From: Candidatus Zixiibacteriota bacterium
GTDB lineage: Bacteria; Zixibacteria; MSB-5A5; WJJR01; JAJRUJ01
Assembly: GCA_020051695.1 (NCBI GenBank)
Contig: JAGVQM010000019.1
Location: 15,221 to 79,220, forward strand
Direction of reading: 5' to 3'
DNA length: 64,000 bases
Shown: positions 1 through 64,000 of the stretch, one piece after another
How the letters are laid out: each line of letters opens with the position of its first letter
How positions within the stretch are numbered: position 1 is the stretch's first letter
Notes under the pieces: generated by a model
The model's input: only the letters and a program-made list of their open reading frames with translations
Told to the model about the DNA's origin: nothing
Database searches by the model: none
Position numbers and translations under genes: made by a program

Positions 1-1
1 G

Positions 2-820
2 GAGTTTTCAGCGATCAAGGAATTTGATGATTATACCTACGTGCACTCGACCAATGTCTGCATTTATTCGATCACACTTGGTTTGCGGCTGGGGCTGGAC
101 CGGAGCCGATTGTCGCAGCTCGGCTTTGCCGCGTTGTTTCACGATATCGGCAAGACCAGGTTATCCCCCGAATTGATTGGCAAGGCCGGGGCATATGACG
201 ATGCGGACTGGCGGGAAATCCGGAAACATCCCGCGCTGGGCGCCCTGACCCTGGCGATGATGCCGGCGACCGATGCCCACAATTCTCGCGCAGTGCTGGT
301 CGCCTATGAGCATCATTTGAATCTGGACGGCACCGGTTATCCGCCGTTGCCCACGCCCCGTGAACTCGATTTGTTCTCGCGGATCGTGGCCCTCACCGAT
401 TCCTACGACGCGATGACCTCGGGACGGGTATATATGAAAACCCGGCTGTCTCCGGATGAAGCGGTGCACCGGCTGCTGCGTCAGAGCGGCTTACGGTATG
501 ATGCGGTGCTGTTGCAGGCGACAATCCATGCGCTCGGAGTTTTCCCGGCCGGGACGTTCGTGCGGTTGAATACCGGCGAATATGGCATTGTGCGGCGCAA
601 TAACCCCCTTGATATTTTCTGCCCGGAGGTTATCGTTTTCCATGTGCAAGAGCACGGCGTGATCATCGACCGGACGATCCAGCTTAGTGCGCGCGATGCG
701 GAGACCGGCGGGTATCGGGCATATATTGCCGAAATTGTCGATCCGGAGACTTTGGGCCTGACCACTAGGGAAGCGCTGGGCATCGAATGGACGGAAACTG
801 CCTCTGCGGCGATCGAGTAA
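2..820 (+). CDS. HD-GYP domain phosphohydrolase (5'-truncated at window edge)
   Basis: Open frame with no stop back to nt 2. Contains HDIGK metal-binding motif and 'LDGTGYPPL' GYP motif, typical of HD-GYP c-di-GMP phosphodiesterase domains. Confidence 0.6.
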   Translation, partial: EFSAIKEFDDYTYVHSTNVCIYSITLGLRLGLDRSRLSQLGFAALFHDIGKTRLSPELIGKAGAYDDADWREIRKHPALGALTLAMMPATDAHNSRAVLVAYEHHLNLDGTGYPPLPTPRELDLFSRIVALTDSYDAMTSGRVYMKTRLSPDEAVHRLLRQSGLRYDAVLLQATIHALGVFPAGTFVRLNTGEYGIVRRNNPLDIFCPEVIVFHVQEHGVIIDRTIQLSARDAETGGYRAYIAEIVDPETLGLTTREALGIEWTETASAAIE

Positions 821-927
821 GGCACCGTACCCTCATATTTTTGTCAACCCGGCCCCCCCGACCAGCGTATAACAAACCGAGAAGCGGGATAACGGTACTC
901 CACAACGTGTAATCAGGGAAGGTAAAC

Positions 928-2199
928 GTGAGTTTCCCGGTCATTGCCTCACTGGTCGCCGTCATGATCCTCTGCAGCGCAAGCAGCGGACGGGCCGAAC
1001 GGATTCTGATTCCGATGGACGTCCGGCAGACCGATCATTTGAAGGCCTATGGGGTGGCCTATTGGGCCCTCGAGCAGGGAATGAATGTTGAATGGTTGCT
1101 CAACTTCGAGGGCGGGTCGTTTCTCTGCCCGGCCGTGTCGGACCTGGCGGATACCTGTATCGTGCGTGGTGTCCTGTTTACCCGGATTTCCGAGCCGGAG
1201 GCCGAGCAGGTGTATACCCGGGTCGAGCAGGAAAACATGGAAGTTGTCCTCCTGGAGAAGGCGCCGTCTATTGCCATTTATACTCCCCCCAACAAACAGC
1301 CGTGGGATGACGCGGTCACCCTGGCCCTGACCTACGCGCAAATCGCGTATACGACGCTCTGGGACGAGGAAGTCCTGGGTGGCGAGCTGAGCCGGTACGA
1401 CTGGGTGCATCTCCATCACGAGGATTTTACGGGGCAGTACGGCAAGTTTTACGCGTCGTACCGGGGGGCGTTATGGTACAAGCAGGAACAAGCCGTCAGC
1501 GAGGCGATGGCCCACCAACTGGGCTACCATAAGGTTTCCGAAGAGAAAAAGGCCGTGGCCCGGGCGATTAAAGATTATGTCACCGGCGGCGGTTTTTTGT
1601 TTGCCATGTGCTCGGCGACGGAGACTCTGGATATAACACTCGCTGCCGAGAATGTGGATATTGTGCCCTCGGAATTCGACGGTGATGCATATGATCCGGA
1701 CTGCCAGGAGCGCCTTGATTATAGTAAAACCATGGCATTTAATGGCTTCTCTGTTTCCCTCGACCCATTTGCCTACACTCATGGAGACATCGACACCACG
1801 CCGGACCGGAAAACGAACCGGTATGGCCCTAAAGGGGATTATTTTACCCTCTTTGACTTTTCCGCCAAACTGGACCCGGTCCCGACGATGCTGGTGCAAT
1901 GCCATGTCCCGGTGATCAACGGCTTCATGGGTCAGACTACTGCTTTTCGCAAGTCGCTGCTAAAAAAACATATCATTATCCTGGCTGAAAACGAAGGGCA
2001 ACAGGAAGTGCGATACCTCCATAGCAATTTTGGGCAGGGCACTTTCACCTTCCTGGGAGGGCATGACCCGGAGGATTACCAGCATTTTCTTTATGACCCG
2101 CCTACCGAATTGGCGTTGCACAAAAGCTCTCCGGGGTACCGCTTGATCCTCAACAACATATTATTCCCTGCGGCGCGAAAAAAAGAACGCAAAACATGA
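928..2199 (+). CDS. secreted protein with class-I glutamine amidotransferase-like (ThuA/DJ-1-like) fold
   Basis: N-terminal signal peptide (MSFPVIASLVAVMILCSASSG). 'GGGFLFAMCSATE' resembles the nucleophile-elbow region of ThuA/DJ-1-type domains. Assignment is tentative. Confidence 0.4.
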   Translation: MSFPVIASLVAVMILCSASSGRAERILIPMDVRQTDHLKAYGVAYWALEQGMNVEWLLNFEGGSFLCPAVSDLADTCIVRGVLFTRISEPEAEQVYTRVEQENMEVVLLEKAPSIAIYTPPNKQPWDDAVTLALTYAQIAYTTLWDEEVLGGELSRYDWVHLHHEDFTGQYGKFYASYRGALWYKQEQAVSEAMAHQLGYHKVSEEKKAVARAIKDYVTGGGFLFAMCSATETLDITLAAENVDIVPSEFDGDAYDPDCQERLDYSKTMAFNGFSVSLDPFAYTHGDIDTTPDRKTNRYGPKGDYFTLFDFSAKLDPVPTMLVQCHVPVINGFMGQTTAFRKSLLKKHIIILAENEGQQEVRYLHSNFGQGTFTFLGGHDPEDYQHFLYDPPTELALHKSSPGYRLILNNILFPAARKKERKT

Positions 2200-2545
2200 T
2201 GTAAACCACTCGTTAATCGTCGTCTTTCGCGGTAATACGCGAATTTGTACCGACCCGAATTTTATTTCGACGGAGACACTTTCGGTTTCGATTCGTGGCA
2301 AAAAAAGGCCATTTATCGGATAAAAAAGTTAATATTTGCTTGCGCAATGGGGGGCGATTTGTAGATTGGTGGTGCGCGTTGCTGTGAGTTGAAGAAAAAC
2401 ATCGTCGTCCGGTTTGACTTGCGCCGGGTGATGGACAATCTCCGAGTGAGACCATAGTTCGATATATGTCGGGAAAAAGTGGGGCAGGCCGGGGCTTTGC
2501 GGTGGAGTGAAGACTTTCGGTGGCAAGAGAAAGGGATGAACTACA

Positions 2546-3244
2546 GTGAAAAATTTGACAATCATCGTCGACAATAATCAGCGGGATTCGGCGGTCCCCA
2601 AGTACATCGAAAGCAAATCCGTGACCATTGAATATGCCAATTTGCGCACCGGGAGTTATTTGATCACCGATAACATGGCCATCGATCGTTTGACCAGCAC
2701 GCAATTTGTCGAGCTTACCTCGCAGAGGGCGTTATTCCGCCGGCTGCTTGATTTCAAGAAAACGTATGAAGAGCCGGTCCTGCTGGTCGAGGGCAATAGT
2801 CTGGCCAAGAATAAAAAAGTCTCCGGCGGCGCCCTGCGCGGGGCGATCTCCTATATCTGCTGTTTGAACCGCATTCCGATTATTTTTACCGCGGATGAAG
2901 TTGAGACCGCCGAGATGCTGTTCATTATCGCCAATCAAACACAGTTCGGCCTGGGCTATGAAGTCTCGGCCCCCGAACCGGAGACCCCGGCGGCGAGTGA
3001 AGGGCAACCGGTAAAGCCAAAGACTCCCGAGGATATCCAGTCGTATATCGTGCAGGCGCTGCCGGATGTCGGTCCGGCGCTGGCAACATCGATTATGACG
3101 ATGTACGGCAATTTGCGCACACTATTTTCCGCCACGGTCGGCGACCTGACCAAAGTCGAGGGCATCGGGCCGAAAAAGGCCAAGAAAATCATCGAGGTCT
3201 TCGATCTTGATTTCGCCGAGGAGAAAAAAGGCAAGAAAAAGTAA
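2546..3244 (+). CDS. ERCC4 (XPF/Mus81/Hef)-like nuclease-fold protein with C-terminal (HhH)2 domain; catalytic motif degenerate
   Basis: 'IIVDNNQRD...LRTGSYLITDNMAIDRLTSTQF' aligns with the ERCC4 signature (VDxRE...GDY...ERKxxxD) but with D->S and ERK->DRL substitutions. C-terminal 'LPDVGPALATSIMT...VEGIGPKKAKKII' is a tandem helix-hairpin-helix. Lys-rich tail. Confidence 0.55.
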   Translation: MKNLTIIVDNNQRDSAVPKYIESKSVTIEYANLRTGSYLITDNMAIDRLTSTQFVELTSQRALFRRLLDFKKTYEEPVLLVEGNSLAKNKKVSGGALRGAISYICCLNRIPIIFTADEVETAEMLFIIANQTQFGLGYEVSAPEPETPAASEGQPVKPKTPEDIQSYIVQALPDVGPALATSIMTMYGNLRTLFSATVGDLTKVEGIGPKKAKKIIEVFDLDFAEEKKGKKK

Positions 3245-3270
3245 CAGCTCTGCCTGCACGCCGCTCTGCT

Positions 3271-3296
3271 GCCCGCCTTCGTGCGGGCTTTTTTTT
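3271..3296 (+). terminator. rho-independent terminator downstream of the ERCC4-like gene
   Basis: GCCCGC-cttcgt-GCGGGC hairpin followed directly by TTTTTTTT. Confidence 0.55.
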
Positions 3297-3387
3297 GCAT
3301 GCGCACAGGGCATATGGGGCATCGCTGAATAATGCCGGTGGCGGTCGGGAAAAACCCGGCGGGATGATGGTGATAAAATCAGGCCGA

Positions 3388-4029
3388 TCAGCTGAACAAT
3401 TTGAGCAGCCAATCGTCGATGAGGAACTGCACGCGCTCGATCAGCAGCGAAATACGCGCCATCACGGTATAGCCGAACGACGCGCCGAAGCCGATCATCA
3501 ATGTCCAGATGCCGACTTTGGCGATGCCGCCGGTGGCGCCTTTGTGTTCCTTGGAGAAAAAGAAATAGACCAACGACGTGATGATGCCGATCACCACCAC
3601 GACCGTGTTGATACCCGCCCAAAAGTCGGTTTGCGAATTATGGAGAGCGACAAACGACTGCACGGTGCCGAAGATTTGTTCGAGGACTTTGGTCTGCATC
3701 TCCAGCGGGATCGCGACGCCGGTAGCGATGCCCAGATAGAACGCCAGCGGGTACCGGGAAATCCAGGCCCAGCGTTTGACGATCCGGGTCCACATCAGGA
3801 CCCCGAGGAACGCCGGGATAAGATACCACCATTTCCCGGCCAGCAGTTTCTGCCAGATGTTGGGGATAGCCACGTTGACGTACAGGATAGAAACCCAGTA
3901 CCCTGCCGAAACGCCGACGACCAGATGTTCGGTAAATTTATAGAACGGATTGTCCTTGTACAAAAACGAAAAAATGCACAGGGTCAGCACCGCGGCGACG
4001 GTTGTGGCTATGGCAGTGGCGAAATCCAT
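3388..4029 (-). CDS. cassette protein D (copy 1): polytopic membrane protein of unknown function
   Basis: Paralogue of 34920-35684 and 38640-39383. Shared motifs FLYKDNPFYKF and FFSKEHKGAxGGxAKxGIWTLMxxFGASFGYTVMARISLLI. Several hydrophobic helices. Confidence 0.7.
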   Translation of the reverse strand: MDFATAIATTVAAVLTLCIFSFLYKDNPFYKFTEHLVVGVSAGYWVSILYVNVAIPNIWQKLLAGKWWYLIPAFLGVLMWTRIVKRWAWISRYPLAFYLGIATGVAIPLEMQTKVLEQIFGTVQSFVALHNSQTDFWAGINTVVVVIGIITSLVYFFFSKEHKGATGGIAKVGIWTLMIGFGASFGYTVMARISLLIERVQFLIDDWLLKLFS

Positions 4030-4032
4030 CGT

Positions 4033-4902
4033 TTATAACCCAACCCTGTTCTTTTTGCGGGTGGCAAAATACCCGATGTTACCGACGATAATAAAAATAA
4101 TAATAATTGAGTGCGCGACCACCTGCACGCTCATGCCTTCCACGGCCTTCCCCGGCGTGCCGACCAGCGTTTCATATTCTGCGGCGCCCTGTAATCCACC
4201 GAGGATTCCGAAAATCTGACCGGTCTGCAGATAGGGGTAATAGTCGGTGGCCATGACCCCGGTGACCCCGATGGCCAGCGGAACCTGATACCGGCCGTTG
4301 CCGTATGTAATCCACCAGTCGGTCGCGGAGGTCCCCGAAATGTTGATCACGGCTTTGATATTCTGGTAATTGCGGATACCCTTCATCATCGGCAGCGAAT
4401 CCAGCGGCACATTGTAATAATCGTTGGGGAAGGGGATCCGGTAGTTTTGTCCCATGCCCAGGATAATCAATATCGGGTATGGCTTGTAGCCCAGGAACAC
4501 CCAGTCTTTACCGCTTTCGGGGCGGTAGCCGGTCAGTTCAAAATGCCGCTGGCAGGCCGTGTCGATGGCTTCAGCAGCCATCCCCGGCCCGTTTTGATGC
4601 AAGGCGGTGATAATGACTTTGATCTTCTTTTCAAAACATTGTTTCAGGACGGCCCGCGTCATCGGGTGCAGCTCCGCAAGCGTGGAGGGATCGTAATCCA
4701 TCGCCAGATGGATATAATCGCCGTCACTGAGACTGTTCATATAATCGTAAATGCTGCGCGCTTCCTTGGAAATCGGGATCGGAATCACCGGCTTGGCAAT
4801 GACCGAGAGGACCACTGCCAGCATCAAAAATCCATAGACCCACCGCCGGTCGATGGCGAACATGCGTTCGAAAATGTTTTTTCGCGAATTCTGCTCAGTC
4901 AT
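4033..4902 (-). CDS. cassette protein C (copy 1): bitopic membrane protein with large periplasmic domain
   Basis: N-terminal TM (WVYGFLMLAVVLSVIA) and C-terminal TM (VVAHSIIIIFIIVGNIGYF). Paralogue of 35688-36548 and 39380-40237 (DYDPSTLAELxPM, GxxGAAEYE motifs). 3-nt gap to D. Confidence 0.7.
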   Translation of the reverse strand: MTEQNSRKNIFERMFAIDRRWVYGFLMLAVVLSVIAKPVIPIPISKEARSIYDYMNSLSDGDYIHLAMDYDPSTLAELHPMTRAVLKQCFEKKIKVIITALHQNGPGMAAEAIDTACQRHFELTGYRPESGKDWVFLGYKPYPILIILGMGQNYRIPFPNDYYNVPLDSLPMMKGIRNYQNIKAVINISGTSATDWWITYGNGRYQVPLAIGVTGVMATDYYPYLQTGQIFGILGGLQGAAEYETLVGTPGKAVEGMSVQVVAHSIIIIFIIVGNIGYFATRKKNRVGL

Positions 4903-4920
4903 GTTCCACCCGAGTTCAGA

Positions 4921-5547
4921 TCAATCCTTGCCCAGATATGATCGTTCAATACCCAGGACCACTTTCATCGCCGTCGAGACGATCCCCAGCCCGACCCCGA
5001 TCAAAATCGCCCGTTTGGCCGCCAGGTTGGGGACATTCAAAATCCAGTCCGAGGTTTTGCCGACCACCGAGGTCAGCGGCCCCAGCGGGAAAAACCGCAT
5101 CATGACGATGATGGCGGCGACCAGCAAAATACTGGCTAAAACCGAGCGGGCACGAAATGCCCGATAAGCGGCCGAGGCAATGAAAAAGGCCAGCAACGAA
5201 AACATCGTCGCCGAGATCGGGATCATGATGTTGTTGAAACTCCAGTCGAACGCCGTCGATAGCGGGGGATAATGATGGCCGATAACGCCGAACGCACTCA
5301 TGACAAACAAGCCGATGAGGGTGACGATGGAGTAACGCCAGGCCTCCGTTTTCCGCCTGATTCTGGTGATGCTCACGCGGGTCAGCGAAATGACGCCGAG
5401 CATCAGCGCAAACACGCCGATAATCGGCGGCCAGTCCAGGGCAATGAATTCGTAGAAAAACTCAGACTTTTCGTGGGGTACGAAATACTGCACGACCATA
5501 AACAGCCCGCAGGAAAAGATAATGATCAGTGGAAACTGCCGTTTCAT
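4921..5547 (-). CDS. cassette protein B (copy 1): polytopic membrane protein
   Basis: Paralogue of 36553-37341 and 40255-40917. Shared motifs ATMFSLLAFFIASAAYRAFRAR and NVPNLAAKRAILIGVGLGIVSTAMKVVLGIERSYLG. Confidence 0.7.
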   Translation of the reverse strand: MKRQFPLIIIFSCGLFMVVQYFVPHEKSEFFYEFIALDWPPIIGVFALMLGVISLTRVSITRIRRKTEAWRYSIVTLIGLFVMSAFGVIGHHYPPLSTAFDWSFNNIMIPISATMFSLLAFFIASAAYRAFRARSVLASILLVAAIIVMMRFFPLGPLTSVVGKTSDWILNVPNLAAKRAILIGVGLGIVSTAMKVVLGIERSYLGKD

Positions 5548-5556
5548 ATCCGTACC

Positions 5557-6906
5557 CTAAATATTCAATGCAAAATAATCCGTGAGCCAGCCCAGATTTA
5601 AAATCCCGGCAATCACTCCGATGACCATGGCCACCAACAGGAGCGCCTTGGCATAATCCTGGGCCTTTAACGTCCCCAACAGAATCGGTTCCCGTCCCAG
5701 GTAGGCCGATGCCGCGTATAATTCCTCACCGATGAGCGTATAGTCGCACGCCACAACGAAAAACGGAAGTTGGGTCACCCGGTCGGTCCCGGAAATCTGG
5801 ATCGACCCGGCCAGCGAACCGGTTTCCGCCAGGATCAGCGATTCGGCGTAGAACACACCCAGGTAGAAATTCGTCGCTGTCTGCCGCCGCAACATGACAC
5901 CGTTGACTGCGGCGACATAGGCAAACTGGTTTTGGGTGACAAAATAGACCATATCTTCGTTATAATCATCCACGCGGCCGGCGTCGATGTAGGCCTGTTT
6001 GACCGTTTCCTGCGCAATGGTCATCACAATCGAATCATAACAGGGGACGATAAGTTCGGTCTGGTACTCGGCGACTTTTTTGGCGACGCGGGAAAGAATG
6101 GTAAACGAGGCAATGGTGGCGATTTCATCGGGCGCCCCCAAACCGAGCACATACAAGATCGGCCGCCCCATTTCGGTCGCGCGGCCGATGGCCTCATCGA
6201 CGGCGTTGATCCCCGCCAACGGCCGGATATACAGTTCCCTGCCGCCCCTGGCCAGTCTGACCATGGTCAGCATCAAGCCCCCGAAGATCAGCACGGCCAG
6301 GACGACCCATGTTTTCCCCGTATGATACCACTGCCCGGATGATTCGACCGGGCCGAAGATTGCGGATTCAGAGACGGCGCCGCCGGTACCGACAGACAGT
6401 ATTTTAAACGAGAATCCGACATCGTCGGGAGAATAATCGTTGCCTTCGCGGGCCTTGCCGCCGCGATTAAAATATTCTGCAGTACCCGCGGGGATACTCG
6501 CAATTGTATCCCATACGCCCTCAACGAGATGCCACCAGGTGCCCTGTTCGTTACGCCATTGGGGCCCGTCGCCCTGTGGTTCGGTCAACGGACCCGCCCA
6601 GCCCGGCGTACGCAGGATCCTATATTGCAGGACATTGTTCCGGCCGCCCAGATCATCGGCGGAGATGTTCCAGGTCAGATGGAAGGCATGGCCATGGTCG
6701 TTGGGGAGGTCCACCACTTGAAGATTGCTGATCGGCGCGGGGGGAGGTTCGACAATAATGGTCGTGGAATCGACAATCAGCGTATCAGAATGGGGTTCGT
6801 CAACTTGCGCTGCTGCTGAAAGGGATAAAACACAACAAATAAAAACGGTTGCGGCTATGCAAATCCAACAATGGGTTGTCCTCACCCCAGCGGCCTCACC
6901 AATCAT
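5557..6906 (-). CDS. cassette protein A (copy 1): signal peptide - Fn3-like ectodomain - TM - conserved cytoplasmic domain
   Basis: Paralogue of 37350-38615 and 40951-42225. Invariant block GRATEMGRPILY...AESLILAETG...QLPFFVVACDYTLIGEELYAASAYL. Ectodomain has the Fn3-like pattern LTWxxxADD...YRILR. Confidence 0.7.
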   Translation of the reverse strand: MIGEAAGVRTTHCWICIAATVFICCVLSLSAAAQVDEPHSDTLIVDSTTIIVEPPPAPISNLQVVDLPNDHGHAFHLTWNISADDLGGRNNVLQYRILRTPGWAGPLTEPQGDGPQWRNEQGTWWHLVEGVWDTIASIPAGTAEYFNRGGKAREGNDYSPDDVGFSFKILSVGTGGAVSESAIFGPVESSGQWYHTGKTWVVLAVLIFGGLMLTMVRLARGGRELYIRPLAGINAVDEAIGRATEMGRPILYVLGLGAPDEIATIASFTILSRVAKKVAEYQTELIVPCYDSIVMTIAQETVKQAYIDAGRVDDYNEDMVYFVTQNQFAYVAAVNGVMLRRQTATNFYLGVFYAESLILAETGSLAGSIQISGTDRVTQLPFFVVACDYTLIGEELYAASAYLGREPILLGTLKAQDYAKALLLVAMVIGVIAGILNLGWLTDYFALNI

Positions 6907-7108
6907 CGGCGGCTAAGAAACCTAAATCCGAGCCAAAACGCAACCCCAAAAAGTGGAAATATCAGCGGAGTACTGTGAATATTATGTAAATATGCAGTAG
7001 AAAGAATTCTCGTGGCATGGGCATCTTCCGCCAAGGGCGGACAGGTGCCCCCGCAGATACACGGGCGGGACGCCCGTGCCACATGGTCATCATAGTCCGG
7101 GACTCGGG

Positions 7109-8458
7109 CTACGCCAGCTCAGCAAGAATCTTCTGAAAATCAGGAAAGCGGGCAAGGATGACATCGGCGTTGTCGATCGTCGTGTCCTTTTCACCGGATA
7201 AACCGGCGACCGCGAAAGCCATGCCGATATCACTGTCACCGTGACAATCAATGTCGGCGGCGTGCCATTCGGTAGGTCCTTCAATGGCCCAGCCGTCCTC
7301 CAGCTCGGCGACTTTGACCCCCATGCGGCGCAGGTTTTCGGTAACCGCGGCAAACGGCAGCAACCCGACATCCTGCAATTCTTTCGCGCCGCGAATCACA
7401 GTCACCCCCACCGCCGATCCGGCGACAACAGCGATTAACGGGAGCTGCCCCGCCAGCGAGGGAATTTCCGAGGCGGAAACTTTGGTAGCTTTGAGCGTCT
7501 CGCCGACCACCTCGATATCACCCACCGGCTCGCCGTTTTCGATACGCCGCTTCTGCGTGGTGATCTCGGCCCCCATGCGCCGCAGGATTTTCAACAGCCC
7601 GGTCCGCGTGGAATTCAAGCCGACGTCGGTGACGACAATCTCCGACCCCGGCCGCACGGTGGCGGCGGCGATCAGCGGCGCGGCCAGCTCATAATCGCCG
7701 GGGATGACCCAATCGACCGGCTGCAGCGGCGCCGCATGCGGAGTAACCGTCAGCCGTTTATGAAATACTTCCCGTTCGGCCAGCGCCTCGTCGGGACGCA
7801 GCAGTTGTTCGCGGCGGCTCAGCGGGCGCTCGGGCCGGACAATTGACGGTTCAATGCCATAGGCAGGTAAAATCCGCTCCAGACTGTCCGGCAACGGCAA
7901 ATCTTCGGTAATTTCGGTGGTGGACGAGGCAAACAGGGCTGCCATCAGCGCAACATCTTTAACCATCGGCAAGCAAGAGCCGGTGGCAATCAACGAACCG
8001 CGTGGCTGGACCGAATTGAATTTGATGCTGGTCTCATCGTTCTCACTGATTTCCGGCAAGATGCCCATGACCGCCAGGGGCTCGAAAACGGCCGCGCGGA
8101 TTGCCGCAGGCACATCTCCAACCAGTGTCGACGGCTGTTTTCCCCCGGCCAGCAGGCCCGCCAATAACCAGTAGGCGACGGGCGCGTCCGGACAATTCAA
8201 CTCGAGGGTGGCCGAAGTCTCCACGCCGGGCGGCCTGCCGTCGATTTGGATAACATGGCGCCCGGCGTTCACGGCCGAGCCGAGCCGGCGGACGCAGTCC
8301 AATACAGTTTGCGCACCGTGGTGCTCCGGCCAGTTGTTGATCGTCGATTTTCCGCCACACAACACCGACAGCACCGCTGCCCGCTGTGCCAGCGCAATGT
8401 CCGGCGGAAAACGGAAACTGCCCCGCACCCGCCGTGTCGGTTTAATCGTCAGTTTCAT
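7109..8458 (-). CDS. aroA: 3-phosphoshikimate 1-carboxyvinyltransferase (EPSP synthase)
   Basis: EPT-family fold. N-terminal GGKST...RA..L region and C-terminal 'DIGMAFAVAGL...ARFPDF' match AroA rather than MurA. Confidence 0.7.
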   Translation of the reverse strand: MKLTIKPTRRVRGSFRFPPDIALAQRAAVLSVLCGGKSTINNWPEHHGAQTVLDCVRRLGSAVNAGRHVIQIDGRPPGVETSATLELNCPDAPVAYWLLAGLLAGGKQPSTLVGDVPAAIRAAVFEPLAVMGILPEISENDETSIKFNSVQPRGSLIATGSCLPMVKDVALMAALFASSTTEITEDLPLPDSLERILPAYGIEPSIVRPERPLSRREQLLRPDEALAEREVFHKRLTVTPHAAPLQPVDWVIPGDYELAAPLIAAATVRPGSEIVVTDVGLNSTRTGLLKILRRMGAEITTQKRRIENGEPVGDIEVVGETLKATKVSASEIPSLAGQLPLIAVVAGSAVGVTVIRGAKELQDVGLLPFAAVTENLRRMGVKVAELEDGWAIEGPTEWHAADIDCHGDSDIGMAFAVAGLSGEKDTTIDNADVILARFPDFQKILAELA

Positions 8459-8464
8459 CAGAGA

Positions 8465-10177
8465 TCACATTTGTTCGGGCGCGGCCAGGCCCAGGAGGTA
8501 CAAGCCATCCCGCAAGACTTCGCGAATTGCAGCCGAAAGCAGCATCCGTGCCCGCGTCAGGGACTCATCATCGGTCATAATCCGCACCCGGTGATAATAG
8601 CTGCTGTACAGATCGACCAGTTCGATCAAATATGCAGCCAGCGTCATCGGCTCACAGGTCTCGGCCACCGTTTGCACCATCCGGGGATATTCATGCAGCA
8701 GTAACGCCAATCGTGTTTCCTCCGGGTCGGCCAGGACTGCGCAATCGATATCGGTTTCTACCGGCCTGCCATACTTGCGCAGCAAAGAACACAGCCGCGC
8801 GTGATTGTATTGCAGGAACGGCCCGGTGTGGCCGTCAAAGTTGAGCACGTCCTCAAAACTGAAAACGATATCCTTGTTGCGCCGCACGGCAATCTGCGAA
8901 AAAACCACGGCGCCTGTGCCGACTTGTTCGGCAACTTCATCGACGTTCGGCAACTCGGGATTTTTCTCGGCGATAATATCTTTCGTGCGCTGCACGGCCT
9001 GTTCAATGACATCGTCGAGGAACACGACCGTCCCTTTGCGCGTGGACATGATTTCCGTGCCGAATTTCACCCAGCCAAACTCGATATGTTCCATGTGGTC
9101 GGCCCACGCATACCCCATCTTTTTCAACGCGGCAAACAACTGGCGAAAATACAGGGCCTGGGCCGAGCCGACGATGTACAACGCCCGGCTGAAATGATAC
9201 GTCTTGTACCGGTACTCGGCGGCCGCCAGATCGCGCGTGGCATATAGCGAGGCATCATCGGCTTTGCGCACGACAAATGCCGGGAGCTGCGGGTCATCGA
9301 ATTCCATGACCAGCGCATTTTCCGATTCATGGGCCAGGCCCGTCTCCTGCAGCCGTTTGATCAACGGCCCGAGATGCTCGTTATAGAAGGCCTCGCCGGC
9401 GTACGAGTCAAAGCCCACCCCCAGGCGCGCGTAAATGCGGTTGAATTCCTGTAACGACAGGTCGCGGAACCGCTGCCATAATGCGCGGTTGTCCGGGTCG
9501 CCGTCCTCGAGTTTTTTGAATTCGGCGCGGCCGTGTTCTTCCAGTTCCGGATTGTACTTGGCCTCTTCGTGAACCCGGACATATAAATCATACAGGGCAC
9601 GGATCGGCTGGACGGACAGTTGTTCTTCCGAACCCCATTGCCGGAAGGCGTAAATCAATTTGCCGAACTGTGTGCCCCAATCGCCGAGGTGGTTGATTGC
9701 CACGGGCTTGTAACTCAATTTTTCCAGCACGCGATACAGGCTGTTGCCGATCACGGTCGAACGCAGGTGCCCGACCCCGAACGGCTTGGCGATATTGGGG
9801 TGCGAATAATCCATCACGACGACTTGGCCCATGCCCTCGTCGGCAGCCGCATAACGGTCCCGCATGTGGACGATCTTTGGTAGCACTTCGGCAGCGATGA
9901 TCCCCGGTTGTTCCCAGAAATTCAGAAAACCGCCGACCGCTTCGATCTTTTGGACCGTCGCCGGACAACTAATCGTATCCGCGACTTTCCCGGCGACCAC
10001 CGGCGGCGGCTGGCACAATGTTTTGGTGAAGCCGAACAGGGGAACGGCAAACTGGCCAAAACCCGGCTTGGCCGGCAATTGCATCAGCCGTTTGATTTCC
10101 TCGGCCGATGTTTCCACACCCAGGCGGCCCAGCGCCTCAGCAGTCGAACGGGCAATATCGGCGAAAATATCAGTCAT
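8465..10177 (-). CDS. argS: arginine--tRNA ligase
   Basis: 570 aa. Class-I synthetase HIGH-like 'GVGHLRST', 'MSTRKG' (KMSK variant), anticodon-binding DALR-type C-terminus. Ends 7 nt before the aroA start. Confidence 0.9.
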   Translation of the reverse strand: MTDIFADIARSTAEALGRLGVETSAEEIKRLMQLPAKPGFGQFAVPLFGFTKTLCQPPPVVAGKVADTISCPATVQKIEAVGGFLNFWEQPGIIAAEVLPKIVHMRDRYAAADEGMGQVVVMDYSHPNIAKPFGVGHLRSTVIGNSLYRVLEKLSYKPVAINHLGDWGTQFGKLIYAFRQWGSEEQLSVQPIRALYDLYVRVHEEAKYNPELEEHGRAEFKKLEDGDPDNRALWQRFRDLSLQEFNRIYARLGVGFDSYAGEAFYNEHLGPLIKRLQETGLAHESENALVMEFDDPQLPAFVVRKADDASLYATRDLAAAEYRYKTYHFSRALYIVGSAQALYFRQLFAALKKMGYAWADHMEHIEFGWVKFGTEIMSTRKGTVVFLDDVIEQAVQRTKDIIAEKNPELPNVDEVAEQVGTGAVVFSQIAVRRNKDIVFSFEDVLNFDGHTGPFLQYNHARLCSLLRKYGRPVETDIDCAVLADPEETRLALLLHEYPRMVQTVAETCEPMTLAAYLIELVDLYSSYYHRVRIMTDDESLTRARMLLSAAIREVLRDGLYLLGLAAPEQM

Positions 10178-10319
10178 GACGATGCAATATATATGCGGGT
10201 TTTCAAGGAATACACTATTCTTTCATCCGTGGACCACCGGCACTGTCACGGATCTGCGTCAGACCAAAAAGCATGGGGCCGCAGGTTATTTTGATTCTGC
10301 CCCTGCTCCATGTTCCCGA

Positions 10320-11051
10320 TTATTTGGCTTTCCTGAGGTCGCGATTGACTTTGTATTCGGCTTCCCGGACTGCGGCCATGAATTCACGGACCAGGGCCGG
10401 TTCCTTACGCCCGGAACCACCCTCGACGGCGGATGAAACATTGATGCCGTATGGCCGGTGGGTGGCAATTAATTCGCCGACGTTCTCACTGGTCAAGCCG
10501 CCCGAAATGTAGATCCGCCCCCACGCTTCACCTTCGTTATCCGGCAGCCGGGTCCAGTCGAACGGCTCGCTGTCCTCCCCCGGAAGATTCTCGGTGGCGG
10601 GATCGAATATGTAATCATAACAGAAATTCCACGGCGGTTCCTCAGGCACATCGTCGTCGCCGATCGGGATGACCCTCATCAGCCGTATGCGGCGGGCAAG
10701 GTTATGCCAGCTGCTGCCTGGCGGCTCGCCGCAAATCTGCGCGCCGGTCAACCCGATCCGTCGTACGGCCTTTTCGGCCTCACTGGTACCGGCGTCACGG
10801 AACACGCCGATCTTGGCGGTCATCGGCGAAAGGACTTTGATAATCTCGACCACCCGTTGCGCCGCGACCGCCCGGGGTGACTGGGGCCAAAAAACAAAAC
10901 CCAGTGCGTCGGCCCCCTCCCGTTCAGCCATTTGTGCATCGACGATGTTGGTAATTCCACAAATCTTGACATGTACGCGATACACGGGGTCCTCCTGGTT
11001 GCGGCGATTGGCTCGACTGGTCTGGATATACGGATATTGGTTCCCCCCCAC
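10320..11051 (-). CDS. trpF: phosphoribosylanthranilate isomerase
   Basis: 'VKICGIT...GADALGFVFWPQSPR' PRAI signature. True start probably near the GTG of 'VHVKICGIT' (~10970); the first ~25 codons of the ORF are likely not translated. Confidence 0.7.
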   Translation of the reverse strand: MGGNQYPYIQTSRANRRNQEDPVYRVHVKICGITNIVDAQMAEREGADALGFVFWPQSPRAVAAQRVVEIIKVLSPMTAKIGVFRDAGTSEAEKAVRRIGLTGAQICGEPPGSSWHNLARRIRLMRVIPIGDDDVPEEPPWNFCYDYIFDPATENLPGEDSEPFDWTRLPDNEGEAWGRIYISGGLTSENVGELIATHRPYGINVSSAVEGGSGRKEPALVREFMAAVREAEYKVNRDLRKAK

Positions 11052-11105
11052 GGAGTCAAGTCATCTTTGCCCCGGCGCCGCTTTTTTGTGCATCCGGGGC
11101 GCGGC

Positions 11106-12449
11106 TCAGGAGCCGGCCAGACGCCCGACCGGGACGCCCTCCCCGCCACCCGCCCGCAGGTCTTCATTGCGGAAAAACCAGAAGTACAATATTGCCGCCA
11201 AAAGATATAACCCGCCGGCCACCAGCAACGGCTCGGTATAGCCAATGTGTTCAATTAATGCCCCGCCCACCCAGGTGGCCAGCGCCCAGGATGAAGTCCA
11301 GGCCAGCATCGCCAGCCCGTTGGCCACCGCCCGATCGGATTCCCCCACGCGTTCCATCAGATAATTGTTGGCGATGGGGACACCCATATTCATCAAGGCC
11401 CCGCGCATGATAAAAGCCCCCACGGCCAGATGCAGGTTATGGGAAAACGCCAGCACAACCATAAATGGCAGCGAGGCCGCTTCCGTGTACACGACCATGC
11501 GGATCATACCCCATTTTCGCGCCAGATACGGCCCGATCAATACCCCGACCAGCATTGAAGTTTGCACCAGGCCGTAATAGAAGCCGATAGCCAGCGGTTC
11601 CATGCCGAACCGGTCGCGGAAATACAGGTTCAAAAACGGGATAATCAGCCCCGCCCCCACACCGATCACAAAAAAGGGAAAGGTCAGTTTGAACAGCAAT
11701 GGGGCCTTGTTCCGGGCGCGTTGGATCAGCGTGGCGGCAGTTTGGGAACGGTCAACGATCACCCCCGAGGGAATACTCAGATACACGACCGCGCCGATGA
11801 ATGTCGACAGCGCACCGCCGATCAGCAACGCCCGATACGCCAAAACCACCGAACCCAGAAGCTCGACCGCCACGCGGTGCAGCCAACCCCCGCCAAAATA
11901 CGCAAATAACCCGGCGCCCAGCATTGCAGCAAACTGCAGGGAAAACACGTGCGCGCGTTCTGTCGAGGTCGTATAACGCATAAAAAACGGGCCGCCCACG
12001 ACGCGGGGGATCGCCGCAGCCATCCCGACACCGACAGACGCCGCTACCATCAGCGCGGGCAGATGTACCACCGTCAGCAGAAAATAGCAGCCGGCAGCCA
12101 GCGCCGTTGACAGGACCACCAGCCACCGCGCCGAAAAACGCGCAATCAACGTCGCGGCGGGGATGGTCATAACAATCGTACCCACGGATTGCATCGACCA
12201 TAACCGGCCGATGAACGACTCGGAATGGCCGAGTTCGCGCATGTACAGGTTCAACAGCAGCATAAAGACTGCCCACCCCATCCCCAGGAAAAACGTGCCC
12301 CAGAGAAACCGCCGGGCGGCCGGATGAATGTGCACAAACGGCGAGATAAATCCCCGGAGTCCCCCTGGTGCTGCATGCTCATAATCCAGGCGGGGACTAT
12401 CGTCAATCACCGTTGGTGACGAGGAAGACTTATCATGCGGAATGTTCAA
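11106..12449 (-). CDS. MFS transporter
   Basis: 12-TM pattern with MFS-like loop motifs, 447 aa. Confidence 0.75.
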   Translation of the reverse strand: MNIPHDKSSSSPTVIDDSPRLDYEHAAPGGLRGFISPFVHIHPAARRFLWGTFFLGMGWAVFMLLLNLYMRELGHSESFIGRLWSMQSVGTIVMTIPAATLIARFSARWLVVLSTALAAGCYFLLTVVHLPALMVAASVGVGMAAAIPRVVGGPFFMRYTTSTERAHVFSLQFAAMLGAGLFAYFGGGWLHRVAVELLGSVVLAYRALLIGGALSTFIGAVVYLSIPSGVIVDRSQTAATLIQRARNKAPLLFKLTFPFFVIGVGAGLIIPFLNLYFRDRFGMEPLAIGFYYGLVQTSMLVGVLIGPYLARKWGMIRMVVYTEAASLPFMVVLAFSHNLHLAVGAFIMRGALMNMGVPIANNYLMERVGESDRAVANGLAMLAWTSSWALATWVGGALIEHIGYTEPLLVAGGLYLLAAILYFWFFRNEDLRAGGGEGVPVGRLAGS

Positions 12450-12520
12450 GGGGTACTCTAATCGTCATCTACAGGCATCTGCAATCCTGTATATCGGCTA
12501 TTGACAGTCAGCGGGCGCTA

Positions 12521-13327
12521 TTATTCAAGATTGATTTCACCCGAGTAGATGTTGACCGCCGGGCCGGTCAAATACAGCCGATCGGCACGCGGATGATAAT
12601 CGACCCTTAGTTTGCCCCCCGGCACAAGGAGGTCCACGGAGTTGCCGACCAGGTCTTCGCGCATGGCACACAAAGCGGAGGCCACCGCGCCGCTGCCGCA
12701 GGACAACGTGGGCCCCACGCCGCGTTCGACAAACCGCACTTCGACGGTCCGGCGGTCGACGACCCGGACAAAATCAACGTTGGCCCCGCACGGAAAGATC
12801 GATTCGTTTTGCACACGAGATGCCGCGGCGACCCAGTCGAAATCAAAATCCTGCACCAGCACCACCAGGTGCGGATTACCCGCGGCGATGGCGGTCACCG
12901 GTTGTCTGGTCCGGCCCCACTTCAGCGCTGGAAGTGAGAGTGCCTGATACTGAGGAAAACCGAGATCGACCTGCACCATGGCCACCGGCCCATTGCGCCT
13001 GATGACCCGCGTGATGGCCGGTCCGGCGGGCGGCAGAAAAACGGTTTCCTCTGTACCCTGGGAAACCAGCAAAGCGGCGCAACGCAGCCCATTGAGGCAG
13101 GTTTCCGCCGGGGAACCATCGGCATTGAAAATCCGGAATTCATGGGTACCGTGCCGGTTGGGCGTATGCAGCACGATCAGCCCGTCTGCCCCGACACCCA
13201 GGTGCCGGTCACAGATCAGCCAAGCCCGTTTTCCGGTCCAGAACCGTTGCGGCGCGGCCGATTTTTCCCGAACCAGGATGAAATCGTTGCCCGTTGCCTG
13301 CATTTTGGTGAAACTGACTTTTTTCAT
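12521..13327 (-). CDS. dapF: diaminopimelate epimerase
   Basis: 'MQATGNDFILV' N-terminal motif and the two catalytic-Cys regions (CLNGLRC, CGSGAVA). Confidence 0.9.
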   Translation of the reverse strand: MKKVSFTKMQATGNDFILVREKSAAPQRFWTGKRAWLICDRHLGVGADGLIVLHTPNRHGTHEFRIFNADGSPAETCLNGLRCAALLVSQGTEETVFLPPAGPAITRVIRRNGPVAMVQVDLGFPQYQALSLPALKWGRTRQPVTAIAAGNPHLVVLVQDFDFDWVAAASRVQNESIFPCGANVDFVRVVDRRTVEVRFVERGVGPTLSCGSGAVASALCAMREDLVGNSVDLLVPGGKLRVDYHPRADRLYLTGPAVNIYSGEINLE

Positions 13328-13552
13328 CTACCCATCCCTGTGGCTGTCCGCTGCGGTCCGACGGGGCCGGGCTCTCAACAAATCGCGGACCCTCTTGTCG
13401 CAAAAAACGAAATTCGTGCGGACCGGACAAGAACGATTATTCCCCTCGGGAAGGCACGACCGGCGCCCTGCAACGACCAGCATGCATCAGCCGGTTCCGG
13501 CGAACAGAAATACAACAGTAATAATGGCCCAAATTGGAGGATGCATGAATAA

Positions 13553-14788
13553 TTACATGTCGGCAAATACGCGGCCCAGACGCTTGATCCCCTCGCGAAT
13601 CATGGCGCAAGACGCGTTGGAAAAATTCAAGCGCATGGTATTTTCCATTATCCCCAGCGGATCGAAGGCCTTTCCAGGGACAAAGGCCACTTTTTCCTCG
13701 ATGGCCTTGAAGAACAACTCTTTTGCCTTGATCTGTTCCGGCAGTACAATCCATAAAAAAAGCCCGCCTTCGGGCCTGGTCCACCGCACGGTATCGGGGA
13801 AAAACTCAGCCATCGTCGCCAGCATCGTATCCCGCTGTTCCCGGTAGTTGACAATCAGCGTGGCGATGTGGGGGTCCAGCGCCCCGCCGGCAACATATTC
13901 ATGAACCAGATACTGGGCGAATTGATTGGTGTGCAGGTCGGTCGATTGTTTGACCCGCTCAAAAACGTCGGTGACTTCTTTGGCCGCCACCGTCCAGCCG
14001 ATCCTGAGTCCCGGGGAAATAATCTTGGAAAAAGTGCCCAGTTGAATGACAATATCACCACCCAGCCGTTTCAGCGAGGGCTGGTCGGTACCGGAATAGC
14101 GGAGCTCCCCGTACGGATTGTCGTCGATAATCGGCAGTCTGTATTTATAGGCCAGCTCAATCAGTTTATGCCGCCGTGGTTCGCTGAGGGTCACTCCGGC
14201 CGGGTTTTGGAAATTGGGCACGACATAGATAAAGGCGGGATTGTACTTTTTAATCTGGGCTTCTGCTTCATCGACTTTCATGCCCTCGTCGTCGATCTCG
14301 ACTGTAGCGTACCTGGCCCGATAGAAATTGAAGGCCTGGAGTGCGCCGACATAGGTCGGGCGGCAGCACAAGACATATCGTCCCGGTTCGAGGAACGAAC
14401 GCCCCACAATGTCTAACCCCTGCTGCGAGCCGCCGGTGACGATAATATTGTCGGCAGTGATGCCCTCGCCGCCGCGAATGCCGGCCCGGTCGGCAAGGAA
14501 CTCGCGCAACGGGCCGTACCCCCGCGAAAGACCGTATTGCAGTGCCAGTGTCCCGTATTGCACAAGTACCCGGTCGGCAACGGCCTTTAATTCCTCAATG
14601 GGGAACGACTCGGGCGCCGGCAGTCCCCCGGCAAAGGAAATTACTCCCGGTTGAGAAGAGTATTTCAAAATGTCACGAATAACTGAGCTTTCCAGCTCAT
14701 ACGCTGCAGGAGAGAAATAGCTTTTATCGAACGTGAAAGTCTTCGGCATCCCGGATGTTTCTGTTTTACCCATCCCCGATTCCATCAC
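13553..14788 (-). CDS. PLP-dependent aminotransferase, class I (LysN/ARO8/AAT-like)
   Basis: 'SVIRDILKYS...ISFAGGLP' and 'TFSKIISPGLRIGW' (PLP-lysine region) are typical of class-I aminotransferases. Confidence 0.7.
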   Translation of the reverse strand: MMESGMGKTETSGMPKTFTFDKSYFSPAAYELESSVIRDILKYSSQPGVISFAGGLPAPESFPIEELKAVADRVLVQYGTLALQYGLSRGYGPLREFLADRAGIRGGEGITADNIIVTGGSQQGLDIVGRSFLEPGRYVLCCRPTYVGALQAFNFYRARYATVEIDDEGMKVDEAEAQIKKYNPAFIYVVPNFQNPAGVTLSEPRRHKLIELAYKYRLPIIDDNPYGELRYSGTDQPSLKRLGGDIVIQLGTFSKIISPGLRIGWTVAAKEVTDVFERVKQSTDLHTNQFAQYLVHEYVAGGALDPHIATLIVNYREQRDTMLATMAEFFPDTVRWTRPEGGLFLWIVLPEQIKAKELFFKAIEEKVAFVPGKAFDPLGIMENTMRLNFSNASCAMIREGIKRLGRVFADM

Positions 14789-14914
14789 GTATAAAAAACC
14801 CCAAAAAACCTAAAAAGTCAAGTGGATTCACACGAACTCATATTCATTCTCCCTAATATGATACTCCTGTCACAGGCCGTTGTTGTACACCGGCTTGGTG
14901 GTTTTTGTCAACTC

Positions 14915-17275
14915 CTACCACCAGGACCAGAATTCGACACGGAAAAAATAAACGACACGACGCAAAACCAGTTTAATCAGCGGTCGGTCACCGCAATAAA
15001 TCTTGGCCTGTCCGGTCATGCCGGGGAATAAGCGGCCGTCAAGATTAGGGACCATGGTAATGACGTCGTACGTACTCTTCTCGCCGACAGCATATGGCGC
15101 AATCGCCAGTTTGTTGACCCGGCCTTCAAACATCTCCAACGGATAGGAACGCACCTTTAATTTAACCGGTGCGCCGATAACTACTTCACCGATATCATCC
15201 TCGGACGTTGGGATAATGACCCGCATGGTGTCGGTCCGTGCCAGTTCGAAAATAGTCTCGCCGGTGCGCGCGCGGGTCACCCGGCCGGAAAACGGCGCGT
15301 GGAAGACCGACGCCGCAATCTGCGAACGATAATAATCGACCACGGCGGCCAGCTCGGCGATTTCGGCTTCCTTGATGGCGATTTCCTCGATCTTGGGCGC
15401 GGAAATCAACAGGGACAATTCGCTTTGTTTGGCCTGTTTCGCCTGCCTGCCGACCGCTAGTTGCGTGCGGTACAGTTCAAATTCGCCATCAGAGATCAGA
15501 TTTCGTTCGTGCAGCCCTCGGGCGCGTTCGTGCTCGGCCTCGGCGTTTTCCAGCCGCGCCTCGACCTGGGCCAGCTCGGCCCGGAGCTGACGGACCTGCT
15601 CCTCCTTGGGACCGGAAAACAATAAATTCAGTTCGGCCTGCGCACGGCGCGACCGTGCCTCCATTGCCGCCAACTGGCTGGTATAACGATTACAGGAAAT
15701 GACCAGGACCGTATCACCGGCGGAGACCTGCTCACCCTCCACAAAACGCGGAGTGATCGCAATCGCCGAAAATTCCGCCGCAGTCAACTGCAGCGAGCTG
15801 CGTTCGCGGATCTCGCGCAGCCCGGCCTGGACCAACTCCGTTTCAACAATGCCGGCCTCGGGGTTAAAAATCCGATATACCGATGCCGGCTCGACACGGC
15901 AGACCGAACCGACCTTGCGCTCGGCCTGGATGAAAAAGGACGCCAGCAGCACAAGCAGGACGGCGCCCCAGAAAATGTACGGGCGCCTGGAGCGCGGCGA
16001 TTCGGGTTTTGAATCTGCCGGGGATTGGGCCGGGATCGGGGGCCCCTCTTTTTTTGTTCCCGAACTTGCGGGTTGCTCCTCGCCGCTTTTCATGTCTTTC
16101 TCCTTCCACAACGGCCGGGCCAGCATGATGCCGATAGCCCCCCATAAGACCAGCGGCCCTGCTGCGCCGAACCGGTCCGCCAAAAACGCGGTCACATGGT
16201 ACCCGACAAAACCCAGCAAAAATACCGAATACGTGAGGGCAATCAGCCCATACCAGAAAAATACCCGGCCATGTTTGTCGTCGGAGTGCACGAGACGACG
16301 GCCACATGTCCATTCGCTTACCCGCCGCTTGAGATGGCCGAACGCGCGCGCCCGCAGGTTCGGCAAATCCAGCAGATCGGCCAGCAGGTAATAGCCGTCA
16401 AGTTTGATCAATGGATTGAGATTGAACAACACGACGGCCAGCGAAACCGCGGCGACCAGAAAGGCAAAGTGATTGATCACGGTGCCCAATGCGGTGATCC
16501 GCCAGATGAAAACCGCAAGGGCAGTGGCGACCATCTGCACAAACAGCCCGGCGAGCATGACGTTCGCCTTGTGCCGTTTTTTGGGCAATAAGTAGGCGTC
16601 CGACATGTTGCAATACACGCAGGGCTGAAAATATAACAGCAAAAAGCCCATCTCGGTCACTTGTCCGCCATAATGTTTCAGGGCCACAGCGTGCCCGAAC
16701 TCATGAACAGCAGCCAGCACGAAAATAGCCGCCAGAATACCGATAATCGAGCCGAGCCGAAAAACATCCGCAAACCGCATGAAAAAAGTGCCGCTGTTGG
16801 CGCCGGCGACCGCCAGGGATAACCCGATCAACGCCACCGCCGAGATAAAAGACTCCGGAGTGAACATCCAGCGGACCCGGCGTTCGATTCCGGCCACCAA
16901 TCGATCGGGATTCAAGGCCGCGATCCGCCACATCAACAGCCGGCCCCACAATGAGCGCCCCGGCCGGTCGTGCCGCCTGCTCCGGGAAATGGCGGCCTCG
17001 GCGTACACCCCCTCGAACAGGCACAACCGCTGCATTTTGTGAAAAAACGCCAGGGCTGCGCCGGGGGGCAACTGCGCGTTAAATTTGGTGGAAAAAGCTG
17101 CTTCGGCGCCCTCGACCGTCGTCATACCGTCCATGCGTGTGATCAGGAAATATTCCGGTTCCCGCAATTTGAAAAAACGTCCCGTTGCGGGATCTTTGAT
17201 GATATAAACGGTCTGCCCGCCGGCATCCTGGGGGCTGGCGATAATATCGGGCCGCAACTTGAAATATTCGGGCAT
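14915..17275 (-). CDS. fusion protein: peptidase M50 (site-2 protease) N-terminal membrane domain + HlyD-family periplasmic adaptor C-terminal domain
   Basis: HExxH 'VHEFGHAV' and the S2P 'NLNPLIKLDG' motif within TM helices. Second half has long Arg/Glu/Ala coiled coil (QLAAMEARSRRAQAELN...AELAQVEARLENAEAEH) and β-domain like HlyD/membrane-fusion proteins. Confidence 0.7.
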   Translation of the reverse strand: MPEYFKLRPDIIASPQDAGGQTVYIIKDPATGRFFKLREPEYFLITRMDGMTTVEGAEAAFSTKFNAQLPPGAALAFFHKMQRLCLFEGVYAEAAISRSRRHDRPGRSLWGRLLMWRIAALNPDRLVAGIERRVRWMFTPESFISAVALIGLSLAVAGANSGTFFMRFADVFRLGSIIGILAAIFVLAAVHEFGHAVALKHYGGQVTEMGFLLLYFQPCVYCNMSDAYLLPKKRHKANVMLAGLFVQMVATALAVFIWRITALGTVINHFAFLVAAVSLAVVLFNLNPLIKLDGYYLLADLLDLPNLRARAFGHLKRRVSEWTCGRRLVHSDDKHGRVFFWYGLIALTYSVFLLGFVGYHVTAFLADRFGAAGPLVLWGAIGIMLARPLWKEKDMKSGEEQPASSGTKKEGPPIPAQSPADSKPESPRSRRPYIFWGAVLLVLLASFFIQAERKVGSVCRVEPASVYRIFNPEAGIVETELVQAGLREIRERSSLQLTAAEFSAIAITPRFVEGEQVSAGDTVLVISCNRYTSQLAAMEARSRRAQAELNLLFSGPKEEQVRQLRAELAQVEARLENAEAEHERARGLHERNLISDGEFELYRTQLAVGRQAKQAKQSELSLLISAPKIEEIAIKEAEIAELAAVVDYYRSQIAASVFHAPFSGRVTRARTGETIFELARTDTMRVIIPTSEDDIGEVVIGAPVKLKVRSYPLEMFEGRVNKLAIAPYAVGEKSTYDVITMVPNLDGRLFPGMTGQAKIYCGDRPLIKLVLRRVVYFFRVEFWSWW

Positions 17276-17413
17276 CCCTGCTCCGCGGCTAAACCGTTAA
17301 TCGTAACGGCAAATTATCCGTAATCTGCCGTCCGGGCAAGGATTATCTGGACTTCCGGGGCTTGACCCGGCCGCCCGAACGAAGTTAATTCATTCAACGA
17401 CATCACAGGAGGA

Positions 17414-18709
17414 TTGGTGAAGCTTGCAGTAATTGGTCTGGGGCATACCGGCCTGGTGGTGGCGGCGGTACTCGCCGAGATCGGGCATCAGGTACACGGC
17501 TTTGATATTGAAAGCGGCAAACGGTCGCGGATCAGCCGGGGCCACAGCCCCTTCTATGAACCGGATCTGGATTCGTTGATCGCCCGGGGGTTGGCCACGG
17601 GGCGATTGGTGATCAGCAGGACGCTGGATGAAGCGCAGGCGGACGCCGAGGTCGTCTTTCTGGCGGTCGGGACACCGGCGGCCAATGGTGATGCGCCGAA
17701 CCTGGCCGAATTCTGGTCGGCGGCGGGGCAGGTGGTGCCGCTGCTGCTGCCGCATGCGGTCCTGGCGATTAAAAGTACCCTGCCGGTCGGCACCACCGAT
17801 GAACTCATCGCGCGTTTCAAAGCGCAGTGGCCGGACGCCCCGCCGGTGGTCAATGTCCCGGAGTTTTTGCGTCAGGGGACGGCGGTTGCGGATTTTCTCC
17901 GGCCGGAGCGGGTAATTTTCGGTTCCCATTCACCGGCGGCGCTCAATGTCATGCGCGTAGTATATGAACCATTCAAATTGTCATCGGAGACCATTCACGA
18001 ATGCCGTCCGGTGGAGGCCGAGTTGATCAAACACGCGGCCAACTGCTTTCTGGCCGCCCGGATTTCCTATGCCAATGAATTGGCCAACCTGTGCGGCCGA
18101 CTGGGCGCAGATTATGAAATCGTGCGCCACGGCCTGGCCGCCGACTCGCGCATCGGTTCAAGTTTTCTCAACGCCGGGCTCGGTTTCGGCGGCTCGTGTT
18201 TTCCCAAGGACCTTGCGGCGTTGATTAAGACTGCCCGGGATGCCGGCAGCCCGTTCACTCTGCTGGAAGCGACATTGGCCGCCAATCGCGCGCAGGTGCA
18301 TCGTGTCGTGGCACTGGCCGACGAGATGGTGGGCGGGTTGTCGGGCAGGAAAGTCCTGCAATTGGGTTTGACTTATAAAGCGGGTACCGACGATACCCGT
18401 GGTTCGCGGGCCCTCGAACTGGCGTTCCTATTGATTCGGGAAGGCGCGGAATTGACCTGTCACGACCCGGCCTATATCCCGACCGAGGTCGGTTCGGATC
18501 AATTATTTACGATTGCCGACGATCCGGTTTCCGCCGCCTCAAGAATGGACCTGGTCCTTATTGCCACCGACTGGCCGGAGTTCATCGATTTACCCTGGTC
18601 GAAAATTGTGGGCAGCATGCGTTCGGCGAGACTCCTTGATGGGCGGAACCTGCTTGATCCCACCGAAATGACCGCCGCCGGTTTTACATACCGGGGCATT
18701 GGGCGGTAA
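17414..18709 (+). CDS. ugd: UDP-glucose 6-dehydrogenase / nucleotide-sugar dehydrogenase
   Basis: N-terminal Rossmann 'VIGLGHTGLVVAAVL', catalytic 'GGSCFPKD'. GGAGG RBS before the GTG start. Confidence 0.85.
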   Translation: MVKLAVIGLGHTGLVVAAVLAEIGHQVHGFDIESGKRSRISRGHSPFYEPDLDSLIARGLATGRLVISRTLDEAQADAEVVFLAVGTPAANGDAPNLAEFWSAAGQVVPLLLPHAVLAIKSTLPVGTTDELIARFKAQWPDAPPVVNVPEFLRQGTAVADFLRPERVIFGSHSPAALNVMRVVYEPFKLSSETIHECRPVEAELIKHAANCFLAARISYANELANLCGRLGADYEIVRHGLAADSRIGSSFLNAGLGFGGSCFPKDLAALIKTARDAGSPFTLLEATLAANRAQVHRVVALADEMVGGLSGRKVLQLGLTYKAGTDDTRGSRALELAFLLIREGAELTCHDPAYIPTEVGSDQLFTIADDPVSAASRMDLVLIATDWPEFIDLPWSKIVGSMRSARLLDGRNLLDPTEMTAAGFTYRGIGR

Positions 18710-18814
18710 AGACTTCTTATTCTTGCTGCGCTACAATGAAACCACGCGGCAACCCACCGCGATCGGCTTGTGGATACACAGCTTTTTGATGCGCATTGCC
18801 ACCGAGATCACAGT

Positions 18815-19111
18815 CTACAATTCATTGGCCAGCTCCACGATCCGTTTGTAGGGAATCGCCGTCCAGCTTTCGGCCTGCAGCGCGCCATTGGCCCGGCTGA
18901 TCATCGAGACTTTGGCCGCGATTTCCTCATCGGGCGCCTCATAAATATCCAAAAAATCATAAGGCCCCAACAGCCCGTAATGGGCCAGGAATTTGACCTC
19001 CGGGCATTTTTTCTTGACCTGCTTGAGCCACGCCCGGCCCAGCGACGACCGGCTTTTCACTTGCCGGGTCACTTCGGGCGAAAGCTTGGTCATGAGAATG
19101 AAGGTTTTCAT
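18815..19111 (-). CDS. GYD domain protein
   Basis: 98 aa. 'GPYDFLDIYEAPDEE' GYD-family signature. Confidence 0.65.
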   Translation of the reverse strand: MKTFILMTKLSPEVTRQVKSRSSLGRAWLKQVKKKCPEVKFLAHYGLLGPYDFLDIYEAPDEEIAAKVSMISRANGALQAESWTAIPYKRIVELANEL

Positions 19112-19195
19112 TAGAATCTCCTGCTCTTTGATACGGATGGTCTATTCAAAAACTATTCTCTTCTCCCCCCTGATTAATAAGGAGCGAGCAAAAGG

Positions 19196-19762
19196 CTAAT
19201 TTTTCACAAAGTTAGCATCAGTCAGGTATACGGTGCTCCTAAAAAGCATCTGTATTTTGGCCTCAAATCTCACCGAATCGCCCTTTCGTAATTGCTCAAT
19301 CTCGGCACGCCAAACCTCATCGAATTCAACGGAAATTGTACGTCTATAACGTTCCCACTCGATAGCAACGGATATGGAATTAAAAGGGGTAGTACTCGCA
19401 TCGTAAAACTTGCCTGACCATCTAACCCAACGACCAAGATAGGACTTTTCAATCACTGTTTCAGCCTGCAGAGGAGGAAGATCTTCAAGCGCAGCGAATA
19501 GCTCAGCGGGTGATTTTTCTCTAAGGAATACTCGCTTTGATTCAGCTTCCGGATTTAGTTTCGCATCTGGATTCAAATAGTCTTTATCTATTGGTGTATC
19601 TACTAAATCGGCAGCCTGCTCTTTTTGAACCTCTTGTTGTATCGAGGCTTCATCAGTACTGGGACGAGTGGCAAAAAAAATAATAACGGCGGCGATTAAC
19701 CCAAAAACGCCGGTCACAAAGGCTCCTTGTACGGATGCCTTTTGATACCATTTCTGTGCCAT
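19196..19762 (-). CDS. hypothetical membrane-anchored protein in a low-GC islet
   Basis: Start reassigned to the internal ATG (MAQKWYQK) preceded by an AAAGGA RBS. N-terminal TM (AFVTGVFGLIAAVIIFFA) plus ~130-aa soluble domain. Visibly AT-richer than its neighbours. Confidence 0.5.
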   Translation of the reverse strand: MAQKWYQKASVQGAFVTGVFGLIAAVIIFFATRPSTDEASIQQEVQKEQAADLVDTPIDKDYLNPDAKLNPEAESKRVFLREKSPAELFAALEDLPPLQAETVIEKSYLGRWVRWSGKFYDASTTPFNSISVAIEWERYRRTISVEFDEVWRAEIEQLRKGDSVRFEAKIQMLFRSTVYLTDANFVKN

Positions 19763-19911
19763 ATTAATCCTTTTGGCGATTTTCCAAAGCCACCTACAGC
19801 AGATTATGAAAGACTTTGCCGTTGTGTCAATCACCAAATCGCGGTCATTCGGTGTCAAATCCGGCTTTAGTGGCTGGAACTCGCCCGCATTTATTGCTAT
19901 CATTGCCCGCT

Positions 19912-20379
19912 ATGGCCTTGGATATGACAATGGGTAGCGACCAGAGGCAATCATTCACCCAAACCCTCGGCACGGGCCTCCATAAGGGCCTCGGTTCCTA
20001 CTGGATGCTCTGCAAAGTGATGATTCCGGTTTTCGTGATTATGACTGTCCTGGCGCACACGCCGGTGCTGCCGTGGGTCGCCGAGGCCTGCGCGCCGTTT
20101 ATGAAATACTGGGGACTGCCCGGGGGCGCGGCAATGGCCCTGATATTGGGCATGACCATCAATATTTATGCTTCTATCGCCGCGACCATCGCGTTGAACC
20201 TCACCCCGGCGCAGATGACCATCGTCGGTGTCATTATTCTGGTGTCCCACAACAATATCATGGAAGCCGCCATTTTGCGCAAAACCGGTGCGCCGATCGG
20301 CTTTCTGGTGCCTCTGCGGATCATTGGGTCACTGGTATTGGGTTGGCTGGTGGCCCTGGCGTACGGGATGGCGGGGTGA
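19912..20379 (+). CDS. nucleoside-recognition (Gate) domain membrane protein, SpmA-like
   Basis: Hydrophobic protein similar to the SpmA/FeoB-gate family. Start uncertain (ORF opens at 19816). Confidence 0.5.
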   Translation: MALDMTMGSDQRQSFTQTLGTGLHKGLGSYWMLCKVMIPVFVIMTVLAHTPVLPWVAEACAPFMKYWGLPGGAAMALILGMTINIYASIAATIALNLTPAQMTIVGVIILVSHNNIMEAAILRKTGAPIGFLVPLRIIGSLVLGWLVALAYGMAG

Positions 20380-20382
20380 GCG

Positions 20383-20868
20383 ATGGAAATCCTGGCGACA
20401 ACTGATTTCTGGGTCACGATGCTGTGGGATTTGTTTCACTTGTTGCGCAAGGTATTTCTGGTCCTGATGCCGATTGTGATTGTCCTGGAGTTTTTGCGCT
20501 CGACAACGGTTTTTGCCGCACTCATCGACCGCCTGCACCGCTGGGGTCGGGTATTCGGTTACCAGAAAGAATCAATGTCGCCATTAATCACCGGGATTGT
20601 CTTCGGCATTGTCCTGGGGGCGGGGATCCTGATCGCCGAGTCCAGAACCCGCAAGCTCTCCCGGCAACAAACATTGTTAATCGGCACGTTCCTCAGTATT
20701 TGTCACGCGATTTTCGAGGATACGCTGGTGTTTATGGTCGTCGGGGCCAACGGGCTGGTGCTGCTGGGCAGCCGTTTCTCGGCGGCATTGCTGGTGGTAT
20801 TTTTCCTGTCATGGTATCTGCGCGCGGGTTTGTGGCCGCGCACAAAGACTGCTCCGGTCCCGCAATAA
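20383..20868 (+). CDS. nucleoside-recognition domain membrane protein, SpmB-like
   Basis: Second-half partner immediately downstream (4-nt gap) of the SpmA-like gene. Confidence 0.5.
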   Translation: MEILATTDFWVTMLWDLFHLLRKVFLVLMPIVIVLEFLRSTTVFAALIDRLHRWGRVFGYQKESMSPLITGIVFGIVLGAGILIAESRTRKLSRQQTLLIGTFLSICHAIFEDTLVFMVVGANGLVLLGSRFSAALLVVFFLSWYLRAGLWPRTKTAPVPQ

Positions 20869-20988
20869 CCGGCAGCTTTCCAGATTAATCTGATATGCGG
20901 TTTCCTGCCGGGGACATATATTTTCCGGGTGCTCCGCATCGGCCGGTATGCGGAGGAACACAACTGGAGAAAATCTCCGGCGGGCGCA

Positions 20989-22371
20989 ATGAGCGAGCAC
21001 AACGACAAAACAACCGCCGCGCTGAATAGTACCGAGTACATCCTCAGCGGGAACCCCTACCGCACAATCATCCGACTGGCCTGGCCGGCGATCATGTCGA
21101 TGATGTCGCACACGCTGCTGACGATCACCGACGCCGCGTGGGTTGGGCGGCTAGGGGCCACGCCGATGGCCGCGGTGATCTCCAGTATGTTCGTCATCTG
21201 GATGATCTGGTCGCTGGCCGAGGTGATCACCTCGGGCGCGGTGGCCCTGGTTTCGCGCAAACTGGGCGCCAAAGACACGGCGGCGGCCGGGCATATCGCC
21301 GACCATACGTTTCGTTTTTCGATCTGGTTTTCTCTGGTGTTCACCGTCGTTGGCGTAGCATTCAGTCCGTGGGCCTTTGAGGTCATGGGCAGCGCGCCGG
21401 ATGTTCGAGATATCGGCATTGTCTACCTGCGCGTTTTTTTCTGTTCAGGTCCGCTTTTGATCGGCGGGCAGCTTTTCAACGCGTTGTACCGGGCTTCGGG
21501 TGATACAAAGACGCCGTTTTTGGTGAATATCTTCAGTAACGCACTAAACCTGGTGCTCAACCCGCTTCTGATTTTCGGAGTCGGACCGTTCCCGGAATTA
21601 GGTCCCGCAGGTTCCGCGTTAGCCACAGTATTGTCCTATGGCTTTGCGTTTGCCGCCTATTTCGTCGCTTTTCGACGGCGGCCGCTCCCCTTTGATTTTT
21701 CCCGCCATTATTTTGTCAAGCCGGACTGGGATATTGTGCGGCGGACGGTAAAAGTCGGTCTGCCGCTGTCTACGTCGGGAATCATTTTCGCCGTCGTGTA
21801 TCTTTTCATCAACCGCGTGACCGCCTCATTCGGCACGGAAGCGGTAGCCGCCCTCGGCGTGGGGAATCGGATTGAATCGATTAATTTTCTGATCGCCTTC
21901 GGCTTTTCGATGGCCGTCGCTACGCTGGTCGGCCAAAACCTCGGGGCCAAAAATGCCCGGCGCGCCGAAGCGCTCGCCTTTAAGACCGTCTGGCTGATCT
22001 CGGGTTTTTGCGGCGTGACCTCGGTGTTGTTTTTTATTTTTGCCCTGCCCGTCGCCAAGTTTTTTAACGCCGACCCGGCCGTCTGGCCCTATTGTGTCAG
22101 TTACCTGCAAATCCTGGCCCTGTCCCAGGTCCTGATGGGTTGGGAAATCGTCTTCGAGGGCGCCTTTGCCGGAGCCGGTGACACGCTCCCGCCGATGATT
22201 GTCTCCATCGTCGGGTCGGTCGCGCGCATCCCCCTGGCTTATGCCCTGGCCTTGTGGCTGGGCTGGGGTGTGGCCGGGATCTGGTGGACAATAACGCTGA
22301 CCACGATCGTCAAGGCAATTGTCCTGCTGATCTGGTTCCGGCTGGGCCGGTGGAAGAGTAAGGAAGTGTAA
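20989..22371 (+). CDS. MATE family efflux transporter
   Basis: 12-TM protein with 'RLAWPAIMSMM' N-terminal MATE signature and duplicated halves. Start chosen at MSEHNDK. Confidence 0.8.
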   Translation: MSEHNDKTTAALNSTEYILSGNPYRTIIRLAWPAIMSMMSHTLLTITDAAWVGRLGATPMAAVISSMFVIWMIWSLAEVITSGAVALVSRKLGAKDTAAAGHIADHTFRFSIWFSLVFTVVGVAFSPWAFEVMGSAPDVRDIGIVYLRVFFCSGPLLIGGQLFNALYRASGDTKTPFLVNIFSNALNLVLNPLLIFGVGPFPELGPAGSALATVLSYGFAFAAYFVAFRRRPLPFDFSRHYFVKPDWDIVRRTVKVGLPLSTSGIIFAVVYLFINRVTASFGTEAVAALGVGNRIESINFLIAFGFSMAVATLVGQNLGAKNARRAEALAFKTVWLISGFCGVTSVLFFIFALPVAKFFNADPAVWPYCVSYLQILALSQVLMGWEIVFEGAFAGAGDTLPPMIVSIVGSVARIPLAYALALWLGWGVAGIWWTITLTTIVKAIVLLIWFRLGRWKSKEV

Positions 22372-22496
22372 AAACCGGTCCGGCCCGGCAAATCAAGCGT
22401 TGACCTGCACTGCCGAAATATATAACTACTGCCTGGGGCCGACAACAGGAGAACAGGCGGACGAAGTCAAGCGTTGAGGGGAAAGGGTACGGTCCG

Positions 22497-23453
22497 ATGG
22501 CTACCGGTTGGGTATATGATGAGGTGTTTTTGAAGCACGATACCGGGCTCCGACATCCGGAATCGGCGCAACGGCTGCAGGCCATCGCCGCACACCTGAA
22601 ACAAACGGGACTGGCGGCACGATTGACCCCGATCCCGGCCCGGCCCGTGGAAAAACACGAAGTTATTCGCGTGCATTTCGCCTCACACTGGGACCGTCTG
22701 GAAAAAGTATGCCGTGACGGCGGCGGGTTTCTGGACGGCGATACGCCAGTGTCGGCCGGTTCATGGGAGGCGGCAATCACCGCCGCCGGCGGGACAATTG
22801 CTGCGGTCGATGCGGTAATGCAGGGAACGGTAACCAATGCCTTCGCCTGTGTCCGCCCGCCGGGCCACCATGCCGAACCGGAAATGGCCATGGGGTTCTG
22901 CCTGTTCAACAATATCGCTATCGCTGCCCGACACTTGCTCGACCAGTGCGGCCTGGAACGTGTGTTGATTGTCGACTGGGACGCGCACCATGGCAACGGA
23001 ACGCAGTATGCATTTTACGAAAATCCGCAGGTCTTTTATTTTTCCATCCATCAATTTCCCTTCTATCCCGGCGAGGGAGCCGCCACCGAGACCGGGCGCG
23101 GCGCCGGCGAAGGGTTTACCATGAATGTGCCGATCCCCGGCGGTTCCGGGGACGCCGAATTCCTTACCGGGCTAATCAACGGGTTACTCCCGGCAATGGA
23201 GAGTTTTCGGCCGCAATTCGTGCTGCTTTCGGCCGGTTTCGATGCCCATCGCAATGACCCGATGACGGGTTTGGCGGTGACCGACCAGGGATTTATCAAG
23301 GCCGGCTTGATTATCAAAAGTCTGGCCGACCGCCACTGCGGCGGCAGATGGGTCTCGGTCCTTGAGGGCGGATACAACGAAAGCTCCCTGACCACTGGCG
23401 TGGCCAACCTGCTGCGCATCAAGCTGGGGGATATCACCGAACATGAGGGATGA
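22497..23453 (+). CDS. histone deacetylase-family amidohydrolase (AcuC/HDAC-like)
   Basis: 'DWDAHHGNGTQ' and 'GGGFLDGDT' HDAC-family zinc/active-site motifs. Confidence 0.85.
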   Translation: MATGWVYDEVFLKHDTGLRHPESAQRLQAIAAHLKQTGLAARLTPIPARPVEKHEVIRVHFASHWDRLEKVCRDGGGFLDGDTPVSAGSWEAAITAAGGTIAAVDAVMQGTVTNAFACVRPPGHHAEPEMAMGFCLFNNIAIAARHLLDQCGLERVLIVDWDAHHGNGTQYAFYENPQVFYFSIHQFPFYPGEGAATETGRGAGEGFTMNVPIPGGSGDAEFLTGLINGLLPAMESFRPQFVLLSAGFDAHRNDPMTGLAVTDQGFIKAGLIIKSLADRHCGGRWVSVLEGGYNESSLTTGVANLLRIKLGDITEHEG

Positions 23454-23456
23454 TGC

Positions 23457-24242
23457 ATGCCACGCTATGTCCGCGTTGCCGTGGAAAACCAACCTGTCTG
23501 GGGCAGATTACATCATCACACAATTGAAATCCTGAACCGCGCGCCATACGCTGACGGGCAACCCACCGGGACGACTCTGGCGCTCGAGCAAACCAGACTG
23601 CTCGCGCCGGTATGTCCATCCAAGATCATCTGCGTCGGGCTTAACTACGCGCTCCATGTCAAAGAAAGCCAGTCGGCGACGCACATCCCTGAACAACCGG
23701 TATTGTTCATGAAACCACCCACGGCGGTGATCGGGCCGGACGACAGCATTGTATATCCCCCGTCCTCGGCGCGGGTCGATTACGAGGCGGAACTGGCCGT
23801 GGTGATCGGCAAAACCACCCGGCACGTCGCCGAAGCCGACGCCGAGAAATATATCTTCGGGTATACGTGCGTGAATGACGTCACCGCCCGCGACCTGCAG
23901 AAAAAGGACGGTCAGTGGACGCGGGGCAAGGGATTTGATACGTTCTGCCCGGTCGGCCCCTGGATCGAGACCGAGCTTGATTACCGCAATACCACCGTCG
24001 AATCGTACCTCAACGGAGCGCGCAAACAATCGGGCAATACCGCCGACATGCTGTTCCCGGTGCCGTTTTTGGTGTCATATATCAGCGAGATCATGACCCT
24101 GTTGCCCGGCGATGTCATCTCCACCGGCACGCCGGAAGGCATCGCCCCCATGCAGCCGGGGGATACGATTGAGATTCGGGTCTCGGGGATCGGGTCGCTG
24201 GTGAATCGGGTTGTTACCGCGAAACCGGGTTGCTGCGGGTGA
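23457..24242 (+). CDS. fumarylacetoacetate hydrolase (FAH) family protein
   Basis: 'EAELAVVIGK...GYTCVNDVTARD...KGFDTFCPVGPW' FAH-family signature. Confidence 0.8.
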   Translation: MPRYVRVAVENQPVWGRLHHHTIEILNRAPYADGQPTGTTLALEQTRLLAPVCPSKIICVGLNYALHVKESQSATHIPEQPVLFMKPPTAVIGPDDSIVYPPSSARVDYEAELAVVIGKTTRHVAEADAEKYIFGYTCVNDVTARDLQKKDGQWTRGKGFDTFCPVGPWIETELDYRNTTVESYLNGARKQSGNTADMLFPVPFLVSYISEIMTLLPGDVISTGTPEGIAPMQPGDTIEIRVSGIGSLVNRVVTAKPGCCG

Positions 24243-24255
24243 CGTACAATTACTG

Positions 24256-24972
24256 ATGAACGCACAAATCCTGATTAAAACAACCGGCCTCTGCCGACAT
24301 TATCGGCGGGGACCGCAGGAAATCCGCGCAGTGGATGATGTGAATCTGTCCATTCCAAGGGGAGAATTCCTGGGTATCGTTGGAGCGTCAGGGTCGGGTA
24401 AATCGACACTCCTGAATTTGCTCGCCGGTCTGGACACACCGACCTCCGGTACAATCAACATTGACGGCAGCGCATTGAGCGCCCTGAACCGTCGGCAGCT
24501 GTCCACTCATCGCGCGCGGTGCGTGGGTATGGTGTTTCAATCGTTTAATCTGATTTCGCATCGTACAGCCCTGCAAAATGTCGAACTGGCGTTGTACTTT
24601 AATGACACTCCGCTCGGTGAGCGCACAGGCCGGGCAACGGACATTCTGCAACGCCTGGGATTGGGCGACCGACTGAACCACCGACCGGCCGATTTGTCCG
24701 GTGGTGAACAGCAGCGCGTGGCCTTGGCGCGGGCGCTGGTCAAACGGCCTGAAATCCTGATGGCAGACGAACCGACCGGGAACCTGGATGAAATGAATAC
24801 CCGGCACATCGCCGCGATGCTTGCCGAATTGAATCGCGAGGGTCTTACGGTGCTCATGGCGACTCATGATACTGCGCTGGCCCGCGAATGCGCACGGCGG
24901 GTAATCAGGATGAGCTACGGGCGGCTAGTCAATGAAGAGGATGTCCGGGCCACCGGAGGAGTGACATCATGA
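24256..24972 (+). CDS. ABC transporter ATP-binding protein (MacB/LolD-type)
   Basis: Walker A 'GASGSGKST', signature 'LSGGEQQRVALARAL', Walker B 'ILMADEPTGNLD'. ATG at 24256 chosen to avoid overlap with the upstream gene. Confidence 0.85.
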   Translation: MNAQILIKTTGLCRHYRRGPQEIRAVDDVNLSIPRGEFLGIVGASGSGKSTLLNLLAGLDTPTSGTINIDGSALSALNRRQLSTHRARCVGMVFQSFNLISHRTALQNVELALYFNDTPLGERTGRATDILQRLGLGDRLNHRPADLSGGEQQRVALARALVKRPEILMADEPTGNLDEMNTRHIAAMLAELNREGLTVLMATHDTALARECARRVIRMSYGRLVNEEDVRATGGVTS

Positions 24973-26432
24973 CTCTGCCCGACCTGGCCGAAATCTCAAT
25001 CGGCAATCTGTGGCGGATGAAGCTGCGGTCGTTCCTCACCATTTCCGGGGTCGTGATTGCCATCGCGGCGTTCGTGGCGATGCTGTCGTTCGGGGCGGGA
25101 AACCAGAAATATGTTACGCGCCAGTTTAACGCACTTGGCTTGCTGCATACAATGCAAGTCTACCCGGCGCGTGCGGAAGGATTGGCGGATTCTGTTAAAA
25201 TCCCGGCGCTCAATTCGGCAATGGTGGCCAAACTGGCCGGACTGCCCGGCGTAAATCTAGCCTATGCATTTGATGTATTCCGTGTTTCGGCCCAGATCGC
25301 CGATACCATCATCGGCACCGAAGCCCAGGCCCTGCCCGCAGCGGCGGCGCGAACCAAAATATTTTCGCAGTTGCTGGCCGGTGCCCTGTTTACCGGAGAC
25401 AGCGCCAAGGAAGCAGTGGTCACCAGCCAGTTTTTGGACTCGTTACATATCACCGACCCCGATTCATTAATCGGCCAACGCCTGGTGATCTCGGTCCGGG
25501 CAGCAAGCATCGACAGCGGTATGGCCGCGGTCCTGCGGGGCGGTATGAACACGATCCACGAACGCATCCGGCAGGTACGGTTTGATTCATTGGTCAATCA
25601 GGACTATCTCTGGGCCCTGGCCCGCCGGGAACTCAACGATGCAATGAAACGATTCGTAGACGGTTATCTTAACTCGCGGGCGACGATCGCCGATACGCTT
25701 ACCATTTGCGGCGTGCTCAAATCCGCCGAGCAGGGACGATTGCGTGTCGGGCCTCTCATCATTCCCCTGGCCACCGCCGCACGCTTCAGCGCCGCCGGTC
25801 CCGGCGAAAACCCGGTCGATTTATTTTCCTCACTGCAAAGTGGCGGATTATTCCTTGCCGACGACCCTGGTTCAGCACGAAGTTTCAGCAAAGTCACACT
25901 CGATCTGGAACCCCAGGCCGCATACACGGCAATTCGCGACACCGTTGAGACGCTCGGTTTTCGGACGTTCAGCTTTATGGAACAATTCGAGGAGATCAAG
26001 GAATTTTTTGTCTATTTCGATTTGGGATTGGGCATCGTCGGACTGATTGCTTTGGTCACTGCCTCGCTGGGTATCATCAACACCATGGTGATGTCGATCC
26101 TCGAACGCACGCGGGAGATCGGCGTGCTCAAATCTCTCGGGGCGGATGATCGCGATATCCGCAACCTTTTTTTAGTGGAATCGGGAACGATTGGCCTGAT
26201 CGGCGCTTCCTGCGGGATCATTTTCGGCTGGTTGATTACTCGGTTGGTCTCAACGATAGCGCAGACAATTATGGTCCGACAAGGCCTTGATGAAATCGAA
26301 TTGTTCGCCCTGCCACTCTGGCTGGTTTTGATCGCATTGTCATTTGGGTTGATCGTCAGCCTGCTGGCCGGGGCCTATCCGGCCCGGCGCGCAGCCCGCG
26401 TCGATCCCGTGAAAGCTCTGCGCAGCGATTAA
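24969..26432 (+). CDS. ABC transporter permease, FtsX/MacB-like
   Basis: N-terminal TM, large periplasmic domain, C-terminal 3-4 TM FtsX-like domain. 4-nt overlap with the ATPase gene. Confidence 0.75.
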   Translation: MTLPDLAEISIGNLWRMKLRSFLTISGVVIAIAAFVAMLSFGAGNQKYVTRQFNALGLLHTMQVYPARAEGLADSVKIPALNSAMVAKLAGLPGVNLAYAFDVFRVSAQIADTIIGTEAQALPAAAARTKIFSQLLAGALFTGDSAKEAVVTSQFLDSLHITDPDSLIGQRLVISVRAASIDSGMAAVLRGGMNTIHERIRQVRFDSLVNQDYLWALARRELNDAMKRFVDGYLNSRATIADTLTICGVLKSAEQGRLRVGPLIIPLATAARFSAAGPGENPVDLFSSLQSGGLFLADDPGSARSFSKVTLDLEPQAAYTAIRDTVETLGFRTFSFMEQFEEIKEFFVYFDLGLGIVGLIALVTASLGIINTMVMSILERTREIGVLKSLGADDRDIRNLFLVESGTIGLIGASCGIIFGWLITRLVSTIAQTIMVRQGLDEIELFALPLWLVLIALSFGLIVSLLAGAYPARRAARVDPVKALRSD

Positions 26433-26453
26433 TACACGTGATTGTCTCGCGTC

Positions 26454-28754
26454 CTACCACGCCGCTTTCCACGATAACATTGCCCAGGCTGCCAGATACA
26501 ACGCTGCGGCGATCAGCAACGCGGCGGTGAAGCCCCAGGCGAAGGCGACCAGCAAAATCAATGTCGCCCCCAGCACGGATGCCGCGCCGTTGATTGCAAA
26601 TCCCCAGTCGATCAGTGTCCCCACCCGCAACGCCGCCTTGGGGAACGGCATGCCCATAAAAAAGCCCAGCGGGGAGATCAACAACGCGCTGATCAGGATG
26701 CGCGCGGTAATCGGCAGCATGGTCAGTTCCTGGAACAATCGAGGAAAAATGAAAATGTCCAACAACAACCAGGCCATGATACTGACAAAGGCCGTGCGGT
26801 CGCGGACTTTTGCCGAAAACCGGCTGCCGATGCCGGAGGAAACCAGCAGAGTCAGGAGAATCACCGCAATGCTGTACACCGCCGGTCCGACAAACAGCGT
26901 GTATTTCTGGATCAGGATTACCTCAACGGCCATAAACGCCAGACCGATGATGAAAAAATACAACCAGGGGAGGGCACGGAGTTTTTCGCGTTTCCCGAGA
27001 TACGGCACCAAATTGATCGGGATAACCAGCACGATGACAATCACGGCAATGATGACGATAATCATTTTGGAAACCGGAAAACCGAGGAAATCATACGGGC
27101 GCAGGCCGTTCAGTTTATCCCAGGAAAAATTCTTCCACAACCCCAGTTGCGCGGTAAAAGGACGGTCGTCGGTGCACGGGGAAATGTCGATCGTGGCCGA
27201 GTCGGCGGCCGCAGTCCAGCCGTTCGCGACAATTTGATTGATGATATTGCCCTGCAGCGAATCTGCTGCCGGGTACAGCAAATAACAGTAGCTTTGTTCC
27301 TCCGGCGCATGCTGCCCGAAAGCGTTACGGCGGATTTCGTCAGTCAGCGGCTTTTTGGACAACAGGATCATATTGCGCCGCATGTTGGGCAGGTTATACA
27401 CGGAAAAGTGCGCGGCGGGGTGGGCCACACCGGCAGCTTCCAGTCCGTGGATCAACTCGCTGACCAGGCGCGGCATATAAAACTGATGTTCCATCATCAT
27501 GAACCCGCTGTCGGACAGGGCCGTCCAGTAATCGCGAAAGGCCTCGGTGGTAAATAAATAATTCTCTGCCAGGGCAAACGACCCCGAGGCCAGCGCCGCC
27601 CACGAATTCGAACTGAGGGAGTAAATGACATCAAACGCGCCGGTGAACCGGCTGACATAGATCCGGGCATCTTCGGTAACGACCTTGACGCGGGGATCAT
27701 GGTAGATCCCGCCGGAGAACTCGGCCAGCGTGGTGAAATGTCCCAGGGAATCCGCTCCCGCCGAATCGGGGGGGAACGGCAGGTACCCGCCGGGGTCGCC
27801 CACGGTCATCATGAAATTGATATGCGGGTTGACCTCCACGGCATGAATTTCGGCCGCGCCATATTGCAACGCCTGCAGCACATCGACACCACCCCCTGCC
27901 CCCAATGAAAGGAAGGTACAGGAATCAAAACGCCCGATCAAATTGGAAACATCGATGCCGAACTCGTACAGCATCGAATCCGGTTTATCCCAGTTGCCGT
28001 CGAAACCATACACCGGAGAATTGGCCGCGTTATCGATGTTGATTCCACGATAGGTTTCATCGTAACCATAGAGTTTAATCTTGGACATCGCATCCCAATG
28101 CTTGTAAATGACCGGGCCGTGCTCGGGACGATCGACTTCCAGCATGCCGACAGCATAATTGCCGAGGACAAGCGCCGCCGCTGCCAGGGCCAGGGGGAGG
28201 ATTCTAGACCAGCGCCGACAGGCAATGAACGCCGCCGTTAGGACCGGCAAAGAACACCAGAAGACCGTGGCCGGGGTGCCGATCGCGTTCATCAGGTAGA
28301 TCGCCACGAACACGCCGGCCCCCGCGCCAAGCAGGTCGGCCATATATAGTCGCGGCACATTTTGATGGTCCTGCTTAAACAGCAGCGCCAGGACCATCCC
28401 GGCACAGAAAAACGGCGCACCCAGCAGGACAATGGCCCCGATCAGCTTTCCGATCATTGCGGCACTGGTGAACACCCGCGCAAAGTCCGGTCCGAGCTGG
28501 AAGACCAGTGGCGGGCCGGCCAGGGCGAACAGACCGGTCAGCGCCAAATATCCGCCGACACTGCGCAGCCGGTTCAATCCCGGGACCAGCCGCAACGAAA
28601 GTGCCCCCAGACCCAGGCCCATGACCGCCAATGACAGAACCAAAAAGGCAAAACTATAGAAAAATTCGGCGGAAAAAATTCTGGTCCAGACAACTTCCAA
28701 TGCAATTATCGAAACAGACAACAGGGCAATGATGACATACTTGCGGTTTCCCAT
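26454..28754 (-). CDS. polytopic membrane protein with embedded spermidine-synthase-like (aminopropyltransferase-fold) domain
   Basis: 766 aa. Many TM helices at both ends. Central 'FLSLGAGGGVDV...DPRVKVVTEDARIYV' matches the SAM-MTase-like spermidine synthase fold. Confidence 0.55.
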   Translation of the reverse strand: MGNRKYVIIALLSVSIIALEVVWTRIFSAEFFYSFAFLVLSLAVMGLGLGALSLRLVPGLNRLRSVGGYLALTGLFALAGPPLVFQLGPDFARVFTSAAMIGKLIGAIVLLGAPFFCAGMVLALLFKQDHQNVPRLYMADLLGAGAGVFVAIYLMNAIGTPATVFWCSLPVLTAAFIACRRWSRILPLALAAAALVLGNYAVGMLEVDRPEHGPVIYKHWDAMSKIKLYGYDETYRGINIDNAANSPVYGFDGNWDKPDSMLYEFGIDVSNLIGRFDSCTFLSLGAGGGVDVLQALQYGAAEIHAVEVNPHINFMMTVGDPGGYLPFPPDSAGADSLGHFTTLAEFSGGIYHDPRVKVVTEDARIYVSRFTGAFDVIYSLSSNSWAALASGSFALAENYLFTTEAFRDYWTALSDSGFMMMEHQFYMPRLVSELIHGLEAAGVAHPAAHFSVYNLPNMRRNMILLSKKPLTDEIRRNAFGQHAPEEQSYCYLLYPAADSLQGNIINQIVANGWTAAADSATIDISPCTDDRPFTAQLGLWKNFSWDKLNGLRPYDFLGFPVSKMIIVIIAVIVIVLVIPINLVPYLGKREKLRALPWLYFFIIGLAFMAVEVILIQKYTLFVGPAVYSIAVILLTLLVSSGIGSRFSAKVRDRTAFVSIMAWLLLDIFIFPRLFQELTMLPITARILISALLISPLGFFMGMPFPKAALRVGTLIDWGFAINGAASVLGATLILLVAFAWGFTAALLIAAALYLAAWAMLSWKAAW

Positions 28755-28895
28755 GTTTGATCCTTTCGGGCCGAATATAACGGTACACTCTTTCCCATAA
28801 GGTGCTCGTCTATCCGTACTCCTCCAGGCACCAGCTTAATCAACGGTATCCAGCGCATTAAGTTGCGCCCATGAAACAGTATTGACAAGCGGGGG

Positions 28896-30131
28896 CTAAT
28901 TCCGGGGCAGCATCGCGGCCAGGGCCGCGTCCATACCCGGCACGCAATTGTCCCAGAAAAAGCGAGTCACGACCCCGGCGAGCTGTCCGGCATTCCCCGG
29001 CAGCCGGCCGTCACGGGCAATGCATGCGGCAAGGTGCGCCAAACGATCCGCCAGCTCCTCGGGCGAACCGTTATAGAAATATTCACCCCTTGCTGCTGCG
29101 GTCCCGGCAGCAAGGATTTCCACATACGACAGCCGCCGTGGCAGCAGCGGCCAAGCCCCGGCGGCGATGGCCTCCACTGCGCTGATACCGAAAAACTCAT
29201 GAGTCGCAGTCGAGACAAAAACATCGGCTGTGGACAGCACGCCGACATACTCCTCCCGCCGCGCGAGGTACCCCCAGTGTTCAATCGCTTCGGCGAATTG
29301 TTCTTTCGCGCGGGAAAACGCGCCGGGGACTTCCGCAAACTGCTGACCGATGACACTCACGCGGAAGGTGACGCCGCGATCACTGAGTATGTGCAACGCC
29401 CGGAAAAAATCATCCGGATTTTTATCATGTTCCCAGCGGGCCGCCCAAACAATGCGTAACGGACCGGGCCGGCGCGCACCCCGCGCCGGAAAGTTTTCGA
29501 TGCCCGGCGGAAAAACCCGGGCTTTCCGGCGAAGTTGATCGACCACTGCCAACGGCTGATAATCGGGCATCCGGCGCAGGAATACATCCAGGGCATCAAG
29601 AAAACAATCGCGATGGTATGCAGAATTAAACCACACAGCCGCGGCCGTCAGCGCAGTGGTCAGATTGGTCATGGCAAAATGATAATCGCGTTCATGTTCC
29701 TCGCGCACGGGATAGGTCAGTTGGTTTTCGTGGAAATATGCCACTGCCGGCAGCACCCGGAGGGGTTCATCAACCAGCCCCCGAAACTCCGCGAGGTTGA
29801 GCATATCCGAACACCAGACCAGGTCCCACGCTTCGCCGCGCCGCAGGCGGCGGTCCAGCTCGGCGGCAAAAGTGACCGCGGCATGGCGCATCCGCCATTT
29901 CCATTTGGTGGCGGGCAGGGTCAGGAACGTCCAGTGATGAACACTGCATTTTGCCCAGCCGTCCAGAAAGGCCCGGTGGCTGCCGCCGTAGTATGGCTCC
30001 AGCGCGAGAACTCTCATTGGTCTGTCCCGGAACACAAGGTGAACGTTGCCGGGGACACCGGCAAGGTAATACGGCAGCGTTTCGACGGTAATCAGGCGGG
30101 TGGCCGGATCATCCGGCAACCGGGGGCGCAC
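28896..30131 (-). CDS. glycosyltransferase (GT4-like) with N-terminal DUF3524-like domain
   Basis: C-terminal 'EFFGISAVEAIAAGAWPLLP' EX7E-type GT-B motif. N-terminal half resembles the DUF3524 region of tRNA-queuosine mannosyltransferase-like enzymes. Confidence 0.5.
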   Translation of the reverse strand: MRPRLPDDPATRLITVETLPYYLAGVPGNVHLVFRDRPMRVLALEPYYGGSHRAFLDGWAKCSVHHWTFLTLPATKWKWRMRHAAVTFAAELDRRLRRGEAWDLVWCSDMLNLAEFRGLVDEPLRVLPAVAYFHENQLTYPVREEHERDYHFAMTNLTTALTAAAVWFNSAYHRDCFLDALDVFLRRMPDYQPLAVVDQLRRKARVFPPGIENFPARGARRPGPLRIVWAARWEHDKNPDDFFRALHILSDRGVTFRVSVIGQQFAEVPGAFSRAKEQFAEAIEHWGYLARREEYVGVLSTADVFVSTATHEFFGISAVEAIAAGAWPLLPRRLSYVEILAAGTAAARGEYFYNGSPEELADRLAHLAACIARDGRLPGNAGQLAGVVTRFFWDNCVPGMDAALAAMLPRN

Positions 30132-30143
30132 CCCTATTGCCGG

Positions 30144-30728
30144 TCAATCATAGAACCATTTCATCTTGCGCAACTCGGGGACCTCATAGCTGAGGTCCTC
30201 GGCGATTTCATTGAGTTCGTCGGCAGTTTCCTCCAGTCCCTCGGCTTCGGTTTCGAGGTCGGCGGCGTCATCTTCCAATTTTTCGCTCGCATCCTCGAGG
30301 TCACGTTCCAGGTCTTCCATTTCGTATTCGGTCAGAAACGCGCGCAGCACCCCGGCGGCCGCATTGACCCCCAGTTCGCCCCCGCGCAGACCGATTTCAC
30401 CGGCCTTGAGGCCGATTTTTTTGGCCTCAGCGACCAGTGCTATCGTCTGCTCATAGTAATGTTCCAGCAGCCGGTCGGCCTCGTCATCGGTTTCAATCGG
30501 GCGTCCGTTGATCGATAACCGATAGTCGGCGGTGATCTCGATCCATTCCAGACGCCGGCCCTCGTGTTCGAGGCGCAGCGTCCCATCGTCATCAATATCC
30601 ACTGATCGGTTGCCGCCGATATGATTCCGTTCGTGTGCTTCTCCGTGGCGCTCATCCATTGCCAAAGCGGGCAGCACCGGCAACAGGACAAACATCCCGG
30701 CCAGAAGTATGGTAATCGTCGTTTTCAT
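30144..30728 (-). CDS. secreted hypothetical protein with acidic coiled-coil C-terminus
   Basis: Start at MKTTITILL preceded by a GGGGAG RBS. Signal peptide. C-terminal run of D/E-rich heptads (EDASEKLEDDAADLETEAEGLEETADELNE). Confidence 0.5.
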   Translation of the reverse strand: MKTTITILLAGMFVLLPVLPALAMDERHGEAHERNHIGGNRSVDIDDDGTLRLEHEGRRLEWIEITADYRLSINGRPIETDDEADRLLEHYYEQTIALVAEAKKIGLKAGEIGLRGGELGVNAAAGVLRAFLTEYEMEDLERDLEDASEKLEDDAADLETEAEGLEETADELNEIAEDLSYEVPELRKMKWFYD

Positions 30729-30817
30729 AAACACTCCCCGATATTTTTCTAGCGTACGGTCGAACCGGAGCCGAAGTTGCATTTTTGCCGGGGGTGACGA
30801 AATACACAAAGACTAAT

Positions 30818-31321
30818 TCAAGGGGTCAGGCGGGCGATCAGATCGGCAAAACCGGGAAAGAGGCCGGTAAGTTCCTGCCGATCACCGGCTTCATAGTCTG
30901 AGCGGTCAAAACCGGGGGCCATGGTCGTGCCCAGCAAGGCGTAGGCGCCTCCCTCCCGCAGTACCGCTCCCTGCCAAACCCCGCGCGGCACCCGGATCTG
31001 CACGCGCTCGCCCCCCTGAAGATTGTGCCCCAGCGTCAGGAGTTCGACCTGCCCGGAGGGATGCAGCAACAGCAGGATCACCGGGTCTCCCATGTAAAAA
31101 TGATAGATCTCATCACTGGGCAGGCGGTGCAGCATGGATTGAGCATCCGGGGTCAGCAGGTATAATATCGAGGTGTACAACGACTTTTTTGCGCCGGATT
31201 GACCGGCCGGTATTTCGGCCCCGATTGATTCCTCGGCCCGAAAGGTTTCGACATAGTACCCACCCTCCGGTTCCAGCGGCCGCATACTGAACATTTCGAT
31301 CATTTGTTCCGGATCCAACAT
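30818..31321 (-). CDS. cupin-fold protein (DUF985-like)
   Basis: Start at MLDPEQ with an AAGGGAG RBS. Cupin-like length and composition. Confidence 0.5.
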   Translation of the reverse strand: MLDPEQMIEMFSMRPLEPEGGYYVETFRAEESIGAEIPAGQSGAKKSLYTSILYLLTPDAQSMLHRLPSDEIYHFYMGDPVILLLLHPSGQVELLTLGHNLQGGERVQIRVPRGVWQGAVLREGGAYALLGTTMAPGFDRSDYEAGDRQELTGLFPGFADLIARLTP

Positions 31322-31475
31322 AGTCGGCTCCCTTTTACTCGTGTCCGAGGACAGCACTATCCCCAATAATAAGTACGATATCCGGCGATTTCGGCCAATG
31401 AAAAAAGGCCGGGGAAAAACCCCGGCCTCAATTTCGGAAACAGACGCCGCGGCGTCGGCGCCGTTCGAGCAGTAA

Positions 31476-33383
31476 TTACAACTTGGCCAACTCCTCTTCC
31501 AGTCGGGTAACCAGCTTATCGACATGTTCGATAACCGCTTGGAATGTTTCAGGTTGCGTCAGGTCAACGCCCGCTTTTTTAAGCAATTCCATCGGGTAGT
31601 CGCTCCCGCCGGCTTTCAACAAGGTCATATAGCGATCGATTGCTGCCGCGCGGACTGCCTTGTCCGCCGACCTGATATCCTCGGCCAGCTTGGCCGAAGA
31701 GGCAAAACAGGTCGCGTATTTATAGACATAGTACGGCGTGCGGTAGAAATGGGCGATGCGGGTCCAGGTGGAACCGTACAGGTCGTCAAACACCACGGCA
31801 TCACCCTGATACGTCTTCCAAAGGCCGGTATACAATTCGGTCAGTGCATCGGCAGTGATCGGTTGGCCCTGTTCGGCCAGCTTATGCGCCTGCCACTCGA
31901 AATCGGCGAACATCACCTGGGTATAGAACGTGCCGATGATATTGTCGATGGTTTGCTGCAACAGGGCAATCCGCTCTTTGGGGTCCTGGCTTTTTTCCAT
32001 CATATAATCCAGAAACAATGCCTCATTGAGCGTGGAAGCCACCTCAGCCACGAAGATCGTATAATCGGCGGTGGCAAAGGGCTGGTTTTCATTGGACAAC
32101 ATAGTGTGCAGCGTATGGCCGGCTTCATGGGCCACGGTGAACGCCTCGCGGAGCGTTTCATTGTAATTCAGCAGCATATAGGGATGGACACCGTAGACAC
32201 CCGCGGAAAAAGCCCCGCCGCGTTTACCTTCATTTTCAAAGACATCGATCCACCCGCCCGCGAACGCCTGTTTCATTTTGGCCTGGTAGTCGGCGCCCAG
32301 CGGCGCGACAGATTCAACAATCCAGCCCGTGATCTCATCGTAATCATACACTTTGTCGAAATCCACGACCGGGATGGACCCGTCATAACCATGATACGTT
32401 TCCAGCCCCAGGGCTTTCTTGCGCAGTTGGTAATAGCGGTGTACCGGCGCGGTGCCCGCTTTGACGATGTTGACCAGGTTTTCGTATACGGAGGTCGGTA
32501 CATTATCGTCGTCTAAATAGGTCTCCAGCGTGGAGCCGTATTTGCGCGCCTGTGCCGTACCCCAGTCACGCTGCAGAATGCTGTTATAGGTCGCCGCATA
32601 CGTGTTGGCGTTGGCGTGGTATATCCCATAGTACTGCTGGAACGCCGCCGCCCGATCGGCCTGGTTGCGGTTGGTGGACAGGGTACTGTAATATTGTCCG
32701 GCCGTCATGGTGACCGTGTCGCCACCGGACAGGACGACCTCGGGGAATCTGATATCGGATGTAGACAATTCCTGATAAATCGAAGCCGGCGTACCCCGGA
32801 ACTGGCTGAAGTACGACAACAACTGTTCCTGTTCTTCGTTTAAGACATGTTGCTGCTGGCGATAGAGGTTCTCGATACTGTAACGGTAGGGGGCCAGTGC
32901 CGGTGTTTCGTTCAGCCATTTTTCGGTGGTCTCCCAGGGAATCGCCAGCAATTCCGGGTTGAACCAGGCCGTGGCCACGCTGAATTTGCCGAACAGGATT
33001 TGGACTTGCTGCAACTTGGCGGCGATTTCATTATTGCGTGTATCGGTTACGCTGGACAGCGACGGATACTGGTAGACTTTGTACGCCAGCATTCCCAGCG
33101 TGTCACCCAGCAAATAGGAACGCAACAACTGTTCCGGTCCCTGGGCCAGTGTTCCCTGTAAAGCGGCGTACCGGTCCATCACGTTCTCGAGCCGGGCCAG
33201 GTCTGCCTCCCAAGCGGTCCAGTCCGGATAAATGTCGTTGAGATCCCACTTGTACTGAGCCGGGATTTCAGCGCGCACCAGCGTGTTCGGTTTTGCCAAA
33301 GCTAGGGCGGCCATGGCCACTACCAGCACCATCGCGGCCAGCACGGCAATCACCGGGAACCGTCGGTTGTTCTGTTGCATGTA
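31476..33383 (-). CDS. pepF: oligoendopeptidase F (M3B family)
   Basis: 'HEAGHTLH' zinc-binding HExxH in an M3B context. N-terminal signal/anchor (FPVIAVLAAMVLVVAMAALALA). Start at ATG 33383 with an AAAGGAG RBS. Confidence 0.85.
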   Translation of the reverse strand, partial: YMQQNNRRFPVIAVLAAMVLVVAMAALALAKPNTLVRAEIPAQYKWDLNDIYPDWTAWEADLARLENVMDRYAALQGTLAQGPEQLLRSYLLGDTLGMLAYKVYQYPSLSSVTDTRNNEIAAKLQQVQILFGKFSVATAWFNPELLAIPWETTEKWLNETPALAPYRYSIENLYRQQQHVLNEEQEQLLSYFSQFRGTPASIYQELSTSDIRFPEVVLSGGDTVTMTAGQYYSTLSTNRNQADRAAAFQQYYGIYHANANTYAATYNSILQRDWGTAQARKYGSTLETYLDDDNVPTSVYENLVNIVKAGTAPVHRYYQLRKKALGLETYHGYDGSIPVVDFDKVYDYDEITGWIVESVAPLGADYQAKMKQAFAGGWIDVFENEGKRGGAFSAGVYGVHPYMLLNYNETLREAFTVAHEAGHTLHTMLSNENQPFATADYTIFVAEVASTLNEALFLDYMMEKSQDPKERIALLQQTIDNIIGTFYTQVMFADFEWQAHKLAEQGQPITADALTELYTGLWKTYQGDAVVFDDLYGSTWTRIAHFYRTPYYVYKYATCFASSAKLAEDIRSADKAVRAAAIDRYMTLLKAGGSDYPMELLKKAGVDLTQPETFQAVIEHVDKLVTRLEEELAKL

Positions 33384-33435
33384 CTTGCTCCTTTGTTGGA
33401 TGGCCTCTGCCATCGATTCACATCCAAAACCTGAA

Positions 33436-33464
33436 AACATATCGTGCAGGACCGCTGTTGTCAA
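33436..33464 (-). promoter_or_regulatory. sigma70-like promoter for pepF (TTGACA-17-TATGTT)
   Basis: On the minus strand, GTTGACA, 17-nt spacer, then TATGTT about 50 nt upstream of the pepF ATG. The -35 is embedded in an inverted repeat. Confidence 0.4.
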
Positions 33465-33634
33465 CCGATCCACCCAAATCGTTGACAATTAACATAATAT
33501 CGATTTCAGGGTTGGAAGGCCGGGTTCCCATGGGGACAGTTGCAATGGCCAACGGGTAGACTGTGGCTGTGGCTCGGAGCGAAAGCATGCGGGATTTGGT
33601 GTAGTGAATCGGGGGCTTTCCGCCAAAATCATTT

Positions 33635-34594
33635 CTAGTGTCGTTCCCGCCCAAAATTTTTACCTTTGGCGAAAACCAACGGCAGCAGCTGAGACGCCTC
33701 AATCAGGGTCATCCATAACCGCGCGGCCACGGCGATCATTGCCGCAAGTCCGGGCGACATTGTCGATGCCAGCAAAACGGACAGGACTCCTTCGCGCACC
33801 CCCAACCCTCCCGGCGCGAAGATCGCCAGGTAACCCAGCAAATAGGCGGCGCCGAAGCCGGCCGCTATTGCCCAGAACGAATCCGGTTGAAAGCCCAGAC
33901 CATGCAGCATACACCAAAACGACGCGCCGTAGAGCACCCACGAAATAACATAGAAGACCAGCAAAACCAGCGACCGGCCAAAGGACAATTGAATGACCAC
34001 CGGGGGCCGCTTGAAGAGGCGCAGACCGCAGTTGAGGATCCGGGCAAAGATGCCGGGATACAGAATGATCACAGCGAGCACGACCCCCAGGACCAATGGC
34101 AAAATCGATAACCCCTGAAAGATGGTGTGTCCCAGGACTGCCGTGACGAAAAGCGCCCCGGCGATCAGAGTAAATGCCTGATGCAATACTGTGCCGACAA
34201 ATGCCGTGGCCGTGGAATAGCCCTCCCGGTTGAGCATGTAAAACATCCCCATCATCGACCAGACCTTGCCCGGAAGGTATTTGCCGAGATTGGATAAAAC
34301 CGTAATGCGAAACGCCGTCCAGAATTTCAATCGCTGACCGGAGATGGAAAACAGCAAATACCGCCACAGTTGTACGAGACTGAGCGAAACCACCCATAAC
34401 AGCGCCGCCGAACAGGCCAGCCAGCTAAAATTGAACCTCCAGGGATAATCGCGGATGACATCCCATTGCGAGGCCATGGACCGCACGAGATAAAATAGAA
34501 CCGCCGCGAAAATCAGTATGAATATGACCGTGGTCAATACACCCTTCCGCGGTCGGGTCTGCTCGTGAATCCTAACATCGTTGTTATCAGGCAT
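33635..34594 (-). CDS. flippase-like / lysylphosphatidylglycerol-synthase-TM-region family membrane protein
   Basis: 319-aa, 8-TM protein with conserved basic residues in loops, like pfam LPG_synthase_TM/UPF0104. Tentative. Confidence 0.45.
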   Translation of the reverse strand: MPDNNDVRIHEQTRPRKGVLTTVIFILIFAAVLFYLVRSMASQWDVIRDYPWRFNFSWLACSAALLWVVSLSLVQLWRYLLFSISGQRLKFWTAFRITVLSNLGKYLPGKVWSMMGMFYMLNREGYSTATAFVGTVLHQAFTLIAGALFVTAVLGHTIFQGLSILPLVLGVVLAVIILYPGIFARILNCGLRLFKRPPVVIQLSFGRSLVLLVFYVISWVLYGASFWCMLHGLGFQPDSFWAIAAGFGAAYLLGYLAIFAPGGLGVREGVLSVLLASTMSPGLAAMIAVAARLWMTLIEASQLLPLVFAKGKNFGRERH

Positions 34595-34741
34595 TTGTCC
34601 TGCTCGCTGCCCCCATGGTTTTCTCCGGGGCTTGTTGACTTCGAGGCCTATTTAATTAGAATGCAACATCTTAAGTCAAGGCAAAACCATTATGGGGAAA
34701 GGCGGCGGCGCGGACGACATCACCGGCGAAGAACCGTAGAC

Positions 34742-34815
34742 TACCCCCGGCTGGATTCGAACCAGCTACCCTCGGCTTAGAAGGCCGATGCTCTATCCAT
34801 ATGAGCTACGGGGGC
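34742..34815 (-). tRNA. tRNA-Arg (anticodon TCT)
   Basis: Reverse complement folds as a cloverleaf: GCCCCCG/TA/GCTC...GAGC/A/TCGGC-CTTCTAA-GCCGA/GGGTA/GCTGG-TTCGAAT-CCAGC/CGGGGGT/A. CCA not encoded. Confidence 0.85.
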
Positions 34816-34828
34816 ATGTGCCGACGCT

Positions 34829-34858
34829 ATAATACGTCAAATAGGCGCCGCCAATCAA
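34829..34858 (-). promoter_or_regulatory. putative promoter for tRNA-Arg (TTGATT-18-TATTAT)
   Basis: The -10 lies ~13 nt upstream of the mature tRNA 5' end. Confidence 0.35.
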
Positions 34859-34919
34859 GAGGAAATCCGGTTCAGGACAAGCTGTCCGGCGGAAAAGATT
34901 ATGGCTGATAACAAGTTGC

Positions 34920-35684
34920 CTAGTTAATAAAGCCCAGCCAGTCGCCGAACAGGAAGCGCATGCGGCCGACCAACAGGGAAATACGCGCCATCACCGTGTA
35001 GCCGAAACCCGCGCCGAAAGTGACCATCAGCAGGTAAATGCCCACGCGCGAGGCGGCGCCGAATGCGCCCTTGTGTTCTTTGGAGAAAAAGAAATACACG
35101 ATCCCGCAAAAGACGCCAAGGAACACCACGACTGCTGACAGCGAATCCGTCGTCAGGAAACCGCCGTCCGGCCCGAACACGGCCAGCGGGTTGATCGTGT
35201 TATAAATCTGCCCGATAAAATCCGAACGCAGGTAGCGGACAAAATTCAATCCGGCAGTGGTCCCGACAATAAACGCCAGCGACCAGCGGGAAATCCAACC
35301 AAGCTTCGAAGACAACCGCAGCAATAAAATAATGCCCAAAATCAGCGGCAGGAGATACCAGTAATTCGGTTCGGCATCGGCCACCGAGGGTAAAAATGGC
35401 CGTACCGCCGGCGGATGCAGCCGCCCGATCAGGTTGGGGACCAGTGTCGTCCAAAACCCCATCGACATCCAGTACGCCGCCGAGACCCCAACAAACAAAT
35501 GCTCGGCAAATTTATAGAACGGGTTGTCTTTATACAAAAAGCTCAGGATACATAAAGTCAGGAACGCGCCGAACGTGATATAAAACCCTTCAAACGCCCG
35601 GGCATCGCGCGCCATGATCGAGATGACGAACGCAATGATCAGCACGATAAATCCGATCAGATAGATGATAGCCCTGCGTTGCAT
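34920..35684 (-). CDS. cassette protein D (copy 2)
   Basis: FLYKDNPFYKF and FFFSKEHKGAFGAASRVGIYLLMVTFGAGFGYTVMARISLLVGR motifs. Paralogue of 3388-4029. Confidence 0.7.
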   Translation of the reverse strand: MQRRAIIYLIGFIVLIIAFVISIMARDARAFEGFYITFGAFLTLCILSFLYKDNPFYKFAEHLFVGVSAAYWMSMGFWTTLVPNLIGRLHPPAVRPFLPSVADAEPNYWYLLPLILGIILLLRLSSKLGWISRWSLAFIVGTTAGLNFVRYLRSDFIGQIYNTINPLAVFGPDGGFLTTDSLSAVVVFLGVFCGIVYFFFSKEHKGAFGAASRVGIYLLMVTFGAGFGYTVMARISLLVGRMRFLFGDWLGFIN

Positions 35685-35687
35685 CGC

Positions 35688-36548
35688 CTATTTCGCCCGC
35701 GCTTTCCGTTTCCGGTCGATGAAAAAGGTCGCGTTGCCGATAATGATGAACAGCATGATCACGATATGCGCCACCGCCTGCGGCCCCATCATCTCCAGCC
35801 CGCCGTGCGGCATTTGCTCAAAATCGGGATATTTCCGGATCATTTCCGATTCGTATTCGGCTGCGCCCTTGATCCCCCCCATCATGCCCAGCATCTGGTT
35901 GGGATAATACGGATACAACTGCGGCGCCGAGACCGCGGTCACCCCGCCGGCCACCGGTATGTTGCCGGGGTCGCCGGCAAAAAGGATCCACTCTTTCAAA
36001 CCGGGAAAGCCGCCGCCGAAGGCCGCGATTAAGTCCATGTTTTTCAAACTGCGGACATCCCGCATCATCGGAATGCTGTCAATCTGCGTGCCGTTGACAT
36101 CGGTAGTATACATCTTCTTCATGTCGGTAATGATCACGTTGATCAGGCCCTGATTACCCGCCTTGTATCCCAGATGGACATAATCCACACCGCAAACCTT
36201 ATCCGGGAAATGTGTCGTGACGATACGGTCGATCGTCTCATCGGCCAGATTTTGCCCCGTGCCCCACAACGCCATGACATACAATTTCAGATTTCGCCGG
36301 CAACAGTGATACATCACGGCATCAACCATCGGTTGCTGTTCGGGAACAGTGGAGGGATCGAAATCCAGCGAAATCAACACCCGCGAACCCTCAGGCAGGG
36401 TCTCGATTTTATCGAAGATCTTCTGCACAATCGGCGTAATCCGCTCGGGAAAGATGACATTGAACAACAGGGGAATAATTACGGACAAGGCAATAAACAA
36501 AAAGATTATCCGCCGGTCGATGTTCTTGATGGTATCGAAAAAGGCCAT
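35688..36548 (-). CDS. cassette protein C (copy 2)
   Basis: 'IDRRIIFLFIALSVII' N-TM, 'SLDFDPSTVPEQQPM', 'GGIKGAAEYE', C-TM 'AVAHIVIMLFIIIGNATFF'. 3-nt gap to D2. Confidence 0.7.
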   Translation of the reverse strand: MAFFDTIKNIDRRIIFLFIALSVIIPLLFNVIFPERITPIVQKIFDKIETLPEGSRVLISLDFDPSTVPEQQPMVDAVMYHCCRRNLKLYVMALWGTGQNLADETIDRIVTTHFPDKVCGVDYVHLGYKAGNQGLINVIITDMKKMYTTDVNGTQIDSIPMMRDVRSLKNMDLIAAFGGGFPGLKEWILFAGDPGNIPVAGGVTAVSAPQLYPYYPNQMLGMMGGIKGAAEYESEMIRKYPDFEQMPHGGLEMMGPQAVAHIVIMLFIIIGNATFFIDRKRKARAK

Positions 36549-36552
36549 GGCG

Positions 36553-37341
36553 TTAATCCTTGTCCCGTCCGAGATATGTCCGTTCGATGCCCAGGATCAC
36601 CCGCAGCGACATCGAAATTACTCCCAGCGAAATGCCGATAATAATTGCCCGCTGGCCCGCCAGGTTGGGGACCCCCATAATCCAGTTGGTCAGGTTAGGC
36701 ACTTCGAAAAACGACAGCGCATCAGGCAGCCAGAACGTGGCATAGTACCCGGCGGGCGTCCGCCCCAGCAGAATGACAAAGGCAGTGACCAGCAGGACGG
36801 TGGCTTCCTTGTTTTTAGCCCGGAATGCGCGATACGACGCCGAGGCCACAAAAAAGGCCAGCAGCGCGTACATCGTCGCTTTCAGCGGAGTAAAGACATA
36901 CGTGAAAAAGTCCTGAAACACCGAGCCGGTGGCGGTGAGATTCCCCACCCAGCCGCCGGGGTTGCCGATTTTGAACAACCCGGCCCAGAGCATGACGAAA
37001 AATCCGATGAGTGTGACCATCGAGAAAAACCAGTCTTTGCCGCGCCGGTCCTCGATCCCGCCCATCGCATGGAAGGGAAACGCAATGAGCATCTTCAACG
37101 GCCAGAAGCCCCCCTGTTTCCTGCTTTCCGTGAAATAGAACTTCAACCCGCGGAAGAACCGCCCACTGTGGATCCGCACCAGGTTGCCGCCGCCGAGGAA
37201 GAAGGCAAACACGGCGATGATATCAAAATACAGGCTGAAATTTTCACCCAGCCGGCCGAACGGGTCATGCGGAATAAACGCCGCGATGATCAGCACCGCG
37301 CCGACGGTGAACGTGATTAATAATGGTACCTGCCGTTTCAT
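36553..37341 (-). CDS. cassette protein B (copy 2)
   Basis: Start reassigned to MKRQVPLL (ATG 37341) by alignment with B1 and B3. 'ATMYALLAFFVASASYRAFRAK' and 'VPNLAGQRAIIIGISLGVISMSLRVILGIERTYLG'. Confidence 0.7.
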   Translation of the reverse strand: MKRQVPLLITFTVGAVLIIAAFIPHDPFGRLGENFSLYFDIIAVFAFFLGGGNLVRIHSGRFFRGLKFYFTESRKQGGFWPLKMLIAFPFHAMGGIEDRRGKDWFFSMVTLIGFFVMLWAGLFKIGNPGGWVGNLTATGSVFQDFFTYVFTPLKATMYALLAFFVASASYRAFRAKNKEATVLLVTAFVILLGRTPAGYYATFWLPDALSFFEVPNLTNWIMGVPNLAGQRAIIIGISLGVISMSLRVILGIERTYLGRDKD

Positions 37342-37349
37342 GGTTTTGC

Positions 37350-38615
37350 CTATTGATTCAGCCGGAACAGATCGCGCACCCATTCGCCGGCGGTGGTGGC
37401 AATCCCGACATTAAACAATGACCCGATAGTCAGCAGTGTCACGCCGGCCAGGATCGCCAGCATCGCGATCATCTTGCCGACATCCTGCCCCTTCAACGAC
37501 CCCAGCTGGCGCGGTTCGTGCGACAGATAAGCCGAGGCGGCGAACAACTCCTCACCGATCAGCGTATAATCGCAGGCCGCGACAAAAAACGGCAGCTGTG
37601 CGGGCATCGCCGTGCCGGCGATCTGGATCGCCTCGATGGAATGGCCGGTCTCGGCCATAATCAGCGATTCGGCGAAAAACGCGCCGAGATAGAAACAGGT
37701 CGCCGGCCTTTCGCGCACCATGATCCCGTCCACCGCCGCGACATACCCGAACTGTTCGTCGGTGACATACTGCACATAATCATCCGAGTATGCATCGGGG
37801 CGCCCGGCGGCCAGATAGGCCTCTTTAATCGACTCGCGCGCGGTGGTCATCACAATCGAGCGTGAAGTCGGGACAAACAACTTGGAATCATATTCGGCGA
37901 TGGTCTTGGCGATCCGCCCCAAGATCGTAATCCCGGCCACGGTCTGCACGTCGTCCATGTCCTGGATGCCGGGGATAAACAAAATCGGCCGCCCCATTTC
38001 GGTGGCGCGTCCGATCGCCTCGTCGACCGCTTCGAGTCCGGCGATTTTGCGGATAAAGAGTATTTTGCCCCTTTTGGCCGAGGCGATGAAATACCCGATA
38101 AACAACGAGATGATTCCACCGACGACAAACAAATTCAGGATATTGAAATTAAACCACTGCGCGGACGATCGGACCGGACCGATCACCGGCGAAGACGACG
38201 AGCCCCCGGCTGTCTGGGTCTCGATTCTGTAATAGAAATCCGTCCCCGGCACGGTCGAGGCATCAGTGTATCTTTTTTCTCCGGCCGAGGAAAACCCGGT
38301 CTCGCGAAACGGCCCTTCCGGCGATTCGGCGCGCAAAATGCGGTAGCCCGTGACCAGGTTTTCGCCGGGACGGTCATCGGCCGACAGCTCCCAAAAGACA
38401 TTGATCGAATGCCCTTCATCGGAAGGCGTGTCTTCCGCCCCCGCATTGACCGGCGGCGCAGGCCGGCGGACCGCGGCCATCATCCCCGCAACGCCCGTAG
38501 CGGCGGAATCGGCCGGCGCCGAATCGACAACCTGGGCGACCATGCCGGAAGCCGGCAGCAGCATCCCTGCCAGAAGACAGCAAAAAAGAATTTTGTGCAG
38601 CACCTTCATGGTCAC
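37350..38615 (-). CDS. cassette protein A (copy 2)
   Basis: Signal peptide, Fn3-like 'NVFWELSADDRPGENLVTGYRILRA', TM, 'GRATEMGRPILFIPG...AESLIMAETG...QLPFFVAACDYTLIGEELFAASAYL'. Confidence 0.7.
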   Translation of the reverse strand: MTMKVLHKILFCCLLAGMLLPASGMVAQVVDSAPADSAATGVAGMMAAVRRPAPPVNAGAEDTPSDEGHSINVFWELSADDRPGENLVTGYRILRAESPEGPFRETGFSSAGEKRYTDASTVPGTDFYYRIETQTAGGSSSSPVIGPVRSSAQWFNFNILNLFVVGGIISLFIGYFIASAKRGKILFIRKIAGLEAVDEAIGRATEMGRPILFIPGIQDMDDVQTVAGITILGRIAKTIAEYDSKLFVPTSRSIVMTTARESIKEAYLAAGRPDAYSDDYVQYVTDEQFGYVAAVDGIMVRERPATCFYLGAFFAESLIMAETGHSIEAIQIAGTAMPAQLPFFVAACDYTLIGEELFAASAYLSHEPRQLGSLKGQDVGKMIAMLAILAGVTLLTIGSLFNVGIATTAGEWVRDLFRLNQ

Positions 38616-38639
38616 GACGTCAATTCAGTTTCAGACCGA

Positions 38640-39383
38640 CTAGTTAATCAATTGCAACCAATCACTCATGAGATAATCCATGCGGCCGATCAACAGCGAT
38701 AACCGGCTCATGACCGTATACCCGAATGATGCGCCGAACGTGAGCATCAGTGTCCAGATCCCGATTTTGGCCACCCCGCCGAATGCGCCTTTATGTTCCT
38801 TGGAAAAATAAAAATAGATCAGTCCGGAGAGCGTCCCGATGACCAATATTGCCTGAGAAATGGTCGCCCACAAGTCGAGATTCCCGGCGGCATCGTAACG
38901 CTGCAGCGGGCCAGCAGAGGCCCCCAGCTGGAGGATGCCGTTGGAAACAAAGTAATTGATAAAATACAACCCCGCCGTCGCGCCGACCACCACCGCCAGC
39001 GGCCAGCGGGAGATCCACCCCGCTTTGGGAAACAACCGCATCAGCATCAGGACGCCCAGAAGCCCGCCGATCAGCATCATCCACCGGTCATCCCATCCGC
39101 CGCCCTGCACGAACGTCGTGTGATAGGCCGCGCCGACCCCGACGAAGAGCTTGGAATACATATTCTGCCAGAATAATGAGACAAACCAATAGCCGGCGGA
39201 AATTCCCACAAATGCGGCTTCGGAAAACTTGTAATACGGGTTGTCTTTATACAAGAAGGAAAAGATACCGATGGTAAAAAACGCACCCAGGGTCACCGCA
39301 AGGCCCTGGGATGCGGCCAGGATCGCAAAAACGGCGATTCCGACGGCGATAACGATATAGCCGACTACTTTGGTGTTCATCAT
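38640..39383 (-). CDS. cassette protein D (copy 3)
   Basis: FLYKDNPYYKF and YFSKEHKGAFGGVAKIGIWTLMLTFGASFGYTVMSRLSLLIGR. Start ATG overlaps the C3 stop (ATGA). Only 25 nt before the A2 start. Confidence 0.7.
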   Translation of the reverse strand: MMNTKVVGYIVIAVGIAVFAILAASQGLAVTLGAFFTIGIFSFLYKDNPYYKFSEAAFVGISAGYWFVSLFWQNMYSKLFVGVGAAYHTTFVQGGGWDDRWMMLIGGLLGVLMLMRLFPKAGWISRWPLAVVVGATAGLYFINYFVSNGILQLGASAGPLQRYDAAGNLDLWATISQAILVIGTLSGLIYFYFSKEHKGAFGGVAKIGIWTLMLTFGASFGYTVMSRLSLLIGRMDYLMSDWLQLIN

Positions 39384-40237
39384 GTTTGCTTCCGCCGGCC
39401 ACCGGCAAAGTAGGCCACATTACCCACGATGATGAAGAGGATCACGATGATGTGGGCAAATGACTGGGATAACATGAATTTCGTGGCCTTGCCCAGGGTA
39501 CCGGCCAACTCTTCAAATTCCGAAGCGCCCTTGAGGCCGCCCAGAATCCCCCGGAGCTGCCCGCTTTCAAAATAGGGATACGCCAGCGGGGCCTGTACTG
39601 CTGTCGTCCCCCCCAATAATTGTACCCCGAAACGATCAACGCCGAATTGCACCCACTCCACAATACCCGGATATCCGGCGGAGACATTGATCACAAAGTC
39701 GATATTGTTAAAATTCTGCATTCCCTGCATCAGCGGTAACTCGGCGATTGGCGTGCCCCGGAAATCGCGCGGGAATGCCGCGGGAATCGACGAACCCATC
39801 CGCTGGATCACCAATTCATTGCCGGCCTGGAAACCGAGGTTGACCCAGTCGCGGCCATAGGTCAGCGTCTTGCCCTTCCAGATAATCGTTTCTCCGGGCA
39901 CCTCGCCCAGTACGGACTCCAAGGCGGCATTGGCCTGCTGCGGTCCCTGCGGCCACAGTCCCATGATGATCATCTTCAAGTCATGATCGAGGCAATACCG
40001 GATCGCCGTTATCGCCATCGGCTGCAATTCCGGCGCCGAGGGAGGGTCATAATCACAGGGAATGAGCACGCGGGCGCCCGGCTGCAGTCGCGCCAGTTCG
40101 TCAAAACCACGACGCACTTCGTAAGAAATCGTGGTCTTTTGGGAGATATTCAAAAATAACGGCAGGGTGACCGCAACGATGACGAACAGGAAAATAATCC
40201 GCCGGTCGATCTTCATCAATTTGTCCCAAAAACCCAT
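39380..40237 (-). CDS. cassette protein C (copy 3)
   Basis: Start reassigned to MGFWDKLMKIDRRIIFLF (ATG 40237, AGGAA RBS) by alignment with C1 and C2. The ORF-track start at 40426 would overlap B3. Confidence 0.65.
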   Translation of the reverse strand: MGFWDKLMKIDRRIIFLFVIVAVTLPLFLNISQKTTISYEVRRGFDELARLQPGARVLIPCDYDPPSAPELQPMAITAIRYCLDHDLKMIIMGLWPQGPQQANAALESVLGEVPGETIIWKGKTLTYGRDWVNLGFQAGNELVIQRMGSSIPAAFPRDFRGTPIAELPLMQGMQNFNNIDFVINVSAGYPGIVEWVQFGVDRFGVQLLGGTTAVQAPLAYPYFESGQLRGILGGLKGASEFEELAGTLGKATKFMLSQSFAHIIVILFIIVGNVAYFAGGRRKQT

Positions 40238-40254
40238 GCCGTTCCTGCCTGTCA

Positions 40255-40917
40255 TCAATCGCCGCTGACAAATGTCCGTTCGATCCCCAGAATAATCCGC
40301 AATGATGTCGACATGATCCCCAGCGCGATGCCGATCATGATCGCCCGCTGCCCGGCGGTGTTGGGGATGTTCATCACCCAATCGGCCCAGTTGGACAACC
40401 ACAGCCAGTGGGGCAACTGCAACCATTCTTTGGTGATCATATCACCGACCGGCACCCGCCCCAGCATCACAAAAAATGCAGCCAACAGCAGCATCGTCGC
40501 TTCCTTGTTGCGGGCGCGGAAGGCCCGATAGGAAGCCGAGGCCACGAAAAAACCGAGAAGGGCAAACATCGTGGAGGACAGCGGATCATAGACATTATCA
40601 TAAATGAACATGAACCGCGTACCGGGCTCCTGAAAATTCGCTCCTCTGGAGAAAAAGATGCCGACGATAAATATTGCGGCAAAACCGATAATCGTCACCA
40701 GTGAATACATCCAGTCTTTCTTGCGCCGGGCAACCTTGAGCAACGACAATTTCATCAAGTTCAGCGCACCCAGCCAGATGGCAAAGGCCTGAATGATCCC
40801 AAACCAGTCGGAAAACCAGTCGGAAAACCGGGAAACCGGTTCGTGCGGCACGAAATATTGGAAGATGTACATGATCCCCACCACCGCAGTGATGATCAAT
40901 GGAACTTCACGCTTCAT
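40255..40917 (-). CDS. cassette protein B (copy 3)
   Basis: 'STMFALLGFFVASASYRAFRARNKEAT' and 'IPNTAGQRAIMIGIALGIMSTSLRIILGIERTFV'. Confidence 0.7.
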   Translation of the reverse strand: MKREVPLIITAVVGIMYIFQYFVPHEPVSRFSDWFSDWFGIIQAFAIWLGALNLMKLSLLKVARRKKDWMYSLVTIIGFAAIFIVGIFFSRGANFQEPGTRFMFIYDNVYDPLSSTMFALLGFFVASASYRAFRARNKEATMLLLAAFFVMLGRVPVGDMITKEWLQLPHWLWLSNWADWVMNIPNTAGQRAIMIGIALGIMSTSLRIILGIERTFVSGD

Positions 40918-40950
40918 CTTCGCTCAAACCCTTCCCGTCTCCCCACGACG

Positions 40951-42225
40951 CTACACCTGGAACCACCCGGAAATATCCGCAATCTTAAATGTTCCCAGGA
41001 GCAAACCTGCGACAGCCGCGATCAAGATCAGTACTTTGGCCACGTCCTGACCCTTGACGCTGCCCAGTAATTTCGGTTCTTTCGACAGATAGGCCGAGGC
41101 GGCAAAAAGCTCTTCGCCAATTAATGTATAGTCGCAGGCCGCCACAAAAAACGGCAATTGAGAGGCATTCGCGGTGCCCGCGATCTGAATCGCACCGATC
41201 GCATTGCCGGTTTCGGCCATAATTAACGACTCGGCGTAAAACGCGCCCATATAGAAAATCGTCGCCGGTTTCTCGCGGACAAACAAGCCGTCCAGCGCAG
41301 CGGCATAACCGAACTGGTCATCGGTAAGATAACGCACGATGTCTTCGTTGAACGCATCCGGCCGGCCGACGTTCAAATAGGCCTCCTTCACCACCTCGCG
41401 GGAGGTGATCATCACCAGTGAACGCGAAACCGGAACATCCAATTGCGCATCGTACTCCGCGGCCAGTTTGGCGATCCGCCCCAGGATGGTCACCCCAGCC
41501 AGGGTCTGGACATTATCCATATCCTGTGTCCCGGGGATATACACCAGCTTGCGGCCCATTTCGGTGGCGCGCCCGACCGCCTGTTCGACTTCCGCCAGAC
41601 CGGCGATAGGCCGGACGTACAAATCCTTGCCCTTCTTGGCCACATTGATAAACCACAAAATCGAAATTCCGATTACCAGCACCCAGGGCAAAATCCGTGC
41701 GGTGCGAATGATATGAAACCACTGGCCGGAGGCTTTCGCGGCCCCGGAGAGCGGCGAAGCCACGCCGGCAAACAGTTTTTCCCCGGCCGGAGTGAACTTG
41801 CCGGCCAGGGCGGCCACCTTATAGTAATAATTTACCCCGTTGTCGACCTGGCCGTCGGTGAGCGTGGTCATTCCGGCGGTCGCGGAACCAACGGTATCAA
41901 ACGGCCCGTCGGGCGAAGTCGAACGCAAGATAATATACTTGGTGACATTTCTGCGGCCGGCAACATCATCGGCGGACAGTTCCCAACTGATAGTAATCGA
42001 TTTCCCGGCGTCATCAGGGGTATCCTGGGCTTCGACCGAGACAACCGGCGCCGGGGCTTCGAGTTGGGGCGGAGTTTCAGCCACAACGACCGTGGTCGAG
42101 TCGACGGGAGCATCCTGTGCCCAGGCAGGCGATGCCGCGCCACATACAGGAAAGACCAGCAGGAACAGGGAGATGGACAACGCTTTTTTCATCATCAGCA
42201 GTTCCTGCACAAAAAAAATCCCCAC
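40951..42225 (-). CDS. cassette protein A (copy 3)
   Basis: Signal peptide (MMKKALSISLFLLVFPVCGAASPAWA; true start may be M11 or M12), Fn3-like 'ITISWELSADDVAGRRNVTKYIILRS', TM, 'GRATEMGRKLVYIPG...AESLIMAETG...QLPFFVAACDYTLIGEELFAASAYL'. Confidence 0.7.
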   Translation of the reverse strand: MGIFFVQELLMMKKALSISLFLLVFPVCGAASPAWAQDAPVDSTTVVVAETPPQLEAPAPVVSVEAQDTPDDAGKSITISWELSADDVAGRRNVTKYIILRSTSPDGPFDTVGSATAGMTTLTDGQVDNGVNYYYKVAALAGKFTPAGEKLFAGVASPLSGAAKASGQWFHIIRTARILPWVLVIGISILWFINVAKKGKDLYVRPIAGLAEVEQAVGRATEMGRKLVYIPGTQDMDNVQTLAGVTILGRIAKLAAEYDAQLDVPVSRSLVMITSREVVKEAYLNVGRPDAFNEDIVRYLTDDQFGYAAALDGLFVREKPATIFYMGAFYAESLIMAETGNAIGAIQIAGTANASQLPFFVAACDYTLIGEELFAASAYLSKEPKLLGSVKGQDVAKVLILIAAVAGLLLGTFKIADISGWFQV

Positions 42226-42353
42226 CTGCTTTGAGGTGAGGTCCTATTCATCGACGAGACTGGGTTCCCGGACAATGACTTGTTCTGCGTTTCCCGTCTC
42301 TCATAACCGTCACTATTATCCCATCCCCATCCCGCACACTCACAAGTGATAGA

Positions 42354-42382
42354 ATATACCCCCCGCATATACCGCCTGTCAA
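42354..42382 (-). promoter_or_regulatory. putative sigma70 promoter for the 8-gene cassette array (TTGACA-17-GTATAT/TATATT)
   Basis: On the minus strand, cTTGACAggcggtatatgcgggggGTATATTct, ~120 nt upstream of the A3 start, in the divergent intergenic region. Confidence 0.4.
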
Positions 42383-42515
42383 GGCAATTATTCCCCGGAG
42401 AACCAATCAACGGCGGCTCTGCTGGCCGCTGATCAGTGCGGTGCATTTATCGAAAAACCTGTTGACATCCGGCCCCGTGCCCGCTTGCTCTAGGGGAAAG
42501 GATAGAGCGCAACTG

Positions 42516-43184
42516 ATGGCCGCGACACAAAAAATCGACGTCTACGAACAAGCCCTGGAGCTGGTCCGGCAACTTCATGCGGTGAACAAATATGAGGTGG
42601 ATGAGGAGGTGGCCGAGTGGCTGGCCAGCGAATCGGAAATCAACGCTGATTCCCCCAGCGGGCAATTCAACAGGATCATCGGCAGAATTTACGAGGGCAT
42701 GTTCAACGGCATTCAATCCATGCGGGAAATCGGGCCGGAATTGCTGTGGGGCCGCGCGCAGGACAAAGTCCGGGGCGAATCATATCATGCGCCGGACACT
42801 GCACAAAAGGAAAAAATACCGATCATCCACTGGCGGCTGCTGCGATTGTACTGGATGGTCCGGCTGGCCGCCGAGGAGTTGATCGAGCAAAAACCCCGCA
42901 CCCGGCTGGGCAAAGTCTTAATCGAAGTCGAGCACGACCTGCGCGAGGCGTTTGTCGAAACAAAAGAAGGCGTCAAGCTCCCGCTGGCCATGCGCCGCAA
43001 GAAACAGTGGGACCTGCTGGCCGATTTCGGCATGGGGCTGACGGTCGACCAGATTTACGATCTGCGCCCGCCGCGCTATGTCATCCACTGGAACACCGGC
43101 GAAAAGTTGTGGCTGGGAATAATCGTCGGAATCGTGATCGGTTTCGTGCTGGGGGTAATGCTGCTGTGGCCGTCGGGGCAGTAG
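42516..43184 (+). CDS. hypothetical tail-anchored protein, divergently transcribed from the cassette array
   Basis: Start at ATG 42516 (MAATQKID). Soluble helical ~190-aa domain followed by a single C-terminal TM (LWLGIIVGIVIGFVLGVMLLW). Confidence 0.45.
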   Translation: MAATQKIDVYEQALELVRQLHAVNKYEVDEEVAEWLASESEINADSPSGQFNRIIGRIYEGMFNGIQSMREIGPELLWGRAQDKVRGESYHAPDTAQKEKIPIIHWRLLRLYWMVRLAAEELIEQKPRTRLGKVLIEVEHDLREAFVETKEGVKLPLAMRRKKQWDLLADFGMGLTVDQIYDLRPPRYVIHWNTGEKLWLGIIVGIVIGFVLGVMLLWPSGQ

Positions 43185-43198
43185 CGCTTGCGCTGCTC

Positions 43199-46138
43199 CT
43201 ATAATTCTCCGTTGGCGTCGGTTTTAATGATGCTGAAATCAGCAGATGTGGCACCATGAGCGGTCATCCACCCGCTGATGATCAGACCACCATCGGGAGC
43301 TTCAATGACACCGGTGGCCCCATCACTTTCGGAATCACCGATGGTCCGTTCCCACAGGATCGTCGCAGTCGGACTTATTTTTGCCACGTACATATCGCTT
43401 TTGCCTGCGCCAAACGATTTAGTAGAACCAACAACAACAAAATTGCCATCCGAAACCGCAATGATCTTTGAAATCGCATCATCATTGCCGCCACCCAGAT
43501 AGAGTTCGTTGCGTTTATTGCCCAACGAATCAATCCATATTACATAACCATCTTTCATTCCGAAATACGATGCCTGGGTCCATCCGGCAATTACGTAATC
43601 ATCGATTCCATATTGAATCAGCGATTCGCCACTGTCATTGTAATAGTAGGCCCCCTGACCGTAATCTCTGCCCCACAAGTTTTTACCCTGCGCATCAGTC
43701 TTGGTAACAAACAAACCGACGCCAGCTATCATCAACCCGGTATCATGACACTGAATCACCGCATTGCCGCCATAGCCCGAATATTGCCTTTTCCAGGTTT
43801 CCTGTCCGATGGCATCAGTTTTGAACAAGAATGCTGCGGGGTTGCCTCCGACGGAGCCAGACAGAACATACCCACCGTCTGATGTTGCTGCGACAGATCG
43901 GCTGCCAGCCACCACCGTGGCACCGTCAACATAATGAAGGCGTTCCCAACCAATTGAACCGAAATCATCGATTCTGGCGATTACAACTCTGGTATCCCAT
44001 ACTAATCCCCCGCGTTCCCCCGATTCTCCGGCCGCGATATATCCACCATCCCATGCCGGGATTATTGAAAAGAGGTAATCGTCATAATCCGGTCCATGGC
44101 CAAAAACCCGTTCCCATGCCACTGTACCATCGGCGTTGACTTTAGTCGCGTAAAAATCAGAAGTCGACTGCGGTGAATAACTTGGACTCCAATAGGCAAC
44201 GCCATTTGGAATTGTGCCGACCGCCACCGCGCCACCCTCAGGGGTTAAAGTAATTGAGCGTGCTGCTTTCCTGCCAGTGCCTCCGATAATAGTATACCAA
44301 GTATTGGATAACGTTGTTGTTTTCGCCTCTGCCACATTGGAAAGTCCAGACCAATTTCCCGAAGTATCCGCCGTCTTCAGCGCTAAAAAATAATTCAATC
44401 CTGGAGTTAATCCGATTATCTCAAATGATTCCGCTTCGTGTACAGGTTTCGCAGGCCGTAATCCTTCTGCCGGAATCCCCTCACTCCATGTATCATCTGT
44501 AATCGGTGACGTTGCATAGCGCATGTCGTATTGAGCTGCCTGCCCCAAAAGACTATCGTCACCCGACGCGTTCCAAATCAAGGTCACCGAATTATGGCTG
44601 ACGGTTTGCGGGTACAGGTTCGTTATTGCTGCCGGAGGGATTGTGTCTGTTCCAGGTCGGGCGATTCCCAGCACATCATTCGAGAGAGGGGACCAATTCT
44701 GGACCTCATCCGCAGTTTTTATGGCAAAATGATAGGCGGTGTTTTTCGTCAAACCCGTTACCATGAGTGTTTCCGGGGAACCACTTGATAGAGGCAACGT
44801 AACACCGGGATAGGAATATAGTGCTCTGAAATTAGTTTCATTAATTACTGAAGTCGAGTATCGAAGATCGTATAAACTAGCCGTTCCCACATCGCCATCA
44901 TCTCCCGGCGCCGTCCAACTCAAGGTCAGCGATGTCAATGATGAATCGATAATCCGCAAATCAATGATTGCCCCCGGCGGCGTCCGGTCGATGCTCGCTG
45001 TCCGCGCCGCCAGTACGTTGGACATCGTCGACCAGTTCAGCATTTCGTCGCCGGTTTTCAGGGCAATATAATATTCAGTTTCACTCTGCAAACCGGAAAT
45101 CCTGATTGTGTCACCAGTTCCGGCGAACGATGGTTTCGGCAGATTTGGCGCGATTTGTGCATCGGGAAAATTCACTTCGTTCATCAGCCGGGGAGAATAA
45201 CGAATATCATAAAACGACGCTCGTCCCAGCGTGTCGTCATCACCCGGCGCCGTCCAGATCAACAAAAGAGAAGTGCTCGTCGTATCCAGAACTCTCAGAT
45301 CAGCAATCGGTCCCGGAGGCGTGGTATCGGCCGCCGTGGCGCCGATGATGACATTAGACATTGCCGACCAGTTCGGGACTTCATCGGCGGTTTTAATTGC
45401 AAAACAATAATTTTCGTTCGTGTCCAGGTCATAGAAAGTATACTGCTGCGTGCTGTCCGCCAGCCAGGGTGTCGGTGGATCGGCAACCTGTTTCGCATGA
45501 ATAAAATATTCGTCGGTAATCAGCGTGGTCGGTGAATAACGGATATCATATGCTGCGGCAGTCCCCGCCGAGCCGTCATCGCCGGGCACGGTCCAGCTTA
45601 ATTCAATGAAGGTATATCCGGCGTCAGTCACCCGCAAATCGGCAATTGCTGCCGGGGGGACAGTATCCAGGACAGCTTCTGTCGTGCCGGTGGCGATATT
45701 GGAGATCGCCGACCAGTTGGGCACTTCATCAGCCGCCTTGATCCCAAAATAATATGTTGTGTCCGGCAACAGCCCGAGGACCAGCATCGTCTCCGGCGTC
45801 CCCGCTTCCTGCGGGATCGGCAGACTGAACGGCTGCAGCGCCGAATCCCAGGTGGAATCGGTCAGGACGATGGAATGAAATCGGATATCATATTGGGCCG
45901 CCGTGCCGTTGGCGTCATCATCCCCGGGCGCGGTCCAGGTCAGCACCAGCGAACTGTCAGTGGGATTGATCGCCGCAAGATCGGTAATTTGTGCCGGGGG
46001 TGTGCTGTCGGGAATACCGGTGCCCTTGTCGGTTTTTTCCACGCCGCAGGACAAGACAAGCACGACGATCAAACCGGCGCCAATCAACGACTTTCGCAGT
46101 CGCATCCCCACCTCCCGCCGAGCGCAAGTGTCCGGCAT
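43199..46138 (-). CDS. large cell-surface lipoprotein: five tandem Fn3-like repeats + C-terminal β-propeller-like repeat domain
   Basis: Signal peptide with lipobox-like 'LVLSCG' (alternative start MRLRKSL at 46105). Five ~100-aa repeats each containing 'PPxxIxDL...LxWTAPGDDxxxGxAxxYDIRYS...YYFAIKTADEVxNWS'. C-terminal ~350 aa of ~45-aa repeats (DGGYIAAG / DGGYVLSG / DGNFVVVGS...W.R). Confidence 0.65.
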   Translation of the reverse strand: MPDTCARREVGMRLRKSLIGAGLIVVLVLSCGVEKTDKGTGIPDSTPPAQITDLAAINPTDSSLVLTWTAPGDDDANGTAAQYDIRFHSIVLTDSTWDSALQPFSLPIPQEAGTPETMLVLGLLPDTTYYFGIKAADEVPNWSAISNIATGTTEAVLDTVPPAAIADLRVTDAGYTFIELSWTVPGDDGSAGTAAAYDIRYSPTTLITDEYFIHAKQVADPPTPWLADSTQQYTFYDLDTNENYCFAIKTADEVPNWSAMSNVIIGATAADTTPPGPIADLRVLDTTSTSLLLIWTAPGDDDTLGRASFYDIRYSPRLMNEVNFPDAQIAPNLPKPSFAGTGDTIRISGLQSETEYYIALKTGDEMLNWSTMSNVLAARTASIDRTPPGAIIDLRIIDSSLTSLTLSWTAPGDDGDVGTASLYDLRYSTSVINETNFRALYSYPGVTLPLSSGSPETLMVTGLTKNTAYHFAIKTADEVQNWSPLSNDVLGIARPGTDTIPPAAITNLYPQTVSHNSVTLIWNASGDDSLLGQAAQYDMRYATSPITDDTWSEGIPAEGLRPAKPVHEAESFEIIGLTPGLNYFLALKTADTSGNWSGLSNVAEAKTTTLSNTWYTIIGGTGRKAARSITLTPEGGAVAVGTIPNGVAYWSPSYSPQSTSDFYATKVNADGTVAWERVFGHGPDYDDYLFSIIPAWDGGYIAAGESGERGGLVWDTRVVIARIDDFGSIGWERLHYVDGATVVAGSRSVAATSDGGYVLSGSVGGNPAAFLFKTDAIGQETWKRQYSGYGGNAVIQCHDTGLMIAGVGLFVTKTDAQGKNLWGRDYGQGAYYYNDSGESLIQYGIDDYVIAGWTQASYFGMKDGYVIWIDSLGNKRNELYLGGGNDDAISKIIAVSDGNFVVVGSTKSFGAGKSDMYVAKISPTATILWERTIGDSESDGATGVIEAPDGGLIISGWMTAHGATSADFSIIKTDANGEL

Positions 46139-46202
46139 TACTACGATTCACTAGTAATAATACTACATGAATCGGGGGTGTCAACAAAAATCCAGGCGCC
46201 GA

Positions 46203-47642
46203 TTACTCGATTTCCAGCCGCCAGGGCAGCACATACCAAATACGTTCGTCATTCAACGCCGATATTTCAGCAGCCACATCGTCCGCCCGATAACCGAACA
46301 GCCAACCCGGCAACCGGATCGGCGGGGCGGCAAACCACGGGGCACGGGGCAGGAGTCTGACTTCGTAGTTATTGCGGTCGATCCCCGCCAGTTGCGCCGC
46401 CGAGGCGATGGCCCGCTGCAGCCCACCGTATTCATCGATTAAGCCGAGGTCCTTGGCCGCTTTGCCGGTCCAGACCCGGCCCTGCGCCGCGTGCTCAGTC
46501 TCTTCGTGCTCCAGCCGGCGGCCCTTCGCCACCACCTCGATGAAATTATCATATAACAGATGGACCTGTTGGCGCAGTATCTCTCGTTCCTGCTCGGAAA
46601 ACGGCCTGCTCATGCTGTACATGTCGGCGTGCGCACCACGGGTGGAGGTTTCTTTGTCGATGCCGATTTTTTCGTACAACCCGGCCAGGTTGATTTTGCC
46701 GTAATACACGCCGATTGAACCGGTGATTGTCGCGGGCGAGGCAAAGACCGAATCAGCAGCGCAGCCGATATAGTAGCCGCCCGAGGCCGCGACATCGGCC
46801 ATCGAAACGACCAGCGGCTTTTTGTCCCGGGCCAACTCCAGTTCGCGTTTGATCAGGTCGGCGGAGATGCCCGACCCGCCGGGCGAATTGATGCGCAGGA
46901 CAATGGCCTTGACATCCCGGTCGTTGCGCGCCTCACGAAGGGCTGCAACCATGGTTTGTGCCCCCAGCACCTCGCCGGCCAACAGGTCATCACGGTCCGT
47001 ACCCGGCAGCATCGTGCCCTCGGCAACGATCACGGCGACTTTGGGGATCGGTCCCCAGGCCGTGCGGTGGTATGACCGGTCGGCCAGCGCAGCAAAATCG
47101 ACGCGCGCGGCCCCCCGGGAAATTTTATCCTCGATGATTTGGCCCAGCTCATCTTCGTAGGCAATCTGGTCGACCAGCCCGGCGCGCTCTGCGTCCACAC
47201 TCACCAGCGGACCGCCGTCGATCAATTCCCGCACACGGTCCGGGGACAAGTCGCGGTCGGCGGCAACGGTCGTGACCAATTCCATAAAGATGTCGTCCAG
47301 CAGCGCTTCCCGGGCTTCACGGGCCGGTTCGGACAACGAGGTGCGGGAATATGTCTCGACCGCGCTTTTATATTCGCCCACCCGTTCGTATTCGAACTCG
47401 ATGCCGAGCTTGTCCATCAAATCCGTATAGAACGTTGCCTCTGCGCGCAGACCATCGAGATTGACCGTCGACACCGGTGGGCAAACCAGCCAATCGGCCG
47501 CACACGCCAGGTAATACTCGCCGTCGGACGGCGACGAGGAAAAATACACGACGACCGGTTTGCCCTGGGACTGAATCTGCCGAATTGCCGTGCGCAGTTC
47601 ATCCAGCCGCGCCCAGCCAACGTGCAGGTCATCCAAACGCAA
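46203..47642 (-). CDS. sppA: signal peptide peptidase SppA (S49 family, two-domain type)
   Basis: Two S49 repeats. Second carries 'SPGGSGISADLI' and 'VVSMADVAASGGYYIGCAAD'. No obvious N-terminal TM in the ORF as called (TTG start). Confidence 0.75.
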   Translation of the reverse strand: MRLDDLHVGWARLDELRTAIRQIQSQGKPVVVYFSSSPSDGEYYLACAADWLVCPPVSTVNLDGLRAEATFYTDLMDKLGIEFEYERVGEYKSAVETYSRTSLSEPAREAREALLDDIFMELVTTVAADRDLSPDRVRELIDGGPLVSVDAERAGLVDQIAYEDELGQIIEDKISRGAARVDFAALADRSYHRTAWGPIPKVAVIVAEGTMLPGTDRDDLLAGEVLGAQTMVAALREARNDRDVKAIVLRINSPGGSGISADLIKRELELARDKKPLVVSMADVAASGGYYIGCAADSVFASPATITGSIGVYYGKINLAGLYEKIGIDKETSTRGAHADMYSMSRPFSEQEREILRQQVHLLYDNFIEVVAKGRRLEHEETEHAAQGRVWTGKAAKDLGLIDEYGGLQRAIASAAQLAGIDRNNYEVRLLPRAPWFAAPPIRLPGWLFGYRADDVAAEISALNDERIWYVLPWRLEIE

Positions 47643-47680
47643 CAGCAGGCCGCGAACGGCCGGGTCGGCCGCGACTTTAT

Positions 47681-48649
47681 CTAAAACGGTGAGGATTTCG
47701 TAATGCGTCCGAGGCCGGGAAACAAAAAAAAACGGGGAGATTGTTTCTCGGCCGGCGCCCCGCTCAGCGAAATATCGGCCACTTCCCGGCGCAGGTGCAC
47801 TACCGAGCGGCGGCGCTCCTTGAACGATCCGGCAGCCAGCGTACCACGGAAAAACTTGCCGTCCCGGTCAAAGGCATTGTATGACGAGAGCATTAATTCG
47901 GCCAGGTTGAGTTGCACGCCCAGGCCGAATTTGTGGCTGCTCACGGATCCGCCATACAACGGTCGGCCTTTGTCGCCGTAATCGCCGCTGATGATCAGCC
48001 CGTCCACCAATTCCAGCCCGGCCGTAAGATGATAGGCGCCGTCGGCCAGCCGCTGCCCCGTGGACTGGTAATAATCGGCTCCGAGTACCAGCCGTTCATC
48101 AAACATGTTTACCGCCGCGGAATACGCATACACCCCGGCGGTACGCTCCCCGGCGTACGGCATATGGTTGGCGTTTTCCAAGCGTACGCCCAGCGAAAGG
48201 TGCTCACCGGGCCGCACCATCAGCGCGTAGGTCCAGAAATGCGCCTTGTCCTCGAGTACGTCATCGGAGGTGACCCAGCGATACGAGGCCCCCAGATAGA
48301 TCCGGTCCTTGATTTCGCCGCCCCAGCCCAGCGTGTGGTGCCGGGCATCGGGTTCGCCGCCCGAACCCAGCCATTCGACCCCGAAAGCAAATCCGCTGCG
48401 CCCGACATAGATCAGGTCGTTGCCGGCAAGGTCGGAATCCGAATACGTATGTGCCACATACGTCCGCCAGTCGTTATCGGCGGCCAGTGTGCCGGGGTTG
48501 TACCGGAGCGCCCATAGTCCGTCGGCGGCAGCTACACTTTGATAGGGCAGCAGCACCCTCCGGTCGGGATAGACCATCTCGGCCGAGACAGATACCACCG
48601 CAGTCACAAGAATTCCGATAAGTACTGCACAGGCGACAGCTTGTTTCAT
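47681..48649 (-). CDS. putative outer-membrane β-barrel protein (hypothetical)
   Basis: Signal peptide (MKQAVACAVLIGILVTAVVSVSA), alternating-hydrophobic β-strand pattern, aromatic-rich, terminal Phe. Confidence 0.45.
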   Translation of the reverse strand: MKQAVACAVLIGILVTAVVSVSAEMVYPDRRVLLPYQSVAAADGLWALRYNPGTLAADNDWRTYVAHTYSDSDLAGNDLIYVGRSGFAFGVEWLGSGGEPDARHHTLGWGGEIKDRIYLGASYRWVTSDDVLEDKAHFWTYALMVRPGEHLSLGVRLENANHMPYAGERTAGVYAYSAAVNMFDERLVLGADYYQSTGQRLADGAYHLTAGLELVDGLIISGDYGDKGRPLYGGSVSSHKFGLGVQLNLAELMLSSYNAFDRDGKFFRGTLAAGSFKERRRSVVHLRREVADISLSGAPAEKQSPRFFLFPGLGRITKSSPF

Positions 48650-48669
48650 GATCGCACCCTCCCCGTCGA

Positions 48670-49779
48670 TCAGATGGAATCGCCCTCGTCTTTGGTCACC
48701 CGAGGATATGGTCCTCGCAGCATGATATCGCCGCGGTCGTCGATGGCGATGTCCAAAAGACCGCCTCCTTCACCGGCGACACCTTCCAGAGAGTACCGGT
48801 CGATCTGCGTAATCTTGAGCGGCAGTCCTCTGGTGCGGATCGATCCGCCGCCGGTCCTGCTGATCGATGATTGCACCACCGCGGAAAAACCTTCATGGGT
48901 CACTACGGTGACATCGGAGTTATCGGTACGAATCATCACATTGGCCCCCTGCCACCGGGCAATATCGAGATCCACCGGGGAATTGCGCGAGGTAATCCGT
49001 GAATTCCCGCCGGTCACTGTCCAATCGGAAATATTCACCGGCGCATCGTCGACCCGGATATCGACCGCTCCCTCAATTTTTGTAAAATCCAGTTGCCCTC
49101 GTTCCGACCGAACCTGCAATGGTTCGGAAAATCCGGTGAGATCTTTTAACGTCGTAACACCAAAATGGTTATTGATCTGTATCCGGCCCTGTGCGCCGGC
49201 CAGCGACAAGGCGCCGTACTCGGTCCGCAGGTCCGCCGCTTCGGTCACGCCCGTTACCTGGATGCCGCCGTACGTCCCGTGAATTTGTACTTCGCGGAGC
49301 GGCCCGGTAAGATCAAAGTCAAAAAATTCCGAATCACCACGGAAAATCCGTCCCGGCGGCAGCAATATCTCGAAAGCGACCGTCACGCCGATCTGACTGC
49401 CCTCCCACTCTGCGTCCCGGGGCGTGGTGATCCCGATGCGCAATACTTCCCGAACGACCTCAGTCTGCACCGTGATCGACTCCAGGATTCGCGCAGCGCG
49501 TTCGCCGCTGGAGAGATTGTAAAGATTTTTTTTGATTTCGATTTTGATGTCGTCGACATCGACATCGGTCCGCAGCCGTATCTCGCCGCGGATATTCTCG
49601 GGTGGTTTGAACTCGAGCATGGAAATATCGGCGGCGGGAATGCGGCGGATTTCGCTTGCGGCAAGGCCTTGCCGGCTTTCGGCGGTGTTGTCTTCGGCCT
49701 GCGCCAGGCCCGAAAGCATCACGACCAGACCGGCCAGCCGCAGTAGTCGAACAAGCTTAATCTCAAAGCGTTTTGTCAT
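48670..49779 (-). CDS. secreted β-rich protein, DUF4097 / putative-adhesin-like
   Basis: Signal peptide, then Gly/Thr/Asp-rich repeated β-strand units (IRVDDAPVNISDWTVTGGNSRITS...). Confidence 0.4.
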   Translation of the reverse strand: MTKRFEIKLVRLLRLAGLVVMLSGLAQAEDNTAESRQGLAASEIRRIPAADISMLEFKPPENIRGEIRLRTDVDVDDIKIEIKKNLYNLSSGERAARILESITVQTEVVREVLRIGITTPRDAEWEGSQIGVTVAFEILLPPGRIFRGDSEFFDFDLTGPLREVQIHGTYGGIQVTGVTEAADLRTEYGALSLAGAQGRIQINNHFGVTTLKDLTGFSEPLQVRSERGQLDFTKIEGAVDIRVDDAPVNISDWTVTGGNSRITSRNSPVDLDIARWQGANVMIRTDNSDVTVVTHEGFSAVVQSSISRTGGGSIRTRGLPLKITQIDRYSLEGVAGEGGGLLDIAIDDRGDIMLRGPYPRVTKDEGDSI

Positions 49780-49851
49780 GATCTGCCCCTTGCCGGACCC
49801 GGATAGAGATACGGACGGCCGTCGTCATTGTTGCATCGGTGTTCCGCCATA

Positions 49852-50742
49852 TCATTGCCTGCTATTCCTCCGTTCGGCCGCTTTCCCCGCCGTTTGCCGT
49901 ATGGTTGAGCGCCGTGTCGGACTTGTGGACGTCGCCTGCTGCTCTCCGAATAGCTGATACAACAAAATCCCGGCGGCTACGGCACTGTTGAGCGATTCGA
50001 CCGACGGCGCGGTCCGGATGTGCAATGATTGTGCGCCACACTCCCGCCAGACGTCTGACAGACCCTCGGTTTCCCCGCCGATGACCAGTGCGACCCGGGC
50101 TTGTTTCGCTACCGGGCCCGGCGCCGTGCCGGAATGCGCATCGGCCGTATAAATCATATACCGCTTTGCGCGCAGCAACCCGGCCAGTTCGGCGGTTTCG
50201 ACAACCTGGACAATCGGCAACTGGAAGAGCCCCCCCATGGAAGACCGGACCACCTTTGGGTTATACATGTCCACCGTGCCCCGGCTGAGGCAGACACCCT
50301 CCATGCCGAATGCCGCCGCCGAGCGGAGAATTGCCCCCAGGTTGCCGGGATCGCGAACATGGTCCACGACCAGCAAGCGTCGGCCGGAAAGCAGCGCGGG
50401 GGATGGGTCCTGCGGCCGTTGCCGGGCCACGGCAAGAATGCCGGGAGGTTCAACGGTATCGGTCATTTCCTGTATATCATGCGGGGCGGCCACATATATT
50501 GCGATTTCCGGGCGATGGTATTTGTCGAAAATTAAACTGAACCGCTGCCGTGTTTCCGGGTCATCCCGCAAAATAACCGCCTCCAGCACCCACTCGGCGG
50601 CCAATGCCGCATCAAGCAGCCGAAAACCCTCGAGGAGAAACAATCCGGATTTGGCGCGGTTGTGGGCGCTGCGCAGCCGGGCCGCCTGTCGCCTGATTGT
50701 CTTGACCAGCGGCCGCCATCGATCCTGATCGATGAACTTCAT
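49852..50742 (-). CDS. TrmH/SpoU-family RNA 2'-O-methyltransferase (RlmB-like)
   Basis: 'LLVVDHVRDPGNLGAILRSAAAFG' SPOUT motif I, 'VVRSSMGG', and an N-terminal substrate-binding-like domain. Confidence 0.75.
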   Translation of the reverse strand: MKFIDQDRWRPLVKTIRRQAARLRSAHNRAKSGLFLLEGFRLLDAALAAEWVLEAVILRDDPETRQRFSLIFDKYHRPEIAIYVAAPHDIQEMTDTVEPPGILAVARQRPQDPSPALLSGRRLLVVDHVRDPGNLGAILRSAAAFGMEGVCLSRGTVDMYNPKVVRSSMGGLFQLPIVQVVETAELAGLLRAKRYMIYTADAHSGTAPGPVAKQARVALVIGGETEGLSDVWRECGAQSLHIRTAPSVESLNSAVAAGILLYQLFGEQQATSTSPTRRSTIRQTAGKAAERRNSRQ

Positions 50743-50834
50743 GCCTTAGCGTACGCCCCGACGGGCCATCGGGCAAGCATTTTCCTGTTGCGACGAAGAT
50801 ACGGGACAAATTTTTCCATTTTTTTGGTCGACGG

Positions 50835-53543
50835 ATGTTATGTTATACTGCAATGGTCAACATGTGCCAACGAATTAAATATCTCGGGCAGGCGGCTGTC
50901 GGCCGCCGGTTGCTGCTGATTATAGTTGTCTTGACCTGGCCGCCCGGAGTATCGGTCGCCGGCTGGCCCGGCGACAGCAGCATGGTTTTTGAAGCGCCGG
51001 GCATTTATGAGCGGCTGTATCGCAGCCATATCCAGTCGACAGACGGGGCGCCGACCCTGTCTTTGACCTTATCCGGAGGAGGCGCGAGAGGCCTGGCGCA
51101 AATCGGCGTGCTGCGTGCCATCGAAGAACGAGGGCTGGTCGTCACCGGCATTGCCGGGACGAGTCTCGGCGCCATCATCGGCGGGTTGTATGCAGCCGGT
51201 TATTCCGCGGAGGAGTTGGATTCACTCGTCCGCGTGGCCGATTGGAATTCTTTTTTTTCCGATACACCGCCGCGCACGCATTTGTTGCTGCCTCAGAAAG
51301 ATGCCCGCTCTCGCGCCTTTCTGACGCTCCATTTTCGCGGGCTTAAACCCAATTTGCCGACGGCCATGACCGGCGGCCAGCCGCTGCTGCAACTACTGAC
51401 GGAATTATGCCATGCGGCCGAATATCATGCGCGATCGGACTTCGATTCGCTGGCCATCCCCTTTCGCAGTGTCGCGACCGACCTGGTTTCCGGCCGGGCC
51501 ATAATCCTGCGGCACGGTGACCTGGCGCTGAGTTTGCGGGCCGCCTCGGCGTTCCCACTGGCCCTCTCTCCGGTGCATCTGGATTCGATGATGCTGGTCG
51601 ACGGTGGTTTGATCAGCCCCATTCCGGTATCATCCGCCCGCGAGTTCCCGGCCGACCTGGCGCTTGCGGTCAATACAACCTCAGAATTGGAATCGGCGGT
51701 CGCGCTGGAAAACATTTACAACGTGGCCAATCAATCGACCACCATCATGACCCGGCCGCAGTCCCAACAGGCGCTAACGCTGGCCGACGTGGTCATCGCG
51801 CCGCTGTTGCACGAGTACAACAACCTTGATTTTGACCGGGCCGATACGATCATTGCGCTGGGATACAGTGCAGCTTGCCGGGTTTTGGATTCACTACTGG
51901 CGTACTATCAACCACCGGCACAGGACTCGGCCGCCGGTGAACGCGATATCACCGTCGATTCTGTCGCCGTCTCCGGCTTGGATGAGACGGTCCTCGAACA
52001 CCGCGAAATTATTGCCTATCTGCGGTCGCCGTCCGGCGACAAATTATCGCTTGAACGTCTGGAACATAAACTGCATCAGGTAATCGACAACGGCCAGGTG
52101 CGCCGCATAACACTGCAGGTTTCCGCCGATCCCCGGCCGACCATTGGCGAGATAACCATCTCCCCCTATCCCCGGCTGCGCGAGGTGGTCTTCGACGGCA
52201 ACAGCGTGTTTCCCAATGCGGTGTTGGCCGCCGGCTTTTCCCCGCTGATCGGGCGTCTGGCCGACACACGACGGCTGGCCGAGGCACTTCGCAGTTGCCT
52301 GGAATTATATGAGGCGGAGGCCTACTCTCTGGTCGAAATCCGGGCTGCCGAACTCGACGATTCCACCGGGCGCCTGAGAGTGGTCATCGATGAAGGCCGG
52401 CTTTCCGGGCTGGAGGTTGCCGGCAATACCTCGGTTAAAGACTGGGTGATTACCCGCCATTTCCCGCTGCAGAAAGGCCGGTTGTTTAATTTTCGGGAAT
52501 TTTTTCACGGATTGGAAGATTTGCACGCCACCGGGTTATTCAACAATGTTGGGGGCCGGATCGCCCGGGGGGCCGACGGGCCCATCGTCAAACTCAACGT
52601 TCGCGAAAAAGACTACGATATTGTGCGCTTCGGATTACGGCACGATTTGGAATACCAGACCGACGTGTTCGCCGAGGTTGTCAACAGCAACCTTCTGGGG
52701 CTGGGGAATGAAATTTACATACACGCGGGGTATTGCCCGCGCCGGGAACGATACGCCGCCGGTGTGCACGCCGACCGGATGTTCCGCACCTACCTTAACG
52801 CCGCTGTCCAGGCCTATCGGGAGATCCATGAACGGTACCGCTACGTGGACTACCATCGCCGCGGCTTTTTCGAGACGGCCCGGACAGGGTTGATGCTGAC
52901 GGTGGGACATAACATCAAACGTTTTGCGGCATTCTCGGCCAATGTGCGGCTGGAGGATATTGTCCTCACCGAAGAGCCGCCGCTGCCGAATTCGCGCGCG
53001 CGTTTGCGGGCGATGGTATTCTCGGCGCAGTATGACGACCTTGACCGGTATCCTTTTTCCCGCCATGGCCGGAAGTTTGATTTGTCGGTGGAATTTGCCG
53101 ATGATTTTGTCGGCGGCAATGTGGTGTATCGGAAGGCTTGCGCCCAGTTGGAAAACTGGTTGTCGCCCATCGGCCGGTTCACGATCGGCCAGCGGATAAC
53201 TCTGGGGGTGGCCGACCGCGTTGTGCCGGATTACGAGCGTTTTGCGTTGGGGGGCCGCCAGTCGATGATGGGGTTGCACGACGATGAATTCCTCGGCGAT
53301 AAGCTCATCCTCGGCAACCTCGATTGCCGGGTGCGGTTCTTTTCCCGCAGTTATATGAATTTCCGTCTTGATGTAGGTGGGGTCTGGGAGGACGGGGACG
53401 ATGTCCGGCTGATTGACGATTTGCGAGTTGGCACCGGGGCCGGACCTTCATTTGATACTCCTTTGGGACCCTTGGAGTTGATGTGGGGGATTGCCGAGGA
53501 CGATCTCACGAATTTCTATTTTAACTGGGGTTATGACTTCTAA
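50835..53543 (+). CDS. patatin-like phospholipase fused to POTRA + Omp85-type β-barrel (PlpD-like, type Vd secretion)
   Basis: Patatin motifs GGGARG (oxyanion hole), GTSLGA (GxSxG nucleophile), DGG (catalytic Asp). C-terminal half is a D15/ShlB-like β-barrel ending '...NWGYDF'. Confidence 0.75.
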   Translation: MLCYTAMVNMCQRIKYLGQAAVGRRLLLIIVVLTWPPGVSVAGWPGDSSMVFEAPGIYERLYRSHIQSTDGAPTLSLTLSGGGARGLAQIGVLRAIEERGLVVTGIAGTSLGAIIGGLYAAGYSAEELDSLVRVADWNSFFSDTPPRTHLLLPQKDARSRAFLTLHFRGLKPNLPTAMTGGQPLLQLLTELCHAAEYHARSDFDSLAIPFRSVATDLVSGRAIILRHGDLALSLRAASAFPLALSPVHLDSMMLVDGGLISPIPVSSAREFPADLALAVNTTSELESAVALENIYNVANQSTTIMTRPQSQQALTLADVVIAPLLHEYNNLDFDRADTIIALGYSAACRVLDSLLAYYQPPAQDSAAGERDITVDSVAVSGLDETVLEHREIIAYLRSPSGDKLSLERLEHKLHQVIDNGQVRRITLQVSADPRPTIGEITISPYPRLREVVFDGNSVFPNAVLAAGFSPLIGRLADTRRLAEALRSCLELYEAEAYSLVEIRAAELDDSTGRLRVVIDEGRLSGLEVAGNTSVKDWVITRHFPLQKGRLFNFREFFHGLEDLHATGLFNNVGGRIARGADGPIVKLNVREKDYDIVRFGLRHDLEYQTDVFAEVVNSNLLGLGNEIYIHAGYCPRRERYAAGVHADRMFRTYLNAAVQAYREIHERYRYVDYHRRGFFETARTGLMLTVGHNIKRFAAFSANVRLEDIVLTEEPPLPNSRARLRAMVFSAQYDDLDRYPFSRHGRKFDLSVEFADDFVGGNVVYRKACAQLENWLSPIGRFTIGQRITLGVADRVVPDYERFALGGRQSMMGLHDDEFLGDKLILGNLDCRVRFFSRSYMNFRLDVGGVWEDGDDVRLIDDLRVGTGAGPSFDTPLGPLELMWGIAEDDLTNFYFNWGYDF

Positions 53544-53703
53544 GCCGGGCCGGCACCCGCCGATGGTATTGACACAGACGGCAGCCTGCAGGTAGATTGC
53601 CGGTCGGAACAGGCGGACGAATGCCCGCCGTGAAGAAAACAAAACGTTCTGCGGAACGTATCATATTGCGCCACAGGATGATGTTTTTTTCAGAGGAGGC
53701 CCG

Positions 53704-55527
53704 GTGAGCGATTTCAAGGCGGTTCAGCGTACACACACCTGCGGGGAATTACGAGCATCCGATGCCGGCAAAACCGTCCGGCTCAACGGCTGGCTGCACC
53801 GCTGGCGCGATCATGGCGGCCTGTTGTTCGTTGATGTACGTGATCGCTACGGCCTGACCCAGGTTGTTTTTCGGCCGGATATCCTGGACCGGGAAACCAT
53901 GAAACTGGCCGGGCATGTCCGGGCCGAAACGGTCATCGCGGTGGAGGGCGTCGTCGGTTTGCGGCCGGAGGGAATGATCAACACGGAAATGCCCACCGGT
54001 GAAATCGAGGTGGTCGCCGGCAAACTGGCGGTACTCAATGAGTCCAAGACACCGCCCTTCGAAATCGCAGAGGAGACCACCGCCGCTGAGGAGCTGCGCC
54101 TGAGATACCGCTACCTGGACCTGCGGCGGAATTTCCTGAAAGACAAACTCATTCTGCGGCACAAAGTCTGCCTGGCCATCCGCAATTACCTGAGCGCCCG
54201 GGATTTTCTGGAAATTGAAACACCGCTGCTGATGCGTTCCACACCGGAAGGCGCACGGGACTATATCGTTCCGTCCCGGACAGCCAGGGGAAAATTTTAT
54301 GCGCTGCCGCAGTCCCCGCAGTTATTGAAGCAAATGCTGATGATCTCCGGGTTCGATAAATATTTCCAGCTTGCGCGCTGTTTGCGCGACGAGGACCTGC
54401 GGGCCGATCGGCAGCCCGAACACACGCAGATCGATATGGAAATGAGTTTCGTGACCATGGACGATATCTTTGCGGTGATCGAGGGGCTGATGCAGCACCT
54501 GTTTAAGGAAATCCTCGGCATAGATCTGGTGATCCCGTTTCCCCGTCTGACTTACGCCGAGGCGATGTCGCGCTATGGAATCGACAAGCCGGACACACGC
54601 TACGGGCTGACCATCACCGACCTGTCGGACATCGTCGCCGGCTGCGGATTCAAAGTCTTTGCCGAGATTGTCGCCGCGGGCAAGACCGTCAAAGCCATTT
54701 GTGCTCCGGGGCAGGCCGGGCTGTCCCGCAAACAGGTCGGACAATGGGAGGAAACTGCCAAAAGCGCCGGGGCGAAGGGTCTGGCTTATATTTTGTATGG
54801 GGCGGATGGCCCTCGGTCGTCGATTGCAAAATTCCTCGGCCCAGAAATCATGCAGCAGATTGCCTCGGCGACTGCGGCAACGACCGGCGATGCCGTGTTT
54901 ATCGTCGCGGACGATAAGACCGTCTGCGAGGGAGTCCTGGGGCGGCTGCGCATCGAGATGGCCCGGGAATGGGGTCTGGCCGACCCCCGGCGGTTCGAGT
55001 TCCTCTGGGTCCACGCTTTCCCGCTATTCGAATATAATCCCGAGATCGGGCGTTTCGATGCGATGCATAATATCGTGACTTCTCCGTATGCCGAGGACCT
55101 GGCGCTGCTGGAGGAGGGCCGGTCGACACCGCTGGCGGCTGTCGACCCACATCACCCGTGGGCCCGCGTGCGCGCCAACCAGTATGATTTGGTGCTTAAC
55201 GGGACGGAGATCGCCTCGGGTGGCATCCGCAACCACCGGCGGGATATTCAACAACAGATCCTCAATATCCTTGGGATCGATGATGAACGCGCCGAGCGGA
55301 TGTTCGGCTTTCTGCTGGAGGCCCTGGAATACGGCGCGCCGCCGCATGGGGGGATCGCTCCGGGGCTGGACCGCCTCGTGGCGGTCATGACCGGTTCCGA
55401 TTCCATCCGCGATGTCATCGCCTTCCCCAAGACAACTGCCGCGCAATCGCTGATGGACGGCGCCCCGGCGGAAATCGACGACAAACAATTGCATGAATTG
55501 GGCCTGGCAATCGTCGATAAAAAATAA
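53704..55527 (+). CDS. aspS: aspartate--tRNA ligase
   Basis: 607 aa. 'LRYRYLDLRR' and 'FQLARCLRDEDLRADRQPEHTQIDMEMSF' class-II motifs, GAD insertion domain, C-terminal 'GGIAPGLDRLVAVMTG' motif 3. GGAGG RBS before the GTG start. Confidence 0.9.
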   Translation: MSDFKAVQRTHTCGELRASDAGKTVRLNGWLHRWRDHGGLLFVDVRDRYGLTQVVFRPDILDRETMKLAGHVRAETVIAVEGVVGLRPEGMINTEMPTGEIEVVAGKLAVLNESKTPPFEIAEETTAAEELRLRYRYLDLRRNFLKDKLILRHKVCLAIRNYLSARDFLEIETPLLMRSTPEGARDYIVPSRTARGKFYALPQSPQLLKQMLMISGFDKYFQLARCLRDEDLRADRQPEHTQIDMEMSFVTMDDIFAVIEGLMQHLFKEILGIDLVIPFPRLTYAEAMSRYGIDKPDTRYGLTITDLSDIVAGCGFKVFAEIVAAGKTVKAICAPGQAGLSRKQVGQWEETAKSAGAKGLAYILYGADGPRSSIAKFLGPEIMQQIASATAATTGDAVFIVADDKTVCEGVLGRLRIEMAREWGLADPRRFEFLWVHAFPLFEYNPEIGRFDAMHNIVTSPYAEDLALLEEGRSTPLAAVDPHHPWARVRANQYDLVLNGTEIASGGIRNHRRDIQQQILNILGIDDERAERMFGFLLEALEYGAPPHGGIAPGLDRLVAVMTGSDSIRDVIAFPKTTAAQSLMDGAPAEIDDKQLHELGLAIVDKK

Positions 55528-55540
55528 AAAGGACGAATTC

Positions 55541-56542
55541 GTGGACCAGAACCAACAAACCCCGGCTGCATCTACCGACGAGACCTCGCGCGCGTTTTCT
55601 ATTGCCGGCGTCGATCCGAGGATTCTCTCCGGGCCGAACGAGGCGTTTTACCCCCTGATTGAGACGCAGTTCAATGTCCGGCTGACCGCTCGGGGGGACG
55701 AGTTGCTGGTCTTCGGCCCCAAGCAGAATGTCGGCCGCGTCGGCGCGCTGTTTGCTGATTTAATCGAGCATATCAAACGCACCGGTGAGTTGTCTGAGCG
55801 CTACTTGTTCTACGCGATGACCATCGTCAATGAAGACGGCCGCGGACCATCCGAAAAACTGGAAGTCTCCACGTCCCTGGCCGGCATCGGCACGCGGCAG
55901 ATCAAGCCCAAGACGCTGGGGCAAAAGGCCTACCTGGAAGCCATCGAAAATTTCGACATTACCGTGGCCATCGGTCCGGCGGGCACGGGCAAGACATACC
56001 TGGCGGTGGCGATGGCCGTGGCCGAGTTGAAGCACAAGCTGGTCAACCGGCTGATCTTCGCCCGCCCCGCTGTCGAAGCGGGGGAGTCGCTGGGCTTTCT
56101 TCCCGGCGATATTCGGGCCAAAGTCGATCCCTATCTGCGGCCGATCTATGACGCCTTGCATGATATGGTGACCGCCGAACGCATCCGGAACCTGATCGAA
56201 GACCGCGTCATTGAAATCGTGCCGCTGGCGTTCATGCGGGGGCGGACATTGAACCGCGCCTTTATTATTCTGGACGAGGCACAAAACGCCACCGGCGCCC
56301 AGATGAAAATGTTTCTTACCCGTCTGGGAAATAACTCCAAGGCCGTGGTCACCGGAGACGTTACGCAGATCGACCTGGAGGATAAATCGCAGTCGGGGCT
56401 GGTGCTGGCCCCCGGTATCCTGCAAGGTATACCGGGCATCTCGTTTATCGAACTGACCGAACGGGATGTCGTGCGCCATAAACTCGTGGCCCGCATTATT
56501 CGGGCGTATGAGAATTGGGAAAATAAGAAAACCGGGAAGTAA
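55541..56542 (+). CDS. phoH: PhoH-family ATPase
   Basis: Walker A 'GPAGTGKTYLAVAMAV', 'ILDEAQN' Walker B. Start moved to the GTG after the aspS stop (AAGGA RBS). Confidence 0.85.
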   Translation: MDQNQQTPAASTDETSRAFSIAGVDPRILSGPNEAFYPLIETQFNVRLTARGDELLVFGPKQNVGRVGALFADLIEHIKRTGELSERYLFYAMTIVNEDGRGPSEKLEVSTSLAGIGTRQIKPKTLGQKAYLEAIENFDITVAIGPAGTGKTYLAVAMAVAELKHKLVNRLIFARPAVEAGESLGFLPGDIRAKVDPYLRPIYDALHDMVTAERIRNLIEDRVIEIVPLAFMRGRTLNRAFIILDEAQNATGAQMKMFLTRLGNNSKAVVTGDVTQIDLEDKSQSGLVLAPGILQGIPGISFIELTERDVVRHKLVARIIRAYENWENKKTGK

Positions 56543-56580
56543 GCAGGTACACTACCGGCGGGCAGGTCGGGGTTTCGATA

Positions 56581-58848
56581 GTGGAGGTTGTTTCAGGGAC
56601 GCGCTGGCCGTCCCGCGTCATGTCGCAATGGTTGCTTAAATTCAGGCGGCGGCTGGCAGTGGCCAACCGTGAACGTTTTGCCCGTTGGGCGAAAACACCG
56701 CGTTACCGTACGATGCGCTTCGCGGTCGGTTTGGCGCAGGGCGCGGGGCTGGTCCTGCTGGCCCTGTTCCTCTATCCCGCAGCGGAGTTGTTCGCCCCCC
56801 AGGACTGGCCGGATGTCGGCGACGTGGCCACTGAAGACATCGTGGCTTCGGTGAATTTCCCCATTAATAAAAGCCCCGAAGAACTGGCCGAGGAACAACG
56901 GCAGGCCGAAGCGAACTCGCCGCTGTATCTGCGCTATGACCGCGCGCCGGTCGACTCGGTGCTGGACGAACTGAGGGATTTCTTCAACCGCCTGGACTCG
57001 TTGTCGGCGACCTCGTTGTCGAGCCAGTCCCTGGCCCGCCGCCTGCAGCGCGATTTCCCCTGGCTGAACCTGGACCAGCCCGAGGCGCACATCCGGGAAT
57101 GGTCCGCGTTGCGGGCGCATTTGCAGGACATTTTGCGCGGGTTCTATGTGGCCGGCATTTTCCCCAACCGGCAATACCTGCCGTTCTCGGAGAATATTTT
57201 TGTGCTGGTCATGAAGCCCGGCGGGGAAATACCGCTGAAAAAAGACCAGATCCTCGATGTGGATATGGCCCGGCGGTTATTGCGGGCGGAAATCCTGGAA
57301 GTACCCGAGGTCGCCGAGGAGACTAAGGAAAGTCTGGCGGATTTCGCCGCGCAGTTTATCGTCGCCAACCTCGAATTCGATCCGGCGATCACCGAAGCCC
57401 GGCGGGAACAGGCCGTGTCCGAGATCAAGCCGATCAAAATGAAATTTTTCGCCGGTGAACGGATCGTCCGTAAAAACCAGCGGGTGACCGCCGAACATGT
57501 CGAACGTCTGCGGGCCCTGTCCGAGTATCATGTCCGCCAGGCCCGCCATGAAAATCCGCTGGCCTTTGCCATGCCGATCGTGGCGCGCTTTGTCCTGATC
57601 GGCTTGTGTATTGCCGGAATGGGTGTTTACCTGGTGTATTTCCAGCGGCAGGAAGTCAAACGGATCAGTTCGCTTTTGGCCCTCGGACTGATCTGGGCCG
57701 GCATGATTTTGGCGACCTTTGCCATTTCGCGCGCCGGGTTGTCGGAGTATCTCATCCCGATTGCCGTGTCTTCCATTTTAGTGACCATCCTGTTCAACCT
57801 GAGCATGGGCATTTTCAACACAATTTGTCTGTCGGTCCTGCTGGGCGTCCTCGGCGGCTTCGACTTTTCCCTGACCTTTGTCAACCTGGCCGCGGGTATG
57901 GTGACGGCTTATTCGGTGCGCCGCGTACACCACCGCTATGACTTCTACCGTCCCGTGCTGTATGGAGCGGTGACCTATGTCGTGTTGATTTACCTGTTGG
58001 AAACGCTCCGGTTTCAGGATACGGGGGCGATCCTCGCCTCCTGCGGTATCGGGGTCCTGAATGCCTTTTTCTCGGCGATCCTGTGTATCGGGTTGCTGCC
58101 CGTGTTCGAAAGTCTGTTCGGTTTTACCACCGATTTGACGCTGCTGGAGTTGTCGGATTTGAATCACCCGCTGTTGCGGCGGCTGGCACTGGAAGCCCCC
58201 GGCACCTATCATCATTCGTTGATCATCGGCACGCTGGCCGAAGCCGCCGCCGAATCAATCGGCGCCAACTCGCTGCTGGCCCGGGTCGGTTCTTATTTCC
58301 ATGATGTCGGCAAAATTGAAAAACCCGAATATTTCATCGAAAACCAGACGATCGCCCGCAGCCGGCATGACAAACTCACGCCCTCGATGAGCGCGCTGAT
58401 CCTGGAATCACATGTCAAGCTCGGCCGGGACCTCGCTTTGGAATACGACATCCCGGATAAAATTATCGACTTCATCGAGCAGCATCACGGCACCACGACC
58501 ATGGATTTTTTCCTGAATAAGGCACGCAGGCAATCGCCGGATGATCTGGTACCGGATGAGGAATTCCGTTATCCGGGTCCCAAACCGCAATCCCGGGAGA
58601 CGGCAATCCTGATGCTGGCCGATTCTGCCGAAGCGGTCAGCCGCACGCTGGATAATCCGAAACCCAGCCGAATGCGGACCGCCATCCATAGCGTCGTGCG
58701 CGATAAATTTGAAGCCGGGCAGCTCGATGAATGTGACCTGACCTTGAAAGACCTCGGAAAAATCGAGGCCGGTTTTATGCATCGCCTACAGGGGGTCTTT
58801 CACAAACGCGTGGAGTATCCGGGGAAAGAGGCGGAGAAAACCACATGA
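56581..58848 (+). CDS. 7TM receptor with intracellular HD hydrolase domain (7TMR-HD, YqfF-like)
   Basis: Extracellular N-domain, 7 TM helices, C-terminal HD domain 'SLIIGTLAEAAA...YFHDVGKIEKPEYF'. Classic phoH-adjacent gene. Confidence 0.8.
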   Translation: MEVVSGTRWPSRVMSQWLLKFRRRLAVANRERFARWAKTPRYRTMRFAVGLAQGAGLVLLALFLYPAAELFAPQDWPDVGDVATEDIVASVNFPINKSPEELAEEQRQAEANSPLYLRYDRAPVDSVLDELRDFFNRLDSLSATSLSSQSLARRLQRDFPWLNLDQPEAHIREWSALRAHLQDILRGFYVAGIFPNRQYLPFSENIFVLVMKPGGEIPLKKDQILDVDMARRLLRAEILEVPEVAEETKESLADFAAQFIVANLEFDPAITEARREQAVSEIKPIKMKFFAGERIVRKNQRVTAEHVERLRALSEYHVRQARHENPLAFAMPIVARFVLIGLCIAGMGVYLVYFQRQEVKRISSLLALGLIWAGMILATFAISRAGLSEYLIPIAVSSILVTILFNLSMGIFNTICLSVLLGVLGGFDFSLTFVNLAAGMVTAYSVRRVHHRYDFYRPVLYGAVTYVVLIYLLETLRFQDTGAILASCGIGVLNAFFSAILCIGLLPVFESLFGFTTDLTLLELSDLNHPLLRRLALEAPGTYHHSLIIGTLAEAAAESIGANSLLARVGSYFHDVGKIEKPEYFIENQTIARSRHDKLTPSMSALILESHVKLGRDLALEYDIPDKIIDFIEQHHGTTTMDFFLNKARRQSPDDLVPDEEFRYPGPKPQSRETAILMLADSAEAVSRTLDNPKPSRMRTAIHSVVRDKFEAGQLDECDLTLKDLGKIEAGFMHRLQGVFHKRVEYPGKEAEKTT

Positions 58849-59336
58849 ACCCGTCAATTACCCTGACGAACCGTCATCCCCGGTTGCGCCCCGCCCACCG
58901 GCCCCTGGAAATGTTGGCCCGCCGGGTTTTTGCCGGCGAACACAAGCGGGGGACAGCCGATGTCATCCTCATCGGCTCGGCATTGCTGCATTCCCTGAAC
59001 CGGCGGTTTCTTCAGCACGACCGGACCACCGACGTTTTGTCCTTTCCCTTCGGCGCCGCGGGCAAGCCCGACAGCTCCGGGTACTGGGGTGAGGTGTATA
59101 TCAATCTCGATTTGGTCAACACTGACGCAAAAAACAACAACACGACCCTGAAAGAAGCCCTCGCCTGGCGGATGGTCCATGGCTTGCTGCACCTGTTCGG
59201 TTATGATCATCGGACAAAAGACGAGATCGTTCTCCTGGCCGGCCGTGAACGGCGCTACCTGAAGGCGGCCGGATTTTCCTATTCCGGATGGGAGTCCGAA
59301 CACAGCTCGCCGCGGCGCCAAGTGTTAGCACAATGA
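58845..59336 (+). CDS. ybeY: endoribonuclease YbeY (rRNA maturation factor)
   Basis: 'HGLLHLFGYDH' H3xH5xH zinc motif. 4-nt overlap with the upstream gene. Confidence 0.85.
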   Translation: MNPSITLTNRHPRLRPAHRPLEMLARRVFAGEHKRGTADVILIGSALLHSLNRRFLQHDRTTDVLSFPFGAAGKPDSSGYWGEVYINLDLVNTDAKNNNTTLKEALAWRMVHGLLHLFGYDHRTKDEIVLLAGRERRYLKAAGFSYSGWESEHSSPRRQVLAQ

Positions 59337-60607
59337 TGATCATCGGTCTTTCACTGGCAGTGATGGCGGCCCTGATTGTAACTTCACGGCTGGCGGCAAT
59401 CTATTCCTCGCAGTTGTTCTCGTCATCAAGTGAGCTCCTCACCGAACGGAACGATCTCACCGACCGGCAGCGCCGGTTTATCGAGGAGATCAACCGTCGT
59501 CCGCACGACCTGGTGTTTACCGCAGGACTGTTCAAATCACTGGCCTTAGTCGCCGGTTCACTGCTTACGGTGTTCCTGGTCGTCAACGGCGGAGTGTTCG
59601 GCGGGTGGGTGACGATACTATCTGCCGGGGCCGGGGCCATCACGTTCTGGTTTGTCTTTACCCTGATCGTGGATATCATGCCGCCGCCGAGCGAATCGGA
59701 CACGCGGCAGGTCCGGGCCCGTCTGGGCTTGTTGGCGGTGATTTACCACGGCTTCCGCCCCCTGCGCCGGCTGGCCGGCGCCTCCCGCGCCCGGTATGCC
59801 GAAGAGCGGCGGGACGAGGAGAAAAAGGAGGAAATCGTTGAACGCGCCATCGAAACGCTGGCCGAGGGCATCGGGACCGACGAGCCGATTATTGAGGAAG
59901 ATGAACGGCAGATGATCCAGCAGATTTTCCGGCTGGATACCACGGAGGTTAAGGAAGTCATGGTCCCGCGGATCAATATTATTGCAGTCGAACCGGAGAC
60001 CACGCTGGACCGCCTGCGCGAAATTGTCCGCACCGGCGGACACTCGCGTATCCCCGTGTATAAGGGAGATCTGGATACCATTCTGGGGATCGTGCATGTG
60101 AAAGATATTTTTTGCGGGAAGCCGGTTTCCCGTGAGCAGTTCGATTTGCGCAAGTACATCCGCCGCCCGCTGATTGTTCCCGAAACGCAGAAAATCGACC
60201 GCCTGCTCGAGGAATTCCGCCGCAAGCGCAACCATCTGGCCATTGTGGTCGATGAGTACGGCGGCACCGCCGGGCTGGTCTCCCTGGAAGACATCATCGA
60301 GGAGATCGTCGGCGAAATCGAGGACGAGCACGATTACCTCGAACCGGCGATCGTCACCAACGACGACGGGACAGTCCTCGTTTCCGGGCAGGTATCATTG
60401 GAGGAAATCACCGATCATTTTGAGTTGAAACCGTTCTCTGAGGAATTCGAGACCGTGGGCGGTCTGATTTATGATATCGTCGGCGGCGTCCCCGAACCGG
60501 GAAAAGTCATCAACAAACCGCCATTGCGCTTCATTGTGGCCCGGATCGACGGCCAGCGGATTGCCGAGATCAGGGTCGAACGCCTGCCCGAGGGTAACGG
60601 ACACTGA
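59333..60607 (+). CDS. corC: CorC/HlyC-family transporter (DUF21 - CBS pair - CorC_HlyC)
   Basis: N-terminal 4-TM DUF21, 'VMVPRINIIAV...RIPVYKGDLDTILGIVHVKDI' CBS pair, C-terminal CorC_HlyC domain. ATG 59333 overlaps the ybeY stop (ATGA). Confidence 0.8.
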   Translation: MMIIGLSLAVMAALIVTSRLAAIYSSQLFSSSSELLTERNDLTDRQRRFIEEINRRPHDLVFTAGLFKSLALVAGSLLTVFLVVNGGVFGGWVTILSAGAGAITFWFVFTLIVDIMPPPSESDTRQVRARLGLLAVIYHGFRPLRRLAGASRARYAEERRDEEKKEEIVERAIETLAEGIGTDEPIIEEDERQMIQQIFRLDTTEVKEVMVPRINIIAVEPETTLDRLREIVRTGGHSRIPVYKGDLDTILGIVHVKDIFCGKPVSREQFDLRKYIRRPLIVPETQKIDRLLEEFRRKRNHLAIVVDEYGGTAGLVSLEDIIEEIVGEIEDEHDYLEPAIVTNDDGTVLVSGQVSLEEITDHFELKPFSEEFETVGGLIYDIVGGVPEPGKVINKPPLRFIVARIDGQRIAEIRVERLPEGNGH

Positions 60608-60765
60608 TCTTCCCCACGGCGGCGAAACCGACACCCGGTCTGTGAGAGATTCTTCTTTCCCGCCATGGGTATTTTTTGACATTTCCCGACGGCAAAAAAA
60701 CCGATGCGCCGCGGCGGTTTTCGCCGTATTCTGGTGATTAGAACATAAACGGGCGGGTAAAGACG

Positions 60766-60969
60766 ATGCCGATGTTTGAATACCGCTGTGGCGAATGTGG
60801 CCGCAATTTCGAAGAACTGGTCCTGTCCCCCTCGGCCGAACGGATAGTCCGCTGTCCGGGTTGCGGGTCGGCCCGAATTCAGAAAAAAATGTCCTGCTTT
60901 TCCGGAGTGTCCGGCGTGACCGGCTCCGGGGAGGCCGCGCCTGCGCCGCCGAGTTGCGGGTATAGTTGA
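60766..60969 (+). CDS. FmdB-family zinc-ribbon protein
   Basis: 'MPMFEYRCGECGRNFE...CPGCGS' CxxC...CxxC zinc ribbon at the N-terminus. Confidence 0.75.
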   Translation: MPMFEYRCGECGRNFEELVLSPSAERIVRCPGCGSARIQKKMSCFSGVSGVTGSGEAAPAPPSCGYS

Positions 60970-61027
60970 CGGGCGTAAGCGGCGGCCGTGCGCCGTCATT
61001 GCCCGGACCGGGGGTAGCAGAATCCGG

Positions 61028-61624
61028 TTGTCAAAGCGACGAATCGGAAATATCCGGGATATGAACGTCCCTCCGCGACAGTCATCTCGCGCAACCTCCG
61101 GCGGGGCAAAATCATTGCAGACTGACTTGTTCTACCCTGATTTGCGGCGGCTACCTGGGACTTCGGAACTAGCCTTGCTCTTTAACCGTCTCAACGAAAA
61201 GCACTTCGATAATAAATTACCCCCGGCGCAGGTATCCTGGTCCACCCGGCTGCGCATTGCCGGGAACTGCCGTCCGGACAGCCGGGAAATCCGCCTGTCG
61301 GTCAGTTATCACATTCATTTCCCCGAGGAAGTCGAACACACCCTGCTGCATGAGATGCTGCATCTAATTTATCCCACGCACGATGCGGCTTTCAAGCGCG
61401 CGGCGGAGAAACTCGGTGTGTCAATAAATTGCCGGGAATACCCCGGGGTACACCCCCGCAGCCGGTTTGTATACATCTGTCCGGGGTGCCGAACCGTGTA
61501 CCACCGGCAAAAACGCGGCAATATTTCCTGCGGCAAATGTTCGGGTAACGGGTACGATCCCCGGTTCAAGCTGGTGCTCCAAAAATCACCGCCCCGCACA
61601 CCCCGGGTGCGGCCGACCAGTTGA
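61028..61624 (+). CDS. SprT-like zinc metallopeptidase-fold protein
   Basis: 'HTLLHEMLHL' HExxH in a SprT-like context plus C-terminal zinc ribbon 'CPGCRTVYHRQKRGNISCGKC'. Start could be the internal ATG at 61061. Confidence 0.65.
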   Translation: MSKRRIGNIRDMNVPPRQSSRATSGGAKSLQTDLFYPDLRRLPGTSELALLFNRLNEKHFDNKLPPAQVSWSTRLRIAGNCRPDSREIRLSVSYHIHFPEEVEHTLLHEMLHLIYPTHDAAFKRAAEKLGVSINCREYPGVHPRSRFVYICPGCRTVYHRQKRGNISCGKCSGNGYDPRFKLVLQKSPPRTPRVRPTS

Positions 61625-61648
61625 CAAATCGCAAAAAAATCGTATATA
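61621..61648 (+). promoter_or_regulatory. near-consensus sigma70 promoter for tRNA-Met (TTGACA-16-TATATA)
   Basis: TTGACAaatcgcaaaaaaatcgTATATAtc ends ~14 nt before the tRNA 5' end. The -35 overlaps the sprT-like stop codon. Confidence 0.55.
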
Positions 61649-61662
61649 TCTAGGCCTTTTGT

Positions 61663-61736
61663 GGCGGTGTAGCTCAGCTGGCTAGAGCAGCGGAATCATA
61701 ATCCGCGTGTCCGGGGTTCGAATCCCTGCACCGCTA
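61663..61736 (+). tRNA. tRNA-Met (anticodon CAT; elongator-type, could be tRNA-Ile2 if lysidinylated)
   Basis: GGCGGTG/TA/GCTC-AGCTGGCTA-GAGC/A/GCGGA-ATCATAA-TCCGC/GTGTC/CGGGG-TTCGAAT-CCCTG/CACCGCT/A. Lacks initiator features. CCA not encoded. Confidence 0.85.
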
Positions 61737-61899
61737 CTTTCTGTAATCGATTTATTCGCGACCTGTGTTGGATTGCACCACCATATCTTCCTCGCGAAAC
61801 CGCATCTGTTGTCATCGCCACGAGGTTTGGTCAGTTAGTCTCCCGGCGCACTGGACAACAAGGCAGCTGGCGTTGAGCTGTCATAGTCCCAATACTGAT

Positions 61900-64000
61900 T
61901 TATTCTTCAGTTTTCGTGCGCTTCCCGAATAACACGTATAATACCGGCAGAACGAGTAACGTCAGTCCGGTAGATGACACGATCCCCCCAACCACCACGG
62001 TGGCCAGCGGACGCTGCACTTCTGCGCCGACACCTGACGAGATCGCCATCGGCACAAATCCCAAGGCAGCCACGAGTGCCGTAATGAGTACAGGACGCAA
62101 GCGTGTTACCGCACTTTCCCGCACGGCACTTTCAATATCCAGCCCTTCCGACCGCAGTCGCTTGATTGTTGAAACCAGTACCAGCCCGTTCAGTACTGCA
62201 ATGCCGGATAGAGCAATGAAACCGACGCCGGCCGAAATGGAAAATGGCATGCCGCGCACCGCGAGGGTCACCACACCGCCCACCGCCGCGAGCGGGACGC
62301 CCGAGAAAATGAGCAGGGCATCCCTGGCCGATTTATAGGTCCAGAAGAGAAGTCCGAAAATCAGCGCCAACGCGAGAGGCACCACCATCGCAAGCCGCAA
62401 ACGGGCACGTTCGAGGTTCTCAAATTGTCCACCGAGTCGAATGAAATATCCGGCCGGCAACGAGATCTCGGCATCCAGCCGACGACGGAGCTCTTTCACG
62501 AAAGACCCGATATCTCGGCCTCGTACATTACATTGTACGACGATGCGGCGCTTACTCCATTCCCGAGTGATTGTCGATGGTCCCTCATCCAACGCGGCGG
62601 TCGTCACCTGATCAAGACTTACGATGCTGCCTGTGCCCGAGGTCAGGAACACTTGATCGATATCTTCCGGTCCTTTGATTTGTGTCGTATCCACTTGCAC
62701 GACCAACTCAAATCGGCGCTGTCCTTCGAAAACATCGCCGACGGCCAAACCGCCAATGCTTTCAATGGCCATCAGCACATCTCGTGCCGACAGGCCGAAC
62801 CGTGCCAAGCGCTGCCGATCCACCGCCAGCCGAAGCTGCGGTTGTCCCGTTACTTGTTCGACGGAAACATCCGCCGCACCGGATATTTGTTTTGCTACTG
62901 CAGCAATCTGTTCTCCTTTTTCCACCAGGACCGCCAAATCGTCCCCGAACAGTTTGATGCCGATATCCGATCGAATGCCGGCGATCATTTCGTTCACCCG
63001 CATCTCGATCGGTTGTGTGAAGATCCGATTCTGTCCGGGAAGGTCGGCCAGCTCGGCATCCATGGCTGCTGTCAACTCCTCCTGAGTACCCGCTTTCGTC
63101 CACTGCTCTGTCGGCTTTAAAGAAATAAACATATCCGACAGCTCCAGTCCCATGGGATCGGTCGACAGCTCGGCCGTGCCGGTCCTGGTCCAGATTCGCT
63201 CGATCTCGTCCGGGAATGCCTCGAGTAGATTTCGCTCGATTCGCGTATTGTATTCAACTGTTTGCTCCAGCGAGATGCCGGCCAAACGAACCAGATTAAT
63301 GACGATCGTCCCTTCTCTCAGTCGCGGCACAAACTCAGAGCCCAGACGACTGAACAGCAATGCGCCGGAGGCAACCAGGATCAGGGCCAGCACCAGGACC
63401 ACCCGTTTGAAGCGCAGTCCCCAGTCCAGCACCGGCTCATACACATGGCGCAGTCCGCGGACGAGCACCGGCTCCCGCTTCCGTGCGGTGCCGGTTAGAA
63501 AACTGCCGATCAAGGCCGGAATGACAGTGAAGGAGAGGATCAGTGATCCGGTGAGCACAAACACCACCGTCAGCGCCATGGGTTGAAAAAGCTTGCCCTC
63601 CACCCCCTGCAGCGTCAGAATAGGCAGATAGACGGTGATGATAATCAGTTCGCCGAATAACGTCGGTTTTCGCACCTCCAGGATTGCTTCACGAATGACC
63701 TGCAGCCGGTCGGATGACCCATCTGCCTGTGAAAGCCGCCGGACGGAGTTTTCCACCTGAATGACGGCATTATCAACTGCCAAGCCGAAATCGATTGCTC
63801 CGAGACTCATCAGGCTGCCGACGATACCCACGCGCGACATAAGATCAAGAGCGAACAACATCGACAGCGGAATCGCCGAGGCCACAATCAACCCGGCCCG
63901 AAAATTCCCCAGAGAGATAAACAAAATGACGACGACGAGAAGCGCACCATAGAGGAGGTTATGGGTAACCGTCGAAAGGACTTTGTCGACCAACTTCGTC
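61900..64000 (-). CDS. RND efflux transporter (AcrB/CzcA superfamily), 5'-truncated at window edge
   Basis: C-terminal half of an RND pump: TM helices 7-12 and periplasmic loops, ending 'LLVLPVLYVLFGKRTKTEE'. The N-terminus lies beyond nt 64000. Confidence 0.8.
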   Translation of the reverse strand, partial: TKLVDKVLSTVTHNLLYGALLVVVILFISLGNFRAGLIVASAIPLSMLFALDLMSRVGIVGSLMSLGAIDFGLAVDNAVIQVENSVRRLSQADGSSDRLQVIREAILEVRKPTLFGELIIITVYLPILTLQGVEGKLFQPMALTVVFVLTGSLILSFTVIPALIGSFLTGTARKREPVLVRGLRHVYEPVLDWGLRFKRVVLVLALILVASGALLFSRLGSEFVPRLREGTIVINLVRLAGISLEQTVEYNTRIERNLLEAFPDEIERIWTRTGTAELSTDPMGLELSDMFISLKPTEQWTKAGTQEELTAAMDAELADLPGQNRIFTQPIEMRVNEMIAGIRSDIGIKLFGDDLAVLVEKGEQIAAVAKQISGAADVSVEQVTGQPQLRLAVDRQRLARFGLSARDVLMAIESIGGLAVGDVFEGQRRFELVVQVDTTQIKGPEDIDQVFLTSGTGSIVSLDQVTTAALDEGPSTITREWSKRRIVVQCNVRGRDIGSFVKELRRRLDAEISLPAGYFIRLGGQFENLERARLRLAMVVPLALALIFGLLFWTYKSARDALLIFSGVPLAAVGGVVTLAVRGMPFSISAGVGFIALSGIAVLNGLVLVSTIKRLRSEGLDIESAVRESAVTRLRPVLITALVAALGFVPMAISSGVGAEVQRPLATVVVGGIVSSTGLTLLVLPVLYVLFGKRTKTEE

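Follow-up and report, generated by a model that had tools for sequence, protein, structure and literature searches.

What is the product of a bacterial gene that has the fold of the XPF nucleases, a substituted active site, and an intact pair of helix-hairpin-helix motifs: a nuclease, half of a nuclease, or a protein that no longer cuts? In the XPF family, non-catalytic members are considered an invention of eukaryotes, the outcome of duplication and heterodimerization. The family itself is described as conserved in eukaryotes and archaea, with no direct bacterial orthologs (PMC6320978). The gene in question lies near the start of the window, i.e., the whole 64-kb stretch of DNA that we analyzed (Table 1), and its protein is 100% identical to one in a public collection (P0001). 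A preliminary description had compared its architecture to that of the non-catalytic subunits ERCC1 and FAAP24 and called it unexpected as a stand-alone bacterial gene.

Table 1. Features of the ERCC4-(HhH)2 gene and its surroundings (positions in the window)
Feature	Position	Strand	Details
ERCC4-(HhH)2 pseudo-nuclease gene	2546..3244	+	232 aa; GTG start, TAA stop; from the open reading frame list
ERCC4-fold domain, degenerate active site	2546..2956	+	residues 1-137; D9, N11, Q12, S37, D47-R48-L49, Q53
P/E/A-rich low-complexity disordered linker	2957..3025	+	about residues 138-160
(HhH)2 domain	3026..3205	+	about residues 161-220; hairpins LPDVGPALA and VEGIGPKKAKKI
C-terminal tail FDLDFAEEKKGKKK	3206..3241	+	contains F223
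Shine-Dalgarno-like AAGGGA	2531..2536	+	10 nt 5' of the GTG
Intrinsic-terminator-like hairpin GCCCGC(cttcgt)GCGGGC, then T8	3271..3296	+	hairpin 3271-3288; pattern scan
p423, upstream neighbor	928..2199	+	423 aa; N-terminal hydrophobic helix; apparently exported
Conserved intergenic block	2294..2388	+	TGGCAAAAAA ... TTGCGC (2340-2345) ... GTGCGCGTTGCTGTGAG (2372-2388); within the 346-nt upstream gap
DUF6754 cassette, copy 1	3388-6906	-	four predicted membrane-protein genes
DUF6754 cassette, copy 2	34920-38615	-	four predicted membrane-protein genes
DUF6754 cassette, copy 3	38640-42225	-	four predicted membrane-protein genes

Domain architecture and the active site

The 232-codon reading frame is intact, and its GTG is the first possible start codon after the upstream stop. 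Pfam assigns residues 8-126 to ERCC4 (PF02732; E = 2e-16, 60.5 bits against a cutoff of 24) and residues 170-220 to HHH_5, HHH_2, and HHH, all above cutoff. The hairpin residues G206, G208, K210, and A212 are invariant in the clade to which the protein belongs, and both the ERCC4 fold and the preserved tandem HhH motifs that had been proposed are borne out. With its restriction-endonuclease-like ERCC4 fold, the protein is structurally a member of the XPF/MUS81 (ERCC4) superfamily. It matches the NCBIfam equivalogs for Hef nuclease and archaeal Xpf over its full length, with scores of 147.9 and 88.8 against trusted cutoffs of 610 and 300, respectively. Among PDB sequences, the best matches are Aeropyrum pernix XPF (2BGW/2BHN; E = 1e-16) and, at almost the same level, the nuclease domain of Pyrococcus Hef (1J22; E = 1.5e-16); the (HhH)2 domain of Hef follows with E = 1.5e-8 (1X2I), and human XPF with E = 6.5e-8. 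At E <= 1e-3, ERCC1 is matched through the HhH region only. The archaeal short XPFs, including that of Sulfolobus, and the two Hef domains are among the closest known systems.

The linker between the two domains has pLDDT values below 50 at residues 145-155 in a single-chain prediction. Its length varies across the clade, and compared with the linker of canonical short XPFs it is extended and more variable, which suggests that the two domains may no longer be coupled for catalysis. The C-terminal tails vary as well; the lysine-rich end is confined to the close subclade, and no clear beta-clamp-binding consensus was noticed in the clade alignment. The anchor phenylalanine of XPF has a role in (HhH)2 dimerization. 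In an alignment to 6sxa_F that is weak at this end, F223 of the tail falls opposite this residue, F905 in human XPF.

Putative expression signals flank the gene. A purine-rich Shine-Dalgarno equivalent and the GTG start are kept in five orthologous loci. Downstream, the terminator had been called clean. The hairpin and its T8 tract are present and are credible because they lie 27 nt past the stop codon, but the pattern is not significant alone, as a scan of positions 2100-3500 gives one site and shuffled sequences give 1.9.

It is in the active site that the protein departs from its relatives. When phmmer aligns the protein with Hef, ApeXPF, and human XPF, query residues 4-83 show no gap, so a register shift is impossible and the catalytic residues are not hiding in shifted positions. 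Human XPF D687, R689, and E690 correspond to query D9, N11, and Q12; D715 of GDY corresponds to S37; E725, R726, and K727 of ERK correspond to D47, R48, and L49; and D731, the Asp of X3D, corresponds to Q53. Four of the seven canonical active-site positions thus hold non-equivalent residues, and a fifth is a conservative change of E to D. The earlier readings of GSY, DRL, and VDNNQ were correct, and the X3D Asp is lost too. The catalytic signature of the XPF family, GDXnERKX3D with an upstream V-D-x-R-E, is replaced by GSXnDRLX3Q and VDNNQ, whereas the archaeal short XPFs, which also lack the longer disordered linker, keep GDXnERKX3D in full.

The canonical motif, whose acidic residues bind the metal, is the counterpart of PDXn(E/D)XK in restriction enzymes (PMC6320978; PMC3905867). 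FANCM is inactive with only a change to CDXnERRX3E (PMC3905867), in FAAP24 the motif reads PDXnLYVX3D, and in ERCC1 LFL replaces ERK (PMC6320978, PMC3905867). By the standard of these three proteins, GSXnDRLX3Q reads as a dead site: much smaller changes to the motif go with a loss of activity in FANCM and, with LFL for ERK, in ERCC1.

ERCC1, EME1/EME2, FAAP24, and the C-terminal pseudo-nuclease of FANCM likewise combine an ERCC4-like fold and (HhH)2 with a degenerate signature, and the window protein, with an ERCC4-like fold that lacks the catalytic residues and an (HhH)2 domain, has the makeup of a non-catalytic subunit. The likeness to ERCC1 and FAAP24 that had been drawn for it holds in kind but not in descent: it is not an ortholog of ERCC1, EME1, or FAAP24, and the proteins most closely related to it are short XPFs of archaea and bacteria.

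Conservation and origin of the degenerate clade

Is the dead site peculiar to this one sequence? A search of 5.8 billion proteins for close homologs returned 42 clusters. In all 30 of the closest homologs (30-100% identity), the Asp of GDY and the Lys of ERK are both absent, and the matches that come next (P0031-P0042) are canonical; the Asp position in the 30 is occupied by S, Q, H, E, N, or T, and in more distant members of the clade the ERK triplet has become ILH, WHM, MYL, or KYM. About 38 related clusters, all from Zixibacteria-type metagenome-assembled genomes (MAGs), lack one or both of these residues. The distant members with MYL, KYM, and WHM converge on x-[YH]-hydrophobic, comparable to L[FY]L in ERCC1 and LYV in FAAP24. 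In ERCC1 and FAAP24, the groove at that site binds peptide or ssDNA (PMC6320978).

A profile search of a representative library of 1.84 billion proteins recovered 5,826 relatives at E <= 1e-3, and the query was aligned with 148 of the best 150 of these. The D-E-K residues are present in 132 of the 149 aligned sequences, with the degenerate ones at the top of the ranking. R11, E12, D37, E47, K49, D53, S57, and Q66 occur at frequencies of 0.92-1.00 in canonical sequences and of 0.24-0.55 in the clade. The clade has also gained residues of its own, namely R65 and N108 (both 1.00) and R109, Q131, G135, and G137 (all at least 0.89). In a neighbor-joining tree, the smallest group that contains all 30 close homologs has 38 members, every one of them degenerate. 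The exact-bipartition bootstrap of this group is low (20/100), with a few borderline sequences moving in and out; we therefore counted instead the canonical sequences that fall inside the group, and with the motif columns removed there was at most one in 95 of 100 bootstraps. Among GTDB species representatives, the degenerate form is found in MAGs only, most of them labeled Candidatus Zixiibacteriota and a few Ignavibacteria, Acidobacteriota, or simply "bacterium." The canonical matches in the same scan are archaeal (DPANN, Methanomethylicota, Nitrososphaerota).

Three other short ERCC4-(HhH)2 proteins in the representative library (P0179, P0184, and P0214) keep [AIV]D[FY] and have [IV]RR in place of ERK, a change of the FANCM-like ERR type. 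They group with the Zixibacteria clade in most bootstraps.

Could the protein still be a nuclease, cutting by way of D9, D47, and E82 or a rewired site, perhaps on another substrate? D9, D47, and R48 are kept in the close subclade, where they might form a residual or altered metal site, most close relatives keep the E of VDxRE (as VDNSERD), and the ERCC4 domain is under strong purifying selection. However, the uniform loss of the GDY Asp and the ERK Lys among the 30 close homologs, at positions that canonical members hold nearly fixed, argues against this, and the free drift of the ERK triplet is incompatible with a conserved catalytic center. With FANCM inactive after far milder changes (PMC3905867), we consider continued nuclease activity quite improbable.

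The gene is nevertheless maintained. Compared with a 93%-identical ortholog (L044), dN/dS is 0.059 for the whole gene and 0.056 for the dead nuclease domain, with dS of 0.69. Because the catalytic loss is clade-wide, dN/dS is low, new residues have become invariant, and the HhH domain is intact, we conclude that the gene has a function and is under selection, but that this selection does not concern catalysis at the former site. If the gene were instead a decaying, functionless relic or pseudogene of a nuclease gained by horizontal transfer, its catalytic residues would also have been lost. Such a gene might be expected to evolve faster than its neighbors, as the ERCC4 protein does (30-77% identity across loci vs. 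62-83% for p423), and one MAG copy has an in-frame stop. Yet reading frames of conserved length are intact in more than 35 clusters at 30-93% identity, and the low dN/dS, the invariant clade-specific and hairpin residues, the retained Shine-Dalgarno sequence and GTG start, and the terminator-like hairpin in the window all weigh against decay. The selection analysis effectively refutes the relic, which we regard as extremely unlikely.

The interrupted copy is the ortholog at L013:6001-6696 (JAJRUJ010000075.1, a Candidatus Zixiibacteriota MAG), with the stop at codon 120 (DET*SAELL). The rest of its reading frame is well conserved, and the stop may reflect a sequencing or assembly error or a lineage-specific pseudogenization.

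A tight set of proteins of 217-218 amino acids (P0168, P0372, and others), retrieved with a profile built from canonical short XPFs of bacteria, forms a sister group of the degenerate clade; one of these proteins is labeled Zixibacteria. Sister proteins keep GDF, ERK, S57, and Q66 and have S at D9, H at R11, and A or E at D53. At L047/L048, the sister gene sits in the same slot, directly 3' of a p423 ortholog (64% identity), and is followed by the nuo operon. The p423-linked gene thus spans states from semi-canonical to fully degenerate. The shared slot and the graded states argue for a single insertion downstream of p423 in an early Zixibacterium, with progressive loss of the active site thereafter. 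Because they occupy the same slot, the GD...ERK and dead forms are positional orthologs in different lineages, not partner paralogs. The sister group may still consist of active nucleases, in which case the ancestral role of the family would have been catalytic.

Canonical short ERCC4-(HhH)2 genes are themselves not rare in bacteria. With tblastn, we found them on 153 plasmids, 134 of these from Pseudomonas, at 28-32% identity; NCBI labels the plasmid copies "ERCC4 domain-containing protein." The bacterial ERCC4 proteins of plasmids, KSB1, and other MAGs share the short ERCC4-(HhH)2 layout with the window protein at 28-33% identity over 95% of the length. Named plasmid examples are Geoalkalibacter pGSUB1 (WP_052465122) and megaplasmids of Variovorax and Pseudomonas. 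Fully canonical sequences include the copies on pGSUB1 and on Pseudomonas pMPPla107 and the metagenomic proteins P0031, P0175, and P0413 (the last from KSB1), and all of the plasmid and chromosomal proteins that we inspected keep D-R-E, GD[YF], ERK, and the X3D Asp. Unlike the degenerate gene, these canonical relatives occur in mobile or variable contexts with no link to p423. Our literature search found no experimental characterization of them.

One plasmid copy differs in its layout. On the Pseudomonas amygdali megaplasmid pMPPla107 (L046, 799424-801265), ERCC4-(HhH)2 forms the C-terminus of a 613-amino-acid protein whose N-terminal region is unassigned. Canonical ERCC4-(HhH)2 modules are present on 133 other Pseudomonas plasmids.

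The window protein shares the motif H.Q.GLGYE at the end of the ERCC4 domain with several canonical bacterial relatives; it occurs in 6 of 141 canonical representatives and in no archaeal locus. The gene probably descends from a canonical short XPF of bacteria, like those carried today by plasmids and KSB1 chromosomes. On the strength of the shared motif rather than of a resolved phylogeny, we infer that it was acquired long ago from this bacterial group, part of which is borne by mobile elements. The GC content (0.525) and GC3 (0.68) of the gene are like those of its neighbors, which rules out a recent horizontal transfer.

The p423 locus

The genomic context, drawn from the loci of the homologs, is dominated by one neighbor. 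p423 adjoins the degenerate gene in every locus with enough flank (L001-L009, L012-L014, L016-L020), and the ERCC4 gene lies 220-400 nt 3' of it in the same direction. p423 belongs to no Pfam or NCBIfam family and shows a weak class-I glutamine-amidotransferase/DJ-1-like fold. It is also widely present without the ERCC4 gene, e.g., at L041/L042. The linkage may point to a genuine coupling, functional or regulatory, of a hitherto undescribed sort. Upstream of p423 in L041 and L042 there is a gene for a RarA/MgsA-type replication-associated recombination ATPase, possibly by coincidence.

In the gap between the two genes, an alignment of five orthologous intergenic regions reveals a conserved block in which TTGCGC is invariant. 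In the window, the sequence around it, TTGCGCAA, is a palindrome. Conservation of the block is restricted to close relatives. A sigma-70 scan found no promoter-like site 5' of the ERCC4 gene, and an Rfam search of positions 1800-3600 at a relaxed E-value found nothing in the gap and one chance snoRNA-like match (E = 0.07). The block may be a non-sigma-70 promoter, an operator, or a leader. We considered a sigma-54-type reading of its TGGCA...TTGC elements and rejected it by eye, as their spacing is about 40 nt.

These features raise the possibility that the protein binds DNA in a sequence-directed way, as a regulator or nucleoid-associated protein tied to the locus, controlling, for example, p423 or its own gene. 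The adjacency to p423 is constant across lineages whose downstream genes are wholly different, the upstream block carries a TTGCGC/GTGCGCG pair, and the tail of the close subclade is rich in lysine. On the other hand, p423 is often found alone, the block is conserved among close relatives only, and the protein lacks a helix-turn-helix or any other element that would confer specificity. Binding to the DNA backbone regardless of sequence is typical of (HhH)2 modules and fits poorly with such control. We think a locus-specific regulator rather unlikely.

Downstream, the gene is convergent with copy 1 of a DUF6754 cassette, which is present at most p423-ERCC4 loci. The cassette proteins have about 213, 289, 208, and 449 amino acids, the last being DUF6754 (Pfam E = 7.5e-115), and copies 2 and 3 share 32-45% identity with copy 1. 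At L005, L007, L019, and L020, cassette copies are adjacent, with a cold-shock-domain gene between them. A specific functional link to the cassette is ruled out by its absence from L009, L014, L016-L018, and L047 and, as a second ground, by the two further copies about 30 kb away in the window. The cassette is a neighbor by synteny, not a specific partner.

At the window start, positions 41-820 of the plus strand encode the C-terminal part of an HD/HD_5-domain (HD-GYP-like) protein of about 500 amino acids, truncated by the window edge. In relatives, the HD/HD_5 gene comes after a gene for a HEAT-repeat protein.

Nor does the gene look like an anti-phage or mobile-element nuclease. PADLOC defense models match none of the ERCC4, p423, and DUF6754 proteins, and tblastn against a phage collection gave no match for the ERCC4 protein. 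Chromosomal synteny is conserved, and GC and GC3 are in line with the neighboring genes.

Partners, mechanism, and meaning

It is tempting to see the protein, as the preliminary description implied, as the non-catalytic half of an ERCC1-like heterodimer, with an active ERCC4 partner encoded elsewhere in the Zixibacteria genome. Inactive XPF-family members of eukaryotes normally pair with another member (PMC6320978, PMC3905867), the window protein keeps a dimerization-competent (HhH)2 domain, and P0372 shows that Zixibacteria MAGs can encode ERCC4-(HhH)2 proteins of the canonical or semi-canonical type. However, a search for an active paralog, as the preliminary description had proposed, came up empty: there is no second ERCC4 reading frame in the 64-kb window (profile HMM, filters off) and no second copy in the 6-8 kb on either side of the gene at about 20 orthologous loci (tblastn with the query; precomputed Pfam calls). 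The GD...ERK form of Zixibacteria holds the same p423 slot and is a positional ortholog, not a paralog. Archaeal short XPFs cut 3' flaps and forks as homodimers (PMC6320978). We consider an active partner unlikely.

We favor, at a probability of roughly 0.6, a domesticated, inactive member of the short XPF/Hef group in Zixibacteria-type bacteria that acts as a non-cutting DNA-binding or scaffold protein, probably as a dimer. The intact fold and HhH domain, the catalytic loss, the purifying selection, and the clade-specific constraints carry the first part of this reading; by homology, the protein would dimerize and bind DNA. Two such assemblies are known in eukaryotes: FANCM-FAAP24 and Zip2-Spo16 are all-inactive XPF-like dimers that act as DNA-structure-binding or scaffold modules. 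Zip2-Spo16 (SHOC1-SPO16) is an XPF-ERCC1-like complex without nuclease activity, but it is a heterodimer specific to eukaryotic meiosis, shares about 10% identity, and works in a very different cellular setting.

In the mechanism that we propose, the window protein would dimerize through its ERCC4 and (HhH)2 domains as archaeal short XPFs do. Through its two GhG-type (GIGPKKAKK) hairpins, it would grip the backbone of duplex or branched DNA without cutting. By analogy with FANCM-FAAP24 and Zip2-Spo16, the bound protein might then act as a structure-specific module, marking or shielding forks, flaps, or junctions or bringing in another enzyme, and the groove of the former active site may now serve to bind protein or ssDNA, as it does in ERCC1. 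The placement of F223 opposite the anchor phenylalanine (in a weak alignment), the convergence at the ERK site, and the longer linker fit this mechanism. Archaeal short XPFs have a C-terminal PCNA-binding motif (PMC6320978), and a bacterium has no archaeal-type partner of this kind for the window protein. The adjacency of p423, with its apparently exported product, is not accounted for by the pseudo-nuclease model.

A more specific version, which we put forward tentatively, is that a mobile-element short XPF was turned into a homodimeric junction-binding protein with both subunits inactive, passing from GD...ERK through DRL to MYL/ILH in one slot, possibly coupled to p423. If true, FANCM-FAAP24 or Zip2-Spo16 would have a simpler, prokaryotic equivalent.

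That a nuclease fold loses its catalytic residues is a familiar theme in evolution, and the host organisms here are uncultured. Literature searches for bacterial, inactive, or pseudo-nuclease ERCC4 proteins, and for ERCC4 together with Zixibacteria, returned no relevant paper. Automatic annotation gives these proteins the labels "Fanconi anemia group M protein," "ERCC4-type nuclease," or "hypothetical protein," and the first two imply a repair nuclease activity that the sequence does not support. Most likely, the protein is a pseudo-nuclease that arose from XPF independently in bacteria; until now, only eukaryotic relatives such as ERCC1 and FAAP24 had been described in this state. Independent loss of the active site in a selected bacterial clade would make the step from nuclease to scaffold a recurrent fate of the fold, and here a single syntenic slot preserves intermediate states. 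At about 230 amino acids and possibly homodimeric, the protein offers a minimal system for asking what an XPF fold does when it does not cut.

Follow-up and report, generated by a model that had tools for sequence, protein, structure and literature searches.

The window analysed here, a stretch of 64,000 nt from a Candidatus Zixiibacteriota genome, carries three sets of four genes, A, B, C and D. We concentrate on copy 1 (Table 1). The other two sets form a tandem pair, with a spacing of only 24 nt between D3 and A2. Each gene of copy 1 has its counterpart in A2-D2 and A3-D3, with order and orientation unchanged and BLASTP E-values of 1e-45 to 1e-111, while no cross-family match among the cassette proteins is better than E = 0.3. 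The likeness between the copies is therefore far beyond chance. The intergenic gaps are 3-18 nt within copy 1 and range from an overlap of 4 nt (-4) to 33 nt across the cassettes of the window, and all four open reading frames of copy 1 are intact. By homology, order, strand and tight spacing A1-D1 thus belong to the same cassette family. The first-pass annotation had described a third full set about 28 kb from the tandem pair. Both points hold, as four minus-strand reading frames lie there in the same order and D2 and A1 are 28,013 nt apart. Its estimate of about 50-60% identity to copies 2 and 3 was too high: we measured 43% for A, 35-41% for B, 32-37% for C and 45% for D, and only A2 and A3 reach 53% with each other.

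Table 1. Features of copy 1, its flanks and the tandem pair (positions in the window)
Feature	Position	Strand	Description
A1	5557-6906	minus	449 aa; signal peptide, FN3-like periplasmic domain, membrane helix, cytoplasmic DUF6754, C-terminal membrane helix (predicted)
A1 signal peptide	6808-6906	minus	residues 1-33, ending ...SAAAQ; hydrophobic 15-33, predicted helix 7-29
A1 FN3-like beta-sandwich outer domain	6337-6735	minus	residues 58-190
A1 first membrane helix	6247-6321	minus	residues 196-220; hydropathy 2.34, helix pLDDT 80-90
A1 DUF6754 core, predicted cytoplasmic	5689-6246	minus	residues 221-406; from invariant columns, model, hydropathy and charge
A1 C-terminal membrane helix	5602-5688	minus	residues 407-435; pLDDT 71-88, hydropathy
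B1	4921-5547	minus	208 aa; six predicted membrane helices (hydropathy, charge distribution)
C1	4033-4902	minus	289 aa; two membrane helices flanking a periplasmic domain (hydropathy, charge)
D1	3388-4029	minus	213 aa; about six membrane helices
aroA-A1 spacer	6907-7108	minus	202 nt; GC-rich hairpin just after aroA, then AT-rich stretch (direct reading)
GC-rich hairpin	3271-3288		GCCCGC-loop-GCGGGC, then T8; between convergent D1 and ERCC4-HhH
tRNA-Arg(TCT)	34741-34816	minus	103 nt downstream of D2
Type-2 cassette	34920-38615	minus	A2 37350-38615, B2 36553-37341, C2 35688-36548, D2 34920-35684
Type-3 cassette	38640-42225	minus	A3 40951-42225, B3 40255-40917, C3 39380-40237, D3 38640-39383

Upstream of A1 we find aroA (7109-8458) and argS (8465-10177); trpF, an MFS gene, dapF, an aminotransferase gene and an M50(S2P)-HlyD fusion are further neighbours, just as had been listed for this locus. 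The spacer between aroA and A1 probably holds the cassette's own promoter region. Since a sigma-70 scan gave no minus-strand match and no overall enrichment, the promoter role is one that we infer. The hairpin downstream of D1 looks terminator-like for the plus-strand gene and is possibly bidirectional. A riboswitch search found none, no ATPase gene adjoins copy 1, and there is no regulator or metabolic neighbour which hints at a substrate.

The operon encodes four integral membrane proteins. Only A is covered by a known family, DUF6754 (PF20539), to which no function is assigned. Residues 191-444 of A1 match this family with E = 7.5e-115 and 382.9 bits (gathering threshold 27 bits) over model positions 3-256 of 257, and in A1, A2 and A3 alike the last 250 residues correspond to the family end to end. 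The domain is C-terminal in all A homologues found. A literature search on DUF6754 returned no paper mentioning the family. In the AlphaFold2 model of A1 (mean pLDDT 78.7) the N-terminal half of the core has an alpha/beta structure of alternating strands and helices. The C-terminal half is near-invariant, acidic and charge-poor (9 of 66 residues are charged by direct count) and contains the motif AESLxLAETG ... QxPFFxxACDYTLIGEELxAASAYL. Identity between orthologues is 70-87% in the core, which by the positive-inside rule would lie on the cytoplasmic side.

At the other end of A1 the signal peptide is presumably cleaved. The outer domain starts with a conserved DxPNDxG...W..S.DD motif and its remainder is fast-evolving. 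It is predicted to form a seven-strand beta sandwich which can be superposed on solved FN3 domains; a Pfam fn3 match to A1 was not found at E ≤ 1. The outer part of A differs widely in length among the homologues; it can be missing altogether or exceed 1000 aa. Some cassettes have an A protein without outer domain and still keep B, C and D. In other homologues regions of 700-1100 aa replace the FN3-like domain, and in eight of nine long homologues scanned these regions are without Pfam matches.

Both termini of B1 are predicted to be inside, and a cytoplasmic loop (SAAYRAFRAR) as well as the C-terminal GIER are conserved. C1 has its N-terminus inside; its periplasmic domain comprises about 215 aa (4129-4767) and the second membrane helix carries the invariant residues His264 and Asn275. 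Two motifs of D1, FLYKDNPFYKF-EH and YFFFSKEHKG, are conserved and fall into loops predicted to be cytoplasmic, and D2 and D3 have one additional N-terminal helix compared with D1. Neither Pfam nor NCBIfam families matched B, C or D (for B, no consistent Pfam match was found among 59 family members), and searching their sequence profiles against the PDB gave nothing below E = 0.4. A relationship between B and D can be dismissed (hhalign probability 0.6%).

Among 80 related loci, B, C and D come after A on one strand in every case where the sequence obtained is long enough, and these loci yielded 102 complete cassettes. The view of the first-pass annotation that the four genes are a conserved unit is therefore well founded. 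The cassette is present in Zixibacteria, Poribacteria, WOR-3, Stahlbacteria, Fermentibacteria, Eisenbacteria, Armatimonadota and Coatesbacteria, so far only in uncultured bacterial phyla. Clustered at 50% identity, the A family alone counts about 2,000 representatives, and it occurs in at least 590 species genomes. There is no neighbour gene which is conserved across phyla and thus the system looks self-contained. Because of the strict synteny and the tight gene spacing we suggest that A, B, C and D associate, and they would form one stoichiometric complex in the cytoplasmic membrane.

We calculated neighbour-joining trees, that is, distance-based rather than maximum likelihood trees, with bootstrap. 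In the trees of all four proteins types 1, 2 and 3 are each monophyletic (bootstrap 34-100%, with 100% for the type 2 clade in every tree) and types 2 and 3 are sisters (69-98%). For each Zixibacteria-type cassette the nearest-paralogue pattern is 1111, 2222 or 3333, without shuffling, and the distance matrices of A, B, C and D correlate at 0.61-0.72. The congruence of the four trees, which had been proposed as a check, is thus found. As the same three clades are recovered with each gene, whole cassettes must have been duplicated long ago. Two such duplications took place, the first separating type 1 from the ancestor of types 2 and 3 and the second separating type 2 from type 3, and both predate the divergence of the sampled Zixibacteria-like genomes. 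The type-1 clade is conserved over 25 cassettes, and type 1 is for B, C and D the version nearest to the single cassette of other phyla. Copy 1 is the conservative type-1 member.

In many Zixibacteria-like genomes the 12 genes of the three versions stand in tandem, ordered 3-2-1 (L085, L088 and at least 11 other loci; L001 is among the carriers). The window keeps this order and orientation, and 28 kb bounded by the tRNA-Arg gene lie between versions 2 and 1. In L085 and L088 type 1 follows D2 at the place which is marked here by the tRNA gene, and L086 with a 6.4-kb insert is an intermediate. Copy 1 was thus split from the other two in this lineage, with genes coming to lie between D2 and A1 and without inversion. 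It had been called a dispersed copy; the separation is real but it is a derived state.

A look for this genomic context in related genomes had been proposed as a check. The adjacency to aroA and argS is absent even in the close relatives L081 and L083, whose DNA upstream of A1 carries TIR/TPR/BNR genes, or else a restriction-modification system together with a cytochrome c-like gene (the L084 contig breaks off 981 nt upstream of A). Being specific to this genome, the housekeeping placement is uninformative on function; the position of copy 1 is a lineage-specific accident. The variable region upstream of A1 in close relatives also holds SLFN/AlbA-like genes, and the GC content is slightly lower at copy 1 (0.53-0.54) than in the aroA block (0.585). 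Both would fit a mobile or defence island, or an assembly artefact in which copy 1 is recent, belongs to another replicon or is mis-joined to the aroA block. Against this, the other two cassettes are also lower in GC, the tetranucleotide correlation is 0.95-0.97 for each 8-kb segment of the window, and similarity between the copies at the DNA level is limited to short stretches of 67-80%. The close relatives (A1 68-77% identical) keep the downstream ERCC4 gene, a 422-423-aa protein and HD, so that the downstream flank is syntenic in four relatives, and type-1 orthologues occur throughout the clade. Further, no integrase or repeats were seen, A1 and AroA share one public contig of 178 kb, and an anti-phage defence system was rejected with PADLOC-DB (0 matches for 8 cassette proteins at E ≤ 0.01). 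The island or artefact explanation is largely refuted, and we consider it highly improbable. The first-pass annotation had also rejected a recent island. Composition and the short DNA matches uphold its conclusion.

It might further be argued that copy 1, which lies apart from the other copies and beside unrelated genes, is a spare, decaying duplicate without a distinct role. This we regard as scarcely credible, and at the level of the sequence it is refuted by the intact reading frames, the conservation of the type-1 clade, its closeness to the cassettes of other phyla and the type-specific conserved columns in all four proteins. In addition, dN/dS against two orthologues is 0.03-0.2 overall and indicates strong purifying selection. 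By part, dN/dS is 0.03-0.07 in the cytoplasmic domain of A and 0.04 in the periplasmic domain of C, and B and D have values of 0.06-0.18. The cytoplasmic domain of A shows 94-96% amino-acid identity with synonymous sites near saturation. It ranks with the most conserved sequences of these genomes and hence must serve an important purpose. The types differ most in the periplasmic domain of C, where identity is 54-58% within and 31-37% between types, the widest such gap. Each of the three types is maintained by purifying selection of its own. Functional specialisation of the copies, as proposed earlier, fits the type-specific columns and the dN/dS values. The difference between the types does not lie in the outer domain of A, which has no type-specific conserved columns.

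Which kind of complex could this be? At the cytoplasmic face we would place the conserved core, to which A contributes DUF6754, B its Arg-rich loop and D the KDNPFYKF and SKEHKG loops. The variable parts, which A supplies as an FN3-like appendage and C as its domain, would face the periplasm. The trees show that copy 1 is the type-1 member of an ancient set of three operons; for the reading as a whole, with a four-protein membrane complex, we see about even chances. The most likely mechanism, though a doubtful one, would be a self-contained, ATPase-independent translocation complex for solutes or ions with its specificity set by C. B and D, together about 12 helices, would form the translocation path. 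The membrane-tethered periplasmic domain of C, which differs among the three types, would pick the substrate, and the near-invariant acidic and hydrophobic segment of A might gate or couple transport at the inner face. A separate model of the C-terminal half of DUF6754 is poorly folded (pLDDT below 50). Burial of this segment, either within the membrane or between subunits, would agree with this and with its low charge. In the full-length model, however, residues 345-373 of A sit in an ordinary soluble alpha/beta fold without membrane hairpins, which counts against this mechanism.

Known transporters offer partial parallels. The cassette may resemble TRAP (DctPQM) and TTT (TctABC) systems in its way of working only: these have several subunits, no ATPase and one subunit with an extracytoplasmic domain; their operons multiply and diverge, and some genomes have a stand-alone extra periplasmic subunit. 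Similarly, L058 and L061 have an additional intact C gene right after D (A-B-C-D-C'), which resembles the spare binding-protein genes beside transporter operons and, by analogy, would count for transport. The cassette differs from TRAP/TTT in the absence of sequence or profile similarity, in its helices (6+6 versus 4+12), in the tethering of C by two membrane helices instead of a free or lipoprotein subunit, and in the fourth subunit A, whose conserved cytoplasmic domain has no counterpart there. A TRAP/TTT transporter was rejected, as no member matches DctQ/DctM, TctA/TctB or DctP/TctC in Pfam or NCBIfam. ABC and ECF importers likewise combine a cytoplasmic alpha/beta domain and an extracytoplasmic domain with a pair of unrelated subunits that have about six helices each, and the YRAFRAR loop of B presumably recalls the coupling helices of EcfT. 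In the cassette the cytoplasmic domain of A is fused between two membrane helices. ABC/ECF was rejected since all 12 proteins of the three cassettes lack a Walker A motif and none matches ABC_tran, BPD_transp or ECF above threshold. Overall, the cassette proteins have no ABC, TRAP or motor matches in Pfam, and A-D have no likeness to known transporters by sequence or profile, nor by fold in the case of A. Because no cassette protein resembles a known transporter, it is the architecture which suggests transport.

The outer part of A, with its extreme range in length, looks more like that of a receptor or an anchored surface protein and counts against transport. A could be a sensor with DUF6754 as transmitter and B-D as obligatory partners, the types sensing different cues. 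A fast-evolving outer part joined to a nearly invariant cytoplasmic domain is the usual receptor pattern, and the outer fold is FN3-like. Compared with FN3 receptors and bacterial surface proteins, however, this domain is dispensable in some cassettes and replaced in others, and the type differences lie mainly in C. Moreover, three dedicated membrane partners with together about 14 helices are unusual for a sensor, and in most phyla no kinase, cyclase, HAMP, PAS, anti-sigma factor or response regulator is found in or by the cassette. A receptor complex is thus in our view improbable.

Four loci from WOR-3/Stahlbacteria have, downstream of the cassette and on its strand, a gene for a DUF4388 protein, which we take to be PATAN-like, then four small open reading frames and ExbB-ExbD. 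This linkage and the large beta-rich outer regions of A would suit an envelope machine which anchors, exports or moves a surface structure such as a surface polymer or a gliding-type adhesin, with the outer part of A displayed or transmitting force. Polysaccharide co-polymerases also consist of a membrane helix, a periplasmic domain and a membrane helix. C resembles these Wzz/PCP proteins in topology alone, with both termini inside, and has neither a Pfam Wzz match nor a PDB sequence match. The ExbBD/PATAN linkage is limited to one clade, no Pfam match to Wzz, Wzx, Wzy, MotA, ExbD or Gld families was obtained, and three tandem paralogues per genome would be unusual for such a machine. MotB, ExbD and TolR are typified by an Asp in the membrane helix; in the predicted membrane helices of the cassette proteins we identified no acidic residue that is invariant. 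A MotAB/ExbBD/TolQR motor was rejected on this ground and since A-D do not match MotA_ExbB or ExbD; separate ExbB/ExbD genes follow the cassette in the WOR-3 loci only. We rate an envelope machine as rather unlikely.

We return to the four-subunit membrane complex. With slightly less than even confidence we propose that the cassette is an unrecognised class of four-subunit membrane machine without ATPase which is restricted to uncultured lineages and of which the Zixibacteria keep three insulated versions. Among characterised transporters, motors, secretion systems and sensors it would have no detectable relative. If true, this would define a new mechanism of moving or signalling across the inner membrane. 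None of the four co-travelling genes could be linked to a characterised relative, to a solved structure or to a paper. If the complex were understood, all four orphan protein families would gain an assignment together, and a membrane function special to major uncultured phyla from sediments and sponges might come to light. The three co-evolved complete versions in Zixibacteria are a natural experiment for specificity determinants and subunit interfaces. As a minor observation on these versions, the N-termini of B2 and C3 are overcalled in long reading frames, and homology begins at M15 and M64, respectively.

The first-pass annotation had placed a third A-B-C-D cassette (copy 1) among housekeeping genes, and the ORF listing confirms four consecutive minus-strand reading frames at this place. 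Copy 1 is a complete set. BLASTP pairs each cassette protein with its own counterparts in the other copies (E = 1e-45 to 1e-111); no cross-family match among the cassette proteins is better than E = 0.3. The annotated identity of 50–60% is too high. Copy 1 shares 43% (A), 35–41% (B), 32–37% (C) and 45% (D) with copies 2 and 3, and A2/A3 is the sole pair to reach 53%. The gaps inside the cassettes measure -4 to 33 nt and the D3–A2 spacing is 24 nt. Between D2 and A1 we measured 28,013 nt, in agreement with the estimated 28 kb. The longest reading frames of B2 and C3 are over-extended, homology beginning at Met15 and Met64, respectively; the long C3 frame would overlap B3 by 172 nt. Overall, the observation of the annotation is confirmed and its interpretation is supported in part.

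Cassette genes (copy 1 from the ORF listing) and other features in the window and in related genome loci (L-numbers)
Feature	Sequence	Position	Strand	Length
A1	window	5557-6906	-	449 aa
B1	window	4921-5547	-	208 aa
C1	window	4033-4902	-	289 aa
D1	window	3388-4029	-	213 aa
A2-D2, tandem pair member	window	34920-38615	-	
A3-D3, tandem pair member	window	38640-42225	-	
B2, longest ORF (homology start 37341)	window	36553-37383	-	
C3, longest ORF (homology start 40237)	window	39380-40426	-	
ERCC4-HhH nuclease	window	2546-3244	+	
aroA	window	7109-8458		
Peptidase_M50–HlyD fusion	window	14915-17275	-	786 aa
QTMAN_N glycosyltransferase	window	28896-30131	-	
tRNA-Arg(TCT)	window	34741-34816	-	
ORF upstream of cassette 3	window	42441-43184	+	247 aa
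Four-fn3 protein upstream of cassette 3	window	43199-46138	-	979 aa
Region after the type-1 cassette	L085	14481-17860		
Region after the type-1 cassette	L088	12195-15538		
Split type-3 D gene (CP070824.1)	L014	3687-4208		
Split type-3 D gene (CP070824.1)	L077	10868-11377		
aroK-aroB linkage of the cassette	L043	6170-7797		
A outer-region size variant	L006	11283-12167		
DUF4388, ExbB, ExbD linkage of the cassette	L036	6792-11258		
Extra C gene	L058	5181-6047		
Extra C gene	L061	7287-8111		
Cassette and partial unit (CP070755.1)	L087	896-10631		

The 'dispersed' placement of copy 1 arose when an ancestral tandem triple was rearranged in this lineage. Many Zixibacteria-like genomes have all 12 genes together as a tandem run, type 3 first, then type 2 and type 1, the types being those of copies 3, 2 and 1. 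This array is present in L085 and L088, with inter-cassette spacers of at most about 50 nt, and in at least 11 further loci; some genomes are arranged 3-1-2′. Along the coding strand the window order is still 3, 2, 1 with unchanged orientation, and L086 is intermediate with 6.4 kb between cassettes. Past D2 the window continues with tRNA-Arg(TCT) and then 28 kb of other genes before A1 is reached. Located 103 nt past the end of D2, the tRNA gene marks the exact junction at which tandem-array genomes carry their type-1 cassette, and its site is a plausible rearrangement breakpoint. Within the 28-kb block lies a glycosyltransferase gene with a QTMAN_N (tRNA-queuosine mannosyltransferase N-terminal) domain. 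In about 16 tandem-array loci the type-1 cassette is followed by a conserved 115–116-aa ORF without Pfam matches and then by pyruvate phosphate dikinase (PPDK), after which L085 and L088 continue with a gene resembling an ADP-forming acetyl-CoA synthetase. No PPDK homologue is encoded in the window. On the Zixibacteria chromosome CP070824.1 the type-3 D gene looks split, its parts being about 530 kb from each other: one locus has A3-B3-C3 and part of D3, and at the other a D3 fragment precedes cassettes 2 and 1. This suggests a breakpoint within D3 or an assembly error.

Whole-cassette duplication, as proposed in the annotation, stands the test of tree congruence, the same three clades appearing in the A, B, C and D trees. 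With neighbour-joining (200 bootstraps, numpy implementation), types 1, 2 and 3 are each monophyletic in all four families and types 2 and 3 are sisters (bootstrap 69–98%). Within each Zixibacteria-type cassette the four genes agree in their nearest-paralogue type (1111, n = 29; 2222, n = 17; 3333, n = 17). Since trees and nearest-paralogue patterns agree, two rounds of duplication of the entire cassette preceded the divergence of these genomes, and no later shuffling took place.

Functional specialisation of the three copies is upheld alongside this duplication. Type-specific conserved columns number 13 in the N-terminal half of the cytoplasmic part of A, 15 in B, 11 in the periplasmic domain of C and 10 in D; the FN3 domain of A has none and is only 27–40% identical even between orthologues. 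Identity falls most steeply in the periplasmic domain of C, from 54–58% within types to 31–37% between types. We also ran the comparison of ecto- and cytoplasmic domains against the orthologues in L081 and L083. The dN/dS values, which are approximate as synonymous sites are near saturation, are 0.03–0.07 for the cytoplasmic domain of A versus 0.17–0.20 for its FN3 domain, 0.04 for the periplasmic domain of C, 0.06–0.12 for B and 0.14–0.18 for D.

That copy 1 is not a recent island agrees with the even tetranucleotide composition across the window (r = 0.95–0.97 per 8 kb) and with a PADLOC scan of eight cassette proteins, which gave 0 matches. The DNA of the window cassettes is similar in short stretches only (67–80% identity). 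In the tetranucleotide and DNA comparisons there is no sign of the mis-join considered in the annotation, of a foreign island or of recent gene conversion. A1 and AroA are encoded on one public contig of 178 kb, the only one that a cluster look-up confirmed.

All neighbours named in the annotation are present, that is, aroA, argS, trpF, MFS, dapF, an aminotransferase and an unusual fusion of HlyD-type membrane-fusion domains to a Peptidase_M50 (site-2 protease) region. The weight given to this housekeeping placement is not borne out by the relatives. The type-1 cassette is stand-alone too in L081, L083 and L084 (A1 68–77% identical), and the downstream genes are common to these loci and the window (ERCC4-HhH, a 422–423-aa protein, HD, HEAT). 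Upstream, L081 and L083 have TIR/TPR/BNR genes, or a restriction-modification system and a cytochrome c-like gene; the L084 contig ends 981 nt upstream of A, which limits the view there. As these upstream genes differ, the adjacency to aroA/argS is specific to this genome and has no functional message. The gene for the nuclease with ERCC4 and helix-hairpin-helix parts (XPF/Mus81-like) is transcribed towards D1. It is a conserved neighbour of type 1 in L081, L083 and L084, is represented by two ORFs in L083 and lies 6 kb off in L086.

Immediately upstream of copy 1 is aroA, and the single cassette of Poribacteria comes right after different shikimate genes, aroK-aroB (L043 and 13–14 other loci). 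A link to the shikimate pathway was rejected and coincidence is probable, since close relatives have no aroA there and tandem-array genomes have different neighbours. The Rfam scan gave neither a riboswitch nor a leader in the vicinity of the cassettes, two tRNAs being the only matches, and sigma-70 and terminator scans gave no enrichment over shuffled sequence.

Homologues of A1 number at least 8000 in the 90%-identity collection. For the DUF6754 part there are 2017 representatives at 50% identity, in which DUF6754 is always C-terminal in proteins of 300 to 1341 aa. The genome scan gave at least 590 loci. The best 80 of these come from metagenome-assembled genomes labelled Zixibacteria, Ignavibacteria, Poribacteria, WOR-3, Stahlbacteria, Fermentibacteria, Aegiribacteria, Eisenbacteria and Armatimonadota; Coatesbacteria carriers were found separately, and none of all these is a cultured organism. 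Wherever the DNA of the best 80 loci extends far enough, B, C and D come after A on the same strand, and 102 complete cassettes were extracted. Poribacteria and WOR-3 have a single cassette. No neighbour gene is conserved from phylum to phylum.

DUF6754 (residues 191–444 of A1, E = 7.5e-115) is the only family found in A1–D1, as B, C and D have no match in Pfam or NCBIfam. It has no assigned function, and we found no relevant paper on DUF6754, PF20539 or Zixibacteria. Scanning 59 diverse members each of B, C and D gave no consistent weak family; TMD0_ABC in 15 of the 59 B proteins (best E = 1e-4) was judged noise from membrane-helix composition. Profiles of the four families against all PDB sequences gave nothing below E = 0.4. 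An internal duplication was rejected, B being unrelated to D and A to C (hhalign). The Walker A motif is absent from all 12 cassette proteins of the window.

From hydropathy and the positive-inside rule, the FN3 domain of A is predicted to be periplasmic and DUF6754 cytoplasmic. B has six predicted helices with both termini inside and D1 about six, D2 and D3 having one additional N-terminal helix. C, with its N-terminus inside, is predicted to cross the membrane by one helix, to form a periplasmic domain of about 215 aa and to return by a second helix, which contains one invariant His and one invariant Asn (His264 and Asn275 in C1). Conservation in B and D peaks in motifs (SAAYRAFRAR in B; FLYKDNPFYKF-EH and YFFFSKEHKG in D) that sit in predicted cytoplasmic loops. 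The DUF6754 part of A is constant. The outer region is absent in A proteins of 262–303 aa and reaches about 1100 aa in those of up to 1341 aa, some cassettes missing the FN3 domain and others having 700–1100 aa in its place (L006, L013, L015, L016, L062, L065, L068; A homologues P0252, P0258, P0304, P0331). Of the nine long outer regions that were scanned, eight lack Pfam domains and one has HEAT repeats.

The cassette is an operon whose four genes, all for membrane proteins, are tightly packed and strictly inherited together; it encodes no ATPase and has no conserved partners. Its core, at the cytoplasmic face, shows extreme conservation, and its periplasmic parts are variable. We infer that A, B, C and D form one stoichiometric inner-membrane complex. 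We tentatively prefer to read it as a self-contained complex for secondary transport or ion translocation. In this reading B and D would supply about 12 helices, C would be a tethered periplasmic selectivity domain, different in each of the three types, and the charge-poor, acidic, near-invariant segment of A (AESLxLAETG ... ACDYTLIGEEL) would work at the inner face. The proteins might instead form a receptor complex, or an envelope or motility-linked machine. In favour of the latter, the cassette of WOR-3/Stahlbacteria (L036, L048, L060, L066) stands ahead of a DUF4388 protein gene, four small ORFs that lack Pfam matches, and ExbB and ExbD, all in its own orientation. The fold and partner searches do not separate the three readings. 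The defining features of ABC/ECF and TRAP/TTT transporters, MotAB-type motors and defence systems were looked for in the cassette and not found, and to tripartite transporters it is alike in architecture only. The system fits no described kind, and we rate it as new in being uncharacterised and unplaceable, not as a demonstrated new mechanism.

Some minor observations concern gene order. Upstream of cassette 3 the window encodes an ORF without Pfam matches and a protein with four fn3 domains. In the Coatesbacteria locus L087 a full cassette is followed by a 123-aa ORF, a 603-aa PF13941 'MutL'-family protein and a 375-aa ORF; a second unit downstream is partial, with A, B and a truncated C and D absent. 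In two genomes (L058, L061) D is directly followed by a further intact C gene, so that the order is A-B-C-D-C′.

Follow-up and report, generated by a model that had tools for sequence, protein, structure and literature searches.

A conserved four-gene cassette of Zixibacteria points to a membrane machine that nobody has so far described

GldG, an ABC-2 auxiliary subunit, is encoded beside a six-helix permease (GldAFG), and its layout of TM helix, large periplasmic α/β domain and TM helix is the same as that of protein C described below. Na+-NQR and Rnf are multi-subunit inner-membrane complexes. They contain small six-helix subunits, one subunit in which a TM anchor carries a periplasmic domain, and, on the cytoplasmic side, a peripheral subunit whose N-terminus is a barrel-sandwich hybrid. 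Among actin-fold ATPases, GlmL is known as the reactivating chaperone of an enzyme, glutamate mutase, and not as a transport ATPase (PMC4682846).

The window, a stretch of 64 kb from a Candidatus Zixiibacteriota genome, contains three A-B-C-D cassettes, two of them adjacent (38640-42195 and 34920-38609) and one distant (3388-6906), all on the minus strand. In cassette 1, A1 (40951-42195) has a signal peptide, an Fn3 ectodomain, a TM helix, a cytoplasmic α/β domain of ~200 aa and a further TM helix (DUF6754). B1 (40255-40917, 220 aa) is predicted from its ORF, alignment and hydropathy to be a six-TM subunit with both termini inside, and the family alignment shows an invariant motif, ASASYRAFRA, where TM4 ends on the cytoplasmic side. 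C1 (39380-40237, 285 aa), whose start is identical to that of the NCBI product P0241 (285 aa), consists of an N-in TM helix, a periplasmic α/β domain of ~225 aa and a C-terminal TM helix with an invariant His and Asn, followed by an Arg/Lys tail inside. D1 (38640-39383, 247 aa) is a seven-helix membrane subunit. According to both the ORF list and the sequence, B1, C1 and D1 lie head to tail exactly where the original prediction had placed them. Cassette 2 comprises A2 (37350-38609, starting at ATG 38609 or GTG 38615; DUF6754, E 3e-120), B2 (36553-37341, 262 aa, TM2 and TM3 being separated by an insertion), C2 (35688-36548) and D2 (34920-35684); D2 shares its frame with C2, with only TAG and one codon between them. 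Cassette 3, ~28 kb away from the other two, has all its genes in a single reading frame: A3 (5557-6906), B3 (4921-5547), C3 (4033-4902) and D3 (3388-4029), a short form of 213 aa without the extra N-terminal helix.

Order and strand of A-B-C-D did not vary in any of the 80 related genome loci, and A was present in every complete cassette among them. The one exception seen came from Planctomycetota: MAG L082 has B and a C-D fusion, with no A called beside them. Carriers of the set are widespread and include Zixibacteria, Planctomycetota, Eisenbacteria, Lernaellota and numerous uncultured lineages. Three or four paralogs have arisen in Zixibacteria, most genomes having three tandem cassettes, and the three cassettes of the window are anciently diverged. 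Across 148 cassettes, pairwise correlations between the distance matrices of the four families are r 0.85-0.91, a value that falls to ~0.05 once cassettes are shuffled within genomes, and the divergence of A tracks that of B, C and D as closely as these track one another. The cassettes have been duplicated as whole blocks, with no exchange of parts afterwards. Such co-divergence is no proof of contact, since it is expected for any jointly inherited genes.

The close spacing on which the original prediction was built is largely confirmed. The C1 TGA (39382-39380) and the D1 ATG (39383-39381), read from the sequence, form the expected ATGA overlap at 39380-39383 on the minus strand. The C-D spacings in the three copies are -4, 3 and 3 nt, matching the proposed 3 nt or 4-nt overlap, and the A-B gaps of 33, 8 and 9 nt fall within the proposed 8-33 nt. 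The B-C gaps, given as 17-19 nt, were measured at 17, 4 and 18 nt, with CGCC between the B2 TAA and the C2 ATG. Across cassettes, the median gaps equal 12 nt for A-B and 43 nt for B-C (163 junctions), 2 nt for C-D, with overlap in 64 of 167 pairs, and 26 nt for the junction of D with the next A. In the window, the D1 stop and the A2 start are separated by 24-30 nt, and because of this short junction cassettes 1 and 2 look like a single eight-gene operon. By itself, close packing is unremarkable in this DNA: numerous unrelated same-strand gene pairs of the window lie 3-60 nt apart or overlap. What exceeds chance is the conservation of the cassette arrangement. A promoter-like site, TTGACA-18-TATATT (42353-42382, minus strand), with 11 of 12 matches in a consensus scan, lies ~160 nt upstream of A1 and is a candidate for the operon promoter, the count of such sites in the region being close to that in shuffled sequence. 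Promoter and terminator scans of the region were uninformative as a whole, a tRNA was the sole Rfam match in it, and the fold of the 5' leader was without significance (z -1.34).

C and D form one polypeptide in Planctomycetota, including the cultured Calycomorphotria hydatis (complete genome). The fusion proteins P0400, P0433 and P0509 match both the C and the D families (E 1e-48 to 1e-82) and carry exactly one extra TM helix, as the inferred topology of C and D demands. The window C2 and D2 are colinear and in frame with a planctomycete fusion, and one tblastn HSP covers 36527-34926 with 40.5% identity over 597 aa. Given the ATGA overlap and these natural fusions, stoichiometric co-production of C and D is plausible. 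A separate B-C-D sub-complex, as the original prediction had it, is not supported: the A-B gap is tighter than the B-C gap, A co-diverges equally with the rest, and it is kept in all 80 loci. The broader claim of one membrane assembly fared better, with invariant order, cassette-specific divergence, C-D fusions and subunits matching no known family all in its favor.

A1, A2 and A3 match the whole Pfam DUF6754 model (PF20539; E 1e-117 to 1e-120), which spans the TM helix, the cytoplasmic domain and the second TM helix. The scores of A1 and A2 (391-401 bits against a cut-off of 27) place them in the family, and A3 and the A homologues align throughout. DUF6754 is only a name, with no function, partner or structure attached. 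Identity between A of Planctomycetota and that of this Zixibacteria genome reaches 60%. The Fn3 ectodomain of A appears optional, since it is absent from the 298-aa A of C. hydatis, and the most conserved stretch, residues 320-358, is unfolded in isolation (pLDDT <50). The family alignments of D and A contain 46-65 invariant columns. The two end motifs that had been noticed in D exist and are family-invariant (FSFLYKDNPxYK and YFxFSKEHKG...FGAxFGYTVMxRxSLL), as is the motif block of B (ASA(S/A)YRAFRA). In B and D, almost every invariant residue sits in a cytoplasmic loop; those of D cluster in three such loops and the last helix. The soluble domain of C, said to lie outside, is indeed placed outside the cytoplasm by hydropathy and the positive-inside rule, over 225 aa. 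One surface loop of C tolerates large insertions, CARDB/Ig-like repeats among them (P0406). The AF2 model of D1 is all-helical but poor (pLDDT 65.5), and apart from the Fn3 ectodomain of A, neither of the two structure models offered a lead to a fold. At E<=1e-3 the C family comprises 4778 clusters at 50% identity, and homologues in 90%-identity clusters number more than 6,000 for D and more than 8,000 for A.

As the original prediction suspected from the subunit sequences, B, C and D belong to no recognized family: single sequences and 29-50 family members searched at relaxed thresholds gave no usable match in Pfam, NCBIfam, PADLOC or PDB sequences. PDB profile searches with the subunits were likewise empty, PADLOC (anti-phage defence) had no match for A-D or for the MutL-like protein, P375 and small protein introduced below, and profile-profile comparison revealed no relationship between A and C or between B and D. 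A fused B+C query returned C homologues only. Nothing relevant emerged from literature searches on DUF6754, on PF13941 or on GlmL in connection with Planctomycetes, and DUF6754 was mentioned in none of the papers found.

In other genomes, A-B-C-D usually lies directly downstream of genes for an actin-fold ATPase resembling GlmL/MutL and for a barrel-sandwich protein of 375 aa (P375). This linkage was seen in Planctomycetota, in about half of the Zixibacteria loci (the pair being directly upstream in 21 of 45) and in most metagenome loci; both genes are absent from the 64-kb window itself. Among loci anchored on P375, A-B-C-D followed directly downstream in 30 of 43 and a MutL-like gene preceded in 45 of 48. 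The most compact case is the ~6.8-kb operon of C. hydatis, with the order small gene, MutL-like, P375, A, B and C-D fusion, which is repeated on two further contigs. The conserved neighbours in the Zixibacteria flanks had at first resembled plain synteny, and their meaning emerged from the planctomycete locus. The linked ATPase matches PF13941 over its full length (426 bits, E 1.6e-127) and keeps the phosphate-binding motifs DCGSTTTKA and DIGGATTD, while it scores 228 bits against the cut-off of 475 for the NCBIfam GlmL equivalog and 158 against 204 for the glmL_fam subfamily. The N-terminus of P375 is a barrel-sandwich hybrid of the RnfC/NqrA type, matching RnfC_N and NQRA_N; Biotin_lipoyl was matched in 15 and RnfC_N in 10 of 20 members. 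Neither gene was near the cassette in Eisenbacteria, Candidatus Lernaella and two further loci (L083 and L086), which means that the pair may be an accessory, or have nothing to do with the core mechanism.

Taken together, the fixed order, the very short or overlapping junctions, the block duplication and the occurrence of C and D as a single polypeptide argue that the A-B-C-D genes almost certainly encode one membrane assembly from a single transcript. That the four proteins are the obligate subunits of one conserved, uncharacterised inner-membrane complex, made from one transcript, is the reading we favor as moderately probable. In such a complex, B (six TM helices) and D (six or seven) would form the membrane core, to which A and C would add two TM helices each, A exposing its very conserved α/β domain on the cytoplasmic face and C its own on the periplasmic face. 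The conserved cytoplasmic loops of B and D may form a shared interface or active site with residues 320-358 of A, as is suggested by the location of the invariant residues and by the failure of this stretch of A to fold alone. The ATPase and P375 could dock on the cytoplasmic face and drive a conformational cycle, either carrying something through the cytoplasmic membrane or remodelling something there, with the periplasmic domain of C handling the substrate outside. The three Zixibacteria cassettes might be specialised isoforms or parts of a hetero-oligomer. The ATPase-served translocase is an inference, a transport role is a guess from architecture alone, and the chaperone role of the known GlmL speaks against it. 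In a less probable reading than the four-subunit complex, A-B-C-D, the GlmL-like ATPase and P375 would together represent a hitherto overlooked type of ATP-powered inner-membrane machine, either a transporter or an energy converter, with no relation to the ABC, P-type, F/V-type, Sec and Rnf/NQR systems.

Several other explanations were weighed against this single complex. Mere co-location of membrane proteins with separate jobs, their tight spacing reflecting a compact genome, would agree with the short gaps common among unrelated window genes and with the uninformative promoter and terminator scans; it is close to refuted, and scarcely credible, given an order kept throughout the 80 loci and in different phyla, duplication of cassettes as blocks without reshuffling, and natural C-D fusions. 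A machine for envelope biogenesis, secretion or surface functions, such as export of polysaccharide or lipid, adhesion or gliding, is unlikely, though less so than the other alternatives. Polymers of the cell envelope would then be the targets of the periplasmic C domain and of the Fn3 domain of A, with the membrane core serving mainly as a scaffold or an ion-driven motor. The Fn3 ectodomain fits this idea, as do the tolerance of C for surface-loop insertions with CARDB/Ig-like repeats and the envelope neighbours of some cassettes, such as Wzi in L083 and uppS, cdsA and hopanoid genes in Planctomycetota. However, these neighbours vary between lineages, the ectodomain is dispensable, being missing from A of C. 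hydatis, conservation is strongest on the cytoplasmic side, and the T9SS, Gld, Wzx and Wzy families are unmatched.

Two further alternatives start from the cytoplasmic partners. If the cytoplasmic domain of A and P375 formed a membrane-anchored enzyme, the GlmL-like protein would be its ATP-dependent reactivase or chaperone, and B, C and D merely anchors, or channels for its substrate or product. The description of GlmL/MutL as a reactivating chaperone (PMC4682846) and the conservation of A and P375 at enzyme-like levels speak for such an arrangement, which we nevertheless regard as distinctly improbable: neither A nor P375 showed a catalytic or cofactor motif of a known kind, genes for B12 or radical enzymes are not linked, and B and D are as conserved as A, beyond the need of passive anchors. 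Less probable again is a redox or energy-converting complex that translocates ions and follows the plan of Rnf or Na+-NQR, with P375 as the NqrA/RnfC-like peripheral subunit, B and D as the small six-helix subunits and C as the anchored periplasmic subunit. It draws on the RnfC_N and NQRA_N matches of the P375 barrel-sandwich hybrid, on reminiscent subunit sizes and topologies, and on a very high cross-phylum conservation typical of bioenergetic machinery. Against it stand the lack of any Rnf-Nqr, FMN_bind, Fer4 or flavin/NAD match among 29-50 members per family at E<=1, the lack of conserved Cys clusters in B and D, and a partner, the actin-fold ATPase, that is foreign to Rnf and NQR.

The favored complex would matter for several reasons. 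The A-D families are very large and ~60% identical between phyla, yet they have no annotation, literature or structural relative, and the cassette points to a membrane machine that has been described by nobody so far. High conservation and a dedicated ATPase suggest a core physiological role in dominant organisms of sediment, groundwater and ocean. Function is directly testable in the cultured C. hydatis, with its compact operon and fused C-D. Should an actin-fold ATPase indeed power the membrane complex, this way of coupling energy at the bacterial membrane would be new in principle.

Compared with GldAFG, whose GldG resembles C, the cassette has no ABC_transp_aux, ABC2_membrane or ABC ATPase match and no Walker motifs. 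Family scans for ABC_tran, ABC2_membrane and ABC_transp_aux found none in it, and the sole ABC-type match was a weak, sub-threshold one to TMD0_ABC in 9 of 29 B proteins. The linked ATPase resembles GlmL/MutL (PF13941, TIGR01319) from end to end, including the actin-fold phosphate-binding motifs, but is longer (~615 aa versus ~460) and adjoins no mutase. With Na+-NQR and Rnf, the cassette shares small six-helix subunits in a multi-subunit inner-membrane setting, the combination of TM anchor and periplasmic domain seen in C, and, through P375, a peripheral protein with an RnfC_N/NQRA_N-like barrel-sandwich hybrid. In contrast, A-D have no sequence homology to any Rnf/Nqr subunit and no flavin or iron-sulfur motifs: Rnf-Nqr and NQR2_RnfD_RnfE were unmatched by B, C and D (window proteins, with 29 B and 41 C members, E<=1), FMN_bind and Fer4 were unmatched in C and A, and conserved Cys pairs or clusters are absent from B and D. 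Differing from Na+-NQR and Rnf, the cassette is partnered by an actin-fold ATPase, and its C subunit carries a second, C-terminal TM helix.

The interval from 38640 to 40917 is filled by three head-to-tail minus-strand ORFs, B1 (40255-40917, 220 aa), C1 (39380-40237, 285 aa) and D1 (38640-39383, 247 aa), whose tight spacing the original prediction took as a sign of stoichiometric co-production of a B-C-D membrane sub-complex. Together with A, a match to Pfam DUF6754, they form a four-gene cassette present in three copies within the window, all on the minus strand: cassette 1 (A1 to D1, 38640-42195), cassette 2 (A2 to D2, 34920-38609) directly downstream of it, and cassette 3 (A3 to D3, 3388-6906). 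C1 starts at the ATG at 40237, like the NCBI product P0241 (285 aa, 100% identity); a longer C1 ORF reaching back to 40426 was rejected because the extension overlaps the conserved B1 3' end in another frame. The ATGA at 39383-39380 is read from the sequence as the predicted overlap of C1 stop and D1 start. For cassettes 1, 2 and 3, respectively, the spacing is 33, 8 and 9 nt between A and B, 17, 4 and 18 nt between B and C, and -4 (the overlap), 3 and 3 nt between C and D; the B-C gap of 17-19 nt claimed for every copy is wrong for cassette 2. The quoted sequence motifs, such as those at opposite ends of D, do exist and correspond to the invariant cores of the respective families. The three copies share 47-57% identity in A, 44-51% in B, 34-38% in C and 45-52% in D, and by this sequence measure the paralogues are old.

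Cassettes 1 and 2 probably constitute one eight-gene operon, because the D1-to-A2 gap is 24-30 nt and a terminator scan found no convincing terminator at this junction. The operon would begin at a promoter-like site (42382-42353) and extend as far as a tRNA gene at 34815-34742 (minus strand, Rfam 67.5 bits), which lies ~100 nt 3' of D2 and ends the two-cassette array. A terminator-shaped hairpin of canonical form (CCUCACCUC...GGUGGGG then U8; 42211-42241, minus strand) was noted ~15 nt before the A1 start codon and ~110 nt past the promoter-like site; it may act as an attenuator in the leader or be a terminator left over from earlier. Folding the complete leader upstream of A1 gave no significant result (z -1.34). 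A gene at 43199-46138 (minus), just 5' of the cassettes, encodes a 979-aa secreted protein that contains roughly six Fn3 repeats (Pfam fn3, E 4e-35) and is rich in repeats in its C-terminal half; other loci showed no association of this protein with the cassette. Divergent from the cassette promoter region is a 247-aa ORF (42441-43184, plus) that lacks a Pfam match and has a TM helix at its C-terminus.

Short gaps by themselves are ordinary in the window genome; what stands out is the conservation of the arrangement. A D-profile scan with one genome per species gave more than 587 matches, and the order A-B-C-D on a single strand was invariant in the best 80 of these loci. Median gaps, each from at least 160 junctions, are 12 nt for A-B, 43 nt for B-C, 2 nt for C-D (64 of 167 overlap) and 26 nt from D to the next A. 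A is therefore joined at least as tightly as B, C and D, and the proposed sub-complex is better replaced by an A-B-C-D complex, while stoichiometric co-production of C and D is plausible. Many cassette-1-type loci (L006, L019, L021 and similar; proteins P0276-P0360) have a B-C gap of ~190 nt, and gene callers extend their C N-terminally by ~50 non-conserved aa; the true C start may differ from the called one, or the gap may contain a small unannotated element.

The 148 complete cassettes cluster into four clades, with window cassettes 1, 2 and 3 in three different ones. The commonest array (21 loci) is a tandem of those three clades, ordered as cassette 1, 2, 3; in the window genome the third is relocated ~28 kb away, and some lineages, including Eisenbacteria, have a single cassette. 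When the pairwise distance matrices of the four families are compared across these cassettes, the correlation r is 0.85-0.91; within-genome shuffling of the cassettes lowers it to about 0.05. The sets were therefore duplicated as blocks whose members never exchanged, a sequence pattern that fits cognate subunits but is not proof of contact.

In the AF2 model of A (mean pLDDT 78.8), a signal peptide and an Fn3 ectodomain precede a TM helix, which leads into a cytoplasmic alpha/beta domain with four strands (pLDDT 72-96); a second TM helix lies at the C-terminus. AF2 places all of the cytoplasmic domain except residues 320-358 (AESLIxAETG...IQIAGT...QLPFFVAACDYTLIGEE; ~41122-41238, minus, in A1). 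This stretch is the most conserved of the system yet has pLDDT below 50, which suggests that it needs partners or a ligand in order to fold. Hydropathy gives B six TM helices and places both of its termini inside; most of its invariant Arg and Glu residues are found where TM4 and TM6 meet the cytoplasm. In C, a TM helix with its N-terminus inside is followed by a ~225-aa alpha/beta domain in the periplasm and then by a C-terminal TM helix with invariant His and Asn and a basic tail at its end. The invariant residues of D, a protein of six or seven helices, map to its final helix and to three loops on the cytoplasmic side. B, C and D have no match in Pfam, NCBIfam, PADLOC or PDB sequences, including profile and family-wide scans, and no relationship was found between A and C or between B and D. 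Homologues are abundant, with more than 8,000 clusters for A and 6,357 for D at 90% identity and 4,778 for C at 50%. Their source annotations read 'hypothetical', 'DUF6754' or 'fibronectin type III domain-containing', and a literature search found no paper mentioning DUF6754.

Three of the top 150 C representatives (P0400, P0433, P0509) are C-D fusions, with C at residues 2-279 and D at ~352-597, and speak for a physical complex. Their hosts are Planctomycetota, among them the cultured Calycomorphotria hydatis, whose genome is complete. Between the two parts lie a ~60-aa acidic loop and one additional TM helix, exactly that required to link the cytoplasmic C-terminus of C with the periplasmic N-terminus of D. 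A planctomycete fusion aligns to C2-TAG-GCG-D2 of the window as one continuous HSP, and from this alignment one base change would join C2 and D2. Large insertions in one loop of the periplasmic domain occur in other C variants (Ig/CARDB-like repeats, HEAT repeats or a tandem C-C duplication), and this loop is therefore surface-exposed.

In C. hydatis the cassette belongs to a tight operon ordered as a 123-aa gene, a GlmL/MutL-like actin-fold ATPase (616 aa, PF13941 E 1.6e-127, motifs DCGSTTTKA and DIGGATTD intact), P375, A without an Fn3 domain, B and the C-D fusion; two unrelated metagenome contigs repeat this order. P375 is a 375-aa protein with a barrel-sandwich-hybrid N-terminus matching Biotin_lipoyl, RnfC_N and NQRA_N. 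The ATPase and P375 pair adjoins the first cassette, co-directionally or divergently, in 21 of the 45 Zixibacteria loci that offer 4 kb or more of upstream sequence. In P375-anchored metagenome loci, A-B-C-D lies directly downstream in 30 of the 43 with enough sequence and the ATPase directly upstream in 45 of 48. The pair was not found within the 64-kb window and is missing from the cassette neighbourhood in several lineages.

Usually just before the ATPase lies a small conserved protein of ~100-140 aa (motif PAI..LES.KPLN(Y/F)(I/V)G.Q.M.FF.P; L081 2987-3358, L007 1013-1429, and 5' of the ATPase in most of L088-L165), which matches nothing in Pfam or PADLOC and is a possible seventh component. 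One lineage (L084 5033-5509; JGI 3300072015 contig gene 6117-6587) has an additional 156-158-aa gene, with no family match, between P375 and A, and an A with a much larger ectodomain (573-581 aa). In the Planctomycetota loci L081 and L082, a CsrA-like gene, uppS, cdsA, DUF309, polyprenyl synthase and squalene-hopene cyclase genes follow the C-D fusion; this shared block may reflect synteny within the lineage or a connection to lipids.

The cassette is a strictly conserved four-gene unit that undergoes whole-cassette duplication and C-D fusion and is frequently linked to the ATPase and P375. The A-B-C-D system is real, not an artefact, and apparently so far undescribed; its presence in a cultured organism makes its function testable now. 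We propose that it would form a complex of ~16-17 TM helices, with A capping the cytoplasmic side and C the periplasmic side. Residues 320-358 of A and the loops of B and D would make up a conserved cytoplasmic face on which the ATPase module may dock, possibly driving a transport or remodelling cycle with ATP. An envelope machine, an Rnf/NQR-like redox pump, a membrane-anchored enzyme with its reactivase, and a group of unrelated neighbours were weighed against this ATP-driven complex, and none has positive family-level support. GlmL itself is described as a reactivating chaperone of glutamate mutase (PMC4682846). The cassette-linked ATPase scores under the NCBIfam GlmL cut-offs.

Follow-up and report, generated by a model that had tools for sequence, protein, structure and literature searches.

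The gene at 40951..42225 on the minus strand encodes protein A, which by its sequence is a member of the Pfam family DUF6754 and very probably one subunit of a membrane complex formed with the products of the adjoining genes B, C and D. Its place in such a complex is argued from guilt by association, here a strong argument, since the order A-B-C-D on the same strand is kept in essentially all of the 79 genome loci examined, which represent more than ten phyla. In these loci each subunit was recognized with E values of 1e-60 to 1e-130 by HMMs that had been built, one for each of A, B, C and D, from the three paralogs present in the window (the whole 64,000-nucleotide stretch of DNA analyzed here). 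The full mechanism that we propose, in which A works within a four-protein inner-membrane complex and two further proteins, E and F, would couple ATP to a transport or assembly step, is given a probability of roughly 0.4. The original prediction had offered A as a sensor, an anchor or an assembly subunit; the fixed four-gene order fits the subunit best, and the sensor found no support.

The ORF list and sequence alignment confirmed that the reading frame is real and that the window holds two paralogs of it, at 37350..38615 and 5557..6906, which in end-to-end alignment share 55% and 41% identity, respectively, with copy 1. The motifs originally quoted as common to the three proteins were found, except that copy 3 (5557..6906) lacks the YYY motif; this copy also carries an insertion of ~25 aa in the ectodomain. 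As listed, copy 1 comprises 424 aa and begins with a GTG codon that sits within a hairpin followed by a run of T. The ATG at 42195 is probably the likelier start, given the AGGA that precedes it and the resulting 414-aa product, which is the NCBI entry P0002. Copy 1 is 100% identical to both P0001 and P0002, and those of its closest homologs that have a named source are annotated Candidatus Zixiibacteriota. Further upstream, positions 42382-42353 match the sigma-70 consensus strongly and constitute a candidate promoter of the gene, while a search for a riboswitch in the upstream region gave no match to any Rfam family. The features of this gene and its upstream region are as follows.

42353..42382, minus strand: sigma-70-like promoter match upstream of A copy 1, TTGACA-18-TATATT, 11/12 positions, from a consensus scan only
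40951..42225, minus strand: protein A copy 1, from the ORF list, matching Pfam DUF6754 at E 2.4e-117
42118..42195, minus strand: Sec-type signal peptide, residues 11-36, MMKKALSISLFLLVFPVCGAASPAWA and then QD, from hydropathy, an AF2 helix at 6-29 and the AxA motif
41731..42054, minus strand: divergent Fn3 ectodomain, residues ~58-165, with the acidic motif D-x-P-x-D-x-G...W-x-x-S-x-D-D
41635..41712, minus strand: TM helix 1, residues 172-197, outside-to-inside orientation, from hydropathy and AF2, poorly conserved
41077..41634, minus strand: alpha/beta (Rossmann-like) DUF6754 core, residues 198-383
41083..41247, minus strand: almost invariant stretch, residues 327-381, GAFYAESLIMAETG...IQIAGTA...QLPFFVAACDYTLIGEELFAASAYLS, holding AETG and ACDYT
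40978..41043, minus strand: TM helix 2, residues ~395-416, inside-to-outside orientation, from hydropathy and AF2

Protein A thus runs from a signal peptide through a divergent Fn3 domain, a TM helix and an alpha/beta domain of ~200 aa to a second TM helix, which is followed by a short tail predicted to be external. Hydropathy analysis gave a signal-peptide helix and two TM segments, and in the AF2 model, computed from a 72-sequence alignment at a pLDDT of 79.7, residues 62-165 fold as a beta-sandwich, residues 172-197 and 384-412 each form a helix, and residues 210-381 build an alpha/beta domain composed of six beta-alpha units. The two methods agree with each other and with the architecture first read from the sequence, namely a signal peptide, an Fn3-like ectodomain, a TM helix, an inside domain and a C-terminal hydrophobic segment. 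The signal peptide ends, as judged from the sequence, with AWA in accordance with the AxA motif, and the K/R-rich segment KKGKDLYVR follows directly after TM helix 1. Averaged over 27 A sequences from many phyla, the number of K and R residues near the TM ends is 1.4 on the N-terminal side, 7.0 in the domain between the TM helices and 1.1 in the C-terminal tail. Three relatives (P0132, P0145 and P0204) harbor a beta-rich domain after TM helix 2, replacing or adding to the N-terminal one, which indicates that both termini of A lie outside. The signal peptide, the K+R counts and these ectodomains located after TM helix 2 together support a predicted topology in which the DUF6754 domain is cytoplasmic and both termini are periplasmic, so that three independent indicators agree with the earlier placement of the Fn3 domain outside and the conserved domain inside the cell.

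The window contains three complete sets of the four genes.

40255..40917, minus strand: protein B copy 1, six TM helices, SASYRAFRA(K/R) in a cytoplasmic loop, LGIER as C-terminal motif
39380..40237, minus strand: protein C copy 1, a TM helix, a predicted periplasmic domain of ~230 aa and a second TM helix
38640..39383, minus strand: protein D copy 1, 5-6 TM helices, segments FSFLYKDNPFYKF and YFFFSKEHKG conserved
34920..38615, minus strand: second A-B-C-D set, A 37350-38615, B 36553-37383, C 35688-36548, D 34920-35684
3388..6906, minus strand: third A-B-C-D set, A 5557-6906, B 4921-5547, C 4033-4902, D 3388-4029

The A-B-C-D genes of the window are separated by gaps of 0-33 nt or share overlapping stop and start codons (ATGA), as in the first set, where the start of D overlaps the stop of C. 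Sets 1 and 2 form a tandem array of eight genes that ends at a tRNA, and set 3 lies 29 kb off. Both termini of B are predicted to be inside, and its SASYRAFRA(K/R) loop is conserved; the domain of C is predicted to be periplasmic based on the strongly positive charge of both termini of this protein. Searches of Pfam, NCBIfam and the PDB sequences returned no relatives of B, C or D, and no system described so far was found to combine these genes; a remote relation of B, C, D and F to a known transporter class is conceivable. In both A and C an alpha/beta domain is flanked by TM helices. This raised the possibility that their domains are homologous, which was rejected at hhalign probabilities of 0.3-6%, and no homology was detected among the other pairs of the four proteins. 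Fusions of A with B were absent from 150 family representatives. Neither an ATPase motif, a cofactor motif nor a known transporter fold was detected in A, B, C or D; the Walker A motif GxxxxGK[ST] is absent from all sequences of the four proteins that were examined, and none gave an ABC match in Pfam. A gene for an LPG_synthase_TM protein lies directly downstream in the window.

Assignment of A to DUF6754 rests on scores far above the Pfam threshold. The three paralogs reach 383-401 bits against PF20539 (cut-off 27) and align from model position 2 or 3 to position 250-256 of 257, with copy 1 matching in full length at 391 bits. The protein has both the score over the whole model and the TM-bracketed alpha/beta core, C-terminal to a variable region, by which members of PF20539 are told. 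Some proteins of the A family are labelled by NCBI as DUF6754 domain-containing, others as fibronectin type III domain-containing. The Pfam entry carries neither an assigned function nor a solved structure, and a literature search found no paper on DUF6754. In searches of Pfam and NCBIfam the paralogs matched DUF6754 only, the remaining NCBIfam matches being noise; against the full set of PDB sequences, single-sequence and profile queries alike matched only the Fn3 part, and fold searches with the A domain returned only generic Rossmann-like structures. With a DUF as the sole HMM match and fold matches of this generic kind, the original statement that the inside domain has no recognizable catalytic signature holds, and the remote-homology search proposed with it yielded a family name for the motifs and no known enzyme domain. 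In a motif scan, Walker A and flavinylation motifs were likewise missing from the A-family sequences, as was any conserved His. Likeness to USP-type modules, such as TeaD of the TeaABC TRAP transporter (3hgm) and the USP domain of KdpD (7ji4), is limited to the fold class: there is no sequence similarity and no USP ATP-binding motif, and the DUF6754 domain, with its six strands and a TM helix on either side, exceeds these modules in size and, by a wide margin, in conservation.

Multisequence comparison of 28 A sequences from more than 10 phyla revealed 85 residues that are at least 96% invariant, and residues 327-381 are almost wholly fixed. The AETG and ACDYT motifs, singled out earlier as possibly functional, both lie within this stretch and are at least 96% identical in the 28 sequences. 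Cys364 is the only invariant cysteine of the protein. Ligands and active sites of Rossmann-like folds are usually located at the C-terminal ends of the strands. In A, invariant residues at or just past the C-terminal ends of predicted strands comprise D235, S269, T301/D302/Q304 and E332, and further E338-T-G, G350-T351 and C364-D365-Y-T. These invariant acidic and polar residues may form a ligand-binding or catalytic crevice; we infer this pocket rather than read it from the structure because in both AF2 models confidence is lowest over residues 327-381 (pLDDT 52-63 in one and <50 in the other). Conservation of the inside domain to this extent is typical of core machinery or of enzymes.

For the latter possibility, A would be a membrane-tethered enzyme acting at the inner leaflet on a substrate that is phosphorylated or embedded in the membrane, such as a lipid or sugar-phosphate intermediate, with B, C and D delivering the substrate or flipping the product. 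Such a role is consistent with the enzyme-like degree of conservation, with the invariant D, E, C, T and S residues at or just past the predicted C-terminal strand ends and with the two flanking TM helices, which keep the DUF6754 domain at the membrane surface, as well as with the frequent presence of lipid and envelope genes nearby (CdsA, LpxB and AccA in related loci, LPG_synthase_TM in the window). However, these lipid genes are housekeeping genes whose linkage to A is inconsistent, and no significant match to any enzyme family was obtained by either sequence or fold. A weak local likeness to sugar-phosphate proteins of the IF-2B/MtnA type at residues 338-368 could be taken in favor of an enzyme, but it stays below threshold, being a 14-bit match at E 0.016 that recurs in 2 of 30 members at E 0.067, and we rejected it as a sign of kinship. 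Resemblances of AETG to the SENG of CoA-transferases and of PFFVAA to the PFYVAAP of IF-2B were also discarded, as they fall below significance and a NagB/RpiA/CoA-transferase-like assignment finds neither an HMM match nor a specific fold match. On these grounds we regard a membrane-tethered enzyme as unlikely and prefer A as a subunit of the proposed A-B-C-D complex.

The modelled ectodomain of A, a beta-sandwich of seven strands, can be superposed on solved structures of Fn3 domains. Its closest known counterparts are Fn3 domains such as the Fn3-like protein of Clostridium thermocellum (3mpc) and the Fn3 of titin. The sequence has diverged beyond the reach of the Pfam fn3 HMM, which gave no match at E <=1 for copy 1 and E 0.069 for copy 2. 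It further differs from known Fn3 domains in its conserved acidic motif DxPxDxG...SxDD and in being an optional N-terminal module within the A family. Among 150 family representatives the region preceding DUF6754 measures 0-742 aa, with a median of 228, and consists variously of Fn3 arrays, a BamB-like PQQ_2 propeller, unrecognized sequence or nothing; many DUF6754 members have no ectodomain. The TM helices and the ectodomain of A are poorly conserved, unlike the inside domain. With a core that is 66-80% identical set against ectodomains of such different lengths and unrelated types, the inside domain is the constrained part of A and the Fn3 domain is an optional accessory.

This variability bears directly on the idea of a transmembrane sensor, in which the Fn3 domain would receive an input and the inside domain would relay it. 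An ectodomain that is dispensable, non-conserved, of unrelated types and found at either terminus is ill suited to that task; moreover, Pfam and NCBIfam searches detected no output domain of the kinase, cyclase, MCP or DNA-binding kind, no regulator consistently adjoins the A loci, and an identity of 66-80% across phyla is in our judgement well above what would be expected of a sensor. A sensory function is accordingly improbable.

Just upstream of A copy 1 lies the gene for a protein of 979 aa that contains Fn3 repeats and whose N-terminus is lipobox-like; the Fn3 domain of A shows no specific relation to these repeats (BLASTP E >=0.3). In another locus (L001) a PKD-repeat protein is encoded upstream of A, and a gene of that locus considered as a separate, short form of DUF6754 proved to be only a truncated third copy of A. 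The Fn3 ectodomain together with these two upstream proteins might suggest that A is a passive anchor of a surface or periplasmic structure, for example of the neighboring giant Fn3 lipoprotein, but an almost invariant cytoplasmic domain of 200 aa is needless for anchoring, many family members have no ectodomain to anchor with, the large neighbors are not conserved across loci, and the repeats of the 979-aa protein bear no specific relation to the Fn3 of A, making this reading highly improbable.

Clustering of the ORFs that flank A-B-C-D loci identified two additional proteins linked to the proposed complex, E and F. Protein E (~620 aa) belongs to the GlmL/MutL family (Pfam MutL, PF13941, at E 1e-125), and its ASKHA motifs DCGSTTTK, DIGGATTD and GSGGV are intact as judged from the sequence. 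In its Pfam match and its complete set of ASKHA phosphate-binding motifs it resembles the actin-fold reactivases of the GlmL/MutL, DdrA and EutA type. It departs from the GlmL models in being ~160 aa longer, in scoring below the cut-offs of NCBIfam GlmL and Or-4 (222 bits vs 475) and in having no B12 enzyme next to it. Protein F (~375 aa) is highly conserved and combines an N-terminal barrel-sandwich hybrid, matched by RnfC_N in five of nine members (best E 2.6e-5) and by NQRA_N in two of nine, with a KOW-like C-terminus. No relatives of E or F were found among PDB sequences.

Either or both of E and F occur next to the unit in 35 of the 79 loci seeded with ABCD, and in 20 of those 46 whose upstream flank extends to 3.3 kb or more (roughly 45%). 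Conversely, when loci were seeded with F and at least 5 kb was available on both sides, ABCD was present in 13 of 27 and E in 17 of 27. E and F are fused in two loci (L040 and L080), and their linkage to A-B-C-D extends over Planctomycetota, Fermentibacteria, Acidobacteriota, Rifleibacteria and Zixibacteria. Neither gene was found by tblastn in the 64-kb window. The linkage of E and F to A-B-C-D is thus frequent and not obligatory.

To our knowledge, the actin-fold ATPase class to which E belongs has been known only in the form of B12-enzyme reactivases. A reactivase system of this kind (GlmL/MutL with a mutase) was considered for the present loci and rejected, as there is no B12-binding partner with the DxHxxG motif and no adjacent mutase: A has no conserved His and F no invariant His that could serve as the B12-binding residue, and no mutase genes were seen in the loci examined. 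Reactivases of the DdrAB class use ATP to remodel a Rossmann-like partner domain, which suggests a possible mode of action of E on A or F. Literature searches for PF13941, for GlmL together with Planctomycetes or actin-like, and for Zixibacteria together with Fn3 gave no match.

In the mechanism that we favor, the four proteins A-D would assemble into a single inner-membrane complex, a considerable part of whose mass would lie on either face. A would be anchored by a helical hairpin, its TM helices serving as mere tethers for the cytoplasmic DUF6754 domain, which would probably cap the conserved cytoplasmic loops of the polytopic proteins B and D, while its acidic crevice may bind a small ligand or a partner. 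On the opposite face, the Fn3 domain would sit next to the periplasmic domain of C as a spacer or adaptor that varies between lineages. E and F may dock on or remodel the cytoplasmic domain of A, with E acting on A or on F, and the use of ATP would be coupled to a transport or assembly step across the inner membrane, probably for an envelope component. Since the window and about half of the loci lack E and F, the A-B-C-D unit may not always require them.

The composition of these loci recalls the Rnf and Nqr complexes, which likewise contain two six-TM subunits of ~210 aa, a subunit with a periplasmic domain and a cytoplasmic barrel-sandwich subunit, the counterpart of which would be F with its weak RnfC_N and NQRA_N matches. 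A-B-C-D and F could then be a very divergent Rnf/Nqr system, F corresponding to NqrA or to the N-terminus of RnfC, B and D to NqrD/E or RnfA/E, and C to NqrC/RnfG, a reading that draws on the F matches and on the similarity in subunit number and size as known for Nqr and Rnf. We consider it very doubtful. B and D give no Rnf-Nqr match in Pfam, and hhalign comparison of the A-D profiles with E. coli RsxA, RsxE, RsxD and RsxG remained below 2% (at most 0.4% for RsxA/RsxE). No alignment column of B or D holds Cys in 70% or more of the sequences, the flavinylation motif [ST]GA[TS] is present in none of the 25-27 sequences per family, and A-D contain no Fe-S motif; kinship of the membrane subunits was rejected on the hhalign results and the missing cofactor motifs. 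In addition, the barrel-sandwich hybrid is a widespread module, and Rnf and Nqr, unlike A-B-C-D, have no counterpart of DUF6754.

Clustered at 90% identity, the DUF6754 family falls into more than 8000 groups, and at 50% identity it is represented by 2067. When one genome of each species was scanned for A, at least 596 loci emerged, of which the best 80 were taken; over the 200-aa core these 80 are 66-80% identical to protein A of the window. Among these best 80 of at least 596 loci are members of Zixibacteria, WOR-3, Fermentibacteria/Aegiribacteria, Eisenbacteria, Coatesbacteria, Stahlbacteria and Neomarinimicrobiota, of Gemmatimonadota and Planctomycetota (Phycisphaerae and a MAG labelled Singulisphaera), and of Acidobacteriota, Armatimonadota, Rifleibacteria and MAGs labelled Deltaproteobacteria; the carriers encountered in this analysis were all MAGs. 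DUF6754 is already catalogued as a sequence family; the A-B-C-D system is uncharacterized. What sets it apart is the combination of such identity across phyla with a strict four-gene membrane operon that has no relatives in Pfam or among PDB sequences, its two- to three-fold duplication in Zixibacteria and its frequent linkage to an actin-fold ATPase, a pattern that points to a core envelope function which model organisms lack and which large, mostly uncultured bacterial groups possess. We tentatively suggest, at somewhat less than even odds, that A-B-C-D with E and F represents an ancient and previously undescribed envelope machine of the FCB and PVC groups, Acidobacteriota, Armatimonadota and others, unrelated to characterized transporter, secretion and respiratory systems, in which DUF6754 would be the catalytic or coupling core and E a new kind of motor. 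Solving A-B-C-D would assign a function to thousands of genes now called hypothetical and could bring to light a novel means of energizing a membrane complex; the operon partners of A and the probable ATPase E offer clear experimental handles for doing so. Lastly, the tandem arrangement A-B-C-D-A-B-C-D seen in the window recurs in 27 loci, most of them in MAGs labelled Zixibacteria or Ignavibacteria.

In related loci from other genomes and metagenomes, the four-gene membrane operon A-B-C-D (ABCD) is often adjoined by a tight pair of genes, E, encoding a GlmL/MutL-family actin-fold ATPase of ~620 aa, and F, whose 375-aa product is very conserved and resembles RnfC_N at its N-terminus. The two occur as separate genes, for example at L048 2402-5400, L073 2492-5509 and L010 1982-5024, or fused (L040 2-2623 and L080 3-2060). 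In L066 the pair lies downstream of D, and in the Phycisphaerae loci L075 and L078 a second E-like paralog is found 3' of D. Directly upstream of E, 22 loci seeded on F contain a conserved ORF that is small (~110-146 aa) and hydrophobic in its middle part, and for which Pfam gave no match; examples of this ORF are L090 7634-8071 and L048 1909-2442. Further upstream, glycine-cleavage genes (GcvP2, GcvH) or CdsA are often encountered.

One subgroup of F homologs, represented by metagenome loci L093-L102, L106, L122, L135, L151 and L156, occurs without E or ABCD. The genes flanking it encode LpxB, AccA, Era, a DUF4388 (PATAN-like) protein and a ~294-aa protein, which had no Pfam match and, judging by its sequence, resembles an outer-membrane β-barrel. 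DUF4388 is also encountered directly 3' of D in WOR-3 loci such as L047.

An incomplete third A gene follows the tandem ABCD-ABCD of a complete Zixibacteria genome (L001 17295-17921). Its Fn3 domain, its TM helix and the first part of the conserved domain are present, up to a stop immediately past GRATEMGRP; the early end may reflect truncation to a pseudogene or a frameshift introduced by sequencing.

The window also contains the following features.

Further features of the window
2546-3244, (+), XPF/Hef-like protein of 232 aa, comprising an ERCC4 nuclease domain and tandem helix-hairpin-helix motifs
28896-30131, (-), glycosyltransferase with QTMAN_N (tRNA-queuosine mannosyltransferase N-terminal domain)
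33635-34594, LPG_synthase_TM (MprF-like) protein, next after the tRNA gene at 34742-34815
34742-34815, (-), tRNA gene directly downstream of D2, the D gene of copy 2
42210-42241, (-), GC-rich hairpin preceding eight consecutive T
42441-43184, (+), 247-aa ORF divergent from A1, the A gene of copy 1
43199-46138, (-), 979-aa Fn3-repeat protein a short way upstream of the operon
46203-47642, (-), SppA-like S49 peptidase
50835-53543, (+), 902-aa patatin-like phospholipase-POTRA-Omp85 fusion
61663-61736, (+), tRNA gene

The hairpin and T-run lie between a promoter-like site (42382-42353) and the likely A1 ATG (42195), and overlap the listed GTG start of A1. No Rfam family matched the hairpin, and the element could be a leader attenuator or a mere chance match. 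The 247-aa ORF, situated between the promoter region of the operon and the gene for the large Fn3 protein, carries a C-terminal TM helix and matched nothing in Pfam; the source contig gene call for this ORF is 222 aa. The 979-aa protein combines a lipobox-like N-terminus (VLSC) with at least five Fn3 repeats that bear an APGDD...YDxRY signature; its C-terminal half is repetitive and appears propeller-like. In L001 the equivalent position is taken by a 1215-aa PKD-repeat protein.

The eight-gene ABCD-ABCD array ends at the tRNA gene downstream of D2, and the third ABCD set is adjoined by the ERCC4/helix-hairpin-helix protein. Lastly, the domain architecture of the 902-aa fusion resembles that of PlpD-type (type Vd) autotransporters.
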